Both the position numbers and the translations under genes were made by a program. DNA of 64,000 nt, taken from an uncultured Rivularia sp. GTDB lineage: Bacteria > Cyanobacteriota > Cyanobacteriia > Cyanobacteriales > Nostocaceae. Below the pieces are notes generated by a model. That model ran no database searches. It saw nothing but the letters and a program-made list of their open reading frames with translations, and was not told the origin of the DNA. This document shows, in pieces, positions 1 to 64,000 of this stretch. The stretch spans positions 640,001 to 704,000 of the forward strand of contig OY762007.1 in assembly GCA_963665115.1 (NCBI GenBank). Reading direction: 5' to 3'. Numbering within the stretch: position 1 is the first letter of the stretch; each line of letters opens with the position of its first letter.

Positions 1-724
1 TATGATAAAGGCTTCTTCTGCCAAATTGCTGACAATTAATCTAAAAGCAATCTGTTGTACTTTTTCTACAGGAATTACTAATCGAACGGCTATTTCATTC
101 AAACTGGTTTGATTGTCAGCATATTCCCAAACTCTTGATTCTTGAGAATCCAACTGTAGACGAGATAAAACAGAACTCTTTCTTAAAAGACCTGAAGTAG
201 GATCTGGTAGCTTTGCTTTTAATGCAGACCAGTTTCGCAGGCTCCGTAAACCCTTGATGGTAGCTTCAGTTGTTGACATACTTAACCCGGTCATTTCTGC
301 CGCTGGTATGGCAGCCTGAAAATCAAAATCAAACTTACCATTTTCGAGTTCAAACAAAGGAGAAACTTGTCCCATTATTTGGGCACGAAATAATAGTGTC
401 AGTTGCTCTGCGCTAAGCAGCCCTTGAGACTTGAGACACAAGCCCATTGCCATTTTTCGACCGCTCTCTTGAAATTTTTCTGTTACAGAACTCTCGCTTA
501 CCCAGCCTCTACGGGCAATCATTGAAATTAAACCGCGCCCGTCTGAGTTATTTGCTGCGGCTAAAATGCGACCCCTGACGCAGCCATATAAAATGATTTT
601 GGGCTTGTTCATTCTGCTCCATTTTTAAAGCACGAATGCTCAGCAAGCCGGTTTTATAACCTTGTTCTAAAAATTCAAAAATTTCTGGCAAAGAAAATTT
701 AGATAAGTAACCAGTAAATGCCAT
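1..724 (-). CDS. DUF4388/PatA-N-like domain protein; 3' end runs off the window; +1 frameshift at CCCC 572-575
   Basis: Manual translation from ATG at 724 gives MAFTGYLSKFSLPEIFEFLEQGYKTGLLSI...HFIWLRQG. Removing one base continues RILAAANNSDGRGLISMIARRGW and stays open to the edge. Not in the ORF track. Confidence 0.75.
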
Positions 725-1085
725 GTCTTCCTTCGTAAAATATTTTTTTAGGTAACATTAATGCGTCTGTCTATTTTGCTCGTCAAAGTTGAAAATAATT
801 ATAAATCACTTTTAGAGCCAAAATATGTAAAGTTAAATGGTGTATATTAAATCTACCTCTTATCTTATTATATATTTTCATCGCTATATTTATTCTTAAA
901 TAAATATTTAAGTTAGGGACAAAAATTGTTACAAAATAAATAAGTCTGTTCCAAGAAGTTAATCTGTATACATCATGCTGAAATTATATATTTCAAGAAT
1001 AAAATACTATTCTATAAAACAAATCTCCGTCATCAGAATTATGCGGACAGAAAAAGTTTTGGCTCTTCATAAGACAGACATTCAA

Positions 1086-1640
1086 TTATACGACCATTGC
1101 TTTTGAAGCATTATGTTGTGCATAATGCTGTACTAAAGAAATTACAGCAGTGACAACAGAAGATATTTCATTGGGATGAACTATCACAACAGGAGGTTGT
1201 GTACTGGCATCGTAATAACCCAAAGCTGCTATTACATTTTCCTCAGACCATGCACCAGAACAATCCGAATGAGTTAAACCAATAACCATAGGAATTTGCG
1301 CCCTCTGATTCATATAAGAAATTATTTTGCGAGCGTAACGAAATTCTCCTGGTCTATGAGCTGCTACCAGTAATATATAGGCATGAGCCTTACCAATTAA
1401 CATATCCCAGATAAAATTAAATCGTTCTTGACCTGGTGTACCGTAAAGATGCAGTGCCATATCTGGATTAAACTGCAATCTACCAAAATCAAAAGCAACA
1501 GTAGTTTTTTGCTTAAGTAATGAAGTTTCGTCTGTTGCTCTGCGGTCTGTATCTACAGTTTCAATTTCGCTAATCGAACGAATAAATGTAGATTTACCAG
1601 CCCCTACAGGACCAGTAACAACCATACGCATGATTTCCAT
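1086..1640 (-). CDS. Small ATP/GTP-binding protein (MglA/ATP_bind_1-like GTPase)
   Basis: P-loop GPVGAGKST, TTVAFDFG, and G3-like GTPGQERF. Likely start is MEIMR at 1640. Confidence 0.9.
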   Translation of the reverse strand: MEIMRMVVTGPVGAGKSTFIRSISEIETVDTDRRATDETSLLKQKTTVAFDFGRLQFNPDMALHLYGTPGQERFNFIWDMLIGKAHAYILLVAAHRPGEFRYARKIISYMNQRAQIPMVIGLTHSDCSGAWSEENVIAALGYYDASTQPPVVIVHPNEISSVVTAVISLVQHYAQHNASKAMVV

Positions 1641-1786
1641 AGAACTAAAAAAAATAGACAACTATTGTTGAAATAACCAGTTATCAAGAATATAAATTGA
1701 ACTTTCCTTTCGACCATCGATGCGATTCTAGATAAAGGCAACGGTTCAATATACCTATCTTTAAGGTAGTAACTGATAACTTATAT

Positions 1787-2025
1787 CATGTCCGGTTGAT
1801 TACTTGTGGTTATGTTTTCAAGGAATAATTTACTTAGTATTTCCTTTTTAGAAATAATAAATGCGAACATGATGAAAATGAATTTAATCGTTACCTTATT
1901 CCATTTTAAATTTTAGATTTTAGATTTAGAATTGTATTTGATCGGATTTAAAAAAGCTGATAAAATAATATTCTCCAAAATCGATTATCTATCATATTGA
2001 TGTTTTAGGTAACTCGACCGACATT
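1787..2025. mobile_element. MITE-like element with imperfect terminal inverted repeats and internal TTTAGAT tract
   Basis: CATGTCCGGTTGATTAC at the left end and GTAACTCGACCGACAT at the right end; non-coding interior. Confidence 0.4.
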
Positions 2026-2039
2026 AAGTTATTGAAAAA

Positions 2040-2411
2040 TTACATTAAAACTAACTTCAATTCTTCGGTAAGGCGCTTGATTTCTAACATCAATAAACCT
2101 TGCTTCGCTGATTGGCTCGCCAATACTAGCAATACTGCATCTTCGCCGCAGTTAGTTAATACGCCGTAGCCTTTATCGCCTTCAACGAAAATACGGTCTG
2201 TACTACCTCTAGATAATTCACTACCTATACGTTCACCCAAAGATAGCATCGCCGCAGACATCGCGGATACTTTCTCATCATCCATCGCACTTGGTAGCAC
2301 TGAAGCTAGAGATAAACCATCTGGAGAAACAAGTGTTGCTCCTTGAATATCACCAGTACCGCTGACGAAATTTTGCAGGATACTTTCAATCTTTCCAACA
2401 TTAATAGGCAT
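2040..2411 (-). CDS. Roadblock/LC7 (MglB-like) protein
   Basis: IQGATLVSPDGL...SAMSAAMLSLGERIGSEL roadblock signature; next to the GTPase gene. Confidence 0.9.
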   Translation of the reverse strand: MPINVGKIESILQNFVSGTGDIQGATLVSPDGLSLASVLPSAMDDEKVSAMSAAMLSLGERIGSELSRGSTDRIFVEGDKGYGVLTNCGEDAVLLVLASQSAKQGLLMLEIKRLTEELKLVLM

Positions 2412-2472
2412 TTATTTGTCCTTGTTATTTGTATGCAAAACTCAATTGAGCAACTCGATTAAAAAGCTGTAT

Positions 2473-2934
2473 TTATACTAAGGATGCAAATTCAAAAACG
2501 TCGTTACTTCCACCACGAAGCACGGATTCTGCATGAGTACCTTTCAAACGCTTACCAGTAATTTCTTCTAAAGCTCCCCAAACTGCACCAAGAGTAAATG
2601 TGCATTTACGAGGTGAACCTTCAGGCTCGTCAGCAGAACATAAGGTTTCTGAGGTAGAAACTTTAATAACATCAGTTTCTTCAACAATGCTTTCTATAAT
2701 AAGGAGTTTTGTTCCATTCTCACCTAATGCGAAAGCCATTTTATCCGCGATGCTAGCCCAGTCAACGCTGCTTCCTGTTAAGCCTAACTCTTTCGCGAGG
2801 TTTTTACCACGGCTGCGACCTGCTGCGATTAGGGCGATCGCAGTTGCTTTTTCTCCTAATGCTTCTTCCATTCCAGTAATAGCTGCTTTAAAGCAAATAA
2901 TACTGGAAAATTCTCCAAGTTTTGGACGTGACAT
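2473..2934 (-). CDS. V4R-like small-ligand/hydrocarbon-binding protein
   Basis: ETLCS...CTFTLGAVWGALE...H.ESVLRGG..DVFEF pattern typical of V4R folds. Confidence 0.65.
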   Translation of the reverse strand: MSRPKLGEFSSIICFKAAITGMEEALGEKATAIALIAAGRSRGKNLAKELGLTGSSVDWASIADKMAFALGENGTKLLIIESIVEETDVIKVSTSETLCSADEPEGSPRKCTFTLGAVWGALEEITGKRLKGTHAESVLRGGSNDVFEFASLV

Positions 2935-3413
2935 GATTAATTACCTATTAAGATAACTGCACTTCTGATTATCTTTGGGCAATTTTGAAACGCCAACAGA
3001 GTTTATACGCATAGAATAATCTGCACTTCAGTTTTTTGTATAAGTGAAAGTACCGGGTAAATAATGGCTTATAAGTTATTTCTTTAGTCATATTGCTACC
3101 AATAAGCTGTCATGCAATATGATTGTTAAGGCATAAAGCAATTTTGGAGATGCCTGCTTGAACTGACTTATAAACTTTGATATTTGCTCTAAAAGAATGC
3201 TTACTAAAAAACATTAAATATATATACTTGTAACATATATTAACATGATTAAACGAGATACTGTATCTGCGTTATCACTGATTTGTAGCTATTTTCAAGC
3301 CTTACCCCCAAACGATCTGCTGGAAATCAAAAAAGACCATAAATAAGTACTCACTTAAGTTATTGAAAGTAAAAAGGCAATGAGAATTCCCAATGCCCAA
3401 TTCCCAACTCAAC

Positions 3414-4325
3414 TTACTTTTTCGCTTCAATTGCTTCTCTTAGATTTCCCTGATATTGGGTGAGGAGCTTCGACGCTTGTTCCTTATTCAAACCAGTTTC
3501 ATGCATCAAAATTGCTAACTTGACCCATTTGCCGCTACGTTCAAGTAAAGTACCGGCAGCTTCGCGACTCAAATTAGTTAAATCCTGCAAAATTCGTAAA
3601 GCTCTATCTTGTAACTTTTGATTTGTAACCGCGACATCTACCATGCGATTGCCGTAAACCTTACCGAGTTTGACCATAACGCCGGTAGAAAGAATATTTA
3701 AAGCTAATTTTGTAGCGGTACCGGCTTTGAGGCGAGTAGAACCAGCTAATATTTCTGGCCCTGTAAGCAAGCGAATGTCTACGTCTGTTTCTACACTAAC
3801 TTGCTCGGATGGAACGCAAGCAATAAATACGGTAGTCGCGCCCCGGCTTTTCGCTGCCTTGATAGCACCATGAACGAAAGGAGTAGTTCCACCTGCGGTA
3901 ATACCCACTACCACATCAAGCTGGGTAATTTCTCGTTGAGCCATCGCAGCTTCGCCATCTTCGGCGCTATCTTCTAAGTCTTCAGAACTGCGTACTAATG
4001 CACCAGCACCACCAGCGATTATACCTTGGACTAATTCGGGGGGAGTGCAAAAAGTAGGTGGACATTCAGCAGCATCTAATACTCCCAATCGACCGGAAGT
4101 ACCTGCACCTACATAAAACAAGCGCCCGCCTTTTTCAAGACTTTGCGCTGACAAATCAATCGCTTCAGCCAAATTTTCTGCTTCCGCAGCAACCGCAGCG
4201 ACTGCCTTTGCGTCTTCACTATTAAATAGTTCGACAAATTCGACGCTACTTAGCCCGTCTAAATTAAGACTATCGGGATTAACTTGCTCGGTTAGTAAGT
4301 GTCCGCGCTCTTGCAAATCTGCCAT
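3414..4325 (-). CDS. murQ: N-acetylmuramic acid 6-phosphate etherase
   Basis: GAGTSGRLGVLDAAECPPTF and GPEILAGSTRLKAGTATK motifs. Likely start is MADLQ at 4325. Confidence 0.96.
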   Translation of the reverse strand: MADLQERGHLLTEQVNPDSLNLDGLSSVEFVELFNSEDAKAVAAVAAEAENLAEAIDLSAQSLEKGGRLFYVGAGTSGRLGVLDAAECPPTFCTPPELVQGIIAGGAGALVRSSEDLEDSAEDGEAAMAQREITQLDVVVGITAGGTTPFVHGAIKAAKSRGATTVFIACVPSEQVSVETDVDIRLLTGPEILAGSTRLKAGTATKLALNILSTGVMVKLGKVYGNRMVDVAVTNQKLQDRALRILQDLTNLSREAAGTLLERSGKWVKLAILMHETGLNKEQASKLLTQYQGNLREAIEAKK

Positions 4326-4377
4326 GTGTAAATTTATCCTTGAATAATGCCAAACCAATTTTGGATTTTAGAAGAAA

Positions 4378-4428
4378 AGACGTGATATAGTGCCCTGCCG
4401 GGCACGCTAGCGCTAACACGTCTCTACG
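4378..4428. repeat. Palindromic GACGT..ACGTCTCTAC repeat with a nested small dispersed repeat (about 4391-4416)
   Basis: TGCCCTGCCGGGCACGCTAGCGCTAA interrupts a repeat related to those at 16527 and 34812. Confidence 0.6.
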
Positions 4429-4488
4429 TTTAAATTCATACCCGGTTTTATCCGCAGAATTAATCTAAAATCACAAATACGAAGGATC

Positions 4489-4881
4489 TTACAACAATCC
4501 TTCCAGTTTGCGACGGATATTGTCTAGATCGGAATTCGAGATTTCTTCTTCTTGTGGAACTTTTGGTTCTTCTTGAGTCGAATCGTCCTCGCGCCAATCT
4601 AGATCCTCAACATTTTGTGGTGGAGGAACAACTAAACCGCCGTCAGTAGGAACGACTTCATAGTCATAATCAGCACTTTTACAGAAATGCTCTATTTCCG
4701 ACATATCCATTGGTTCGGGTGTGGGAGTAGGAAAATCTTGCGCTTCGAGCATTAAGGCATAGCGCGAGGCGTCATCTTCGGATTCAAACATCAGCACTTT
4801 ATTGCGATCGCCGATCCGAACTGTATGAATTCCCTCATTCTCTGTACGAGCATTAAAGATTAACACAAAAACGCGCCCCAT
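4489..4881 (-). CDS. DUF3110 family cyanobacterial protein
   Basis: VFVLIFNARTENEGIH...FESEDDASRYALMLEAQDF; C-terminal LDNIRRKLEGLL. Confidence 0.85.
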   Translation of the reverse strand: MGRVFVLIFNARTENEGIHTVRIGDRNKVLMFESEDDASRYALMLEAQDFPTPTPEPMDMSEIEHFCKSADYDYEVVPTDGGLVVPPPQNVEDLDWREDDSTQEEPKVPQEEEISNSDLDNIRRKLEGLL

Positions 4882-5307
4882 CTGTAATCACCTGTCCTTT
4901 TGTTTGGGTTCTATCCATATTAAAGTTCTAGGATGCAATTGGGGCAAAGTCGAGGTAATAATTCTCGCTTTCTTAACATTTTCCTGAATTCCCTTTTATT
5001 TTGACGTGAATGTAAAGAGTGTTGCTTTTACCCAAGTACCGTTTCAATTTTAATTATTTGGATTGTATTTTTTGAAATTACTGCTACAACTGGGTTAGAC
5101 CAACTTTATTCTCTGAAAAACACATAAAGTTCTAAATGTTCTAGTATTTCACCCAGAAAACGAGCAATTTTTTCCTACTCCCTACTCCTACTCCCCGTCA
5201 GGTTTGAGCGGCAGGTTATCCTAGAAAGGTTTACGGAGTTTTACGTCCGCGTTTAGGCCCCTTCTCGCTGTACTCTTTGCATCGGCTAAAGTCAGAAGTA
5301 ACATAAA

Positions 5308-8300
5308 ATGACCAATTCTTCTTCTACTGAAAAATATTCTAAATCTAAAAACCGCAAGCGTCTTTGGTTGCTGATACTTAGTCGCGGTGGATTGGCGTTT
5401 GGCGGATTGTTACTTGTAGGAATTTCTGTTGGTATTTGGCGATTACAAAGTTTTATTCGACAAGATTTAGCTCCTTTAGTAGAAAAAAATCTTACTAATA
5501 TTATCGATCGCCCGCTGGAGTTGGGTGAGGTAAAAGGTTTTACGCTTTCTGGAGTCAAATTTGGAGCTTCGGCGATTCCGGCAACAGCAGCAGACGCAGA
5601 CAACGTTAAAGCTGATGCTATAGAGGTTGGATTTGACCCGCTACAATTATTGTTTAATCGTAGATTAAAACTAGATGTCACTTTAGTCAACCCGGTTGGT
5701 TATGTCGATCGAGATGAGCAAGGGCGCTGGATTACTACTAATATCGTATTACCGGATGAACCAGGACCAATTGATATAGAATTAGAACAAGTCCGTTTGC
5801 GTAATGGAAATGTAGTATTAAAGCCTTTTGTCGAGAATGAGATTGCTTCTCCAAAGGTGGTTTTTTCCAAACTCAACGGTTACGCGAAATTTATTGATAA
5901 TTATCAAGTGGTTCGGTTTGAAGTCGAGGGACAACCTGGAAGTACTGGTAATCTTTCGGTAGGGGGAAAGGTAAATTTAAAAAATAAAGCAGGTAATTTA
6001 CAGATACAGGCAGCAGATTTATTCGCATCAGAAGTTACTCCCCTTGTCAAGCTACCAGTTAAGTTGAAAGGAGGAAAAATAAATGGGAATTTGCAGGTAA
6101 AGTTACCAACTGGGGAAAAACAGCCTTTATTATATGGCAACGCTCGCGTAGAAGGGCTAGATTTTCAGGTAGCCCAAATGCCGAAACCGCTGGTTAATTC
6201 TCAAGGAAATTTGCAGTTTGATGGTACGAAAGTAAAACTAAATGATGTAGTTACCAGTTACGGTAAAATTCCTTTGAGTGGTGGCGGCATCATTGATTTT
6301 AATCAAGGTTACAATTTGACTGCTCGCGTCAATGCAGTCAGCGTCAACGATACTTTACAAACTCTGGAGATTCAATCACCTTTAGCCGTGGGTGGAGTTG
6401 TCAAAGGCGATTTGACGATGACGGGAGCGATTACTCAACCAGTCATTTCCGGTACCGTTGCCACGGTTAAACCTGGAATTGTCGATAAAGTTAAATTAAA
6501 AACGGCTAGCGGTAAATTTGCTTTTGTCACAGCAGATTCAACCGTTACTTTTACAGATATTCGCGGTACTGCTGCTGTCGGTGGAGAAGTTCGAGGAGCG
6601 GGTAAAATCTTAATTGGCGACGATAGTATTGGCAGAAAAACCCAAGTTAATTTTAATTTTCGCACGGGTAATGCACCAGGAGATAGTTTAGCCAGAATTT
6701 ACAATATTCCTACAAGTTCATTTCAAGTTGGTAGAGTTGCAGCGACAGCTAATTTGAGCGGTACACCAGAAACTCTTCGCACTCTGGTAAAATTTAATGC
6801 TCCTCAAGCGACTTATCCAGCTACGGGGGAAGTAATTGTCAATCCCAATCGCAGTCTCTCATTCCGTAACGTAGCCCTTGCTGTAGCTGGCGGTACGGCT
6901 TTAGCAACAGCAAGTTGGAATCAACAGCAGTGGCAAGCTGTAGCGAATACCAAGGGTATCAAAATTAATCGGTTTGTCAGTAAGGAACAGTTAGAAAAGG
7001 TAAATCTCGATCGCGCTAGTTTTAACGGAAAAGTTATTGTTTCGGGTAGTTCAGCACCCTTTAAAATTGGTCAAATTCGTACTGAAAATGCCGATATCAA
7101 AGTTGCTGGGGGTAAGGTTGCAGTTAATTCTGTTAAGTTTGACGAGCAAAAGTTTTCTGCTGAGTTGGTAGCTTCTGGGGTTCAAGTAGGACGTTTATTA
7201 AAAGATGCGAGCTTACCTATAAATGGTCCTTTGAGCGGTAAGTTTCAGGTATCGGGCAATACAGATAATTTTGATGCTAAAACTTTGCAAATTCAAGGAT
7301 ATGCAAGGTTAGCGGCTGCCGGGGGAAGGATTACAGCGAATAATATCAAAGTGAAAGACGGTATTTATTTAGCTAGAGTCAGAGCAAATAACCTACAGTT
7401 GCAGCAATTGTCACAGCAAATACCGAAGTCGTTTAAAGGCAGATTGACGGGGGAATTTGATGTTGCTGGATCTTTGGATTCCTTGCAACCCGAAAGTATA
7501 GTAGCCACTGGTAAAGCTGAGATAAAAACGAATGGTGGTGTTATTGCAGCTAATAATATTCAAGTCAAAGATGGAGTTTATTTAGCTCAAGTAGCAACAA
7601 ATAATGTCCAGATTCAAGATTTGTCCGAACAGCTTCCCAAGTCGTTTGCGGGAAGATTAACAGGTAAATTTAACCTTGCTGGCTCCTTGGATTCTTTTGC
7701 ACCGGAAAGCTTAATTATTTCGGGTAAAGCAAATTTAAATACTGTTGCTGGTAGAATTTCCGCTTCAGATATCGAGTTTGCCAGGGGACAATATCGAGCC
7801 AAAGTTGGAGTGAATAATATAGATGTACGTCAATTATCACCACAAATTCCTCAATCGTTTCCAGGCAAGTTGACGGGAAATTTTAATATTGCTGGCTCTA
7901 CAAAATCTTTTGAAGAATTAACCGTATCTGGGAATGGTTTTGTTAATGCGGCAGGTGGGAGGATTTCAGCGTCGGAGATTGCGGTTTATAACGGCAGATA
8001 TCAAGCTAAGGTTGATGCTAATAAGTTATTGGTAAGTCAGTTATCGCCGAAAATTCCTCAATCGTTTCGGGGTAGATTGACGGGTAGGTTTAATATTGCA
8101 GGTTCGTTAAATTCCTTGGAAGATGTCAATTTATCGGGGAATGCTGCGATCGATGCTGGTGATGGTAAGGTAACAGCGTCGGATATTTTTGTTAATAACG
8201 GCAAGTATCAAGCCAAAGTTGCTGCGGATAATCTATTAGTAAGCCAATTATCAGCGAAAATTCCTCAATCGTTTGGAGGAAGATTGACAGGTAGGTTTAA

Positions 8301-11300
8301 TGTTGCAGGTTCGGTAAATTCCTTGGAGGATGTTAATCTATCTGGAAATGCTGCGATCGATGCTGCTGATGGTAAGGTAACAGCGTCAGATATTTTAGTT
8401 AATAACGGTAAGTATCAAGCCAAAGTTGCTGTAAATCAAATACGGCTAAGACAATTTGCACCACAACTACCGGAAATTTTAGCTGGAGATTTGACGGGTA
8501 ATTTTAATATTACAGGTAACGTTGCAGGTTCGGTAAATTCCTTTGAAGATGTTAATCTATCGGGAAATGCTGCGATAAATGCAGCTGGTGGTAAAATTGC
8601 AGCGTCAAATATTCAAATTAACAACGGACGCTATCAAGCAGTTGTGAATGCAGCAGATGTTGAATTAAACAAATTAAATCAAAGGTTGCGGGGTAAATTT
8701 GCTAGTAATTTACAAATTGCCGGTAACTTGAAAAATCCCACTTTAGCTGATATTAGAGCTAATGGTAACGTACAGTTTTCCCAAGGAATTCCTGGCTTTG
8801 AGAAACCAATAAATGCGGCGATCGCCTGGACTGGAAATAAGCTAAAAATTGCCAGAGCAACTGCACCGGGTTTAAATATTAGCGGTGATATTTTTGCTAA
8901 TGCTAAAGGTGTGGGAATACCTCAAATTACGCAATTAGACTTAAATATACAAGCTAGTAATTTTGATTTACAGCAGCTACCTGTAGATATTTCTAACGCA
9001 GTTAATGTAGCTGGGAAGGTTGATTTTGACGGCAAGGTAACTGGTAAATTGCCTTTACCTAATGTAGTTGGACAAGTAGCTTTAAAAGATTTTGTAATTA
9101 ATGATGTGGCTTTTGAGCCAGTTTTATCTGGTAATGTCAAATCTCAATTAGGAAGCGGTTTACAGTTAAATATTGCAGGTAAACAAGACCGAATTGCAGT
9201 TAACTTAAATAAGAATAATCGACCAGAATCTTTTGTAGTGAAACGGGGTGAAGCATTTGCATCCGGTCAATCTCAAGGCGATATTTTAGCATTAGATATA
9301 AAAGCATTTCCTTTGCAGTTATTAAAATTGCCTTTACCAGTAAATCGCTATCTCGGTTCCGGTAAAATTGCTGGAACATTTACTGGCAATGTCAGAGTTA
9401 ATCAAAAAACCTTTGCCACTGCTTCGGGAAATATTACCGTTCAAAATCCAGAAGTTGGGCGTTTAAAAGGCGATAAACTGGTTGCAAATTTTAATTATAA
9501 TGGCAATAAATTAAGTATTAGTACAGGTAAATTTTTCAAAGGAGAAAGCAGATATACCGTTGCAGGTACAGTAACTCAAATAGGTGAGGCACCGCAAATC
9601 AAAGGTAAATTAAAGGTCAAACAAGGTAAAATACAAGACGTTTTAACAGCATTACAAATATACGAATTACAAGATATTCAGCGCGGTTTAGAAGAACCGA
9701 CTTATGGAAAAGCAAGTCAACTCGAAACAATTGGAGTAGGTTTACCGAATCAAACTTTATTAACTCAATTGCGACGCTATTCAGAAATTCAAGCATTATT
9801 AGCACAACAAAAACAACAGCGGCGAGATGCTTCTCCTTTTCCAGAATTAGCGAATTTAAAAGGAACTTTCAATGCTGAAGTTAGCCTAGATACAACCAAT
9901 AATGAAGGAATAAGTACGCAGTTTGATGTTAAAGGGCAAAACTTTACTTGGGGAACCGAAGAAGATCCAGAACGTTACGAAGCAAAACAAGTTATTGCTC
10001 AAGGTGGTTTTGAAAATGGAATTTTAAAATTTACACCGTTACGGATTGAATCAACAAATAGACTTGTTAGCTTTAGCGGTGCGATTGGTGGTGACGAACA
10101 GTTCGGTAATTTACAAGTAAAGAACTTTCCTTTAGAAGTAGTTAATAACTTTGTTAATTTGCCAATAGGATTCACTGGTAATCTTAACGGTAGAGCAGCA
10201 ATAGCCGGTAGTATTGCGAACCCTTTAACAAAAGGAGAATTAAAAATTACCGATGGAACTTTAAACCAAAAAGGAATCGAATCAGCAGCAGCAAGTTTTA
10301 GCTATAGCAACGGACGCTTAAACTTTGCTAGTAACGTCATGGTGAATGATTCCGAACCAGTTGACATCAACGGTAGTATTCCTTATAAATTGCCTTTCGC
10401 TTCAGTAGCTCCCCAAAGCAATCAAATTAATTTAGATGTAAATGTCAAAAATGATGGATTGGCTGTCTTAAATTTATTCAACAATCAAGTAACCTTTGAA
10501 AAAGGTGAAGGAGAAGTTAAATTAACAGTAAGGGGAACCTTGCAAGAACCAGTAGTAAATGGAAATGCTAGTATCAAAAATGGGATATTTTCCGCTCAAG
10601 CTTTACCGGAAAAGCTGACAAATGTAACCGGAAAAGTAAATTTTGATTTTGACACCATAGCAGTCAAAAATCTTCAAGGAGACTTTAGTAAAGGTAAGGT
10701 AGTCGCAAAAGGGGACATTCCTATATATAATGATGGATCTATTCAAATTAATAATCCACTCTCCGTAACTTTAGATAAATTAGCTGTAAATCTTAAAGGA
10801 CTTTATCAAGGTGGCGTTGGAGGTAATATAATTCTTAAAGGTGCCGCATTAAGTCCGATTGTTAGCGGTAACATCAATCTAGATAACGGTTTAGTATTGC
10901 TACCTGAAGGTGATGGCGATAGTGGGGTTGCAAATAGTAAAAACCTTAAACGTGTCAAAGCAGGTAAGGAAATTAATCAAGAAGAAAATACTAGAGGAAA
11001 ATTTAATAATTTACAGTTGACTTTAGGGAAAAAAGTAAAAGTAGAACGTCCTCCAATTGTTAGCATTCAAGCTAGTGGAAATTTAGACATAAACGGTACA
11101 TTTAGCAATCCCATCCCAGTCGGGACTTTAAAATTAAAGAAAGGAGGAGTTAACTTATTTACTACCCAATTTAATCTGGCGCGTGGCGAAGAAAATACCG
11201 CTACATTTATCAAAAATCAGCCCCGCGATCCAATTTTAGATATCAGCTTATTTGCTAAAGTATTAGATGTAATCCAAAGTTCTGACTTTAGTAGACCAAA

Positions 11301-11814
11301 TGCTACAGGTTTAGCAGCATTAGAAACAATTCGTGTAGAAGCAGCAGTAAATGGCCCCGCAAGTAAACTTAGTGAAAACTTAGAATTGAAAAGTAGTCCA
11401 GCACGTAGCGAAACAGAAATTGTCGCTTTATTAGGAGGTGGATTTGACGGTGATGGAAGAGGTAATTTAGCTGTAGGATTGCTTAATATCGCAGGTTCGG
11501 CAGTTTTGGGTAACTTACAAAGCGCTTTTAATGATATTGGTACTGCTTTCGGTTTAAACGAACTGCGAGTATTTCCAACTATTATTTCCGATAATCCCGA
11601 AGCAGGAAAAAGCAGTTCTAGTATAGAATTAGCCGCAGAAGCTGGGGTTGATATAACAAATCGAATTTCAGTTTCCGCTCTCAAGATTTTAACCGCAGAC
11701 GATCCATTTCAATTCGGAATCAATTACCGATTAAAAGATAAAATTCGTCTTCGCGGTTCAACTAATTTTGATGATGATAACCGTGGTGCGATCGAATATC
11801 AAAGAAGGTTTTGA
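5308..11814 (+). CDS. tamB: TamB/AsmA-like translocation and assembly module protein (DUF490 C-terminus) with internal 69-aa repeats
   Basis: 2168 aa; N-terminal TM anchor, Gly-rich beta repeats, C-terminal LKSSPARSETEIVALLGG...IEYQRRF. Confidence 0.85.
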   Translation: MTNSSSTEKYSKSKNRKRLWLLILSRGGLAFGGLLLVGISVGIWRLQSFIRQDLAPLVEKNLTNIIDRPLELGEVKGFTLSGVKFGASAIPATAADADNVKADAIEVGFDPLQLLFNRRLKLDVTLVNPVGYVDRDEQGRWITTNIVLPDEPGPIDIELEQVRLRNGNVVLKPFVENEIASPKVVFSKLNGYAKFIDNYQVVRFEVEGQPGSTGNLSVGGKVNLKNKAGNLQIQAADLFASEVTPLVKLPVKLKGGKINGNLQVKLPTGEKQPLLYGNARVEGLDFQVAQMPKPLVNSQGNLQFDGTKVKLNDVVTSYGKIPLSGGGIIDFNQGYNLTARVNAVSVNDTLQTLEIQSPLAVGGVVKGDLTMTGAITQPVISGTVATVKPGIVDKVKLKTASGKFAFVTADSTVTFTDIRGTAAVGGEVRGAGKILIGDDSIGRKTQVNFNFRTGNAPGDSLARIYNIPTSSFQVGRVAATANLSGTPETLRTLVKFNAPQATYPATGEVIVNPNRSLSFRNVALAVAGGTALATASWNQQQWQAVANTKGIKINRFVSKEQLEKVNLDRASFNGKVIVSGSSAPFKIGQIRTENADIKVAGGKVAVNSVKFDEQKFSAELVASGVQVGRLLKDASLPINGPLSGKFQVSGNTDNFDAKTLQIQGYARLAAAGGRITANNIKVKDGIYLARVRANNLQLQQLSQQIPKSFKGRLTGEFDVAGSLDSLQPESIVATGKAEIKTNGGVIAANNIQVKDGVYLAQVATNNVQIQDLSEQLPKSFAGRLTGKFNLAGSLDSFAPESLIISGKANLNTVAGRISASDIEFARGQYRAKVGVNNIDVRQLSPQIPQSFPGKLTGNFNIAGSTKSFEELTVSGNGFVNAAGGRISASEIAVYNGRYQAKVDANKLLVSQLSPKIPQSFRGRLTGRFNIAGSLNSLEDVNLSGNAAIDAGDGKVTASDIFVNNGKYQAKVAADNLLVSQLSAKIPQSFGGRLTGRFNVAGSVNSLEDVNLSGNAAIDAADGKVTASDILVNNGKYQAKVAVNQIRLRQFAPQLPEILAGDLTGNFNITGNVAGSVNSFEDVNLSGNAAINAAGGKIAASNIQINNGRYQAVVNAADVELNKLNQRLRGKFASNLQIAGNLKNPTLADIRANGNVQFSQGIPGFEKPINAAIAWTGNKLKIARATAPGLNISGDIFANAKGVGIPQITQLDLNIQASNFDLQQLPVDISNAVNVAGKVDFDGKVTGKLPLPNVVGQVALKDFVINDVAFEPVLSGNVKSQLGSGLQLNIAGKQDRIAVNLNKNNRPESFVVKRGEAFASGQSQGDILALDIKAFPLQLLKLPLPVNRYLGSGKIAGTFTGNVRVNQKTFATASGNITVQNPEVGRLKGDKLVANFNYNGNKLSISTGKFFKGESRYTVAGTVTQIGEAPQIKGKLKVKQGKIQDVLTALQIYELQDIQRGLEEPTYGKASQLETIGVGLPNQTLLTQLRRYSEIQALLAQQKQQRRDASPFPELANLKGTFNAEVSLDTTNNEGISTQFDVKGQNFTWGTEEDPERYEAKQVIAQGGFENGILKFTPLRIESTNRLVSFSGAIGGDEQFGNLQVKNFPLEVVNNFVNLPIGFTGNLNGRAAIAGSIANPLTKGELKITDGTLNQKGIESAAASFSYSNGRLNFASNVMVNDSEPVDINGSIPYKLPFASVAPQSNQINLDVNVKNDGLAVLNLFNNQVTFEKGEGEVKLTVRGTLQEPVVNGNASIKNGIFSAQALPEKLTNVTGKVNFDFDTIAVKNLQGDFSKGKVVAKGDIPIYNDGSIQINNPLSVTLDKLAVNLKGLYQGGVGGNIILKGAALSPIVSGNINLDNGLVLLPEGDGDSGVANSKNLKRVKAGKEINQEENTRGKFNNLQLTLGKKVKVERPPIVSIQASGNLDINGTFSNPIPVGTLKLKKGGVNLFTTQFNLARGEENTATFIKNQPRDPILDISLFAKVLDVIQSSDFSRPNATGLAALETIRVEAAVNGPASKLSENLELKSSPARSETEIVALLGGGFDGDGRGNLAVGLLNIAGSAVLGNLQSAFNDIGTAFGLNELRVFPTIISDNPEAGKSSSSIELAAEAGVDITNRISVSALKILTADDPFQFGINYRLKDKIRLRGSTNFDDDNRGAIEYQRRF

Positions 11815-11872
11815 CAGTTAACAATTATCAGTGAACAGTTATCAGTTATCAGTTACCAACTAACTTCTATTT

Positions 11873-12928
11873 ATGAAAAAAAATATTTGGTTTGTGCTGT
11901 TGATATTAGTAGGTGTTGCGGTTGCGATATCATTTAGTTATAATTTTTGGGATAAATCCGAAGAAACTGCTGTTATTAATAGTATTCAAATAGAAACTCC
12001 ATTCCCAGAGGAAGAATCTACAGCAGAGAAAATAGAAAATCAATCAAAACAACTTAAACAAAGTAATATTCCTCAAGTTGATTCGGAAAGATTGTTTGCT
12101 GACGTGCAAAATTTGAGTTTTCAGCGTTTTACGAATGCCGAACGCAGACGTACCCGCAATTATATTATTAATGAATTAAAAAAGCAGGGATGGAAATCTT
12201 CTTTAGAACAGTTTCCCAAAGGTATTAATGTTTTTGCTGAAAAACCGGGAACCGATAGCGAAGCAGGAGCAATTTTACTTGCAGCCCATTATGATACCGT
12301 TTTGAATTCCCCTGGTGCTGATGATAATGCCACTGGTGTTGCTGTATTGCTCGAAATAGCTCGACTTTTTAATTCTGATTCGACTCCCCGAACTTTGCAA
12401 TTAGCTTTTTTCGATCGAGAAGAAGCTGGTTTATTAGGTAGTCGCGCTTTTGTGAATAATCAAGCCCGTTTGCAAAACTTACGTGGTGTAATTGTCATGG
12501 ATATGGTGGGTTACGCTTGCTATACAGCAGGTTGTCAAAAAACTCCTTCCGGTTTTCCCATAACTCCTACCAGCGATAAAGGTGATTTTTTAGCCGTGGT
12601 AGGTGATACGGAACATTTACCATTAATTAATACTTTTAAAACAGTCCAAAAATCATCAAAATTACCACCAGTATTTACTTTACCAGTTCCCCTCAAAGGA
12701 GTTTTAACACCTGACGTTTTACGAAGTGACCATGCGCCATTTTGGCTACAAGGAATTGGAGCTTTATTAGTTACCGATACAGCTAATTTACGTAGTTCTT
12801 TCTATCATCAACCAAGCGATATTCCTGCTAATATTAAACGTAATTTTTTCGCCGGTGCAGCGCAGTTAATTGTTAACGTTACGAATGCTTTATTGCAGGG
12901 TAGCGGGAGTTTAGCAACGCCGAGTTAG
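11873..12928 (+). CDS. M28 family metallopeptidase, exported
   Basis: AHYDT, GADDNATG, FDREEAGLLGS, RSDHAPF and YH motifs; N-terminal hydrophobic segment. Confidence 0.9.
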   Translation: MKKNIWFVLLILVGVAVAISFSYNFWDKSEETAVINSIQIETPFPEEESTAEKIENQSKQLKQSNIPQVDSERLFADVQNLSFQRFTNAERRRTRNYIINELKKQGWKSSLEQFPKGINVFAEKPGTDSEAGAILLAAHYDTVLNSPGADDNATGVAVLLEIARLFNSDSTPRTLQLAFFDREEAGLLGSRAFVNNQARLQNLRGVIVMDMVGYACYTAGCQKTPSGFPITPTSDKGDFLAVVGDTEHLPLINTFKTVQKSSKLPPVFTLPVPLKGVLTPDVLRSDHAPFWLQGIGALLVTDTANLRSSFYHQPSDIPANIKRNFFAGAAQLIVNVTNALLQGSGSLATPS

Positions 12929-13058
12929 GAACAGTGAGCAAGATTATCTTAGCTATTATGGTGCGTTACACTCCGTGACAACACACCCTACAATTCTGTT
13001 CGTTAACTGTTCGCTGATTTCATAAAAGTAACCGGAACCCCAATTTACAATGCTGCTG

Positions 13059-13250
13059 GCTGTAGTGGCGGAGGGATTAAAGTCAGGTGACACTCAAGTC
13101 GCATAACCTGACATCTTGCACCAATTTCAGAAACCCGGTTTCTTTTCAGTTTTAGAACGAGATATTCATGCTTTCACGGATAGAAACCGGGTTTCTTTAG
13201 GCTGTGGTGGCGAAGGGACTAAAGACAGGTGACACTCAAGTCGCATAACC
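13059..13250. repeat. Two ~50-bp direct repeats flanking an AGAAACCCGGTTTCT / AGAAACCGGGTTTCT inverted-repeat element
   Basis: GCTGT(A/G)GTGGCG(G/A)AGGGA(T/C)TAAAG(T/A)CAGGTGACACTCAAGTCGCATAACC at 13059-13108 and 13201-13250. Confidence 0.85.
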
Positions 13251-13374
13251 GCACTTTTACGGACGGACACCACTACAGTTACAAATATTAAAATTGCTTA
13301 ACACTTCGTTACTATAGATGTATTGAGAGAGCTAACGAGTTTGTCTCTCAATGTAAAAAACACAGGTAAACGCC

Positions 13375-14499
13375 ATGAATAACACAATCCGTGTTGGCAA
13401 CCTCTTCGGGATTCCCTTCTATATTCATCCATCCTGGTTTTTAGTACTGGGTTTGGTGACTTGGACTTATGGTAGCGGGCTAGGGAATGCATTTCCTTAT
13501 TTAGGAACTGGATCTGCTTTGCTGTTGGGTTTAATCGCAGCTTTGATGCTTTTTAGCTCTGTTGTTGCCCACGAACTAGGACATAGTTTTGTTGCCATTC
13601 GTCAAGGGATTGATGTTAAATCCATCACCCTGTTTATATTTGGAGGTTTGGCTAGTTTAGAGAAAGAATCAAATACTCCAGCATCTGCTTTTTGGGTGGC
13701 GATCGCCGGTCCCTTAGTTAGCCTGTTGTTGTTTGGTGTATTTACAGCGATTGGTTTTGGTACTGGAGCCTCTGGGGTATTCTCAGCAATTTTGGGACTG
13801 CTCGCTTCTGTTAACTTGGCACTATGCTTATTTAACCTGATTCCTGGCTTGCCCCTAGACGGTGGGAATATACTTAAAGCGATAGTTTGGAAAATCACTG
13901 GTAATCCTAATAAAGGAGTGATTTTCGCCAGTCGAGTTGGACAAATTTTTGGTTGGATTGCTGTTTCAAGTGGTTTAATTCCACTATTGTTAACTGGCAG
14001 TTTTGCTAACTTCTGGAATTTGTTGATTGGTTTCTTCTTATTGAGAAATGCTGGTAATGCAGCCCAAGTTGCAAGGGTACAAGAACAGTTTACGGGTTTA
14101 ACTGCTGCTGATGCAGTAAGTAGCGATAGCCCAGTTATTGCCGATAACCTTACTCTCAGAGAATTTGCTGACGAACAGATAGTAAGCGGACAAAAATGGC
14201 AGCGCTTTTTAGTTACCAACAGTGACGGACAATTGGTAGGAGCAATATCTGCTGACAATTTTCGTGCCGTTTCACCGCAATTTTGGTCGGAAACTCAAGT
14301 TAAAGATGTAATGCGACCAATTGCAGAATCTACTACGGTTAAAGCCGATCAACCTTTATTAGAAGTAGTGCAGTTAATCGAACAACAAAAACTATCTGCG
14401 CTAACCGTGATTCGTGACAATAACGTGTTAGTGGGAATTTTGGAAAAAGCTGCAATACTCAACTTGCTACAGAAAAGGATGCAAGCAAATCCCACCTAA
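13375..14499 (+). CDS. Site-2 (M50) zinc metalloprotease with CBS domains
   Basis: HELGH and NLIPGLPLDGG motifs, multiple TM segments, C-terminal CBS pair. Confidence 0.93.
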   Translation: MNNTIRVGNLFGIPFYIHPSWFLVLGLVTWTYGSGLGNAFPYLGTGSALLLGLIAALMLFSSVVAHELGHSFVAIRQGIDVKSITLFIFGGLASLEKESNTPASAFWVAIAGPLVSLLLFGVFTAIGFGTGASGVFSAILGLLASVNLALCLFNLIPGLPLDGGNILKAIVWKITGNPNKGVIFASRVGQIFGWIAVSSGLIPLLLTGSFANFWNLLIGFFLLRNAGNAAQVARVQEQFTGLTAADAVSSDSPVIADNLTLREFADEQIVSGQKWQRFLVTNSDGQLVGAISADNFRAVSPQFWSETQVKDVMRPIAESTTVKADQPLLEVVQLIEQQKLSALTVIRDNNVLVGILEKAAILNLLQKRMQANPT

Positions 14500-14531
14500 T
14501 TTCTCGATGTTAAATAACTAATAGTGATGTT

Positions 14532-14559
14532 ATGAAGCGAATTGTCTGTATCGCTTCAT
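14532..14559 (+). terminator. Hairpin downstream of the protease gene
   Basis: ATGAAGCGA-N10-TCGCTTCAT. Confidence 0.5.
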
Positions 14560-14576
14560 TCGTCGTTTAAAGGTGG

Positions 14577-14700
14577 TAAGTAAGTCGGCACATAAAAAAC
14601 TCACTATGTCACGAAATGTAGAAAGGTTGAAACGGGTGGGATTGCTTCGTTCCTCGCTTCGGACAGAACACAATTATATTTATTCACGCGGACTTACTTA
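14577..14700. mobile_element. MITE-like element
   Basis: Terminal inverted repeats TAAGTAAGTC...GACTTACTTA. Confidence 0.65.
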
Positions 14701-14720
14701 ATTTAGAATTAAACATTTTC

Positions 14721-15237
14721 TTACTTAGTAACAGGTTCAGCTTTCTCAACTGAATTATCCGTTACTCCCAAAGTTAATTCTAAAGGCGTGCGGTCTGGAT
14801 AAGCTTTTACTACTTGCCTATAAACATCATAATTTGTAGGTAATGTCCTTTGCTGCGTACCTTCTGAGTAAATGAATTCGTACTTCACAGATTTTAATAA
14901 TTCGGGTCTGCTTGCCTCTTGTTCCGAACCTTGGCGTTGTTCTACTTCATCAACTGTTGGTCGCGGCGGTAGTGCAGCCCACCACAAACCTCGGTCATCG
15001 GGGTCCTGTAACTGCTCCCGATGGTTTCAAACCATTACGATTGAGCAAGGAAGTTGTAGCGAATTCTTCCAAACGTGGTGATGGTTCCGTTGTTAGATTA
15101 TTCGCATATTCTACTTGCCAGGTATAAGTTGTAAGTGCTGTAGCTTCATATTGGCTTGTAGTTACGTTGGTGCAACCAGCGATTGCAGCCGAAAAAAGAA
15201 GCGAAAATAATTTTTGAGCGCGTTGTTTATTACCCAT
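14721..15237 (-). CDS. Conserved cyanobacterial lipoprotein, split by a +1 frameshift at GGGG 15000-15003 (171 aa restored)
   Basis: Lipobox IAGC. Removing one base joins ...VTGP to DDRGLWWAALPPRP.... Confidence 0.75.
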
Positions 15238-15688
15238 TACCTAAGCCCATAAAAGTAACTGGAACCCCAATTAATTGTTTACCTATTTGAGATATTTTAA
15301 ATTTATTTTTGAGAGATACAGGTAAATCTTGAAAAGCAACTTGTATAAAACCAAATTTTATATAGTAATCTACTAATTTTTTACCCAAACATTCTAAATA
15401 CAATGGTTGAGTTGCTTGTTGGATTAAATGTTGAGTCAGAAAACTTCCTAAACCGCGATTTCTCCAATTTTTTGTCACAACTAAGCTACCGAGTTCTTGA
15501 GCTTCTGTAAAATTGCGTAACTGTCCGCAAGCGATGATTTTTTCGTCGAATTCGATCGCCCAAAATTGCTGCCATTTTAATTGTGTGGGGTCAAGTTTTG
15601 CTTTGAATACCAGCCAGCGAATTGATGAAGCGTCTTTAGATGTGGCTTTGCGGAGAATACATCCTTCTGGTAAATGCTTCATAATCAT
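15230..15688 (-). CDS. GNAT family N-acetyltransferase
   Basis: ELGSLVV...WRNRGLGS acetyl-CoA binding motif; start uncertain. Confidence 0.88.
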   Translation of the reverse strand: MIMKHLPEGCILRKATSKDASSIRWLVFKAKLDPTQLKWQQFWAIEFDEKIIACGQLRNFTEAQELGSLVVTKNWRNRGLGSFLTQHLIQQATQPLYLECLGKKLVDYYIKFGFIQVAFQDLPVSLKNKFKISQIGKQLIGVPVTFMGLGNG

Positions 15689-15753
15689 GTTTTCCCCGAT
15701 AATGACTTCCCGTAAGGATAATTTTACCGGGAAAAATGGTGATTTCAAATAAG

Positions 15754-16389
15754 TTATGCAAACAGTGCGCCGTAGGTTTTACTACCGCATATTCCGTCAG
15801 ATACAAGTCTTTTATCCCTTTGAAACTGTTTAACTTTAGATTCGGTTGTTGGACCAAAATCGCCATCAATACTCAATGTATATCCTTTGTTCTTTAACTG
15901 ACGCTGCATTTTTTTAACATCTTCACCAGTATCACCGCGTCTTAAAGTATTGTTGAAATTTGGTCGTAATTCTCCATGTACTTTGACAATTGACTTTCCA
16001 GATTTCGTATTATCGTGAATTAGCTTTGCTGCTTCCTTATTTGCAATCCGAACGCATCCGTGGGAGCTAGGATATTCGGGAACCCGTGGAAAGTAATGCA
16101 GGGCAATTCCCCTTTCCGCTTCTTGAAAGCGCGTCACCCATTCCGCTTCTGGATATTTGCTAAATTTACGATCTTGCCAAAGTACCGGGAACTCACCTTT
16201 CGGAGTACAATCTGTGCCAGCTTTTTGACTGGTTGCAACGTTATCGCAATTAACACCGGAAATACCTTTACCGGGGGTGCAGTGGAAAGGCCCTTTTTTT
16301 TGTGATGCAGCATTTGAACCAGTCCATTCCAGCGTCACTTCTTGTTTCCATAAGTCAACGTTGACTTTTGATATGTATGTTTCTGCCAT
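15754..16389 (-). CDS. L,D-transpeptidase (YkuD-like) with C-terminal peptidoglycan-binding domain
   Basis: IALH...SHGCVRI catalytic motif; LRRGDTGEDVKKMQ...DGDFGPTT...DGICG PG_binding_1 pattern. Confidence 0.88.
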   Translation of the reverse strand: MAETYISKVNVDLWKQEVTLEWTGSNAASQKKGPFHCTPGKGISGVNCDNVATSQKAGTDCTPKGEFPVLWQDRKFSKYPEAEWVTRFQEAERGIALHYFPRVPEYPSSHGCVRIANKEAAKLIHDNTKSGKSIVKVHGELRPNFNNTLRRGDTGEDVKKMQRQLKNKGYTLSIDGDFGPTTESKVKQFQRDKRLVSDGICGSKTYGALFA

Positions 16390-16526
16390 GAGATTATTAC
16401 CAATAAAGATTATATGTCTTGAATGCTACAAGAAATAACTCTTTATTTAAAGTACTCTTTGGGGTTATTTTTTACTCAATATACATTTGGGAACTATTTA
16501 AATTTATTTGTTGAATAACCTAGATA

Positions 16527-16554
16527 TGGAGACGTAGCACTGCTACGTCTCTAC
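16527..16554. repeat. REP-like palindrome
   Basis: GAGACGTAGCACTGCTACGTCTC; related copy at 34812-34839. Confidence 0.75.
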
Positions 16555-16559
16555 ATTAG

Positions 16560-17579
16560 TTATTGTTTTAGAATGGCATCTTCGATCGCGTAATCTAATA
16601 AAAAGGGTGCTGCTAACTGCTGCATTTCGGTAGATAAATGATTTTTTTCCCATTCAATAGTTCTTTTCAACGCTTCTTCTATGGGTACGATTTCCCTGTA
16701 TCCCAACTCTTCACGAATGCGAGTCGAGTCTACAAACCAATCTTGTTCTGAGTTGAGTGGTAAATTCCAGTCTGGAGGAAATTTGTCTTTGGGTAGACTG
16801 ACAACTTTACCTTTCCATCCTGCGAGTTTCCCTATTTTTGTAACTCTTTCCCCTTCAGAAAGTGTCTCTGATTCGGCAACATTATAGATTCTCCCTTTTG
16901 CTTTTTCGCTGGTAACGGCTAAAGCAATTGCATAACCGATATTTTCAACATAACCGTAAGAAGCACGCCATTTAGCAATACCATCCAACAACACAATCGC
17001 ATCGCGGCGATCGCCCATTCGTTTTAAATAGGGTGATAATCGGTTCAAAGGGTCATTTTTTCCATATACCATTGGTAATCTGATGATTGTTCCAGGTAAT
17101 TCGGATGACATCACAACTTTTTCAATTACAATCTTCTCGTAATCTGGTGGTACATTCAAAGGTCTTTTTGGCGCATCTTTTAACAGATAAAGCGAAGAAC
17201 GTAAAGCTGAATCTTCTGTAAGCGGAACGTTTTGCGTACCGGATTCCTTACCTAAAATAATTTCATAAGCGCGGTATACGTCCATACTGCTAATTGCGAC
17301 AACGCGCCGTGCAATACTCTTAAATACGTCCATTAACATCCGTGCGTCAGATTCCGTGTAGCAAATCATATCTACAACAGCATCAGGTAAAAGACTCTCA
17401 AACTCACTTTTATAATCTTGAAGTTGAGAGCGATCGCCATATATAAAATCCACATTCTCAGGTAAGTCAGCTTTGGTGTTTCCGCGATGGAATATTGTTA
17501 CATCGTGCCCCATAGTTACAAGCTGACGTACAACAGAAGGACCAATAAAATTAGTTCCACCGATAATTAGAATTTTCAT
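16560..17579 (-). CDS. NAD-dependent epimerase/dehydratase family protein
   Basis: GGTNFIG Rossmann motif; SSMDVY; RLPMVYG. Confidence 0.88.
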   Translation of the reverse strand: MKILIIGGTNFIGPSVVRQLVTMGHDVTIFHRGNTKADLPENVDFIYGDRSQLQDYKSEFESLLPDAVVDMICYTESDARMLMDVFKSIARRVVAISSMDVYRAYEIILGKESGTQNVPLTEDSALRSSLYLLKDAPKRPLNVPPDYEKIVIEKVVMSSELPGTIIRLPMVYGKNDPLNRLSPYLKRMGDRRDAIVLLDGIAKWRASYGYVENIGYAIALAVTSEKAKGRIYNVAESETLSEGERVTKIGKLAGWKGKVVSLPKDKFPPDWNLPLNSEQDWFVDSTRIREELGYREIVPIEEALKRTIEWEKNHLSTEMQQLAAPFLLDYAIEDAILKQ

Positions 17580-17619
17580 TTTGATTTTCCGGAAATGTCT
17601 ACTGATAATCGAAGCATTA

Positions 17620-18018
17620 CTATTGTCGATCGGAGGTTCTCGCCTTTTGAATCATTTCTTGGATTGTTTCAGTTTCGCCAATTTCGTAAAGGCTAATCAA
17701 ACCATCCTCAATGGTAAAGATTTGCTGAACTGTTGCATCCGCAAGTAAATTGCCTTGTAAATCTTTGATGACTTGATGAACGGTAACAACGTTTCGATTA
17801 TTTTCGTCCGTCTCGAATTTCAGCGTCTCAAGCTCTGGTTGAATATTCTTAAATTGATTAGTCCAGTATTCGCGCACTGCGTCGCATCCATAAACAAAAC
17901 CGCCTTCCACTCCGTTCGCCCATTTCACATCCGGGTGCATAAACGAGATAATTGTTTCAATTTCACGGTTATTAAAGGCATCGTATAAATTTTGCAGAAA
18001 TTCTTGATTTGAACTCAT
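17620..18018 (-). CDS. SnoaL-like/NTF2 family protein
   Basis: LYDAFNNREIE...HPDVKWANG..GG...G.DAVREYW. Likely start is MSSNQ; the longer ORF start runs into a repeat element. Confidence 0.82.
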   Translation of the reverse strand: MSSNQEFLQNLYDAFNNREIETIISFMHPDVKWANGVEGGFVYGCDAVREYWTNQFKNIQPELETLKFETDENNRNVVTVHQVIKDLQGNLLADATVQQIFTIEDGLISLYEIGETETIQEMIQKARTSDRQ

Positions 18019-18060
18019 AATTATCACCATGTTTACTTTTTGTTTTGCTGTCTTTATAAC

Positions 18061-18152
18061 AGGACTTACGCAGCGATAACGGAAAATATAGTGTTCTAGA
18101 TGCTGAGATCCCCCCAACCCCCCTTTTTAAAGGGGGGCTTTGCGTAAGTCCT
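18061..18152. mobile_element. MITE-like element, AGGACTTACGCA TIR family
   Basis: AGGACTTACGCA...TGCGTAAGTCCT termini with an internal C-rich/G-rich hairpin; same TIRs at 63834-63959. Confidence 0.75.
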
Positions 18153-18158
18153 ATATAA

Positions 18159-18419
18159 TTAATCCTTTTCAAACACTCCCATTTCACCAAGACGAATAGT
18201 CAGAATTTTTACATCTGTAATCGCTTTGTGGGAACCGTTTTTAGTATTAGCAGGAGTAAACCGGAATGTTCCGGCTTGACACTCTCTTCCTCCGGTTTCA
18301 ATAGTTCCTTCAAGAACATAAACATACTCATCACAGGGATGAGAATGAACTGGAATTTCCGTACCAGCGCTCATGGCTAATTTATGAATTGAGCCTTGGT
18401 AAACTGGTTGAGCTAATGG
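18159..18419 (-). pseudogene. 5'-truncated duplicate of the cupin gene at 19590-19928
   Basis: About 260 bp highly similar to 19590-19850; lacks the N-terminus; FWF changed to FRF. Confidence 0.75.
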
Positions 18420-18435
18420 AAAGAAATATAATTAT

Positions 18436-18621
18436 TTAATTGCCACCCCACAAAAATCTGGCTATAAAAATGCCAAGAGAACCAAAGAAGGTATTGACTG
18501 ATGCCGTTTTAAAAGCTTTAGCCAGAGAATCCCTTTTTACAAGCATCCGCCATATAAACAAATTCAAAAATGACGAGATGGTGAACATTAAAATCAATTT
18601 CCAGTCAAATTCAGATAACAT
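18436..18621 (-). CDS. Small two-TM hypothetical protein
   Basis: 61 aa with two hydrophobic segments; AAGGAAGG-like RBS upstream. Confidence 0.55.
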   Translation of the reverse strand: MLSEFDWKLILMFTISSFLNLFIWRMLVKRDSLAKAFKTASVNTFFGSLGIFIARFLWGGN

Positions 18622-18707
18622 TATTACCTTCCTTTTGAAAATAAATAATCTGCATGAGTGTTTTTAAGTTCCACTGATAATCATAATTTTCATTTTTTGG
18701 AATTCCT

Positions 18708-19577
18708 TTAATTTAAGTTTTGACTAAACCAAGCTGCTACAACTTTTTGAAATTCGGCTATATCCTGTTTTAATTCGGGTGAATTTTTGGCTGCTTCTAA
18801 ATCAAGCTGATGTCCTAAATGTTCAAAGGTTTTTAAAGATAGACGTTCGGATTGATTCGCTTGCTGATAATGCGGAGCAATAGCTGTATATAATTCTTCA
18901 ATTTGATTCACATAGAAAACCTCATCCTGCAAACCATGTACAAAGAATATTGCCGGAATAGGTTGACGCTGAGTAATTTCCGAAGCACGAGCAACAAAAT
19001 CTAAGCGTTTTTTGACTACTTCTGATGCTTCACTCCAGCGATACTTTGTTTCCTCTTCCTTTAAGTTGGGATAATATTGTTTCATTCCACGCTCATAAGC
19101 ATCTACTGCTGATACTAAATCCTTAGTTACTCCAGCTAAGACAATAGTTTTGATCGGTAAAGAACTTTCCAACAAGGTAAGTAAGGCTGTTAAACCACCA
19201 GCGGAGAAACCAAATAAACCAATTTCTTGTTTACTAATAGGAAATTTTGTTTGCAATGCTTCAACAACACTTGGTAATTCTTGCATTGCCTGTTCGCTTA
19301 TAGGTAGCAGCAACTTTAATACGTAATCTTCAATCTGTCGTCGCTCAATCTCATCAATCCCACCTTCGGGTAAACGTTTACCAAATGAAGGTAATCCCAG
19401 ATATGCTTTCCAAGCTTGCACTTCCTTCAAGGGCAAAACTTCAGCCAGCAATTCTTCGCTATTAGGTATCCCAAAACCGTGCCAAAGAACTATAAGTGGA
19501 GCAGGTAAGCTAGGATTCACGGGTGAATGAACTATTACAGGTACACCAGCTAACTCTAAAAATTCCTTGTTAAACAT
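18708..19577 (-). CDS. Alpha/beta hydrolase (esterase-like)
   Basis: HGFG oxyanion motif, GFSAGG nucleophile elbow, HGLQDE, GH; GGAGG RBS. Confidence 0.85.
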   Translation of the reverse strand: MFNKEFLELAGVPVIVHSPVNPSLPAPLIVLWHGFGIPNSEELLAEVLPLKEVQAWKAYLGLPSFGKRLPEGGIDEIERRQIEDYVLKLLLPISEQAMQELPSVVEALQTKFPISKQEIGLFGFSAGGLTALLTLLESSLPIKTIVLAGVTKDLVSAVDAYERGMKQYYPNLKEEETKYRWSEASEVVKKRLDFVARASEITQRQPIPAIFFVHGLQDEVFYVNQIEELYTAIAPHYQQANQSERLSLKTFEHLGHQLDLEAAKNSPELKQDIAEFQKVVAAWFSQNLN

Positions 19578-19589
19578 AGTTACCTCCGA

Positions 19590-19928
19590 TTAATCCTTTT
19601 CAAACACACCCATTTCACCAAGACGAATCGTCACAATTTCTACATCTGTAATCGCTTTGTGAGAACCGTTTTTAGCGTTTGCAGGAGTAAACCAGAATGT
19701 TCCGGCTTGACACTCTTTTCCTCCAGTTTCGATAGTTCCTTCGAGAACATAAACATACTCGTCGCAAGGGTGAGAATGAATCGGAATTACGGTACCAGCA
19801 CTCATGCGTAATTTATGAATTGAGCCTTGGGGAACTGGTTGAGCTAATGGGAGGATTTCTGTCCCCAGAAAAGAAGGGAGTTTATCCCATTCTTCTGTAT
19901 TGGTGTCGATGAAATTTTGTTGGGACAT
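19590..19928 (-). CDS. Cupin domain protein (ChrR-like)
   Basis: PIHSHPCDEYVYVLEG cupin motif. True start is MSQQN; the longer ORF start lies in a MITE. Confidence 0.85.
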   Translation of the reverse strand: MSQQNFIDTNTEEWDKLPSFLGTEILPLAQPVPQGSIHKLRMSAGTVIPIHSHPCDEYVYVLEGTIETGGKECQAGTFWFTPANAKNGSHKAITDVEIVTIRLGEMGVFEKD

Positions 19929-19945
19929 TTGTAAATATCTGGTTT

Positions 19946-20055
19946 TATAATCATTCCAATTAATTTCCGTAGTGCGAGCATCTTGCTCGCTCGGTACTAG
20001 CGAGCAAGATGCTCGCACTACAAATCAATCGGTTTCTATTTAGAATCGCTATATA
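19946..20055. mobile_element. MITE (~110 bp) with TATA-bounded imperfect TIRs and an internal palindrome
   Basis: GTAGTGCGAGCATCTTGCTCGCT..AGCGAGCAAGATGCTCGCACTAC; near-identical copy at 35067-35200. Confidence 0.85.
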
Positions 20056-20076
20056 ACTTTGTATGTAGCCTTTAAA

Positions 20077-20135
20077 AAACCTCACCCCTCCCCTTCCCCT
20101 CTCCTTAGCAAGGAGAAGGGAAGGGGGTGAGGTTT
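20077..20135. repeat. Long palindromic repeat
   Basis: AAACCTCACCCC(T)CCCTTCCC(C)TCTCCTT AGC AAGGAGAAGGGAAGGGGGTGAGGTTT. Confidence 0.75.
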
Positions 20136-20614
20136 CAGCTAATCAATATTTTCGGTAACTGGTTACAAAGTTTTTCTTCCCATCCTCCATTTAAATAAGA
20201 TTCCAGAATAAAACTTTGGGATGGTTTTACATTTACAGGCTGCAATTGAGAATAAACTGGCTTTCTCGTACCTGTAAAAGCAGTTTCTCTAATTCGATGT
20301 TCCAAACGTAACCGCGTACCGCCTTCAACAGCTTTCAATGTCCAAGTAACGATAGATGGCTGACTCATCATGCAGTCTTGCCAGGTGTAAACCAGACGCT
20401 TTGCTTCTTGAATTTCGATTACTTCGCATCTAATATTCGTATCTATTCCCGGCAAAGACTTACTGTAAAAACAAAATTTACACCCGACTCGCGGCTCAAA
20501 GTCGTTTTCCATCAACCATGCAGCCAAAGCGCGGCTGTTCGTTATCACCTGCCAAACTTTTTCTGGTGGATGGGGATAAAATACCTCTTTATTTAGCTTA
20601 TTTAATCCGATCAT
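20135..20614 (-). CDS. SRPBCC/AHSA1 domain protein
   Basis: PPEKVWQVIT...LAAWLM...RLVYTW...GGTRLRLEH; start overlaps the arsR-family stop (ATGA). Confidence 0.88.
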   Translation of the reverse strand: MIGLNKLNKEVFYPHPPEKVWQVITNSRALAAWLMENDFEPRVGCKFCFYSKSLPGIDTNIRCEVIEIQEAKRLVYTWQDCMMSQPSIVTWTLKAVEGGTRLRLEHRIRETAFTGTRKPVYSQLQPVNVKPSQSFILESYLNGGWEEKLCNQLPKILIS

Positions 20615-20931
20615 GATTCCTCCAAATAATCGCCGAGAGCATCAAGTTTTTCTTGCCAAAATTCTTCGTAATTAGCAATCCAAGCTGACACTTGCTTCAA
20701 TGGCTCTGGCTTCAGCTTATACAAACGCTGGCGACCTGATTTACGCATTTCTACTAAGTTCGATTCACACAATATTTGCAGATGCTGAGAAATAGCCGGT
20801 AAACTGATCGCAAAGGGTTCTGCTAACTGTTTTACAGGCTGCTCTCCAGTAAGCAATAAATCCAATATTGCCCTTCGGGTTGGATCTGCAATTGCTTGAA
20901 AAATATCTGCACTCGCGGATTGTCGGCTCAT
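20611..20931 (-). CDS. ArsR/SmtB family transcriptional regulator
   Basis: FQAIADPTRRAILDLL...AISQHLQIL HTH; likely start MSRQ. Confidence 0.92.
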   Translation of the reverse strand: MSRQSASADIFQAIADPTRRAILDLLLTGEQPVKQLAEPFAISLPAISQHLQILCESNLVEMRKSGRQRLYKLKPEPLKQVSAWIANYEEFWQEKLDALGDYLEES

Positions 20932-21011
20932 ATTAATTGACAGAGGGAGCAGAAAGGTCAAAAGTAGGAAACAGAAAGTTTATAAAATTTCCTTCATAAA
21001 TCTACTCAAAA

Positions 21012-21064
21012 TATATTTAAGCAATTACTTAACTATTATATTTAAGCATTTAGTTAAATGTCAA
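21012..21064 (-). promoter_or_regulatory. Sigma70-type promoter with two overlapping operator palindromes for the ArsR-SRPBCC operon
   Basis: Minus strand TTGACA (21064-21059)-N18-TATAAT (21040-21035). Tandem TATATTTAAGCAwTTAsTTAA at 21012-21032 and 21037-21057. Confidence 0.75.
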
Positions 21065-21278
21065 TGTTTACAGATATTAATTTTTTCCTGAATCCTAGTA
21101 TGTAGAGGTGGAACAAGATTTATTGATTATTGTCTATTAGTATTCTTGGGATGCAGGCTTTATATATTGTTGTCATAGATTGAATTAATAGGCTAAAACT
21201 AAAATCTCACAATTATATTATTTAAGTAGATTGGCAGTATTTTTACGTAGGAGAATATCAACAAAGGTAAAAATACAA

Positions 21279-22925
21279 ATGAAATATAGTGGGAGAAGTT
21301 TAAAGATATTCGTAAGTTTATTTTGTACATTAATGATTGGACAGTTGGCAGATAAACCATTACAGGCAGCGGAAACCGTAGTAGTTCGTTACGGTGCGTT
21401 TGCGGAATCTATTTCGATTGCTGAATTAGAAAACGTCGCGAAAACAGGCGAATTTCCCGAAAGTTTCAAATCTTACACTAATAAGTTATCTGAAAATCAG
21501 CGCAAATTGATTGTGGGAGCATTGAGAACAAATGTTCCAATTAATGTTGCGACTATGATTAATTTACTTAGTACACAAATTGGTTCGACAATTTTAGAAG
21601 ATTTAGCCACGGTGATACACCGAGAAGATGATGCGGGAGCAAAAGCCCTCAGAGAAAGTTTAATATTGGGAGCTAGGGAACCCAAAGGTTTTTCTCTGCT
21701 TTCTTCTATTGCAGCTTATCCCGGCGAACGTTTAGAAATTAATTTATCTCAAGCATTTAAAGTATTCAAAAATTTAAATACAGCATTTTGGCAAACTCAA
21801 CAATTTATGAGTGCGATCGCACCTCAACTTGCGAGTAGAGATCCCCAGCTTTCATTACCAATGGATGCGACTCAAGCGGGAAGCGGCGAGGTTGAAGAAT
21901 TTAATTTAAATTTGAACGATGACAAACGAGATAGAAACCTTCCCGTTGATATATATTGGTCGAATATTGCGAGTGTAGAAAAGCCGGTTATCGTATTTAG
22001 TCACGGTATGGGTTCGGTTCGTAACGAGTTACGCTACTTAGCGAGACACCTTGCATCTTATGGTTTTGTAGTTGCAGCTTTAGAACATCCCGGTAGTAAT
22101 GAAGCGAATACCAAGGCTGCAATTGCAGGTAAAACTAGACTTTTAAAACCGCAAGAGTTTTTACAACGCCCTCAAGATATCAGCTTTGTGATAGATGAGT
22201 TAGAAAAGCTGAATAAAACAGCAGATAATCCTCTACAAGGAAAACTTGCAACTAATAAAGTAATGGTGGTGGGATATTCCTTGGGTGGTGGAACAGCTTT
22301 ATCCATCGCTGGAGCGCGTTTGCAGCCAGAAAGTCTCAGAAAACGCTGTACGGAGAACTTAGCGATTTTAAGCTTTGGGCAAGGTTTACAATGCATAGCG
22401 CAGGAATTACCAGAAAATAGCTATCAACTGCGTGACAAACGAGTAAAAAGGATAGTTGCTCTTAATCCCACAAGCTCCTTAATGTTTGGTGAAACAGGTT
22501 TGGAATCCGTAGAAGTCCCTACTTTAGTTTTAGCGAGTTCAGCCGATAAAACCAACCCCGCTTTAACCGAACAAATAATAGGTTTCGGCAAGATTCCCTC
22601 ACCGAAATGGCTGGTTGGCGTAGTTGGAGGTACGCATTTAAGCGTAAAAGATCCTAGTGCTACCGTGAGTCAGAAAGGAAAACCCAATACTCCTTTGAGC
22701 GGTGGTGAAGTAATCGGGGAAAAAGCTGCTGATATTCGTAAATTCGTCAAAACTATTGTTTTAGCCTTTGCCGCTCAAATGACTCCAGAAGCCGACAAAT
22801 ATAAAGTGTTTCTCACAGCAGATTACGCTCAAATTGCTTCCACCGAAGAATTCCCATTTCGTCTGGTAACAGAAATTACAGATGATGCTGCAAAAGCGAT
22901 CGAGACAGTTATCAGTGAGGAGTGA
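21279..22925 (+). CDS. DUF1400 plus alpha/beta hydrolase (dienelactone hydrolase/PAF-AH-like)
   Basis: AAETVVVRYG DUF1400 start; SHGMGS, EHPGSN, RPQDISFVID and GYSLGG motifs. Confidence 0.85.
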   Translation: MKYSGRSLKIFVSLFCTLMIGQLADKPLQAAETVVVRYGAFAESISIAELENVAKTGEFPESFKSYTNKLSENQRKLIVGALRTNVPINVATMINLLSTQIGSTILEDLATVIHREDDAGAKALRESLILGAREPKGFSLLSSIAAYPGERLEINLSQAFKVFKNLNTAFWQTQQFMSAIAPQLASRDPQLSLPMDATQAGSGEVEEFNLNLNDDKRDRNLPVDIYWSNIASVEKPVIVFSHGMGSVRNELRYLARHLASYGFVVAALEHPGSNEANTKAAIAGKTRLLKPQEFLQRPQDISFVIDELEKLNKTADNPLQGKLATNKVMVVGYSLGGGTALSIAGARLQPESLRKRCTENLAILSFGQGLQCIAQELPENSYQLRDKRVKRIVALNPTSSLMFGETGLESVEVPTLVLASSADKTNPALTEQIIGFGKIPSPKWLVGVVGGTHLSVKDPSATVSQKGKPNTPLSGGEVIGEKAADIRKFVKTIVLAFAAQMTPEADKYKVFLTADYAQIASTEEFPFRLVTEITDDAAKAIETVISEE

Positions 22926-23025
22926 GGAGTGAGTTGGGAGTTGGGAGTTGGGAGTTGGGAGGAGGGAGGAGGGAGTAGGGAGTAGGGAGTAGGGAGTAGG
23001 GAGTAGGGAGTAGGGAGTAGGGAGT
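22914..23025 (+). repeat. STRR heptamer tract (GGGAGTA/GGGAGTT)n
   Basis: About 15 tandem heptamers. Confidence 0.95.
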
Positions 23026-23139
23026 TTATTTCCCCTTGTCCCCATCTCCGTAATCCACGGAGGCTTTACTTAATATATACAAAACAATTCAGTGTCAAGC
23101 CTGATTGACATTATGTAATGATTTCATTAAGATTGGTTA

Positions 23140-23272
23140 CATAAGTTCACAAAAGCTTGGTTTATATAGCTTTGATGTGAATTAATAAGATTTGAAATTT
23201 TCAATATCTTTAACAACGGTAGACATTTGGTTTTCTTCAATAGACCTCGGATTGAGACCCGAGGTTTTTTTG
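23140..23272 (+). ncRNA. Candidate ~130-nt sRNA
   Basis: TTGACA(23105)-N17-TAAGAT promoter, two hairpins, then an ACCTCGG/CCGAGGT hairpin followed by a T-run; no ORF. Confidence 0.5.
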
Positions 23273-23286
23273 TCTATGTTATTTTC

Positions 23287-23570
23287 AGGACTGACGCTAG
23301 TACAGCACGCCGGAAAGGGCGCACCTATTTAAGACGCACTACACGAACAAACGGTTGAAACCTCGATCCTATAATACTTTTGTTAGCGTAGCGTGTCCGC
23401 AAGACGTCTTTTAAATGCCGGACTTTTGACGAACGCCCAGCGGTACTAGTAGTCCAGCAACGAAACTATGCGGGGTTAATAATGAGAAAAAAAGTCCTGA
23501 ATCTTCCCCCACTCTCCCCTCCTTACCCTCACCCAGCATTTTTGGATTGGTCAAGTACTAGTAGGTAGCT
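23287..23570. mobile_element. Cluster of nested, CTAG-bounded MITE-like repeats
   Basis: CTAGTAC...GTACTAG-bounded segments and a nested TTAGCGTAGCGTGTCCGCAAGAC small repeat (about 23383-23406). Confidence 0.5.
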
Positions 23571-23718
23571 GAGAAAATAGTTAGTCGAACAAAGAAGATT
23601 TTTAATTCGCGGAATTTAAGAGCGATGCCGATGATAATTAAGATGATTACTTTATGGTTTGAAACTAGGATACTTGCCAATAATTAATAAAAGATTCTTC
23701 ATAAGTGCCCTGTTTTAA

Positions 23719-24519
23719 TTATTCTGATGTTTCTAAGTTCTTTTCACAATAAAATAAGACTTCTTTATCACTAATTCCCATATACTCGAACTGATTTGGG
23801 TCAACTATATCATTTGCCCGAACTACGGTTACCCCAAACCCTGCTTCTTTCAATCGCTTCTCAAAATCCCATCCATAAAAGCGGACATGATCTTGCTGAC
23901 CAAAGCGCTTTTCACGCTCTGTTGGATCGGTAACTTCTGGATCTTCATCAGTAAGCTTCTTCATGCGAATAGGCACCATAAATACTGCCCAACCGCCAGA
24001 AGAAAGCACGCGGAAAAACTCACGTAGCGCCTTTTTGTCGTCTGGAATATGTTCCATAACATGGCTACAGAAGATAGCGTCAAATGAACTATCAGGAAAA
24101 GGAATCTCTGTGACATCCATCTTAACCATCACTTGTGGTTTATATAGATCGCCTGTCACATAATCAAGATTATTAACTCGTTTTAATCTTGGCTCGAATG
24201 CTACCTCTGGTGCTATATGTAGCATCTTTTTAGGCTTCTCATCAAAAAGGTTAGTGTGGCTCTGTAGGAATAGCCAAGCTAATCTGTGCCATCTCATTGA
24301 TGTACAAACTGGACACCATAGCTTGGCAATATGCCCAAAACGTTGATATTCACTAATATGGTTTTCACAGACGGGGCAATAGTAATTTCGTCCGTGGAAT
24401 AAACCTTTTTTAACTTTGTCGGGAAGACAAAGCAGTACCTTCATCTGTGCAGTCGATAAGAGCATCTGACGGTGACGAGGAAGACCAATCAGTTTCATTT
24501 TAGATAGCAGCAAATTCAT
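23719..24519 (-). CDS. Class I SAM-dependent methyltransferase with N-terminal Cys4 zinc-ribbon
   Basis: CPVC..CPVC, LHIAPE, FDAIFCSHVMEH, RFGQQDHVR. Confidence 0.85.
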   Translation of the reverse strand: MNLLLSKMKLIGLPRHRQMLLSTAQMKVLLCLPDKVKKGLFHGRNYYCPVCENHISEYQRFGHIAKLWCPVCTSMRWHRLAWLFLQSHTNLFDEKPKKMLHIAPEVAFEPRLKRVNNLDYVTGDLYKPQVMVKMDVTEIPFPDSSFDAIFCSHVMEHIPDDKKALREFFRVLSSGGWAVFMVPIRMKKLTDEDPEVTDPTEREKRFGQQDHVRFYGWDFEKRLKEAGFGVTVVRANDIVDPNQFEYMGISDKEVLFYCEKNLETSE

Positions 24520-24563
24520 GAATTACTATCTCCTTTGTATTAATACCTAACTATAATAAAACC

Positions 24564-24860
24564 TATTTTTCGGAAAGTGAAGCTGCTGCTGGTTCGATAA
24601 GAATTGAAGCCAATAGCTTATAAGTAAAAAAGAATACTGAAGTTTCTGTAAGTAGCACGGGAACGGGAAATGGTGGGAATATTGAATTAAAAGCTGATTT
24701 TATTAGATTAAAAAATCAAGGGAAACTAATAGCAGAAACGGCATTGGGTAACGGAGGTAATATTAATTTAGCAAGCGATAAATTATTGCTGTTGCGTAAC
24801 AATAGTCTTGTATCAGCACAAGCAGGAGGAAATGGAAATGGTGGCAATTTGATTCTATAA
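24564..24860 (+). pseudogene. Fragment of a filamentous-haemagglutinin-like (TpsA/S-layer family) beta-helix gene
   Basis: Manual translation: AGSIRIEANSL*VKKNTEVSVSSTGTGNGGNIELKAD...GNGGNINL...LLLLRNNSLVSAQAGGNGNGGNL. No start codon and one internal stop. Confidence 0.7.
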
Positions 24861-24994
24861 TAAAAGATTAAAAAACCGATGCTTGACGCGGAGGGCGCGG
24901 AGGAAAGAGGTAGAGAAAAATAGATTGTGTTATATGCAAATTGAAAGAATAAAAGATTAAGATTATTGTATAAGCGCTTAACATTAACATCAAT

Positions 24995-26428
24995 ATGCAA
25001 ACAGTTCAAAAATCTTCAAAAAAAGCTTGGGCTAAAGCTTTTCAAAAGCCTGCAACGGAATTTCCTTTGACTCCACTTTCAATAATTGAAGGTGAAATAC
25101 CCGCAAGTTTAAATGGTACCCTTTATCGTAACGGACCGGGAAGGTTGGAACGTGGTGGTATTTCTGTGGGACATTGGTTTGATGGGGATGGTGCTATTCT
25201 TGCGGTTCATTTTAATTCAACTTCAAATCTCCCTCCTTCACAAGGGGGTGCTTCAGCGATTTACCGTTACGTGCAAACTGAGGGATTCAAAGAAGAAGCA
25301 AGTGCAGGAAAATTGCTTTACGGTAATTATGGGATGACAGCACCAGGGGCAGTTTGGAATCAGTGGTGGAAACCAATTAAAAATGCTGCAAATACTTCGG
25401 TTTTAGCTTTACCTGATAAACTTTTGGCTCTATGGGAAGGTGGAAATCCTCACAAACTCGATTTACATAATCTCGATACTTTAGGAAAAGATAATTTAGA
25501 GCAATTGGATGATGAAATAGGATATTCCGCACATCCGAAGGTTGATTCTGAAACGGGAGAAATTTTTAATTTTGGTGTTTCACCTGGGTTAAATTCAACG
25601 CTTAATATTTACAAAAGCGATGCTACGGGGAAAATTCTTAAGAAAGCTGCACATCAATTAGATGGTGTACCTTTATTACATGATTTTGTTTTAGCGGGAG
25701 GATATTTAGTCTTTTTTATTCCTCCGGTGCGGTTAAATTTATTAATGCCAGCAGTTGGATTGAGTTGCTTTAGCGATTCTTTAGAATGGCAGCCTAGTAA
25801 AGGTACTCAAATTTTAGTTTGCGATCGCGATACTTTAAATATTATCAGTCGTAGTGAAACGGAGCCTTGGTTTCAATGGCATTTCTCTAATGGTTATATA
25901 GATGATAATGGCTCTGTAATTGTTGATATTGCTAGTTATGAAGACTTTCAAACCAATCAATATCTTAAAGAAGTTCCCACAGGTGAGACTCATACAGCTT
26001 CCAAAAGTACCTTAACAAGAGTAAATTTGAATCCGCAAACTGGTAAAGTTAGTAATATAGAAACATTATTCGATCGACATTGCGAATTTCCGATCGTACC
26101 GCAGCAGAATGTAGGAAAATCTTCTCGATATACTTATCTTTCCACCGTTAAGGAAGGTACTGATATTAGTAAAGAGATATTAAATAGTATTGCTTGCTTC
26201 GATCGTAAAACTGATACTATCACCGAAGCAAACTTTGGCGAAAATCTTTATCCTTCAGAACCAATTTACGCGAATGGTTTTATTTTAACGGTTGTTTATG
26301 ATGGTAATTCCGATCGTAGCGAATTATGGATATTTGATGCCGATAGGTTAAATGAAAAACCCGTTTGTAAATTGAGTTTACCCAGCGTCATTCCTCCCGG
26401 TTTTCACGGTACTTGGAAAGATAGATAA
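24995..26428 (+). CDS. Carotenoid oxygenase (RPE65/CCD family)
   Basis: LYRNGPG, HWFDGDG, SAHPKVD, HDF, WHF, EFP, SEP and GFHG motifs with four Fe-binding His. Confidence 0.94.
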   Translation: MQTVQKSSKKAWAKAFQKPATEFPLTPLSIIEGEIPASLNGTLYRNGPGRLERGGISVGHWFDGDGAILAVHFNSTSNLPPSQGGASAIYRYVQTEGFKEEASAGKLLYGNYGMTAPGAVWNQWWKPIKNAANTSVLALPDKLLALWEGGNPHKLDLHNLDTLGKDNLEQLDDEIGYSAHPKVDSETGEIFNFGVSPGLNSTLNIYKSDATGKILKKAAHQLDGVPLLHDFVLAGGYLVFFIPPVRLNLLMPAVGLSCFSDSLEWQPSKGTQILVCDRDTLNIISRSETEPWFQWHFSNGYIDDNGSVIVDIASYEDFQTNQYLKEVPTGETHTASKSTLTRVNLNPQTGKVSNIETLFDRHCEFPIVPQQNVGKSSRYTYLSTVKEGTDISKEILNSIACFDRKTDTITEANFGENLYPSEPIYANGFILTVVYDGNSDRSELWIFDADRLNEKPVCKLSLPSVIPPGFHGTWKDR

Positions 26429-26549
26429 ATAATTACAACGTATTATTTTGGGTTAAAACTGCATAAGCTTAAAACGCTGACACCTATTGATTAATAACTT
26501 AGAGCATACGAGTTTAGAAACATTCTCTGAGATTAACTAAAAACTTTAT

Positions 26550-27315
26550 GTGTTAGCGATTTCCATGACTTCAAGACAGATAAAAAAATCATGTTCACAA
26601 AAAATCAACAAATTAGCTGCCGCTGGTTTAGTAGTATGTTCTACTTTAACTACATCATTTTTAACGCTTGAGCCGAGTCAAGCTCGTAGCATTTCCAATA
26701 ACAGCGGTAATATCACACCAGCAAAAACACAACTTATTGCTCAGTCTCGGGGTAATTTATCACAATTCCTCAGAAAACTTGCTATTAGGGAAACAGGAAG
26801 AAAAAATCCTCCTTCTGACATTGAAAATCGTTTAGGTTTTATAGGTAAATTCCAATTTGGAGAAGCTTTACTTGTGGATCTCGGATACTATAAAAGTAGT
26901 CCTAATCCCATATATAAATCCTGGGTAAGTAATAATCCTTCCAAAAATTTATGGAAGAATGGATGGACGGGTAAAAGGGGGATTAGTAGTAAAAGAGATT
27001 TCCTTCAAAATAAGAATAAAGTCCAAGAAGTTGCGATGGGTGAAGCTTTAGCACTGAAACTGTAAGTATCTCAACAGTTTTCTTCAACGAAAAGGAAGTT
27101 CTATTAATAAATATTTGGGACGTAAAAAGAATGGAGTAACTGTGACTACTTCTGGAATTCTGGCTGCTGCTCATCTAAATGGTGCCCAAGCTGCTGCCGA
27201 TTTACTGGTTAATGGTAAAGTATCCAGGGATGAAAATGGTACTTCTATTGTCGCTTACCTAAAGGAATTTGGTGGATATCAAATTCCCAGTCGGTACGCT
27301 GGTAGCTGTAAATAA
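26550..27315 (+). CDS. Secreted lysozyme/transglycosylase-like protein, split by a +1 frameshift at AAA 27057-27059 (254 aa restored)
   Basis: Signal peptide; LAIRETG...ENRLGFIGKFQFGE; SGILAAAHLNG. Removing one A joins ALNCKYLNSF...KYLGRKK. Confidence 0.6.
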
Positions 27316-27376
27316 ATGAGGAAACCGCACACCAAATTGAATAATATCCATATGGTGTGGGTAATCCGTTTGTAAT

Positions 27377-30300
27377 TTATTTTTGACTGACAATACTTTC
27401 ACAGTAGTTGCGAGTCTCTTTATTAGCATTGTTTTTCAGATAATCTCGCACCCAATTGCAACCGTAATCAACCAAATTATTTTCTTTCAAGTCCAAATTC
27501 CACAGAATTAATTTTCCAGCATTGTCACCTGATGCTAGAGTATTATGTTTGGGGTTAAAATCAAGACTCCAAACTGAATCATCATGTGCTTTAAAAGTTT
27601 TCAATTCTTTACCATCACGACTCCACAATTTAACCGTGCGATCTAAACTTGCGGTGGCAATTTTCTTACCGTCTGGACTAAAAATAATATTAAAAACTCC
27701 TGCATCGTGTGCGGGAATATCTTTAATAAGTCTACCTTTCAGAGTCCAAAGTTTAACGGTTTTATCTTCACTTGCAGAAGCAATAGTACTACCGTCAGGA
27801 CTAAATATAACGCTATGAACTGCATCTTTATGTCCCTCAATAATTCTGATTAATTCACCTTTTGACTTCCAAAGTTTGATAGTTTTATCCCAACCGCCAG
27901 TAGCAATTGTCTTGTCATCAGGACTAAATGTAACGCTATTAACTCCTTCTTTTTGTTTGTCAAGAGTTCTGATGAATTCACCTGTTGACTTCCAAAGTTT
28001 AGCAGTTCCATCATTACTAGCCGTAGCAATTATTCTACCATTATGACTAAAATTGACATCCCAAACCCACTTTTGATGAGCTTTGTCTTTATTTTTTTCC
28101 TTTAGGGTTTTAATCGCCTGACCTTTGTTATTAAAAAGTTTAACATTTCCATCATTAGTAGCAGTAGCAATGATTTGCCCATCAGGGCTGAAACTAACAT
28201 CGGTAACACTGCTATTAAAATCATTAATTATTTTAATTAATCGACCTGTTTTAGTCCAAAGTTTGACAGTTTTATCCCAACTGGCAGTAGCAATTGTTTC
28301 AGCATCGGGACTATAACTAATACTATAAATTGCATCGTTATGTGCTGGCAGAATTTGTAGTGGCTTATCTTTAACTTGCCAAATTTTAACAGTGCTATCC
28401 TTACTAACAGTAGCAATTATCCTGCTGTCAGGACTAAAATTAGCTTTCAAAACCCAATTTTTATGTCCTTTCAAGACTTGAAGTTGTTCGCCATTATTAC
28501 TCCAAAGAATCGCGGTTTTATCGGTACTAGTGGTAACAATTTTCTTGCCATCGGGACTAAAAGCAGCACTTGTCAGAGCATCTTTATGAGCTTCTAAAGT
28601 CTTAATTATCTTGCCGTCAAGACTCCAGAGCTTTGCGGTTCCGTCTTTACTCGCAGTAATAATCTTTGGCTCTTGAGGATTAAAATTCACACTCCAAACC
28701 CAATCTTTATGTCCGCTCAAAGTTCGGATTTCTTGCCCATCGAGATTCCAAAGTTTGACTTTATTATCGGCACTAGCAGTAGCAATCATCTTGCTGTCTG
28801 GACTAAAAGTAACATCATATACTGCTTCTTGATGACCCTTAAAACTCTTAATTTTTTGCCCTTTACTATCCCAAAGTATAATATTTCCTACAGTATCAGC
28901 AGCAGCAATTGTTTGACCATCGGGACTAAAACTAACGTCAGATAAGGCTTCTTCCTGCTTTGCAAGGTCTTTTATAAAAAGACCTTTGGTAGTCCAAAGT
29001 TTGACAGTTCCGTCCCAGCTAGCAGTAGCAATTCTTTCATTGTCTGGGCTGAAAGTAATACTAGTAACTGAGCTTTTATGCCTTTTCAAAGATACGATTC
29101 CTTGACCACCTAAACTCCAAAATTTTACAGTTTTGTCTGTACCCGCAGTGGCGATAATATTACCATCAGGACTAAAACTAACATCTTTAATTTCATCTTG
29201 ATGTGTCATCCATCTGTTGCGTTCTTTAACTTTATAAACAGCTTCTTGCAATAAGTTACTAATTTCGGTTTTGATAGGAGTTTGCTTATCAAAACTAAAA
29301 CTGATAGAACTCAGCTTTTTCCATGCCTTTAAACTTTCTAAAAGCGCATCAAAATGCTGCTCCGATGTCAAAAGTGCTTTCGCTGATGTATTAATAGCTT
29401 TAATCTCATTTTTGACTGCATTCTGCCATTGCCATCCAGCCAACCCCGCCAAACTCAAGGCTAAAACCAAGCCAACAGAAAGTCCATAAATAGTAAATCT
29501 TCTTCTGCGCTTTTTGTTTTTACTCTCACGCTCTCGAAATTCCACACTCAGCGCAATAAAACTTCTTTCCATCGAACTCAGTTCTGAAAAACGTTGATTC
29601 TGCCAATCTTGGGCATCTATAAGTGGCTTTCCTCGCAACAGCGCTCCTTCATCACAACCGCTACTTTCCCAAGTAAGCATTGCTGCCCTTAACTGCTCTT
29701 GCCAGTGACGAAAGTCCCTGTCTCGATGCATCCAATCTCGTAGTTGTCCCCAATTGCGAATCAGCGCTTCATGAACTATTTCTACGGTTTCTAAATTAGT
29801 TTTTTCGTCGTATCCCGTAACTACCAGACGAGCATCAGCCAAGCGAGTTACCAAATCCCAATTTTCTGCACCAATTTCCTTTGAGGTGGCTACACGACGG
29901 GTGTCTTCGGTTCCCAAACCGGGATGCACCAGTTGGATAAAAATTTGCTGCGCTCTTTCTTTTTCTTCAAAGTTAAGCTGGTTATAGGCTTCCGAAGCAT
30001 AACCAGCTAATGCCGCTTCTACCCCGCCAATTTCGTTGTAAGCAGCGTGGGTTAACTGAGCATCTTGCTGTTTTGCCCATAGCTGAGTTAAAGCAAACTC
30101 CAATAAAGGTAAATTTCCCGGATTTACTTCTGATAAGATACGTTCGGTGAGTTTATCCTCGATTGTTACTCCTAGTAACTCCACAGGTTTTTCTATCGTC
30201 GCTTGCAGTTCGGAGTAGGTCATCGGACCAAGTTTTAAGTCTGCATACTGCAATACATCAGCAAAGGGACGGTAAGACAGTGCTTGCCCAAGAAAGTCTG

Positions 30301-31981
30301 CCCTCAGAGTGATGACGGCATTGAATCTATGACTATGACTTATTACTTCTAGCAATCTATCTAAAAAAGCTTTGCGTTCTTGGGAATCTCTACAAAGAGT
30401 ATAAAGTTCTTCAAATTGGTCGGCAACCAGCAAAAAACAACCATTGGGATTTTCCGAAAGGATATTATCTACCAAATCCCGTAAACCATTCTCGCAATCT
30501 TGTAAATCGGTAGTAAAGTTTCTAATATCTCGCAAGCGTCCGGTGCGACTAAGGTTGTCTTCCTGCTGGGAAATAATCGCAGTTGCAAGATTAAATAAAG
30601 GTCTTTCACCTGGACGAAAATCGATAATATGCCATTCCCCAGCATCTCGCAGACGCTTTACCAAACCAGCGAACACAACGCTAGATTTGCCGCTACCGCT
30701 AGAACCAACAACCGCAACAAAAGGTTGATTTTGCACTGCATTCACCAACATCTGGGTGAAAGTTTCCCTTCCAAAAAAGAACCGTGCATCTTCTTCTCGG
30801 AAAGCAAACAAACCCCGGAAAGGGTTAATTTTGGTAGGATGACGACCTAAATCCAACCAAACTGGTGGAGCTACACCCGGATTTTGACAGATTATGGGTA
30901 GCCAAGAAGCAGCAGGAAATTCATTCTCTAATCCTTGTAATCTTTTGCGTGCTTGTTTGACTGATAAATATAAAGGAAGCTGCTCAATGGCAAAATAATT
31001 TAAAAAATACTCAAAGAATTTCTGAGCAACGAGATTTGGTACTGGCTCCCGCATCACAATCACTGTAGGAATATGCAATCTTTGCAATTCATCAGCCAAT
31101 CCCAACCCATCGCAAGAATTAAAAATTGCTAATTTTAAACCTTTTTTAATTGCTTGCTTCAGAGCTTCTTTTAACTGTTCAATAGTTAAACTATTATCTG
31201 TATTATTTTCATTAATATAAATCCGTCCCGTTTCTTCTTCCGTTTTACTATGACCTGCAAAAAACAGAATATCCCAACCTTTTGAATCCCAAAGGTAATT
31301 ATTAAATGTATTCCGTGAAGGTTTAACAAGAAACTTTACTTGGGCATCTTGCAGGCTTTCGAGAAATCTAGCTTCTGCTTCCAAATCAATATTTTTACTA
31401 TTGCCTAAAACTGCCAAAATCCTCACTTTATCTCTGGGAAATTTTGGCTGTCTTAAGCTTGCAATACGTTGGTATTCAAGTTGAGAAAGAGCCATTGCGG
31501 CTTTAGGATAATCATCAAAAAAATCCCAGCAATACCAAGGTAATCGCCGCAGCAATGCATGATTAGTTTCAATAATAACTCGTATTTCTTCTGTTGAATT
31601 TAATGCCGAACGTAATTTACGATCAATATTAAGAAACTCTACAGATTTTAGCCAATTATTGAGATATTGTTGTAATCCTGCACTTAAATTATTAAAGTCA
31701 ATGCTAGAAACATTGGTAATACCAGTGGCATCAATTTCTATTTCGTCATCTTCATCGAGTGTACCAGTACGCAGCCCAGGATCGAACAAGCTTTGATAAC
31801 TTAGCCGCCAATTTCTATAGAGTTGAGCTAGTTCAGGTGCTGGAGGTAAGGAACCGATGAACTGCTCTGGAAAGGAATTACCCACTTCCCACAATCGAGC
31901 GGTAACTTGCTCAAATCCTTTTTCCAACTCGCCATTGCCTAAATTAATCACAACTAATTTACTCATGGCAATGTCAAACAC
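27377..31981 (-). CDS. CHAT protease - STAND NTPase (nSTAND1-like) - TM - WD40 repeat protein
   Basis: CHAT His/Cys (FAGHS, FNSCDG); NPFRGL; Walker A GSSGSGKSS; Walker B LLVADQFEE; GNLPLLEFAL; TM helix; about 14 WD repeats. Confidence 0.92.
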   Translation of the reverse strand: MFDIAMSKLVVINLGNGELEKGFEQVTARLWEVGNSFPEQFIGSLPPAPELAQLYRNWRLSYQSLFDPGLRTGTLDEDDEIEIDATGITNVSSIDFNNLSAGLQQYLNNWLKSVEFLNIDRKLRSALNSTEEIRVIIETNHALLRRLPWYCWDFFDDYPKAAMALSQLEYQRIASLRQPKFPRDKVRILAVLGNSKNIDLEAEARFLESLQDAQVKFLVKPSRNTFNNYLWDSKGWDILFFAGHSKTEEETGRIYINENNTDNSLTIEQLKEALKQAIKKGLKLAIFNSCDGLGLADELQRLHIPTVIVMREPVPNLVAQKFFEYFLNYFAIEQLPLYLSVKQARKRLQGLENEFPAASWLPIICQNPGVAPPVWLDLGRHPTKINPFRGLFAFREEDARFFFGRETFTQMLVNAVQNQPFVAVVGSSGSGKSSVVFAGLVKRLRDAGEWHIIDFRPGERPLFNLATAIISQQEDNLSRTGRLRDIRNFTTDLQDCENGLRDLVDNILSENPNGCFLLVADQFEELYTLCRDSQERKAFLDRLLEVISHSHRFNAVITLRADFLGQALSYRPFADVLQYADLKLGPMTYSELQATIEKPVELLGVTIEDKLTERILSEVNPGNLPLLEFALTQLWAKQQDAQLTHAAYNEIGGVEAALAGYASEAYNQLNFEEKERAQQIFIQLVHPGLGTEDTRRVATSKEIGAENWDLVTRLADARLVVTGYDEKTNLETVEIVHEALIRNWGQLRDWMHRDRDFRHWQEQLRAAMLTWESSGCDEGALLRGKPLIDAQDWQNQRFSELSSMERSFIALSVEFRERESKNKKRRRRFTIYGLSVGLVLALSLAGLAGWQWQNAVKNEIKAINTSAKALLTSEQHFDALLESLKAWKKLSSISFSFDKQTPIKTEISNLLQEAVYKVKERNRWMTHQDEIKDVSFSPDGNIIATAGTDKTVKFWSLGGQGIVSLKRHKSSVTSITFSPDNERIATASWDGTVKLWTTKGLFIKDLAKQEEALSDVSFSPDGQTIAAADTVGNIILWDSKGQKIKSFKGHQEAVYDVTFSPDSKMIATASADNKVKLWNLDGQEIRTLSGHKDWVWSVNFNPQEPKIITASKDGTAKLWSLDGKIIKTLEAHKDALTSAAFSPDGKKIVTTSTDKTAILWSNNGEQLQVLKGHKNWVLKANFSPDSRIIATVSKDSTVKIWQVKDKPLQILPAHNDAIYSISYSPDAETIATASWDKTVKLWTKTGRLIKIINDFNSSVTDVSFSPDGQIIATATNDGNVKLFNNKGQAIKTLKEKNKDKAHQKWVWDVNFSHNGRIIATASNDGTAKLWKSTGEFIRTLDKQKEGVNSVTFSPDDKTIATGGWDKTIKLWKSKGELIRIIEGHKDAVHSVIFSPDGSTIASASEDKTVKLWTLKGRLIKDIPAHDAGVFNIIFSPDGKKIATASLDRTVKLWSRDGKELKTFKAHDDSVWSLDFNPKHNTLASGDNAGKLILWNLDLKENNLVDYGCNWVRDYLKNNANKETRNYCESIVSQK

Positions 31982-32027
31982 CTAGTGAATCTAAAGGTAC
32001 TGCGTCAAAACCTGTATCAAATTCAGG

Positions 32028-33071
32028 TTATTTAAAATAATCATCAACTAACTTCTGCGACGCTTGATGTAACTTTACCATTATGTAGTTCTGATTTTCT
32101 ACAGATAAAGCGTTAAAAATAGTTTCATATTCTTCGTTGAAGCTTTCTAATACATCTTTTTCCAAAAATTCAACTAATTGATTACTTTTCTCTATTTCCC
32201 GATTTGTAACTCTACCGAATTTAGAAATCACATTATCTAGCCTTGTCACAGTTACTAAAACAAGCATCTCCTGACATAATTCATCTTCAAAAGTTAATTC
32301 TCTATTTTCACAAGTCCATTTCTGTGCTTGATGGTAGCGATTATCTTCTGCAAATTCCGGAATCTTATTTTTAATAATTGGACGAATTCTACCTTTACAA
32401 GTTTCTATATAAATCGATTTAACTGGTTTAATTACAACTCCTTCCGCTTTATTTACTTGCGGTAACGGAGGTAAATTTAAAATTGCCGGAATTGTAGATT
32501 CAAATTCAATATTATATGCTGCCGCTTCTTCATATTTACCGATAAATAAAGGTTTTGCAGCCATCATTTCTACTCGACCAAATAATTGCAGCGCTATATC
32601 ATAATCTAAATAAACTTTTTCAGTATTATTTTCATTTTCTACAACAGCAATATCGAAACCACAATACTCTATCTTAGGGGAATAATACACACCCGTTTGT
32701 ATAGCTTGTATCCCAGAAACTGGAGTTACTTCTAGATGTGGATATTCTCCGCCAAATAATTCGCCATAAATAAATATTTTGTGTAAATTGTTTTTTTCAA
32801 GTTGCAAAAATTGGAATATTTTCCGAGCTTGTGAAATTAATTTATCTTGCAACAACTGATAACCGAAAAAATCCTCCGTACTATCTAAAAATTTCTTTCT
32901 TTTAGCAAATTTAACTTCTAAACCATCCGTCATAATCCCAAAGTTGGCACCGTGAATCTTTTCTGTCACTACCCAATCGGTTTTCTTCAAAATACGGTAA
33001 TCGGATTCTGTTAAATTCCATTTATTGATATTTTCGGGTATCTTTTCATACGCGATGTATTTGTTATCCAT
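32028..33071 (-). CDS. Rnl2-family RNA ligase
   Basis: Nucleotidyltransferase motifs TEKIHGANF, YGELFGG, FDI, AEGVVIKP, KNK. Confidence 0.85.
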   Translation of the reverse strand: MDNKYIAYEKIPENINKWNLTESDYRILKKTDWVVTEKIHGANFGIMTDGLEVKFAKRKKFLDSTEDFFGYQLLQDKLISQARKIFQFLQLEKNNLHKIFIYGELFGGEYPHLEVTPVSGIQAIQTGVYYSPKIEYCGFDIAVVENENNTEKVYLDYDIALQLFGRVEMMAAKPLFIGKYEEAAAYNIEFESTIPAILNLPPLPQVNKAEGVVIKPVKSIYIETCKGRIRPIIKNKIPEFAEDNRYHQAQKWTCENRELTFEDELCQEMLVLVTVTRLDNVISKFGRVTNREIEKSNQLVEFLEKDVLESFNEEYETIFNALSVENQNYIMVKLHQASQKLVDDYFK

Positions 33072-33139
33072 GATTAAAGCGATAAATCGCTTACTACGAA
33101 CAAGTAATTTATTGTAGTATAGATGAAGTGCAACGTGTT

Positions 33140-33346
33140 TTAACTACCGAGTAAAATAGCTACTGCCATAGCAACGAGGAACAATCCGAAAACCGTGTAA
33201 AATATTCGTGCGCCTTTACGACCAATTATTTTAACCAGGAAGCGAGCGCGATAATTGTTAAAATACCAATCCCAGTTAAAGTAACTAGCTGCAACTGAGA
33301 ATAAACCCGCTAATATAATCAAGATGCAAATAAGTATTTCTTCCAT
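33140..33346 (-). CDS. Immunity protein 17 (Imm17)-like membrane protein
   Basis: GLFS.AAS.FNWDWYF...IGRKGARIFY pattern. Confidence 0.78.
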   Translation of the reverse strand: MEEILICILIILAGLFSVAASYFNWDWYFNNYRARFLVKIIGRKGARIFYTVFGLFLVAMAVAILLGS

Positions 33347-33442
33347 CTTTTTATAGTCTCGTTAATTTAATTTACCTAAAATACTTTATTAAAATTGATA
33401 ATGAAATCAGTAAATACTACATTACCCAAAGAAAAATTACCA

Positions 33443-34804
33443 ATGACCACCAAACCCCAATACCACATTACAACCTTCGGTTGCCAGATGAATAAAGCCG
33501 ACTCAGAACGCATGGCTGGCATTTTAGAAGACATGGGCTTTGAGTGGTCAGAAGACCAATACGATGCAGATATAGTAATTTGCAATACTTGTTCCATCCG
33601 AGATAATGCGGAGCAAAAAGTTTATTCTTATTTGGGCAGACAAGCAAAGCGGAAGCGCAAAAAGCCGGATTTGACTTTGGTAATAGCGGGTTGCGTGGCT
33701 CAACAAGAAGGAGAAACTTTACTAAGAAGGGTTCCGGAATTGGATTTGGTCATGGGGCCGCAACACGCCAACCGTTTAAAAGATTTGCTGGATGAAGTGT
33801 ACGGTGGCTCTCAAGTTGTGGCAACCGAGCCGGTGCATATTATGGAAGATATCACCAAGCCGCGTCGGGATAGTAAGGTAACGGCTTGGGTGAACGTAAT
33901 TTATGGCTGTAACGAACGCTGTACTTATTGCGTAGTTCCTGGAGTGCGAGGTGTAGAGCAGTCGCGGACACCGGAAGCAATTCGCGCTGAAATCGAAGAG
34001 TTGGCGAGACAGGGTTATAAAGAAATTACTTTACTCGGTCAAAATATTGACGCTTACGGTAGAGATTTACCGGGAATTACACCGGAAGGTCGTCGTCAGA
34101 ACACTTTGACGGATTTATTGTATTACATCCACGATGTACCGGGAATTGAAAGAATTCGATTTGCTACATCTCATCCCCGTTATTTTACCGAAAGATTAAT
34201 TAAAGCTTGCGCCGAATTACCCAAAGTTTGCGAGCATTTTCACATCCCCTTCCAATCGGGAGATAACGAAGTTTTGAAACGGATGTCACGGGGTTATACC
34301 CATGAAAAATACCGCAGAATTATCGATAAAGTTCGCGAGTATATGCCAGATGCTTCAATTACTGCCGATGCAATTGTGGCTTTCCCTGGGGAGACAGAAG
34401 AACAGTTTCAAAAAACAATGCAGTTAACAGAAGACATCGCTTTCGACTTGTTAAACACTGCTGCATATTCACCGCGTCCAAATACACCAGCTGCGGAATG
34501 GGAAGAACAATTGAGCGAAGAAGTTAAAAGCGATCGATTGCAGCGATTGAATCATCTTGTAAATGTCAAAGCAGCCGAACGTTCGGAAAGATACATGGGA
34601 CGTATTGAGGAAGTTTTGGTAGAAGATGAGAATCCTAAAGATAAAAATCAGGTAATGGGGCGTACCAGCGGAAATCGGTTGACTTTCTTTACTGGTGATA
34701 TCAACGAGCTTAAAGGTAAATTGGTGAAAGTGAAAATTAACGTAGTGCGTCCCTTTAGTTTGACAGGGGAAGTTGTAGAAGCGCGGGAAGTTGTTAATGT
34801 TTAA
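33443..34804 (+). CDS. miaB: tRNA-2-methylthio-N6-dimethylallyladenosine synthase
   Basis: [32 protein letters not shown] radical SAM motif, C-terminal TRAM domain. Confidence 0.97.
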
Positions 34805-34861
34805 TCAATGATGTAGAGACGTAGCAGTGCTACGTCTCCCTACAATTTGAGGATATAAACA

Positions 34862-35071
34862 ATGCAAGCTGATAAAATACCAGAACAAAGATTAATCGAA
34901 AAAATACGTCAACTAGTTCCAGAACAAGTCGTATTAGTTGAAAATTTTATTGATTCCTGATCTGGGCAGAATGAAGATTATAACCTTACCCTAGCTGCTA
35001 CCAAGCTTTCCGAACCAGCACTGCGAAAAATTTGGGATAATCCTGAAGACACTGAATATGACCAATTATAG
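34862..35071 (+). pseudogene. Antitoxin pseudogene (partner of a PemK/MazF toxin) with an internal stop
   Basis: MQADKIPEQRLIEKIRQL...FIDS*SGQNE...LSEPALRKIWDNPEDTEYDQL; stop overlaps the toxin start. Confidence 0.7.
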
Positions 35072-35262
35072 TCATTCCAATTAATTTCCGTAGTGCGTTA
35101 GCGAAGCGTGTCTGAAAGACAAGCATCTTGCTCGCTCGGTACTAGCGAGCAAGATGCTCGCACTACAAATCAATCGGTTTCTATTTAGAATCGCTATATA
35201 AATTCGGCGAGGTTGTTTTAGTACCCTTTCCCTTCACAGACCAAACTACCACTAAAAAACCA
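35058..35262 (+). pseudogene. PemK/MazF-like toxin remnant, interrupted by a MITE and truncated
   Basis: Removing the MITE restores MTNYKFGEVVLVPFPFTDQTTTKKP. Confidence 0.75.
35067..35200. mobile_element. MITE (copy of 19946-20055) carrying a nested 24-nt insertion at 35098-35121
   Basis: Near-identical to the first copy apart from the inserted TTAGCGAAGCGTGTCTGAAAGACA. Confidence 0.88.
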
Positions 35263-35324
35263 AATAATTCAACTAAAAACAATATAAAATACCTAACAAA
35301 ATAACGCGCTTCATCCAAAAATAG

Positions 35325-35400
35325 ATGTTGGGTTACGACGCGATATAAATCATAAAGTTAATCATTATTTTTTCGTGCGTCTAACCCAACCTACAACTAC
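35325..35400. repeat. REP-like element, left of the STAND-CHAT module
   Basis: TGTTGGGTTACGACGC...GTGCGTCTAACCCAACCTAC; same-orientation copy at 40778-40855. Confidence 0.8.
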
Positions 35401-35524
35401 AACTTAAAGGGAAGTTGTGGGTATTTAAAATAGTGTAATTTTACGGTAAATATTAAACTCAACCTGTATCTAAATTTGAAATAGTAGCGTTTAATTTAAG
35501 TAAATTACTCGTGAGGCAGGTTGA

Positions 35525-38500
35525 ATGAGCGATAACGGCATGGAAGGAGATAATCGCAGCGCCAGTATTGGAGAAAGTGCTGATAGTAGTGCTATTCAAA
35601 CTGGTGATGGCAACACTGCGACTATCACCAATTACTATTACTATTACCGTGAAGTAAATACGGTAGTATCTGTTGAATCTACTGACGCTAAAGATGATAA
35701 CCTTCTTTGCCCTTATCGCGGTTTATTTCACTTTGGCCCCGATCATGCCGAATATTTCTTTGGACGTGAGGTATTTGTAGAAGAACTATTTACTGCTACT
35801 CAAACCCGTAATTTTATACCTTTATTAGGTGCTTCGGGAAGCGGTAAATCTTCGGTGGTTTTGGCGGGATTAGTGCCAAAATTACAAAAAGAAGGCAACT
35901 GGTTGTTTACTCATTTTCGTCCTGGTAAAGATCCTTTTCATGCTTTGGCTTTAGCGTTGATTCCGCTTTATACAAAAAATTTGAATGATACCGAAAAGAT
36001 AATTCAAGCACGTCAGTTATCACAATCCCTTAGTGATGCTAAAAATCCTCTTCCTCTAGGTGATATATTTGCTCAAATTCACCAAAATAATCCTACATAT
36101 CGGGTGTTGTTGATTGCCGACCAATTTGAAGAAATTTACACTTTATGCGCGGATAATAAAGTTCGTCATCGTTTTTTAGATGCTTTATTAGAAACTTTTC
36201 CATCTTCCTCTACTCAATCGCAATATAATCGCGTGCTAGTTGCAACCATGCGAGCAGATTTTTTGGGCAATGCTTTGGAATATCCCTCTTTTAGAGATGT
36301 ATTGAAAGATGATATCAAGCTTAGTTCGATGAATCATGATGAACTAACATCGATAATTGCTAAACCTGCTGAAAAATTGAAAGTGACGTTTGAATCGGGA
36401 TTAGTAGAGCGCATTTTGGATGATGTAAAAGATGAGCCGGGGAATTTACCTTTATTAGAATTTGCGTTAACGGAGTTGTGGAAGCAGCGAAAAGATAGAC
36501 AGTTAACTCATGCAGCTTATCAAAAAATAGGTAAGGTACAAGGTGCATTGGCTCGTCATGCAGATTGGAATTATGGTAATTTGGATGCCACCCAAAAAGA
36601 GCAGGTAAGGCGGATTTTTATTCAATTAGTGCAACCCGGTGAAGGCACGTTGGATACGCGAAGATTGGCGACGAAAGCCGAATTGGGTGAAACAAGCTGG
36701 AATTTGGTGAAACAGTTGGCGGATAACCGATTAGTAGTTACCAATCAAAATGCTGCCAACCAAGAAACAGTAGAAGTTGTTCATGAAGCGTTGATTAGCA
36801 ATTGGGATGAGTTTCGGCGATGGATGAATGAAGATCGTAGCTTTCGGGCTTGGCAAGAAAGGCTAAGGTTTGCAATGGCTCAATGGCAAAATAATCAAGC
36901 AGATAAAGAGCTATTGCTGCGGGGTAAAGTGTTAGCAGAAGCGGAAGAAAAGCTGAAGCAACGGCGAGATGAATTGAGTGCAGATGAGCAAAAATTTATT
37001 CAAGCCAGTGTTGCACTGCGTCAACGTCGTAAGGGGCTAATTTACTCGGGTTTGGGTGTGGCTGGGAGTATCTTCTTAATCTGGATCGGGTTTTTGGGTT
37101 GGCGGGATTATACAACTCCGGGGCAGTTGACTCACATTCGCTGGAAATTAACTGATGCTAGCGAGCTAATAACAAATCCTAGTTATCAATCAAAAGCGGC
37201 GATCGCCTTTGCTAAAAATGAAAATTTTGATCGAGCCTTTGAAATTACTGACAAAATTAAAGATTCCCATTTCAAAGTAGATGCCTTAAGAGCCATAGCC
37301 GAAGTATATGCCAAAATATCAGAACCGCAAAAAGCGGCTTCATTGCTCGAACAAGCAATCAAATCTGCCGACAACATTTCCTATTCCCGTAACAAAGCCT
37401 CAGCCTTAAGTGCCATAGCCGAAGTAATTGCCAAAATATCAGAACCGCAAAAAGCGGCTTCATTGCTCGAACAAGCAATCAAATCTGCCGAAAACATTTC
37501 TGCCACAAACATTCCCGTTTCCCAATTCAAAGCCTCAGCTTTAATAGCCATAGCCGAAGTAATTGCCAAGATATCAGAACCGCAAAAAGCCGCCTCTTTG
37601 CTCGAACAAGCAATCAAATCTGCCGACAACATTTCTGATTCCGATCATAAAGTAAAAGCCTTAAGTGCTATAGCCGAAGTATATGCCAAGAGGGAGCAAC
37701 CGCGAAAAGCCGCCTCTTTGCTCGAACAAGCAATCAAATCTGTCGACAATATGTCCTATTCCTATCACAACCACAACTCCTATTACAAAGCCTCAGCTTT
37801 AATAGCCATAGCCGAAGTAATTGCCAAGATATCAGAACCGCAAAAAGCCGCCTCTTTGCTTGAACAAGCAATCAAATCTGCCGACAACATTTCTGATTCC
37901 GATCATAAAGTAAAAGCCTTAAGTGCTATAGCCGAAGTATATGCCAAGAGGGAGCAACCGCGAAAAGCCGCCTCTTTGCTCGAACAAGCAATCAAATCTG
38001 TCGACAACATTTCCGATTCCGATGACAAAGCAAAAGCCTTAAGTGCCATAGCCGAAGTATATGCCAAGAGGGAGCAACCGCAAAAAGCCGCCTTGTTGCT
38101 CGAACAAGCAATCAAATCTGCCAACAACATTTTCAGTTCCAGAAAAAAATCCTATGCTTTAAGTGCTATTGCTGGAGTATATGCCAAGCTCTCAAAACCA
38201 CAAAAAGCCGCTTCTTTGCTCGAACAAGCAATCAAATCTGCCGATAACATTTCCGATTACCATTACAAAGGCTATGTTTTAAGAACCATAGCCGAAGTAA
38301 TTGCCAAGATATCAGAACCGCAAAAAGCGGCCTCTTTGCTCGAACAAGCAATCAAATCTGCCGACAACATTTCCCAATCCGGTGAAAAAGCCGAAGCATT
38401 AGGAGCCATAGCCGAAGTAATTGCCAAGATATCAGAACCGCAAAAAGCGGCCTCTTTGCTCGAACAAGCAATCAAATCTGCCGACAACATTTCCCAATCC

Positions 38501-38671
38501 GGTGACAAAGCCGAAGCCTTAAGTGCCATAGCCGAAGTCGCAGCAAAATATAAAAACTGGGGATTAGCACTTGAAGTTACGAATAAATGTCGCAGCGAAT
38601 ATTGTAAAGTGAAGTCGTTGACAAAGGTTTTAACAATTCATGCCGAGCAGAAGAATCCGGAATTGAAATAA
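35525..38671 (+). CDS. NLR-like protein: N-terminal amyloid/RHIM-like motif - STAND NTPase - TM - ten 40-aa TPR-like repeats
   Basis: CPYRGL, Walker A GASGSGKSS, Walker B LLIADQFEE, PGNLPLLEFAL, TM GLGVAGSIFLIWIGFLGW, 120-bp tandem repeats. Confidence 0.88.
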   Translation: MSDNGMEGDNRSASIGESADSSAIQTGDGNTATITNYYYYYREVNTVVSVESTDAKDDNLLCPYRGLFHFGPDHAEYFFGREVFVEELFTATQTRNFIPLLGASGSGKSSVVLAGLVPKLQKEGNWLFTHFRPGKDPFHALALALIPLYTKNLNDTEKIIQARQLSQSLSDAKNPLPLGDIFAQIHQNNPTYRVLLIADQFEEIYTLCADNKVRHRFLDALLETFPSSSTQSQYNRVLVATMRADFLGNALEYPSFRDVLKDDIKLSSMNHDELTSIIAKPAEKLKVTFESGLVERILDDVKDEPGNLPLLEFALTELWKQRKDRQLTHAAYQKIGKVQGALARHADWNYGNLDATQKEQVRRIFIQLVQPGEGTLDTRRLATKAELGETSWNLVKQLADNRLVVTNQNAANQETVEVVHEALISNWDEFRRWMNEDRSFRAWQERLRFAMAQWQNNQADKELLLRGKVLAEAEEKLKQRRDELSADEQKFIQASVALRQRRKGLIYSGLGVAGSIFLIWIGFLGWRDYTTPGQLTHIRWKLTDASELITNPSYQSKAAIAFAKNENFDRAFEITDKIKDSHFKVDALRAIAEVYAKISEPQKAASLLEQAIKSADNISYSRNKASALSAIAEVIAKISEPQKAASLLEQAIKSAENISATNIPVSQFKASALIAIAEVIAKISEPQKAASLLEQAIKSADNISDSDHKVKALSAIAEVYAKREQPRKAASLLEQAIKSVDNMSYSYHNHNSYYKASALIAIAEVIAKISEPQKAASLLEQAIKSADNISDSDHKVKALSAIAEVYAKREQPRKAASLLEQAIKSVDNISDSDDKAKALSAIAEVYAKREQPQKAALLLEQAIKSANNIFSSRKKSYALSAIAGVYAKLSKPQKAASLLEQAIKSADNISDYHYKGYVLRTIAEVIAKISEPQKAASLLEQAIKSADNISQSGEKAEALGAIAEVIAKISEPQKAASLLEQAIKSADNISQSGDKAEALSAIAEVAAKYKNWGLALEVTNKCRSEYCKVKSLTKVLTIHAEQKNPELK
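37270..38545 (+). repeat. Intragenic 120-bp tandem repeat array (10 units)
   Basis: GAACAAGCAATCAAATCTG recurs every 120 bp, with two longer units of 135 and 138 bp. Confidence 0.95.
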
Positions 38672-38749
38672 TTGGTAATTGGTAATGGGTAATGGGTAAT
38701 GGGTAATTGGTAATGGTGAACTGTAATCTTGTTACAAATTTTTCTGCTA

Positions 38750-39139
38750 CTAGCTTAATGTTTGCAACCAAGAAACACTCGTGAGATTGCTATCAACTGT
38801 AGCTAATATAAAATTGTAGTAAACTGCTGTAGCTGCAATAAATCTATCAGCTGGATCTTGGTGTGGTAGTTGAATCTGGCGACTTAAAATAGCAATTTGA
38901 TTAACAAGGGGAGCTTCAATAATTTCTAGAGTTTGTAAGGCTAAATTAATCCATGTAACCGCATCAGGTTGTAAAGAAATTCGTCCTTTCTCTGCTAAAA
39001 TTAACGTTTCCCAGATACTAATAGGACTAAGCCACAGCTCGGTTGTTTCTTCTGCAATTACGGTTTGGAGATTGGTAGATAGACGCTTGTCACCCAGGAG
39101 ATACCAAAGCCAAATATGGGTATCTAATAAAAGTTTCAC
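38750..39139 (-). CDS. vapC: VapC/PIN domain toxin
   Basis: LLLDTHIWLW, SPISIWE, HQDPADRFIAATA, LATVD. Confidence 0.92.
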   Translation of the reverse strand: MKLLLDTHIWLWYLLGDKRLSTNLQTVIAEETTELWLSPISIWETLILAEKGRISLQPDAVTWINLALQTLEIIEAPLVNQIAILSRQIQLPHQDPADRFIAATAVYYNFILATVDSNLTSVSWLQTLS

Positions 39140-39372
39140 TGAAGCACTTCCCAGGTGTTAAGGGGAACTGCTGGAGTTATTAAATCTCCCAAAATTTCCC
39201 CGCTTCCTTTCATTACTCCAAAAGTTGCACGTTTGGCTTGAGTTGTCGCAGGAGATATGATTACTAATGGTTTGCCCTCATGGATAACAGTTAAGGGTGT
39301 TTTAGTTAGTTGTATTTCTGTAAATAATTTCTGAATATTTTCGGGTAATTCGTTGATACTAATTTGTTGCAT
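39136..39372 (-). CDS. Phd/YefM-like antitoxin
   Basis: 78 aa overlapping the toxin start (GTGA); PLTVIHEGKPLVIISP...FGVMKGSGEILGDLITP. Confidence 0.8.
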   Translation of the reverse strand: MQQISINELPENIQKLFTEIQLTKTPLTVIHEGKPLVIISPATTQAKRATFGVMKGSGEILGDLITPAVPLNTWEVLQ

Positions 39373-39427
39373 TTTTGGGTTTAATAGCTCCTAACTATAT
39401 GTATGATATTGCAAAAATCCTCTGCTT

Positions 39428-39580
39428 ATAGCGGTTTGCAAGTAGATGAGGTATGGAACTAAATATAAAAATCTTGTGGGATGGGCATCCCTGCCCGTCC
39501 AAATGTACTTCACCAATATAAGATGTGCTGCGATTGCTTCACTTCGTTCGCAATGACAACTTTTTTTGCATAAGTCCTAA
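39428..39580. mobile_element. Composite MITE/REP remnants
   Basis: TATAGCGGTT terminus, GGATGGGCATCCCTGCCCGTCC palindrome, GCGATTGCTTC..CGCAATGAC, and a TAAGTCCT end resembling 63834-63959. Confidence 0.55.
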
Positions 39581-39606
39581 AAACCATATTAATAAAAAAT
39601 CCCACC

Positions 39607-40722
39607 ATGAAAAAAATCCTTATCCTCTCCGCAAACCCCAAAAACACAAGGAGCCTCCGCTTAGATCAAGAAATACGGGAAATCAAAAACACGCTGCAAC
39701 TATCTCCCCATCGAGACGAATTTGAAATCATCGCAGGATCTGCGGTACAAGTAGACGATTTAACCCGCTTTCTATCTCACCATCAACCTACAATGGTTCA
39801 CTTTTCCGGACATGGTACTGGTACTGATGGATTAATCTTGGAAGATAATTCTGCACAACAACAACTTGTCAGTACTCAAGCTTTAGCAAAATTATTTGAT
39901 TTATTTCAACAACAGGTTGAATGTGTTTTACTCAACGCTTGTTATAGCCAAGCACAAGCTACAGCAATTCACCAACACATTGATTGCGTTGTAGGGATGA
40001 ATGAAGCAATTGGAGATGAGGCTGCAATTCAATTTAGCATTGGCTTTTATACGGCTTTATTTGCTGGCAGAGATTATCAAAATAGTTTTCACATGGGTTG
40101 TGCTGCCATTGATTTACAGGGAATTCCTGAATATGCAACCCCAGAAATAAAAATTCGACGGCGAAGTTATCAAACCGAAGAGCCAATAAATTCTGTAAAA
40201 TCTGACGAGAATAATGATTTAAATAACGATAACAAAGACGGACAAAACCCTTCAATTACTGTCGGTGGTCGCGTTATTGATAGTGTAATGATAATGGGCG
40301 ATCGCAAAAGTGCAGATAACCGTTCGGTTGCTGTTGGTAATGATGTGATTGGTGGTGTAATTGTAACGGGAGATAGCAATAGTGCAAAGGTAAATTATCA
40401 AAAAACTACTAACTTACCCGCACCAGAAACCATCAATATCCAAGCAGAAATTAACGCTTTGCGTGAAATAATAACGAAACTAGAAACCTCAGATCGTCCT
40501 AAAATTGATAATGCTTTTGAAGATGCTCAAGAAGAGTTAAATAAACCACAGCCAGATAAAGATGAAGTGGGTGAAGCATTAAACCGAGCCTTGAAATATG
40601 CCAAGAAAGCTGAAGGGTTTGCTGGTGCGATAGAAAAACTCCAGCCTCATTTAAGTAAAATTACTGATTTGTTGGGTGATAATTGGCATAAATTATTAGG
40701 TTTTGTTGGTTTGACAGTTTGA
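39607..40722 (+). CDS. CHAT (caspase-like) protease with doubled beta/amyloid-like motif and C-terminal helical domain
   Basis: KILILSANP..LRLDQEIREI; catalytic HFSGHG and LNACYS; motif pair at about aa 213-262. Confidence 0.88.
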   Translation: MKKILILSANPKNTRSLRLDQEIREIKNTLQLSPHRDEFEIIAGSAVQVDDLTRFLSHHQPTMVHFSGHGTGTDGLILEDNSAQQQLVSTQALAKLFDLFQQQVECVLLNACYSQAQATAIHQHIDCVVGMNEAIGDEAAIQFSIGFYTALFAGRDYQNSFHMGCAAIDLQGIPEYATPEIKIRRRSYQTEEPINSVKSDENNDLNNDNKDGQNPSITVGGRVIDSVMIMGDRKSADNRSVAVGNDVIGGVIVTGDSNSAKVNYQKTTNLPAPETINIQAEINALREIITKLETSDRPKIDNAFEDAQEELNKPQPDKDEVGEALNRALKYAKKAEGFAGAIEKLQPHLSKITDLLGDNWHKLLGFVGLTV

Positions 40723-40777
40723 TATTTTTATTTTTTTGATGGAAAGTGCAGTTAGCAATCGTAAATTCACAATACTG

Positions 40778-40855
40778 ATGTTGGGTTACGACGCAATGTA
40801 AATTTATCGGTTGATGGTCATATATTTTTGTGCGTCTAACCCAACCTACTACTAC
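40778..40855. repeat. REP-like element, right of the STAND-CHAT module
   Basis: Same termini and orientation as 35325-35400. Confidence 0.8.
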
Positions 40856-40938
40856 TACCACTATTCCAAAATTTATTTCAAAAAACTTTTAAACTTTCCG
40901 GAATTGACATCTGACTATCGGTATCCTATCTTAGATGA

Positions 40939-41036
40939 GCTAGTTATTGCTTGTTAACTATATTTAACTGGGGAACTATGGCCCCTCTTCTTATATGAAA
41001 CCTTCAAAAACCCGGTCGTTATGACTGGGTTTTTGA
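40939..41036 (+). ncRNA. Candidate ~95-nt sRNA or leader RNA
   Basis: TTGACA(40904)-N17-TATCTT promoter; AAAAACCCGGTC/GACTGGGTTTTT terminator; no ORF. Confidence 0.45.
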
Positions 41037-41127
41037 TGTTTAAAGACTAGGTAATAAAAAATATTCAGCAATTCTAACTGGTTGTGATACCCTATCTGAA
41101 ATTAGCTACTATATTTAAGTATTCAAG

Positions 41128-42210
41128 ATGACAAAATTAAAGGTAGGTTTACTTTTTGGCGGTGTATCTGGAGAACATGAAGTTTCTATTGTTTCAGCAA
41201 AAGCAATTTCGGAAGCTCTAACTGCTGAACAAAACGCCAATAAGTACGAATTATTGCCTTTTTATATTAAAAAAGATGGTTCTTGGCAAAGTCCCGATGT
41301 TGCACGTCAGGTTTTATCATCGGGAGAAGCATTATCAAGTGAATCTAAACCCAATCTTTGGCAATTCCCAGCAGAAGCGGAAACAATTGATGTATGGTTT
41401 CCCATTCTTCACGGCCCAAATGGGGAAGATGGTACTATTCAAGGATTGCTGAGTTTGATGCAAGTTCCTTTTGTGGGTTCCGGGGTGCTGGGTTCATCTG
41501 CCGGTATGGATAAAATTGGCATGAAATCCATATTTGCTCAAGCCGGATTGCCGCAAGTTAAGTATATGGCTTTAACTAGAGAGCAAGTTTGGTCAAATCC
41601 TTGTGTCTTTCCAAAACTTTGCGATGACATCGAGCAAACTTTGGGTTATCCTTGTTTCGTTAAACCCGCTAACTTGGGTTCATCCGTCGGGATTGCCAAA
41701 GTGCGATCGCGCTCGGAATTAGAAGCCGCTTTGGATAGTGCAGCCAGTTATGACCGTAGAATTATTGTAGAAGCTGGAGTCACAGCGAGAGAAGTTGAAT
41801 GCGCTGTTTTGGGCAATGACAGCCCCAAAGCTTCGACCGTCGGTGAAATCACTTACGAAAGTGACTTCTATGACTACGAAACTAAATATACTAGTGGCAA
41901 AGCAGATTTACTGATTCCCGCACCGTTACCAAATGGTGTAATTGAGCAAATTCAGGAGCAAGCAATACAGGCATTCACCGCTCTTGACTGCGCCGGTTTA
42001 GCACGAGTAGATTTCTTCTATGTTGAAGCTACAGGAGAAGTTTTAATTAATGAAATCAATACTTTGCCAGGTTTTACTGCAACAAGTATGTATCCGCAAC
42101 TTTGGGCAAGCAGTGGCGTTTCGTTCCCCAAGTTAGTCGATCGACTTGTTCAATTTGCAATAGAAATAAATTCAGTTCCAGAAAATAGCCAGGTAGCTTT
42201 AAGCACCTAA
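41128..42210 (+). CDS. ddl: D-alanine--D-alanine ligase
   Basis: [47 protein letters not shown]. Confidence 0.97.
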
Positions 42211-42349
42211 CTGTTGTTGAGAAAAAGCGGATTAAGTAGTCTAAACTTCTAAAAAAGACTACTTAAATTTAGATGACGAATACGGATACGTCAAACCTCT
42301 GAACTCCAGTACAATCTATATCTTGAGAAGTACAAATCTGAAAAAAGTC

Positions 42350-43033
42350 ATGCAAAACACTCAGAGTGTACAGCAGGAATCGTCTGAAGTCAAAGAGTCC
42401 GCACCCGTTTCAGACAATAGCGAACCGAAAAGCAAAATAAATAGGTTTAAAAATTTAACGATCTATTTATTTACGCATTACCCCTGGCTATTTTTGGCTG
42501 GTTTGTTATTAATGTTTTTGGGAGGGGGTGCCCTATCGATATACAGTTTGGGTTATGTAGATGAAAGTTTAAAGCGTAAAGAGTCGGAAACATTGCAAGC
42601 TGAGGTAATACCCCCGAAAGCACCCGATCAAACAGAAGAAAGCAATAAGAATCCGATACCTTTATGGATGGTAGCTGCTATAGCTCTCAGTTGTGCTAGT
42701 GGATGCTTAGTGATTTTAAAAGTTCTTAACCGTCCGAAGCAAAAACAAAAACTTAAGAGACAGGTTGTTAATCGTGATGAAATACGTTTAGCACAGCGAC
42801 GCTTTCAAGCAATGGAAGCACGTTTACCAAAAAGAAAGGCACCCGCTCGCCCACCCGGTGCGCGCAGAACTCCTATAATGGCTATGCCTCCACAAAAACC
42901 TCAGCCAAAACCTGTTGTAACAGTTTTACCACCAGAACACAATTTTCAGCCGAATCAAACAAATCAAGATTCCTTAGCTGATGTGATGGATATTCGCAAG
43001 CAGACATCTCTGTCTTCAATGTTACGTAAGTAG
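42350..43033 (+). CDS. Hypothetical two-TM membrane protein
   Basis: Two hydrophobic segments, Pro-rich tail ending LADVMDIRK; likely start MQNT. Confidence 0.7.
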   Translation: MQNTQSVQQESSEVKESAPVSDNSEPKSKINRFKNLTIYLFTHYPWLFLAGLLLMFLGGGALSIYSLGYVDESLKRKESETLQAEVIPPKAPDQTEESNKNPIPLWMVAAIALSCASGCLVILKVLNRPKQKQKLKRQVVNRDEIRLAQRRFQAMEARLPKRKAPARPPGARRTPIMAMPPQKPQPKPVVTVLPPEHNFQPNQTNQDSLADVMDIRKQTSLSSMLRK

Positions 43034-43883
43034 AAGTTAACGGTTCTTCCAGTACTGGTTATATTAGTTAGATTTTCTAAAAAAGCGAACGAGAAAGGAG
43101 AATAGGCAAAATTTTTAAATAATCAAGCACTTAATTAGCTAAATTTAACTCATTGTTTAAAAGCTAATAATTAAGAGTAAAAATTAAAAAACTAGAATTA
43201 TCCACGCTTTCGAGGACTTACTATCGAAATGCGTGTTTTTTGTATGAAATGGGGAATAACTAATATTCCTCTAACCCAAAATTGCCGGGTGAAGACAGGG
43301 AGGGGAAAAATTTTCTGATGGGTAGAGGTAGTACGAGCTTCTAACTCGCTGGTTGTCACGAGGGCGTTACCCGGCAAAATTAATATGGTGGAGTTCTCGA
43401 ATGCATCAAAAAATATAACTATCCAACCAGAGTTAAAGGTTTTTCAGCAGAAATCGGCTATAAATCAAGCAAATAACGGCTTTATTGCTTGCTTTTCAAA
43501 ACAAATTAAGAAACCTGCCAATATGGCAACCATCTCACAGTTTACTCAGTTATCTTTAATCAAGATAAACGACTTCAAGGGTGTTGTTATCAGGGTGTAT
43601 CACTTCAATAACAAACAGGTGATACACTTTTTACCACTAAATTGTCTTTTCTTTAAGGGATATATATCCTACCAAAAGAATAAGATAATTGTCAATCTCA
43701 AAAATTCAAAAAAATAAAGTTTCGTTTGTTGCATTAGGAATACCAACCGCGTACAAAGATTGCGTTGACCCAAACAGCCCCCAAAATCAGGGCAATGTTT
43801 GTACGTATTCCAGAACGCTTCAGCAACGAACGTAAGAATGGGAGTGAATGCTTATGATATGCATCCTCCCATTCTTATTTTAA

Positions 43884-43965
43884 TAGTAGGGAGTAGGGAG
43901 TAGGGAGTAGGGAGTAGAGAGTAGGGAGTAGGGAGTAGGGAGTAGGGAGTAGAGAGTAGGGAGTT
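43884..43965 (+). repeat. STRR heptamer tract (AGTAGGG)n
   Basis: About 11 tandem heptamers. Confidence 0.95.
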
Positions 43966-44016
43966 AGTTGAGTAAAATCTCCTTGTCTCCTTGTCTCCCG
44001 CTCTCCCCATCCCTGG

Positions 44017-44976
44017 CTATAAAAAATTAGTATTTCTTAAAAATTCAATTGTGGCTATTTCGATTGCATCTGCTGCACCGCTTGAAGCGTCATGATGGCA
44101 ATTAGCTAAAAGTTGAAATTGAGATAAGGCAAGTCTATCATGTAACTTTTTTCCATCTTCAAGCGGGAACCAGTTATCTTGTTCTCCCCACATAATTAAT
44201 GTCGGACATTCTATATTAATTAAATTGTCTTGAATTTTACTTAACCAATTAGGCTTATTGTTTTGACAATTTTCAATTTCTCGTGCAGCAATTTGTAATT
44301 CCTGAGCAACTTTAAGAAAAGTACCGGGAAACTCAATATATGGGTAGGTTATCCAGAATACGTTTTCTTGAGTCAACTTAGAAGGGTCGTATAATACGTT
44401 ACGCCTTTCTATTGCCATGATTTCTCGGATCAATGGTGCAAAAAGGTAGCTCAAACGTAACCTGTCAATTACTTCGATTAATTCTAAAGGTGTTTGAGCA
44501 AGGATTGACATACCCCAATGAGGAAGTTTTTTAGCGAATATTGGAACATTAACAACCATTAATCGAGAAACTAGTTCGGGATATTCTTCGGCAAAGGCAA
44601 GAGCAATTAAAGCTCCTAAAGATTCTGATAAAATAGCTACAGGTTGAATGTCCTTCGGACACGCTTCGCTAACGCATAATGCAGTAATAATTCGTTGCAA
44701 TTCAATTACTTGATGACCTGTAGTTTCTTCACGATGTAAAGGTTTTTCTGAGAATCCGAAACCTTTAGCATCAAAACATATAACTCGAAAATATTTAGAT
44801 AAAGGTTCGATAAGATAGCGCCAATTATAGCTCCAGCTACCAATACCATGCAGTAAAAATAACGGTTTACCAGTACCTTTTTCACCATAGGCAATTTGTA
44901 CGGGATAACCTTGACTATCAGTAATCGTTACTTGTTGTTGTCCTTGGGGAAAAGTATCTTGCCACCAGTCTTTCAT
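44017..44976 (-). CDS. Alpha/beta hydrolase with an in-frame 24-nt repeat insertion
   Basis: LLHGIGSW, DAKGFGFS, SESLG, WGEQD and CHH motifs; extra VSEACPKD segment. Confidence 0.88.
   Translation of the reverse strand: MKDWWQDTFPQGQQQVTITDSQGYPVQIAYGEKGTGKPLFLLHGIGSWSYNWRYLIEPLSKYFRVICFDAKGFGFSEKPLHREETTGHQVIELQRIITALCVSEACPKDIQPVAILSESLGALIALAFAEEYPELVSRLMVVNVPIFAKKLPHWGMSILAQTPLELIEVIDRLRLSYLFAPLIREIMAIERRNVLYDPSKLTQENVFWITYPYIEFPGTFLKVAQELQIAAREIENCQNNKPNWLSKIQDNLINIECPTLIMWGEQDNWFPLEDGKKLHDRLALSQFQLLANCHHDASSGAADAIEIATIEFLRNTNFL
44649..44672 (-). mobile_element. 24-nt small dispersed repeat inserted in-frame
   Basis: Minus strand TTAGCGAAGCGTGTCCGAAGGACA; 22/24 identical to 35098-35121. 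Confidence 0.85.
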
Positions 44977-45100
44977 ATCAGTTAACAGTTATCAATTATC
45001 AGTTATCAATGGGGGATTGGGGATTGGGCATTGGAAATCAGGTAATATTATTCGGTTAGAAGTTCCAACTTTTGAAGTATTAACTCTTAACTGTTCACTG

Positions 45101-45607
45101 TTAACTGCCTGTAATAATTCCCCAAATAAATCTTGTAACAACTACAGAAAATGCTACTAAACTAATAGCAAGTAATAACAATACAGCCAAAAGTACAAAT
45201 ACAAACCAAGTATCTGCTCTTTTCTTTTGGCTGGGGAATTTTAAATGTTCTTCTAATAACTTGATATTATGGTCGTTGGATTTCCAAGCAAAATCGAAGA
45301 AATCTCCTAAAATGGGTATTACACCAACTAAGGCATCAATAATAATATTTACTGTCATTCTGCCTAAAGTCGCTTTTGAAGCACCCAATCGTGCGGCTTC
45401 TAAAACAATATAGGCTGAAAGCATAACACCTATAAAATCACCACCTGCGGGTAGCAATCCTAAAATAGGATCTAAACCTACACCAATTCCGGTTCCGGGA
45501 ATAGTAATAGCTTTATCTAATATGCGACTTAAAGTTCGCAGACGCTTTAAAGTTGGTGCTTTGGTATCGGGATTGAGAGAATAGAATTGAGAGGGTGGCA
45601 AAGACAT
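45101..45607 (-). CDS. DUF4112 family membrane protein
   Basis: LDKAITIPGT.IGVGLDPILGLLP.GGD...GDFFDFAWKSN. Confidence 0.9.
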   Translation of the reverse strand: MSLPPSQFYSLNPDTKAPTLKRLRTLSRILDKAITIPGTGIGVGLDPILGLLPAGGDFIGVMLSAYIVLEAARLGASKATLGRMTVNIIIDALVGVIPILGDFFDFAWKSNDHNIKLLEEHLKFPSQKKRADTWFVFVLLAVLLLLAISLVAFSVVVTRFIWGIITGS

Positions 45608-45701
45608 GGGAGGAATGACTTTTATATAAGTAAATCGCAGCTTCTATTACTGTTATAGTTGAATATTGTGCCGTGTTGCAGTGAAGATGTAGTTTGAAAT
45701 A

Positions 45702-46604
45702 CTAATCAATTTCTTTAACTGAATTTGGATACATACTTTCACCCACGGTAACGTTTAATTGATTGCCTATTAGTATTACGGCAGCAGTCATGTAAAGCCA
45801 TAGCATAAGTACAATAACAGTACCAATAGTGCCATATGCTTTATTATAATTGCCAAAATTCGCTACATAAATTCGGAATAAATTTGAAACAAATGCCCAG
45901 CAAATAGCTGCAAATATTGCCCCCGGCATAATTGGTGTGCCTTTTTTCCAGCGACTGGGACCAAAACGGTAAATAAACCCGAAAGCAGAAGCTACAATTA
46001 TTAATGCTAAAGGAATACGCATCAAATCCCATAAGTAAGTCAGAAAATTTAAATATCCAGCAGATTTAATAACTACAAAGTTCAAAAGTTTTCCACTGAT
46101 AAAGACTAAAACACAAGCTATTAGTAAAAGGATGATAGTACCAATTGTTAATGCTAAAGATACTAATTTTGCTTTCCAGAATGGACGTATATTATCTGGA
46201 GATGTTTGTTGAATTTGATCTAAAGCCGTCATTGCGGTACTAATTGCACCGGAAGATGTCCATAGGGCAGCTACAAAACTTAGAGAAAACAAGCCGCCAT
46301 TTTTTGAGTTAGCAATTTCATTACTAGCAAATTCAGTAATTAAATTTAAAGCATCTTCAGGTGCAACTTTACTAAGTTGTTCTGCTAAATCCTTAAATAT
46401 ATCTTGTAAGCCTTCTTCTAATAAACCGATTGCCGTCAAAATAGCAAGTATCGCCGGGAATAAAGATAATATTGCATTATAAGCAATTTCCGAAGATAAA
46501 CCTAAAAGTCTGCGTTTACCTACATTGACAACGATTTGTTTAATAGTTTTGAAATTAAGATGACGTAAGAATTTCCAAAATCGAGGTTTTATCATGTCAA
46601 TCAT
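45702..46604 (-). CDS. YihY/virulence factor BrkB family membrane protein
   Basis: SSEIAYNAILSLFP; YRFGP; YNKAYGTIGTVIVLMLWLY. Confidence 0.92.
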   Translation of the reverse strand: MIDMIKPRFWKFLRHLNFKTIKQIVVNVGKRRLLGLSSEIAYNAILSLFPAILAILTAIGLLEEGLQDIFKDLAEQLSKVAPEDALNLITEFASNEIANSKNGGLFSLSFVAALWTSSGAISTAMTALDQIQQTSPDNIRPFWKAKLVSLALTIGTIILLLIACVLVFISGKLLNFVVIKSAGYLNFLTYLWDLMRIPLALIIVASAFGFIYRFGPSRWKKGTPIMPGAIFAAICWAFVSNLFRIYVANFGNYNKAYGTIGTVIVLMLWLYMTAAVILIGNQLNVTVGESMYPNSVKEID

Positions 46605-46771
46605 CAGTTATCGATTATCAATTCATAATTATCACCTGTTGAGTGCAGTTTAGAAAGGGAAAGGGGGGATAGGGATGGGGGGAAATTTTGAGAGTAGTGA
46701 GTAAAGGATAATAAGTAAAAAATTTAATTTACCAGCTACTTACAAATATTAACCTTTAACTTATAACTCTC

Positions 46772-47027
46772 AACTCTCTACTTATTCTTAACTCTCTACT
46801 TACTACTCACTACTCTCTACTTATTCTTAACTCTCTACTTACTACTCACTACTCGCTACTTATTTTTGACTCTCTACTTACTACTCACTACTCGCTACTT
46901 ATTTTTGACTCTCTACTTACTACTCACTACTCGCTACTTATTCTTAACTCTCTACTTACTACTTACTACTCTCTACTTATTCTTAACTCTCTACTCACTA
47001 CTCGCTACTTATTCTTAACTCTCTACT
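46772..47027. repeat. 39-bp tandem repeat (~6.5 units) incorporating the stop region of the DUF389 gene
   Basis: TTATTCTTAACTCTCTACTTACTACTCACTACTC(T/G)CTAC at 46782, 46821, 46860, 46899, 46938, 46977 and 47009. Confidence 0.93.
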
Positions 47028-48770
47028 AATTTAAGAATGGCATTTGCTTGGGATTCTTCGCCAAGTTGTTCGATTATTCGTTTTCGATCAATTTTCCATT
47101 TCAATTCAAGATATTCTTTAATTATTTTTGCGCGGGTTTGACTGGTTTCTAATGATTCTTCTTGTTTTTGATTGGCAATTATTTTTAAGCTTAAAGCTGG
47201 TTGTTGCTGCAAAATGGAAGCAATATTATCTAAAAGTTGCAGGTTTTGGGGTGTAAGTACTGTTGATTTGTCTTGAAAGTCAATTTTTCCGGTATTTGCA
47301 GCAATTCTCTTCATGCTGACTTTTGTTAATGGATAATTCAGCCTCTGTCTAATTTCGTTTGCCAGTAAAACTTGAGCGTCTTTATCAATTTCTCGTTCGC
47401 TTAAATATACTATGCGGATAGCCATAGATTTATTTTGACTGGTAATTACCTCGTAATCGATCATTTTTGCAGGTGGTGGAAGCTTGAAATTAAGTAAAGC
47501 CGATCTTACTTCTTGTAATAAATTTGTTTGCAATTCTGCAATGGTAATTAGTGGCTCAGCAGGTTCTTCTTCAGGTATTGCGTTTAAAATTTCGCTTTGT
47601 GCTGTGGGAATTTCGATTAAATTTAAAGAGATTAATTCTGGAGGCTTGTTTAAACGTTTAGCTAACAGTTCGACAAAGTAATTTTGTTCTCCCGGCGTAT
47701 ATAATCTGCTAGTGAAAATATGAAGTTGAACCATCAACTTTTGATTGAGTTCGCGAGTTGATATTTGACTAATAAAAGAACGCGGCTCGCCGTTAAGTGA
47801 ATTGGCAAATTCTTCGAGCCAAATACTTCTCACTCCCGAATTTATATTATTTTCCTTTTGTTTAATAACTATTTCTTGTCGGAGTTGAATAAATGACTGG
47901 TAAAGTGGAATTAAAATAGTCAAAATAGTAATTACAATTAGAAAAAACCTACCGGGAAGGCTACCAATTCTTTTGAAGCGCTTTGATTCGGGGAATATTT
48001 CTAAAAGATTTTTTACCCACACAGTTTCTCGATGTTTTTTTCGCCATTCTCTTATTTTTTGTTTTGTTCTTACGCTATCAATATGTAAAGCAAGAAAAAC
48101 AGTCATTGCGGTAAAAGTAATTGCTACCAAATTGGTGAAAAACAACAATCCACCACCTTTCGCAACCCGCAATCCATTAACCATATTTACGCTGAGTGCA
48201 ATACCAAATCCATAGCCCACAACACATAAAGGTGGCATCAAAGCAACTGCGATCGCAACCCCAGGAATAGAAGTCGCAACCCCCTTCGGCTTCTTACAAA
48301 CTGCCACGGAAACCCACAGCGCCAGAAAATAGAGCTACTACCAAATCCAGAATATTCGGTTGAGTACGTGCCAAAATTTCCGGAGTCATTTCCTTGAAAG
48401 GTAGTACTGTAACTAGAAGCACCGCAAATAAGATAGCAACCAAACAAGAAAGCGCAAGTTTGATAATTGCCCGCAGAGCTAAAATTACATCACCAGCAGC
48501 CAAAGCCAAACCGTTACCCAAGATACTCCCCATCAAAGGAGAAATTAACATCGCTCCAATAATTACCGCAGGGCTATTAAGCACCAACCCCACAGTGGCG
48601 ATACCAGCAGCAAAAATCACCTCAATCCAATAGCTAACATCTCTAAGGCTTACAGAATCGCATATACCTAGATAAACCTCTTCCTTACGAGCAGCATCAA
48701 TGCCCAAATTATCCGAAAGCCAATCTCGAAGCCTACCAACCGTTTGATGTTCTTTATCTTGCTGATTCAT
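47015..48770 (-). CDS. DUF389 membrane protein with OmpA-like C-terminus, split by a +1 frameshift at 48310-48312 (584 aa restored)
   Basis: NSPAVIIGAMLISPLM and PGVAIAVALMPPLCV motifs. Removing one base gives GAVGSVAVCKK. Confidence 0.85.
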
Positions 48771-48962
48771 ATTTTATTTGGTAATTGGTAATTGGTAATT
48801 GGGCATCGGGCATTGGGCATGGGGCATCGGGCATTGGTAATTGATAACTGTTTTTTATCCTACGCACCAAAGTATCGTAAATATATAGTGGTGCGATACT
48901 AAGTTGCACCGTTGGTAATAAAATTTTTAAGAAGAATAAACAAAATACATAAGTAATTTTCT

Positions 48963-49421
48963 ATGAGTGAAGATTTAACTAAGCAATGGTTGACGGAAAT
49001 TCAATCTATGAAACAGCAGATAGCTCAACTGAAAGCCGAGCAGGTTGGTACTTGGGAAAGTGCAGAGAAATGGCGTAAGCTTTACAACACCGAAGCCGAA
49101 CAACGTCGTACCGATTCTCAACTTTTCCGGCAAACAGTTGCTTCTCTGAAAGCAGAAATTCAACAACTAAAAGGTATAGAAGATGGCACACTTCCCGATA
49201 GCGATACAGTCACAGCGATTCAGCAAGAAGTAGCCCAACTTTCTTCATTAGAAGAATTGAAAAGTAAATTAACTGCTTCTATGAAAGAACGCGATCGCCT
49301 TTTACAAGCTTTGAAAACCGAACAAGATAAACATTCGCAAACCCGCCAAAGTCTAACCACCGCATTAGGTGACGCTATCGATGGTTTTAAAAAGCAGAAA
49401 TCAGCGAGCAGTGAGGAGTAA
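48963..49421 (+). CDS. Conserved coiled-coil hypothetical protein
   Basis: WRKLYNTEAEQRR...H.QTRQSLTTALGDAID. Confidence 0.75.
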   Translation: MSEDLTKQWLTEIQSMKQQIAQLKAEQVGTWESAEKWRKLYNTEAEQRRTDSQLFRQTVASLKAEIQQLKGIEDGTLPDSDTVTAIQQEVAQLSSLEELKSKLTASMKERDRLLQALKTEQDKHSQTRQSLTTALGDAIDGFKKQKSASSEE

Positions 49422-49512
49422 TCAATTAACAATTAACAATTACCAATTAACAATTAACAATTACCAATTACCAATGCCCAATCCCCAATCCCCCATGCCC
49501 AATTACCAATTA

Positions 49513-52500
49513 TTAATCAATGGCTTCGAGGATTTTGTCAAATTGGAAGTTTTCGGCGAAATATTTGAGGGTTTTTGTTAGTTGAGCATTTTGGGGGGGA
49601 TTTTCTTCTAATATCTCAAAAATAAGGTTGTCGCTGCATTGGGCTGCTGCTTGTCGCATTTTTGCTCGCCATTCAGGGCACATTGAAGATAATAATTTAC
49701 GTAAATTAGCTGATGTGAAATTGTCTGTTGATGTGGTATTTGCTTTATGGGTAGTGGAGTTTTCTTTTTGATATGAATATTGGACTCCAAGGTGTTGATT
49801 GATTTTTTCTAGTAATGTTTCTTTTGGAAATGGTTTATCGATCAAATCATCGCAACCGGCTGCTATAATTTCATGTTTTTGTTCTTCAAATACGTTTGCG
49901 GTTAAAGCAATAACTACCGTTTTATTAATAACTGAATTATCGGATACTGCTTCTTGCTGTCTGGTTTTAATAATTTTTGTAGCTTGATATCCATCCATGA
50001 TAGGCATTCGCATATCCATTAAGATCAAATGCGGTTCCCATTCTTCCCATTCGGTTACTGCTTGTGCGCCGTTAGCAGCTTCTTTGGTACTAAATCCAAG
50101 TTGAGAAAGCATTCTTATCAGTAGCAAACGACTTTCCGGACGGTCATCGACTACTAAAATGCGGTATTTTATTTGAGATGCTGCTAAACCAATTACTTGG
50201 CGGCTAGTTTTATCAATGTCGGTTTTGTGTGAAGAAGCAAGACTTACTTGAATATCAAAAGTAAATTTGGAACCAACTTCGGGAGTACTTTCAGATGTAA
50301 TGTCTCCTCCCATTAGCTGCACGTACTTACGGCTGATTGCTAAACCCAATCCAGTTCCCTGCTGCGATTTTCTCCCAGCAGCAGTTTGTCTAAAAGCTTC
50401 AAATAAAAATCCAATTTCTTCAGGGGAAATCCCGATTCCGGTGTCAACGATTTCAAAGATTAGATGAATGGGGGGAGAGGGGATAGAGGGGGTAGAGGGG
50501 GTAGAGGGGGTAGAGGGGGTAGAAAGAGATAAATTAATATTCCCCTTATCTCCTTGTCTCCCCATCTCCTTGTCTCCTTGTCTCCCCATCTCCTTGTCTC
50601 CTTGTCTCCCCATCTCCTCCTCTCCCCCTTTCTCAACCCTGACGCTCAACTCAACGCTACCTTGACTGGTAAATTTAATCGCATTTCCTAAGAGGTTGAT
50701 TAAAACTTGACGCAGTTTGTTTGCGTCGCTTTTGATGCAACGGGGAATTTCTGCTGTTTTATGAAATGTGAGTTGCAATCCTTTGCTAGAAGCTCGGAAG
50801 CGTAACATTTCTTGGAGGTTATCTAAGAGTTTGTGTAAGTCGAATTCGGTAATATTTAATGATGTTCTACCTGCTTCTATTTTGGACATTTCGAGAATGT
50901 CGTTAATTAGGTTGAGTAAATGTTCGCCAGCACGGTTAATTATTGCGAATGTGTTTTGATGTTCTTTACTTATGGTTTTGTCTTGGCTCATCAATTCACT
51001 AAAACCTAAAATTGCACTTAGAGGAGTTCGCAATTCGTGGCTCATGTTTGTCAAAAACTCGCTTTTGGCACGGTTTGCTGCATCTGCGGCTATCACGGCT
51101 TGCTGTAGTGCTTCTGATTGATGTCGAGTTTTTGAAAGTAGCTGTACCTGTTGCAGTGCGACTCCTAACTGATTACCAATTTGTACTGCAATGCTAATTT
51201 CTCCAGTATTCCATTCACGGGGTGCGGAATTTTGATAGCTTGTCAGCAATCCCCAAAGTTGATTTCCGCAGAATATAGGAACAGTTATATAAGCTTTGGC
51301 TTGAAACTGTTCTAATAGATTAACGTAATACTCGTTGAATCCAGCTTGGTAAATGTCAGAAACGTAAATAAAACTTTCTCCGTTGTTGTAGCTATCTTGT
51401 TGGTTTTCTGAGAAATATGTTGTATCGCGCACTTCATTTAAATTACTGTTGAGATTGCGAATTATAGATCCGTCTTCTTCTAAAACAACGTTTTGAAAAT
51501 CTGTATTATCTTCTCCTGGGGACATTACCCTTCGCCACTCACTTCCTACCGACTCAGCAACGAAGCTACCGCAATCGTCTGCTTCCAATTGATAAACCAC
51601 AACGCGATCGCAATTTAAACAAAAGCGCAATTCTTCAGTGGTGGCGGTGAAAATTTGCTCTATATCTAAAGTTTGCCGCATTCTTTGTAGAGTTTGAGCG
51701 ATGGCTCTTTCTCTTTCGGCGCTTTCTTGTAAAGCTTGTTGGGCAAGTTTGATATCTGTAATATCGGTGACAGTGCCAATGTAGCCTTTAAATTCACCGT
51801 TTTCGTCAATTTCGGGTAATGCTTGACATATCACCCAAACTACTCTACCATCTGGACGCAGAAAACGATGGTCGCTGGCGAAGGGTATTTGTGCTTTTAC
51901 CGCTTGTTTCCATGCTCGTACAACTCGTTGGCAATCTTCTGGATGTAATGCTTTGATCCACCCTTCTCCTAGTGATTCTTCGGTGGAAAGTCTGGTAATT
52001 TCGCTCCAATGTTGATTAAAGTAAATGCACGAGCCATCAACATCGGTATTAATAATGGCAACTGGGGATGCTTCCGATAAATTTTTATACCGTCTCTGAG
52101 AGAGCTGTAAATCTAATTCGGTTTGCTTGCGTTCGTTGATATCTGCCCAGTAACCGACATATTCTAAAGGTTCGCCGTTGTGATTGCGTATTATTCGGAT
52201 TTGTTCTTGAAACCAATGATAGGTACCATCGCCGTGGAAAAAGCGATACTCGCAAGTAGCATATTCTTGATTTAAGGCTTGGGATAATTGCGATCGCAGT
52301 TTTGGTAAATCGTCTGGATGTACCTTATACTGCCAGAAACCGGAATTTGATAAAAATTGTTCTGCTTGATAACCAACAATTTCTTCGACGTTTTTACTAA
52401 TAAATGTATTCTCAAAGTTTCCATCAGCTAAACGGCTGAAAATTACTGCTGGAGAAGACTGTAATAAATATTGCAAACGTTCGGTTGCCAAACTCATTTG

Positions 52501-55500
52501 TAGTTGAGCATCTTTACGAGCGCTGATATCTTCAACTACTCCGATGAGATATTTAATTTCTCCGGAAGTTTCGCGTATTGTGGAAGCTGTCACATTTGTC
52601 CAAATCTTCTGCTTATCTTTTGTATTAAAGGCTTTCTCCATTGCAAACACGTCAATTTGATTGTTAGCAATCTGTTGACAATAATCGAGATATTCTGCGA
52701 TGGAATCGGAGTGGGTAATGTCGGAACATTGGAGTTTTAATAATTCCGTTTGAGAATAGCCGACAATTTGACAAAACTGCTCGTTGACTTTGATAAACTT
52801 ACCTTCTGGAGAAACTTGAACAATTCCGACGGCAGCATTTTCATAAATGGCGCGGAATGCTTCTTCTCGTTCCCGTAAAGCTGTTTCGGCACGTTTGAGG
52901 GCGGTAATTTCTATTAATATATTTCCTATTCCTACGGGGGCATTATCTTCACCAGGAATGGGAAAGTAAGAAACTAGAAAATCACGAATTACTGAAGGTT
53001 CTGCAATGGAAGCACCGCTAAATTTATTATTAAGAATAGGTTGATTGGTTGCTAAAACTTGTTGATAAATTGGTTCTACGCTAGGAGCTATTTGAGGTAC
53101 AATTTCTTGAATCGTTTTCCCCAAATGTTCTTCTACCGATACACCGTTAATTTCAGCAAGTAATTCGTTGATTTGAATATATCGTAACTCTTTATCTAAA
53201 ATAGTTAATCCTATAGGGGCATTGCTGAAAAAAGCATTTAAGCGAGCTTCTCTTAAAGCTACTTCCCTTTCTAATATTTTACTTTGGGTGATATCGCGTC
53301 CTTCAACAATTAACAAGACTACTCGATTATTTTCATCAAATATTGGTTTGATAGAAGAGTCAATTGTCGAGTTCACGTTAGAAGAGGCGATAACTTCAAC
53401 TTCCGAATGAATCAATTCACCATTCGCAGCTTTTTTAATTGTGGCTGTTAATTTATCTTGACTACAGCAAATCTTGTTTCCTAAAGATTCCCAAAAGAAT
53501 GTTTCTACAACTTCAGTTTCTTCGACACCAAAGAAAATCAGAGCAGTTTGATTGAGCGAAATAATTTTGCCATTTGGTTGTAGCAGAGCAGTAAATCCAA
53601 AACTAGAATTAAAAATTGCCCGAAAACGTCTTTCGCTTTCCTGTAAAATATATTGAGCTTGCTTGCGTTCGGTAATATCTTTATAAGTACCCGTCATCCT
53701 TACAGGCATCCCAACAGAATCGCGCTCAATAATTTGTCCGCTACATAGAATCCACTTCCAATCTTGATTTTTACAGCGCATCCGGAATTCTACTTGATAA
53801 ATCGGACTTTTTCCTTGTAAATATGCTTTTAATTCTTTGTGGATAAAATGCCAATCTTGCGAATGTATAACTCGTCGTAAACTCAAAGCATCTTCGCCAA
53901 TCTCTGCATCTTCATAGCCCAACATTTGCTTCCAACGCGAATCGCGATAAACTTTCTCGTCGCGAATATTCCAATCCCATAATCCTAAATCGCTGGCTGT
54001 TAAAGCGAGTTGTAATCTTTCTTCGCTGTCTCTGCGAGCAGTTTCTGCTTGTTTGCGTTTAATTAATCCTCCTAGCTGTGCTGCAACAGCGCTGACTAAT
54101 TCCAGTAAACGTTTATCCCGACTGTTAGTACTGCATTTGAAAATCATCAAAACAGCTAGCACTTCGTCTCCGTTCAAAATCGGTACTGCAAAACAGCTTT
54201 TGAAGCCTACTTTTAAAGCTATTTCTTTACGCATAAACCGTATTGAAGAAACCCGAGAAATATCTTCTAACCATTGCGTTTGTTTGCTATCTCGAACTAC
54301 TCCCGGTATTCCTAACCCATTTTTGGATATTAGAGTTTCGCTAATACGGCAAAACTCTTCTAAACTATCTTGTTTTTTATCCCAACCCTGAGAGTATTCC
54401 AGAGTTTGATCGTCGCTACTGGAAATCCACGCTTCCCCAAAATCCCAATTAATATTTTTACAAATTAATCGTAAAATTAAACTAAAAGCGCTATCTATAT
54501 TAATTGCTTTACTAATAGCTTGAGTTACTTGTAATAACAAACGAGTTTCCAACAAAGCCTGTTTGAGTTCGGTTATATCCCTTGCAGTTGCTAAAACGTA
54601 TTGTTGTCGATCGATTTCGATTAACTCTGCACTCAATAACGTTGTTCTTACTTCTCCCCCAGCAGCGCGAACATCCACTTCTTGGTTGCGAATTGTACCT
54701 TGATAAGCTAAAAGTGTGGCTAAACCATCACATTGCTCTAAATCTTGCCGAAGTCCTAAATCTTTTACATTAGATCCAATTACCTGTTCTCGGGTATAAC
54801 CAAAAAAATTACAAAAACTATCGTTAACTTCTATATAAGTATAATCAGGGAAAGTACTTAGAGAAATTGGATCGGGACTAGAACGAAACGCCGCAGCCAG
54901 CTTCTGCTCGCTCAAACCTCTTGCGGCTTCTGCTGCTTGTCGCAATCGCGCTTCCAACGTCAAAGAAATCAAGTTGCCATTAGCACGTCCAAAATTTAAG
55001 TCTTCTTGCGTCCAACAATGCGATTCTTCTACCGCTTCCAGACATAATATTCCAGCGGTGATGCCTCCCAAACGCACGGGAACGCAGAATAAAGAAGTAA
55101 TATTAAAAGGTTCGAGATAAGTCTCCCTCAAATCCTGGGTTTCTCACATCAAGAAGAGGATTATTAGTAGCAATAATTTCATCGGCATTCAAAGCTTGAA
55201 AGAAATTTGGATAATCTGCAATCCCGATTGAAATTCCTTCAACATGGCGGTTATGACTCCACTCAAATAAATTGACGCAGCGCATTATCGAAGCATTTTG
55301 CTCATACAGCCAAACGCTGGCTCGCTCTACCTCAATATTACCCGCAGCAGCTTCAGTTATCCTTTGTAAAGCCAGTGTCAAATCGCCATTATAAATCGCC
55401 GGATTTCTAGCTAATTGCGTTAATACCAAGTTGTTTTTGCGTAATTTATAAGCACTTGTTAATAATGCTTGCTGCACTTTTTTTCTTCCAGTAATATCAT

Positions 55501-57385
55501 GTAAAGTGCTAATTACTTTAGTTACCTTACCTTCGTCGTCGTACAAAGGCATAGAGCTATAACGCACATCGACGGGATTACCGCGTTTATTTAGATAAGT
55601 TGTTTCCCTTTCAAAAATCGGTTGGCTACCTAAAAGCCTTTCAAAAGCTGATGATTCCTTTACAATCAGTGAAGGCAATACAAAATTAGTGAAAGGGCGA
55701 TTAATTAATTGATTCGGCTCGTACCCCAAAACTTTCTTCACCGCCGAATTGACAAAAGTAATACATCCGTTCGTATCCGTTGACCAAATAATATCTTGGG
55801 ATGTCTCAACTAGCAATCGATATTCACTTTCACTCTTCTTTAAAGCAGTTTCTGCTTGCCGACGATTATTAACTTCTTCTTGGAGTCTTCTGCGTGCCAG
55901 ACTTTCTTGCTCCAATAACTGAGCTTGAGCTAAAGCAATTCCCAACTGTGCCGCAATAGATTCCAAAAAATCCACCTCAGTAGGCATCCACTGACGCTTT
56001 GAATTAGCTTGATGCAAGCAGATGATACCGTTTGCTTCACCTTTATAAGAAGTTCGTATCGTCAGCATCGATTTAATGCCGACTTCGCGACATTTAGCAA
56101 TAATATCTTTTAACAAAGGTTGTTGTTCTACATCATCAGTAACAATAGCCTTGTCTTGGCTTAATACCGCCTTGAAATAGGGATTATCCGCAGGGGGATT
56201 CTTCGGTGTAATAATTGAACTATAGCCAGGAGCAAGATATTCTGCTTTCGTAGTAATTTGGGCAACTGGCGAAGATGCGTAGCTAAAAATCGCTCCCCGA
56301 TTGACATTCAAAGCCGAACCTATCTGTTGAATTGCAGTATTTAATATTGAATCCGCATCAAATTCCGCACGAATCTTATCAGAAATTTCCTTCAATAATT
56401 GACTTTTATTAAATTCTTTTTGCAGCTTCACCTCAGCTTGCAAACGTTCGTTTGCAAAAGAAATAGCAGAAGCAGCAGCTTGTAAAAATGCGATTTCTTC
56501 AGCTTCCCAAATTATGGCTTCAGAACGATTTTCAAAACGAATGAATCCTAAAAAATCATCCTTAACTACGATTGGTAAAATCAAAATTGCTTGAATACCT
56601 AAATAAAGAAGCATTGAGCGTTCTTCTTCAGGTAAATCTGCAACCAAGCTACAGATAATATCACCTTTAAAAAGTAAATTTTGCCAGCGTGGAAAAAGCT
56701 GCTCGTAACAATGTATTTCGCTTTGACATCTATTTTGATTATTACCTATATTATTATAATTACACCATTTAATCCCAGAAGAGTGATTTTCAATAAAGCA
56801 TACAGAAGTAGCCCTAGAAGCAATTCTCAAGCTTTCGGTAATCTGAGAATAACAATTGGTACTACCATCAAAACCTAATAAAATACGCTGAATTTCCACC
56901 AAAGCAGTCAAATAAGCTTCGCGAGACTTATATTGTTGATTGCGGATACTTAATTCAGATGCAACATTTTGTAGTTCATGGTTTTGTTTTTTCAACTGTG
57001 TTTGTAATTTTTGAATAGTGAGTTGATTTTCAACCCTAGCTAAAACTTCTTCGCTCTGTAACGGTTTAGTAATATAGTCAATTGCGCCTAAATCAAAAGC
57101 CTTAACTTTCTCAGAAACTTCGTCTATGACGCTGAGAAAAATTATGGGAATATCCCGAGTAATTTGATTTGTTTTTAGATGCTGACAAACGGTATAGCCA
57201 TCCATATCGGGCATGACAGCATCGAGTAAAATTAAATCCGGAGGAGAAGTTGTAGCCGCATTAATAGCCAACCTTCCGGCGATCGCCCTTTGAACTTGAT
57301 AACCTCGATTAGTCAGAATATCTGATAAAAAATGTAAATTTTCTGGTCGATCGTCAACTATAAGAATTTTTATATTTTGATTCAT
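49513..57385 (-). CDS. Giant hybrid sensor histidine kinase (REC-multiple GAF/PAS-HisKA-HATPase-REC), split by a +1 frameshift at 55140-55142 (~2623 aa restored)
   Basis: N-terminal REC (LILLDAVMP); repeated PAS motifs (DITERK); MSHELRTPL; GTGLGL; C-terminal REC. Removing one base gives DVRTQDLRETYLEPF. Confidence 0.88.
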
Positions 57386-57449
57386 AAACCACCAGCAATA
57401 ATTTTACTTTTTGATATTCCCCATCTCTCCTACTACCTTAATTACTACT

Positions 57450-58985
57450 TTATACTTTTTCACCTAATATTTGTTGAGTAAAATTAAGAATAATATCAAG
57501 ACGAAAATTTTGAGTTAACTCTGTCAAGTTTTTCGATAACAATGCTTGACTTCCTGGTACTTCTTCTATCAGACGTTCTAATAACTCTTCATCAACATTA
57601 TTTGCTGCTCGATGTAAATTCAACAGCCAACTTCGAGGCATTGTCATTAATTCTTCAAATAATGAAGTATGAGATAATTTTCTATTCGTTTTATGATTAG
57701 AATTGAGCGTAGTATTGTAAGTACCTAATTGAACATTTGCGGCATTATTTTTTGTCACATCAAGCTCAATATCAAATGTAAAAATAGATCCTTTACCCAA
57801 AGTACTTGTTACCTGAATTTCTCCTCCCATCATTTGCACAAACTTACGGGTAATAGCCAACCCTAAGCCAGTTCCTTGTAAAGATTTTCGTCCCGCATCA
57901 GCCTGTGTAAATGCATCAAATAAGTTTTCCAATTCCGAGGCAGAAATACCACACCCAGTATCTTCAACTTCAAACAAAAGACGATAAGAATTAGAAATAT
58001 TGCTTTTCTCTCCCGCTTCATCTACAAAACTGACTCGTAACGTGATGCTTCCTTGAAAAGCAAATTTAATTGCATTGCCGATCGGATTGCTCAAACAACT
58101 GCGTAATTTCTTTGCATCGGTATAAATATACTGAGGTACATTAGACGCTACTATAATATTGAACTTAATATTTTTGTGTTCTAACTTGATTTGAAATATT
58201 TCTTTAATATCTTCCAGTAATAAATATAAATCAAACCTTTTTTCGTTTAATTCAACAGCACCCGCTTCAATTTTAGATAGTTCTAAAATATCATTAATTA
58301 ATTCGAGTAAATGATGACCGCTACGATTAATAATGTTGATATCTTCTTGTCGATCGGCATTTAATAAACAGTCATCGCTCATTAATTTAGAAAAACCGAT
58401 AATTGCATTTAAAGGAGTTCTCAATTCATGACTCATATTAGCCAGGAAATTACTTTTAGCTTGAGATGCTGAAATTGCTGCTATTTCGGCTTTACGTCGT
58501 TCTATAATTTCATGCTGAAGCTGTTGATTTTGCGCTTTTAATTGCCGAAAAAGTCTTAGAATAGTTAATTGATGCTTGACTCTTACTAATACTTCCTCAA
58601 CTTCAAATGGCTTGGTTATATAATCTGCACCACCTAATTTAAAAGCCCGAACTTTTTCGGAAACATGATGTAAAGCACTTAAAAAAATTATCGGAATATC
58701 ACAAGTTTTTTGACATTCTTTAAGTTGTTTACAAACTTCATAGCCATCCATGTCCGGCATTTTAATATCTAACAGATCTAACAGAATTAAATCCGGTGGA
58801 GTTAACTGTGCAACCGTAAAAGCCATTGAGCCAGAAGTTACTGACTGCACTCTATATCCATTTTCAGATAAAGTAGCGGATAGAATTTTAAAATTCTCTA
58901 AATTATCATCAATTATTAAGATATTTTCTTCACCAACTTGTCTGCACGAATCACTTTTCATTGCTGATATGGGAAAAACCAACAT
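57450..58985 (-). CDS. Hybrid histidine kinase (REC-HisKA-HATPase)
   Basis: IIDDN...D...DYITKPF; MSHELRTPL; DTGCGI; GTGLGL. Confidence 0.9.
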   Translation of the reverse strand: MLVFPISAMKSDSCRQVGEENILIIDDNLENFKILSATLSENGYRVQSVTSGSMAFTVAQLTPPDLILLDLLDIKMPDMDGYEVCKQLKECQKTCDIPIIFLSALHHVSEKVRAFKLGGADYITKPFEVEEVLVRVKHQLTILRLFRQLKAQNQQLQHEIIERRKAEIAAISASQAKSNFLANMSHELRTPLNAIIGFSKLMSDDCLLNADRQEDINIINRSGHHLLELINDILELSKIEAGAVELNEKRFDLYLLLEDIKEIFQIKLEHKNIKFNIIVASNVPQYIYTDAKKLRSCLSNPIGNAIKFAFQGSITLRVSFVDEAGEKSNISNSYRLLFEVEDTGCGISASELENLFDAFTQADAGRKSLQGTGLGLAITRKFVQMMGGEIQVTSTLGKGSIFTFDIELDVTKNNAANVQLGTYNTTLNSNHKTNRKLSHTSLFEELMTMPRSWLLNLHRAANNVDEELLERLIEEVPGSQALLSKNLTELTQNFRLDIILNFTQQILGEKV

Positions 58986-59245
58986 TTGATATAGCTTTCT
59001 ACGCTACCAGCCTAAATCACCATGCGACAGTGACGGGCATCACTGTGGAGTGAAAATTATTAGATGGGGGTGAGGGGGATGGGGAGACAAGGAGACAAGG
59101 ATAATTTTAACCTTTGACCTTTGTTAATTACTGCTCGCTGCTGCATTACTTAACCGATCGATAACACTTGATAAAGCAGACTTTGCGGATGCGCTCTCCC
59201 ATACAAAACCGTCATTATTAAGATGACGGCTAAAAGGAGCAAACA

Positions 59246-59866
59246 ATGGAAATAAAGTCAACTAACCCAATAACATCCCCTGCAAACGTTCCCTCTGGCT
59301 ATTTAAACATCATGGGTTACGTTGATGAGTCAGAAGTAAATGGCCCAGGAAGTCGGGCTGTTATCTGGGTACAAGGTTGCAAGCGAGAATGTGGGGGGTG
59401 TTTCAATCCGAATTCTTGGTCATTTGAAATCAATCAACTTGAATCGGTTGATTCCCTCGCTGAAAAAATTCTCAGTAAACCCGGTAATAAGGGTATTACA
59501 TTTTCGGGAGGAGAACCATTTTGGCAAGCAACCGAGTTAGCCTCTTTAGCACGTAAAGTCAAAGCTTCCGGACTAAATGTAATGGCTTTTACCGGCTTCA
59601 CTTTAGAAAATTTACAGTCAGAAAAAGCACCCGCAGGTTCTCAAGAATTATTAGAACAGTTAGATATTTTAATCGATGGCCCTTTTATAGAATCTTTAGC
59701 AATCAATTCTCCCAACTCACCCGTTTCATCCAGCAATCAACAGGTGCGTATATTTAATCCAGACTTTGAAGACAAAATTACCTGGGCTAGCGATCAAATT
59801 GAAATTCACGTATTTAAAGATGGTAGTCGCTTAGTTACTGGTTATAAGGGTTGGCACGAACAGTAA
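59246..59866 (+). CDS. Radical SAM 4Fe-4S protein (NrdG/activase-like)
   Basis: NGPGSRAVIWVQGCKRECGGCFNP; TFSGGEPF; DILIDGPF. Confidence 0.88.
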   Translation: MEIKSTNPITSPANVPSGYLNIMGYVDESEVNGPGSRAVIWVQGCKRECGGCFNPNSWSFEINQLESVDSLAEKILSKPGNKGITFSGGEPFWQATELASLARKVKASGLNVMAFTGFTLENLQSEKAPAGSQELLEQLDILIDGPFIESLAINSPNSPVSSSNQQVRIFNPDFEDKITWASDQIEIHVFKDGSRLVTGYKGWHEQ

Positions 59867-60018
59867 TAGATTTGGGAATTGGGATTTGGGCATGGGGCAT
59901 GGGTAATTGGTAATTGGTAATTGGTAATGATTCTTTATTCCCCCCATCTCCCCTAACCGTACTTACAAAAAAACCCCAAATCAATGGGGCATTGAGGGGT
60001 TATAAACGTCTCGAATGC

Positions 60019-60786
60019 TTATTTTATTGTTGTCATAGGCTTGTCTGCGTTATTAACATAGCCTCTGAACAAAGACTCGTATGCGATCGCACTACTTTGA
60101 GAATCCGTTACATCTGATAAATTCTGTTTAAACCAATGGCTTGCTAAACGGGCAATTTCTTCTAATGCACCTGTTTCTTTAAATTGACGGCTTGCATTAG
60201 GGATAATTTTTAATTCTTTGTCAGATGCTTGAATCTGTTTAATTGTGTCTTCATTTGTGGCAATTGTGGGCAAATCATTCTCACTCACAATCAATAAAGT
60301 AGGAGTTTTTACTTGAGATAAAATCTCATGGGCTAAACAGGTATTTCCGCTACAGGAAACTACAGCCCCTACCGCTATTGGATTTTCTACTGCTGCAAGT
60401 AAAGCCGCACCCGCACCCGTTTGCTCTCCGAAATAACCAATTTTTAGATCGGCGGTAAGAGAATAATTAAGCAGCCAGTTTGTTGCATCAGTTAATCTTT
60501 TAGCAAGAAATTGAACGTTACTACTGCAATGTCTGCTGCGTAAATCAATTGCTTCTTCTTGAGGAGTTAATAAATCAATTTGTACGGTAGCAAGTCCGGC
60601 TGTTTTCCTTAATAAATGAGCAAGGTAGCGATTGCGAGTGCTGTAACTACCAACTCCACTACTATGTACAAATATAACCATTCCTTGGCAGTTTCGAGGT
60701 AAAACGATTTCTGCTTGCAAACGAATAGAATCAAGTTCGATTGAAACTATTTTTTCTTCAATGTAATTCAAAGCAGTTGGATTCAT
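60019..60786 (-). CDS. Dienelactone hydrolase-like protein, catalytically degenerate
   Basis: IDLLTPQEEAID...LAKRL..AT.WL...IGYFG. Nucleophile site reads GEQTG and the His region reads ASRQF. Confidence 0.78.
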   Translation of the reverse strand: MNPTALNYIEEKIVSIELDSIRLQAEIVLPRNCQGMVIFVHSSGVGSYSTRNRYLAHLLRKTAGLATVQIDLLTPQEEAIDLRSRHCSSNVQFLAKRLTDATNWLLNYSLTADLKIGYFGEQTGAGAALLAAVENPIAVGAVVSCSGNTCLAHEILSQVKTPTLLIVSENDLPTIATNEDTIKQIQASDKELKIIPNASRQFKETGALEEIARLASHWFKQNLSDVTDSQSSAIAYESLFRGYVNNADKPMTTIK

Positions 60787-61293
60787 TTTGGTATCCTTTT
60801 TTTTTAAATGGTAATTATTTATTACTATTACCAATGTATATTGTCATTGCCCTGGTTCAGTAAATAATCGTATCCGAGGCATTACTAATTTGACAAGTAT
60901 TTTTTGATTAATAGCAACCGCGAACTAAGCAAATTGCTTAAAATATGACTGGGGAGCAATATTTAACCTATTTATTCAACAAATCCAGCTTAATACTTAG
61001 TAACAAACGAAAGTAACAAGCAAGCTTTTAAGCCAATATGTTTACAAAATGTAAAGCTCGTTTTCAGAAAAAATTGGTATGCAAACAAACAAGCTGTTCG
61101 GCTCCGAGCGCAACTTAATTATTTTATTTATAGGCTAAAAATTTGAGGAAGTTGTGAGTATTAATTCTATTTTATAAATTGTAATGATCGAGTATCTGAA
61201 TAAACAACTTGCTTAGGATATATTCCGTAGGTAGTAGTTTGTACTTGTAGTTGTTAGCCTGGCGGAAGGAGAGGGAGCGATACGGCAGGGTAC

Positions 61294-62640
61294 TTACTTT
61301 CCATTAGCTTTTAATACCGCAGCATATTGTTGTTCAACATCTTGCTTATCTTCCTCGAAAGACAATCCTTGACAACTACCTTTTAAGATCAAATCTGCAT
61401 GACGGCGCAAGGCTTTTTTGTCTTGAGGATTTTCTGTATATTCAGCAATGACGGCTATGGATTCTAATAAACGAATGGTAACAGCTACATCGTTAGAACA
61501 ATTTTGGCGAATTTGATTGAAAGCAGTATCAGTTAATCCTGAAAATGTTACCGGATGAGCAATAACACGGAGATTGTCAAATCCATCGTAACGATAAGGG
61601 GAAGGAAAATCGGTTTGAGCTAAACGAGCCAGCCCATCACTGAGGTGATCTATGCAGCGAATAGCGGTGAACGGATCGTTAAGGCTGGGAGATAAGGCGC
61701 GTAAAGCTATTTCTACTAATTCATTTATGGGAAATTCTATATCTTGCTGTTCGTTACGTTCTCTACCTAAAATAAATGCTTGATGAATTTGCTTTTGAAT
61801 ATCGTTAAAAGGTGTGGTGGAATTTCCAGTTTCCATCGCCAAAATTTTGACGGTAGTACCTCCTTTAATCGTAAATTTCCCCGGTGGAGTTAATATTTTT
61901 ACTATTAAGTTATGTTTGCAAGCTATATCCATCAATTTATCGGTATCAATTGCTTGGACGTAACCTTTACTTGAAGCTCTAATAGGAAAAGCTTCTTTAT
62001 CAAAATCTTCGGGAATTATTGCCTCTGAATGCTTGTGCTGCGGTTCGCTGTATCCGATTTTTTTGGGGAATAATCTTTCTATTGCTCGATCTAATTCTTG
62101 ACTAATTTGAGAGATGACATAGGAAACCTGAATAATAGTTGATGCATGATGAATAAAGTAGATTAGCACTCCGGTACAAATTACGGCTAAAATAATTCCT
62201 ACTGTTACCGAAAGATGCGGTACAAATTGATTTCTATCCTCAGCGCTTCCGTAAATTGCTCGCAATATTAATAAGGAATAAACAAAAGTGCTAATAAAAG
62301 TCCCAAGCACTACTTTGTTTCCTACATCCTGCATGAAATTACGCAGAATCCGAGGCCCGAAGTTTGAAGAAGCAAGCTGAAGTGCCACTATAGTAATAGA
62401 AAAAGCCGTTGCAGTAATACCAATTGTTGAACCTGCAACTGTTGAAAGTACACCACGGGCACCGTCAGCACTACCTGTATAAATCCAACCCCATTTTTCA
62501 AGAGGGCCGTAATAACCAAGTCTATCCAATCTGAGTAAACCAAAGGCTAGCACGGTAAACATAATCGCCATCACCGTAGGTACAAACCAGTAGCTTGAAT
62601 TAAGGGAATCCCACAGTTTACCCAGCTTGATATTTTTCAT
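61294..62640 (-). CDS. DUF2254 family membrane protein
   Basis: SYWFVP; LQLASSNFGPR; IALRALSPSLNDPFTA. Confidence 0.9.
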   Translation of the reverse strand: MKNIKLGKLWDSLNSSYWFVPTVMAIMFTVLAFGLLRLDRLGYYGPLEKWGWIYTGSADGARGVLSTVAGSTIGITATAFSITIVALQLASSNFGPRILRNFMQDVGNKVVLGTFISTFVYSLLILRAIYGSAEDRNQFVPHLSVTVGIILAVICTGVLIYFIHHASTIIQVSYVISQISQELDRAIERLFPKKIGYSEPQHKHSEAIIPEDFDKEAFPIRASSKGYVQAIDTDKLMDIACKHNLIVKILTPPGKFTIKGGTTVKILAMETGNSTTPFNDIQKQIHQAFILGRERNEQQDIEFPINELVEIALRALSPSLNDPFTAIRCIDHLSDGLARLAQTDFPSPYRYDGFDNLRVIAHPVTFSGLTDTAFNQIRQNCSNDVAVTIRLLESIAVIAEYTENPQDKKALRRHADLILKGSCQGLSFEEDKQDVEQQYAAVLKANGK

Positions 62641-62643
62641 TGT

Positions 62644-63690
62644 TTATGATTTATCAATAATCGAAGCATTGAAGGTGTTACCATCTCCACTGTTGCTTCG
62701 GGATTGGTTTTTAATCAGTCGGCTTAGGGAACCACCAATGCTGCGACTGCTTGGAACTTCCCCGTAAGCTGGCCATCCTTCTCGCTGACGATTTCTGTTG
62801 CCATCTGTCTCTTCGGTTTGATCGTGGAACAGAATTTGTTGAGTGGGGAACGGCATATCAACACCGTTAGCCGTTAACTTATTTTTAACAGCGGTAAGTA
62901 CTTTATCCCGAAAATCTAAGGTATCGGCGCGACGGGGAGGATTAATCCACCATCTACCGCGAATATTAACGGTAAAGTCAGCTAATTCCATCACAAGTAC
63001 ATCCGGTGCAGGGTCGCTAAGAACACCTTCAGTTTCCCGTATTGTTTCCAAGATTAACTGTTTAGCGCGATCAATATCATCCCCATAGCCGATACCGAAA
63101 TCATATTCTATACGTCGTTTGTCAAAAGCAGTATTTACAGTGACGGAATTAGTAAATAATTCGGCATTAGGAATTACAATTCGACGACCATCATAAGTTC
63201 TAATTTTAGTCGCTCGCGTTTCAATACTTTCTACAGTTCCCTCAAAGTTTTTAAATACAATTTGGTCGTTAATTTCAAAGGGTTCGGTAAGTAAAATTAA
63301 AATTCCTGCTAGGAAGTTTTGCAAAATATCGCGGAAAGCAAAACCAACTGCCACACCACTGATTCCCAATAAATTCACTAAATCGCCAATTTTAAACGAG
63401 GGAACAACAATTGTTAGCGCTACAAATGCACCGATTAAAATTATCGTACCCTGTGCCAAACGCCCCAAAACCATTCCCAAGCTGCGAGCATTGCGACGAT
63501 GGCGGGTTACTCGTCTGATTGCTAACTTAATACCCCTAGCAAGAAAGAAAAAGACAACAAAAACAACAATTGCCAAGAGAATACTTGGCAATCGAGCGAT
63601 AGTATTATCTATCAATAATTGAGTTCTATCCCAAGCCGACGTTATTTCCTCTTTTGCTTCTGATGCAGACGGTGCCTGTGCAATCATCAT
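62644..63690 (-). CDS. MscS family mechanosensitive channel
   Basis: GVAVGFAFRDILQNFLAG; GTVESIETRATKIRTYDGRRIVIPN. Confidence 0.92.
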   Translation of the reverse strand: MMIAQAPSASEAKEEITSAWDRTQLLIDNTIARLPSILLAIVVFVVFFFLARGIKLAIRRVTRHRRNARSLGMVLGRLAQGTIILIGAFVALTIVVPSFKIGDLVNLLGISGVAVGFAFRDILQNFLAGILILLTEPFEINDQIVFKNFEGTVESIETRATKIRTYDGRRIVIPNAELFTNSVTVNTAFDKRRIEYDFGIGYGDDIDRAKQLILETIRETEGVLSDPAPDVLVMELADFTVNIRGRWWINPPRRADTLDFRDKVLTAVKNKLTANGVDMPFPTQQILFHDQTEETDGNRNRQREGWPAYGEVPSSRSIGGSLSRLIKNQSRSNSGDGNTFNASIIDKS

Positions 63691-63704
63691 ATTTTAGTTA
63701 ATAA

Positions 63705-63812
63705 TTGGTAAATTGGTAAATTGGTAGTTGGAAATTGGAAATTATTAATTGGGAATTGGTAGTTGGGAATTGGGAATTGGTAGTTGGGAATTGGTAGTTG
63801 GGAATTGGTAAT
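63705..63812 (+). repeat. STRR-like tract (GGGAATT/GGTAGTT)n
   Basis: Tandem heptamers. Similar tracts at 38670-38716, 48779-48842, 49421-49510 and 59872-59928. Confidence 0.9.
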
Positions 63813-63833
63813 AAATGTTTTTTAATTGTTAGT

Positions 63834-63959
63834 AGGACTTACGCAAAAGTAACGTAACTGCGTCATTACGAGCGACAGCGACGTAATCGCAAAAACCCTG
63901 CGATTGCTTCCCTACACTGCGTTCCGGTCGCAATGACAAATCTCCGTTGCGTAAGTCCT
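63834..63959. mobile_element. MITE-like element, AGGACTTACGCA TIR family
   Basis: AGGACTTACGCA...TGCGTAAGTCCT with an internal GTCATT..AATGAC palindrome. Confidence 0.78.
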
Positions 63960-64000
63960 GGTTATTAGGGAGCAAGATGCTCCCACTACAATAATATATT

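Follow-up and report, generated by a model that had tools for sequence, protein, structure and literature searches.

Within the 64,000-nucleotide stretch of an uncultured Rivularia sp. genome analysed here (the window), a STAND receptor gene is followed by a gene for a CHAT protease, and the two products carry similar short, low-complexity segments. The first-pass annotation read these segments as RHIM-like amyloid motifs through which the receptor would activate the protease. We asked whether the likeness is real, whether the two genes belong together, to which motif family the segments belong, and how the receptor might act on its neighbour.

Domain architecture of the receptor and the effector

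The features of the locus are collected in Table 1. In the receptor, a motif leader is followed by an nSTAND1 NTPase (Pfam, E 2.5e-119), a predicted TM helix and a TPR array (Pfam TPR_12, E 3.1e-36). Walker A (GASGSGKSS) and Walker B (LLIADQFEE) were read from the translation. No Pfam domain was found N-terminal of nSTAND1, in agreement with the earlier view that the STAND protein lacks an N-terminal enzymatic effector. Differences between the TPR-like units cluster at unit positions ~13-21. An all-in-one CHAT-nSTAND1-WD40 gene lies 3.5 kb from the receptor gene; the N-terminal 385 residues of its product match CHAT (E 3.6e-15) and its NTPase is 49% identical to that of the receptor. The predicted TM segments of the two proteins have 19-residue Kyte-Doolittle window means of 1.87 (receptor) and 1.96 (paralogue).

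Table 1 Positions of features within the window
Feature	Position	Strand	Remarks
All-in-one paralogue, CHAT-nSTAND1-predicted TM helix-WD40	27377..31981	-	1534 aa; nSTAND1 E 1.1e-116 and WD40 (Pfam)
NLR-like receptor gene	35525..38671	+	ORF, 1048 aa
Receptor-side BASS6-like motif DNRSASIGESADSSAIQTGDGNTATI	35549..35626	+	aa 9-34; then TNYYYYYRE
nSTAND1 NTPase domain	35711..36907	+	aa 63-461; Pfam PF20703, profile positions 1-378 of 379
Predicted TM helix GLIYSGLGVAGSIFLIWIGFLGW	37034..37102	+	aa 504-526, between NTPase and repeats; Kyte-Doolittle, prediction only
~10 tandem 120-nt (40-aa) TPR-like repeats	37283..38538	+	Tandem Repeats Finder: period 120, 10.2 copies
PIN-domain toxin, VapC-like	38750..39139	-	Pfam PIN E 1.9e-14
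Antitoxin-like ORF	39136..39372	-	78 aa; overlaps PIN gene start; weak Pfam PhdYeFM, E 0.0031, below curated cut-off
Effector gene	39607..40722	+	ORF, 371 aa
CHAT caspase-like protease domain	39607..40161	+	aa 1-185; Pfam CHAT
Catalytic His69 (HFSGHG)	39811-39813	+	in CHAT domain
Catalytic Cys112 (LNACYS)	39940-39942	+	in CHAT domain
Effector-side motif, pseudo-copy 1	40243..40302	+	aa 213-232; profile match at aa 212-236
Effector-side motif, copy 2	40315..40392	+	aa 237-262
CT, conserved ~100-residue five-helix bundle	40405..40719	+	AlphaFold pLDDT 87, five helices

The effector is built of the CHAT protease (Pfam match at aa 7-156, E 6.4e-12), a disordered linker, two motif copies and a helical CT domain, in that order. 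Its His/Cys dyad had been described as intact, and both residues are indeed invariant in 25/25 aligned homologues. Homologues of the effector number 2200 in all; motif, dyad and copy counts were taken over the nearest 120, where the His motif is found in 117 and the Cys motif in 119, indicating that the protease is under selection. In all 120, the motif sits between CHAT and CT. The second pseudo-copy noticed at first pass was recovered, and the two copies align with a score of 52. The accompanying comparison with HET-s, in which two effector repeats face a single receptor repeat, is true of the window pair but does not describe the family as a whole, since two copies occur in 13 of the 120 homologues and a single one in 107. 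AlphaFold gives pLDDT <50 at aa 186-274; the motif region is thus predicted to be disordered in the monomer.

The SAVED-CHAT filament is driven by its SAVED sensor domain. The SAVED-CHAT protein of type III CRISPR systems is the top Foldseek match of the window CHAT domain and its closest solved structure (PDB 8tl0; E 4.7e-12 at 24% identity, with an rmsd of 3.0 across 187 columns), and caspase-4 and MALT1 come next. Its activated form is a filament according to the entry title, which fits CHAT activation by polymerisation. Unlike the window system, SAVED-CHAT comes without an NLR, and it has neither amyloid motif nor CT domain.

A short motif shared by receptor and effector

The two ORFs, the motif coordinates and the gapless match of the receptor motif to effector copy 2 at 11/26 identities, were all reproduced exactly. 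A Smith-Waterman alignment of receptor aa 1-62 with effector aa 158-371 scored 62. When the receptor N-terminus was shuffled, scores averaged 29.3 (sd 5.0, max 53) and 0/2000 reached 62; the same was true of 0/2000 trials with both sequences shuffled, and 0/5000 shuffles of the motif alone reached the observed score. The likeness is therefore real and beyond chance. When the 8.69 Mb genome was read as 42,422 stop-to-stop ORFs and these were scanned with an HMM of the three motif copies, only the receptor and the CHAT protein were picked, the next ORF having an E of 0.15; the three copies match by construction, and the informative part is that no other ORF does.

Recurrence of the gene pair in relatives

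The first-pass annotation had predicted that motif-bearing STAND and CHAT genes are linked and had suggested a search for their co-occurrence. That search recovered 16 further loci at which a CHAT-motif-CT gene adjoins an nSTAND1 NLR gene with the same N-terminal motif, usually 30-300 bp away, and 7 loci with a small effector. Among 22 CHAT-motif-CT loci, 12 have an adjacent nSTAND1 NLR with a matching leader, and in 9 of the 22 the contig stops 0.1-3.1 kb from the CHAT gene; at the one remaining locus (L018/L094), the 10 kb to each side of the CHAT gene hold no NLR that matches. Both gene orders occur among the 12 pairs, of which 11 are co-oriented. Four further pairs (L095-L098) include one that is convergent, and in one more (L093) the NLR is interrupted by an opposite-strand ORF of 555 aa. 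Distances between paired genes run from -37 to 1657 bp and are exactly 30 bp in four cases. The motif leader is kept in the type-A NLRs of relatives.

A profile was built from 17 effector-side motifs only and scanned against 1970 ORFs; neighbouring NLRs made up 9 of the top 10 that were not CHAT ORFs. Against an effector-side profile built from other species, the window receptor motif scored 28.1 bits (E 1.2e-7), the highest of all NLR-side motifs. Over 24 pairs, the own-pair alignment score averaged 53.8, shuffled leaders giving 21.3 (sd 4.6, max 40), and 20/24 pairs exceeded 40. Cross-pair scores averaged 49.3 (permutation p 0.0009, related loci not being independent), and the own partner's median rank was ~10 of 24. 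Own pairs thus stand barely above cross pairs, with little sign of pair-specific co-evolution. Together, the recurrence across loci and the retrieval of neighbouring NLRs by the effector profile bear out the proposal that receptor and CHAT protein are functionally linked: judged from sequence, the two genes form a conserved receptor/effector unit whose products have in common a short motif of the amyloid-signalling type.

The motif resembles BASS6

The RHIM-like label given at first pass did not hold. None of the window's three motif copies contains an (I/V)-Q-(I/V/L/C)-G core (the receptor has IQTG, the effector copies IVTG and IMG), and Pfam RHIM gave no match even at E<=10; a RHIM-like identity was rejected on these two grounds. 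The motif is closer to BASS6 than to the RHIM-related BASS3. BASS families, which occur in NLR/effector gene pairs, were described by Dyrka et al. (2020, bioRxiv 10.1101/2020.01.06.895854); what we say of that preprint refers to the parts of it consulted here. Their motif sets are in supplement 1 of PMC8086366, where cluster C09 is BASS6 (README: C09 == BASS6). A core pattern, RS[IV]A[IV]GG..x.G..[IV].TGD, is common to the window family and the listed BASS6 sequences, and it is on these sequences and shared words, rather than on a profile score, that we judge the motif to resemble BASS6. Over 243 instances, the motif is rich in G (15%), S (13%), V (11%), N (10%), Q (10%), I (9%) and T (8%), and K (1.0%), L (0.9%) and P (0.6%) are rare, the same bias as reported for BASS. 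The motif tail, (I/V)Q.GD.NT...F, is like that of BASS3 by eye, whereas the first half matches BASS6; RHIM, BASS3 and fungal PP motifs share the same signalling logic.

As in BASS6 systems, the NLR carries at its N-terminus a short G/N/Q/V/I-rich motif that recurs in the protein encoded by a neighbouring, mostly collinear gene, and one to three effector pseudo-repeats face a single NLR motif (two or three for BASS1 and BASS6 in the preprint). Further points in common are multicellular cyanobacterial hosts, the occasional use of CHAT as effector, and all-in-one paralogues, reported there with the same effector domain. CHAT, TIR2, alpha/beta-hydrolase and guanylate-cyclase effectors had all been reported with BASS motifs before; the concept is thus known, and the novelty earlier implied for a CHAT effector falls away. 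Whereas the BASS screen used NB-ARC and NACHT NLRs, the window receptor belongs to the nSTAND1 clade. In the described effectors the motif is C-terminal; here it is either internal (CHAT-motif-CT) or N-terminal (motif-CT), and there is no Bell domain. It is followed by a helical domain not described in those parts, although their CHAT example (Fig. S5) may be of the same family.

The pair also recalls fungal NWD2/HET-S (HRAM, HeLo), where a STAND receptor with a single N-terminal motif neighbours an effector with two pseudo-repeats beside a helical bundle, and where the motif region has no order until it is converted. This likeness is drawn from architecture, and it has limits: the helical domain is C-terminal of the motif here and N-terminal in HET-S, the effector here also has a protease, and two repeats are the minority form.

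Alternative readings

That two short, G/S/N-rich stretches match by accident is practically refuted by the shuffles, the uniqueness of the motif in the genome, the conservation of the pairing across many species and the effector-only profile ranking. A second reading starts from the 935-bp gap between the two genes, which holds an opposite-strand PIN toxin and a small antitoxin-like ORF, not mentioned in the first-pass annotation, and makes co-transcription unlikely. The window pair might have become uncoupled or be decaying after this insertion, the CHAT protein acting alone or being inactive; the split NLR of the same-family relative L093, where the NLR 3' fragment ends at 6217 and the CHAT ORF starts at 6254 with no PIN insert, would fit such decay. 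We consider it highly improbable: both window ORFs are intact with Walker motifs and catalytic dyad present, the receptor motif is the best-scoring of its kind, and in L054 a near-identical antitoxin-like ORF occupies the corresponding gap while both genes stay open.

Two other readings accept the pair and differ in how it works. The shared motif could be a homotypic adaptor that recruits the effector stoichiometrically into a complex that is finite and not amyloid, such as a short beta-sheet hetero-oligomer built on the NLR wheel, comparable to the Death-like or EAD adaptors proposed in other nSTAND1 systems. In such systems, receptor and effector are coupled by globular adaptor domains common to both, EAD8 being one (Kaur et al. 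2021, PMC8195603). They resemble the window pair in NTPase clade, in encoding the effector (a caspase, trypsin or TIR) in a gene of its own and in having sensors made of repeats, and differ in that coupling here is by a 26-residue amyloid-type motif. The single copy in most effectors also suits a finite complex, and the consulted parts of Dyrka et al. report experiments for BASS1 and BASS3 but no fibril data for BASS6-type motifs. We find this rather unlikely, as composition, length, predicted disorder and BASS6 likeness fit the amyloid-signalling class, and experiments on the related motifs BASS1 and BASS3 yielded fibrils and prions (10.1101/2020.01.06.895854). Somewhat more plausible, though still the lesser prospect, is that CT is the primary executioner, motif and CT being the ancestral unit, converted by amyloid like HeLo in HET-S, and CHAT a later accessory for processing or a second output. 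CT occurs once in the Rivularia genome and is better conserved than the motif. CT also occurs in small stand-alone proteins of ~142 residues (344 matches), with the motif directly N-terminal of CT in 111 of the 120 listed, and 7 of 9 short-frame loci examined have a motif-bearing nSTAND1 NLR 7-479 bp downstream and no conserved third gene, CT being the sole effector domain of these two-gene systems. Fusions of motif+CT to pentapeptide/TM proteins, to WD40 and to TIR+CHAT occur as well. Against this stand the retained CHAT dyad and CT itself, in which we found no TM-like segment or known toxic fold. CT matched no Pfam or NCBIfam family, gave no informative fold match in structure comparison and has no recognisable function.

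Mechanistic model and significance

The conservation of the shared motif as a gene pair and its likeness to an amyloid-signalling family suggest that the receptor switches the protease on by amyloid templating. We put at roughly 0.6 the probability that it activates the CHAT protease and/or CT in this way through the BASS6-like motif. Ligand binding by the hypervariable TPR array would lead to NTP-dependent oligomerisation of the receptor, and the clustered N-terminal motifs would form a cross-beta or beta-solenoid nucleus able to convert the one or two effector copies. Polymerisation would gather CHAT domains for proximity activation and may also alter the conformation of the adjacent CT bundle. 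The outcome would be regulated cell death or abortive defence in the multicellular filament. Points that weigh against the model are the internal position of the motif, the weak pair specificity, the locus without a matching NLR (L018/L094), the cassette between the window genes, the split NLR of L093 and a CT with neither TM-like segment nor recognisable function.

Three features of the system appear to be new: the internal rather than C-terminal position of the motif, the conserved ~100-residue CT bundle that follows it and falls outside Pfam and NCBIfam families, and the presence of an NLR of the nSTAND1 clade in a BASS-type pair, a clade for which our literature search found no paper making a link to amyloid motifs.

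Organisation of the receptor and effector genes

The receptor (NLR) and the effector are encoded by co-oriented genes, and the coordinates of their domains and of the neighbouring features are collected in the table below. As the first-pass annotation had proposed, the receptor lacks an N-terminal enzymatic domain: Pfam detects no domain ahead of the nSTAND1 NTPase, and neither NACHT nor NB-ARC is matched in the protein at E<=0.01. Walker A (GASGSGKSS) and Walker B (LLIADQFEE) motifs are both intact in the translation. Behind the predicted transmembrane helix follow about 10 tandem TPR-like units of 40 residues (120 nt) each, nearly identical to one another save at unit positions ~13-21. The stop codon and the bases just past it carry a tandem repeat of the heptamer TAATGGG (4.6 copies). 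A promoter/terminator scan of positions 35000-41200 was uninformative, giving fewer sites than were obtained in shuffles.

A second nSTAND1 protein of the window combines CHAT, nSTAND1, a predicted transmembrane segment and WD40 repeats in one chain, and its NTPase is 49% identical to that of the receptor. By its domain layout, it is the matching form of the 'all-in-one' NLRs with the same effector domains reported for BASS (bacterial amyloid signalling sequence) systems (10.1101/2020.01.06.895854). In both nSTAND1 proteins, a strongly hydrophobic segment of about 22 residues is found between NTPase and repeats (aa 829-850 in the all-in-one paralogue). It may be a membrane anchor, and might even place the sensor repeats on the opposite face of a membrane. 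Directly downstream of the all-in-one gene, on the same strand and 47 bp from its start codon, is a gene for an Rnl2-type RNA ligase.

Features of the receptor-effector region and its neighbours
Feature	Position in window	Strand	Position in protein	Details
All-in-one CHAT-nSTAND1-predicted TM-WD40 protein	27377-31981	-		1534 aa; 3.5 kb upstream of receptor
Rnl2-type RNA ligase	32028-33071	-		Pfam RNA_ligase E 7.2e-21, T4_Rnl2_C E 4.2e-17
NLR ORF	35525-38671	+		1048 aa
nSTAND1 STAND NTPase			NLR aa 63-461	Pfam E 2.5e-119; TPR matches after
Predicted transmembrane helix	37034-37102	+	NLR aa 504-526	Behind NTPase, before repeats
Heptamer tandem repeat	38669-38700			
PIN toxin and small antitoxin-like ORF	38750-39372	-		Pfam; in the 935-bp gap between NLR and effector genes
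Effector ORF	39607-40722	+		371 aa
CHAT domain			Effector, N-terminal part	Pfam E 6.4e-12
CT			Effector aa ~267-371	Five-helix bundle; AlphaFold pLDDT 87

The effector consists of an N-terminal CHAT domain, two motif copies spanning aa 213-262 of 371, and a helical C-terminal domain of 105 aa, which we call CT. The CHAT His/Cys dyad, previously noted as intact, is formed by H69 and C112, both invariant in 25/25 aligned homologues. When the CHAT domain was submitted to Foldseek, the best solved match was 8tl0, an 'activated SAVED-CHAT filament' (E 4.7e-12, 24% identity), followed by caspase-4, MALT1 and legumain. The effector CHAT is a predicted cysteine protease with a caspase-like fold and a His-Cys dyad, and the resemblance to the SAVED-CHAT filament fits a CHAT protease that would be switched on by assembly. 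In the AlphaFold model, aa 186-274 are disordered (pLDDT below 50) and lie between the confident CHAT domain and the confident helical bundle.

Receptor and effector share a BASS6-like motif

The candidate amyloid motif of ~26 residues is found once on the NLR leader and twice on the effector (pseudo-copy 1 and copy 2). All three copies were recovered at the positions first reported, and the gapless identity of 11/26 between the NLR motif and copy 2 was reproduced. When the NLR leader (aa 1-62) was aligned locally with the effector tail (aa 158-371), the score was 62. Shuffled leaders scored 29.3 on average (sd 5.0, max 53) and none out of 2000 reached 62, nor did any of 2000 alignments in which leader and tail were both shuffled, or of 5000 in which the motif alone was shuffled. 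That the two stretches resemble each other merely by chance is, against these controls, a reading to which we attach next to no weight.

The 8.69 Mb genome has 42,422 ORFs when read from stop to stop; searched with a profile built from the three copies, it yielded only the NLR and the effector, the next ORF having an E-value of 0.15. With a profile made only from 17 single-copy effector-side motifs, 1970 ORFs were ranked, and the ten highest-scoring non-CHAT ones included 9 neighbouring NLRs, the window NLR being the best (28.1 bits, E 1.2e-7). Over 24 pairs, the mean score of a leader with its own partner was 53.8 versus 21.3 (max 40) for shuffled leaders, with 20/24 pairs above 40. Foreign partners scored 49.3, a weak signal for pair-specific co-evolution in these 24 pairs; since own partners barely outscore foreign ones, the family has one common motif type and not many private ones.

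Across 243 instances, the motif is rich in G (15.2%), V (10.7%), N (10.4%), Q (9.8%) and I (8.7%), and also in S, and is depleted in K (1.0%), L (0.9%) and P (0.6%). This composition, like its length, agrees with that of published BASS motifs, described as ~25 aa long with an excess of G/N/Q/V/I and few K/P/L (Dyrka et al. 2020, 10.1101/2020.01.06.895854). Effector-side BASS motifs are listed by cluster in supplement 1 of PMC8086366 (Dyrka et al. 2021), whose README equates C09 with BASS6. The core pattern RS[IV]A[IV]GG..x.G..[IV].TGD (also written RS[IV]A[IV]GG...G..[IV].TGD) is common to the C09 sequences and to the motif of the window family; the words NRSV, IITGD, IQTGD and ITTGD are present in C09 sequences, and one of these agrees with effector copy 2 at 15/23 positions, counted by eye. 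As exact words, TNYYY, QNRSV, TGDSNTA, DNRSI and EDRSV occur in none of the BASS data files of PMC8086366. The motif is likened to BASS6 by inspection of the listed sequences.

The earlier label 'RHIM-like' did not hold in the strict sense. The RHIM tetrad (I/V)-Q-(I/V/L/C)-G is absent from all three copies, the NLR having IQTG and the effector copies IVTG and IMG, and no match to Pfam RHIM (PF12721) was obtained at E<=10, whether in the NLR leader, in the motif region of the CHAT protein or in the small proteins described below. Pfam Curlin_rpt matched the NLR leader below threshold (E 0.055, not significant).

The pairing is conserved in filamentous cyanobacteria

At E<=0.001, the database holds 2200 relatives of the effector. 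Over their full length, the 120 closest of these share 53-100% identity with it; they stem from filamentous cyanobacteria, including, under the names given by the sources, Calothrix, Rivularia, Tolypothrix, Nostoc, Scytonema and Microcoleus. In each of the 120, the motif lies between CHAT and the conserved C-terminal domain, in one copy in 107 and in two copies in 13. The HET-s-like arrangement noted earlier, with two pseudo-repeats on the effector versus one on the NLR, is present in the window but is a minority form, as only these 13/120 nearest homologues have it.

In a survey of loci from one genome per species, 80 loci were kept, and a CHAT-motif-CT protein is encoded in 22 of them. An nSTAND1 NLR gene is adjacent in 12/22, upstream in 7 and downstream in 5, and the leaders of these NLRs (~35 residues) read (D/E)(D/N)RS(I/V)x(I/V)... 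G(D/N)xN..., and in many cases ITITNYYYRE comes next. Nine of the remaining loci are uninformative on pairing, their contigs ending 0.1-3.1 kb upstream or 0.8 kb downstream of the CHAT gene. At the last (L018), no matching NLR lies beside the CHAT-motif-CT gene; the nearest NLR has another Q/N-rich leader, which finds its match in another CHAT protein, encoded immediately upstream. A separate genome search yielded 4 further pairs (L095-L098), one of them convergent. At L093, which belongs to the window's own family, the NLR (925-6217) is split by an opposite-strand 555-aa ORF, probably a mobile element, and an open CHAT-motif-CT gene directly follows its 3' fragment. Gaps between NLR and CHAT genes in the surveyed loci range from -37 to 1657 bp, four being exactly 30 bp; over CHAT and small-effector pairs they are mostly 7-330 bp.

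Together, 12 + 4 CHAT pairs, 1 split-NLR pair and 7 pairs with a small effector make up the conserved linkage. STAND and CHAT genes with the motif on both were thus found to co-occur in cyanobacterial genomes. The pairing is real and conserved, and comparative genomics lends good support to the core inference of the first-pass annotation.

Close CHAT homologues with other Q/N/G-rich motifs were seen at L018 (3927-7431), L022, L023, L025-L033, L035-L039, L041, L048, L056, L065, L069, L072, L074 and L078. Some of these motifs resemble BASS5 or BASS7 entries of the published lists, and behind several of them lie helical tails of other kinds. At L018, such a motif is also present on the leader of the neighbouring nSTAND1 NLR. 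They are candidates for further amyloid-motif families on CHAT effectors.

The motif and CT form a constant unit

In homologue alignments, CT carries many invariant charged residues. It matched no NCBIfam family and no Pfam family, the Pfam hits at E<=10 (Spore_III_AB 0.018 and others) being noise. Foldseek against the PDB returned nothing at E<=1e-3, and the best Z in a wide VIA-align search was 7.9, to generic helical bundles and in a range common for helical models. Leads only came from PADLOC, with a weak match to candidate PDC-M14B (E 4.4e-5, 21 bits), and from the ESM Atlas, with unnamed clusters (0.92 and 0.90), DUF4404 (0.89) and TCAD2 (0.88). No segment of CT attains the transmembrane threshold, the most hydrophobic part being its last 11 aa (KD 1.27).

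CT occurs once in this genome, in 19/401 sampled cyanobacterial genomes and in 1 of the 17 further genomes sampled from the window's family. It is also found in 344 small proteins of 52-196 aa, typically 142 aa; in 111 of 120 listed, the motif lies directly N-terminal of it. A motif-bearing nSTAND1 NLR gene is located 7-479 bp downstream in 7/9 small motif+CT loci examined, with no third conserved gene at these loci. Motif and CT also form the C-terminus of pentapeptide/TM proteins, a WD40 protein and TIR+CHAT proteins. The pentapeptide forms are ~725-750 aa long with several hydrophobic segments (L091 6995-9244, minus strand; L092 3593-5770, plus strand; L090). Because CT is found without CHAT and on such varied proteins, motif+CT is, as judged from these architectures, the constant unit, and CHAT one of several N-terminal additions.

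Discussion

Amyloid-templated signalling from NLR to effector is established in fungi and has been proposed in bacteria, mostly with Bell effectors.

BASS1-10 are described as motifs common to Bell-domain effectors and adjacent NB-ARC/NACHT NLRs of multicellular bacteria; fibrils and prion behaviour have been demonstrated for BASS1 and BASS3, and BASS1 and BASS6 are noted to have two or three effector-side pseudo-repeats versus one on the NLR (10.1101/2020.01.06.895854). Since an association of amyloid motifs with CHAT is reported by Dyrka et al. 2020, and again in a review (PMC7889193) and in the BASS11 preprint (10.1101/2024.11.07.622273), the NLR-amyloid motif-CHAT system is an already published kind, which the window pair varies. 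The CHAT example of Dyrka et al. 2020 (Fig. S5) may or may not belong to the CHAT-motif-CT family. So far, phage defence is reported for one such case, BASS11 Bab/Agp (10.1101/2024.11.07.622273).

As in BASS pairs, the two genes are mostly collinear neighbours, and the NLR N-terminus and the partner protein bear the same short motif. However, the motif of BASS pairs is at the effector C-terminus, whereas here it is internal (effector) or N-terminal (small proteins), and the receptor is nSTAND1 instead of NB-ARC/NACHT, although the tripartite NLR-like layout is kept. Bell (by its description) and HeLo, as membrane-targeting effectors, are helical bundles with a hydrophobic N-terminal helix and precede the motif; CT follows it. 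Our literature search returned no paper tying nSTAND1 to amyloid motifs. The nSTAND1 receptor clade, the internal motif and the CT bundle appear to be what is new here.

From the architectures, linkage, motif type, dyad and predicted disorder, we infer the following course of events. The hypervariable TPR array of the receptor would bind a ligand, upon which the receptor NTPase would oligomerise and the clustered NLR leaders would build a cross-beta nucleus. This nucleus would convert the effector motif, and polymerisation would then activate CHAT by proximity and/or remodel CT, resulting in cell death or growth stop. For amyloid-templated NLR to CHAT-motif-CT signalling as a whole, with activation and death as presumed outcomes, we put the probability at roughly 60%.

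The main doubts concern amyloid versus a finite assembly, and which domain executes. As to the former, nSTAND1, as defined by Kaur et al. 2021 (PMC8195603), is described there with globular adaptor domains, and the motif might likewise work as a non-amyloid adaptor; given its BASS-like composition, we regard this as improbable. As to the latter, CT might be the true executioner and CHAT an accessory. The existence of CT proteins devoid of CHAT speaks for it and the invariant CHAT dyad against it; we think this unlikely, though less so than the adaptor, and it is compatible with amyloid-templated signalling. Finally, the toxin-antitoxin insert, on the opposite strand and absent from the first-pass annotation, sets the two genes 935 bp apart and could have decoupled the pair. 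At L054, an almost identical antitoxin ORF occupies the corresponding gap, while L093 has no insert. We consider decoupling very improbable.

Beyond amyloid-templated signalling in the window pair, we tentatively suggest, at somewhat less than even odds, that motif+CT is a new amyloid-triggered executioner of inverted topology (motif, then bundle), wired to nSTAND1 and used alone or on CHAT, TIR-CHAT, WD40 or pentapeptide proteins. In its CHAT-motif-CT form, polymerisation would activate a caspase, as in inflammasome and necrosome filaments.

CHAT-motif-CT proteins and their relatives form a large, clean two-gene cyanobacterial family with a caspase-like output, whose nearest solved relative is an activated filament, and the family makes amyloid activation of a bacterial caspase directly testable. 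Amyloid-type coupling would reach the nSTAND1 clade, hitherto described with globular adaptors. The main added value lies in the undescribed motif+CT module together with a tractable CHAT read-out, and CT, with more than 340 small proteins, may be a new type of death effector.
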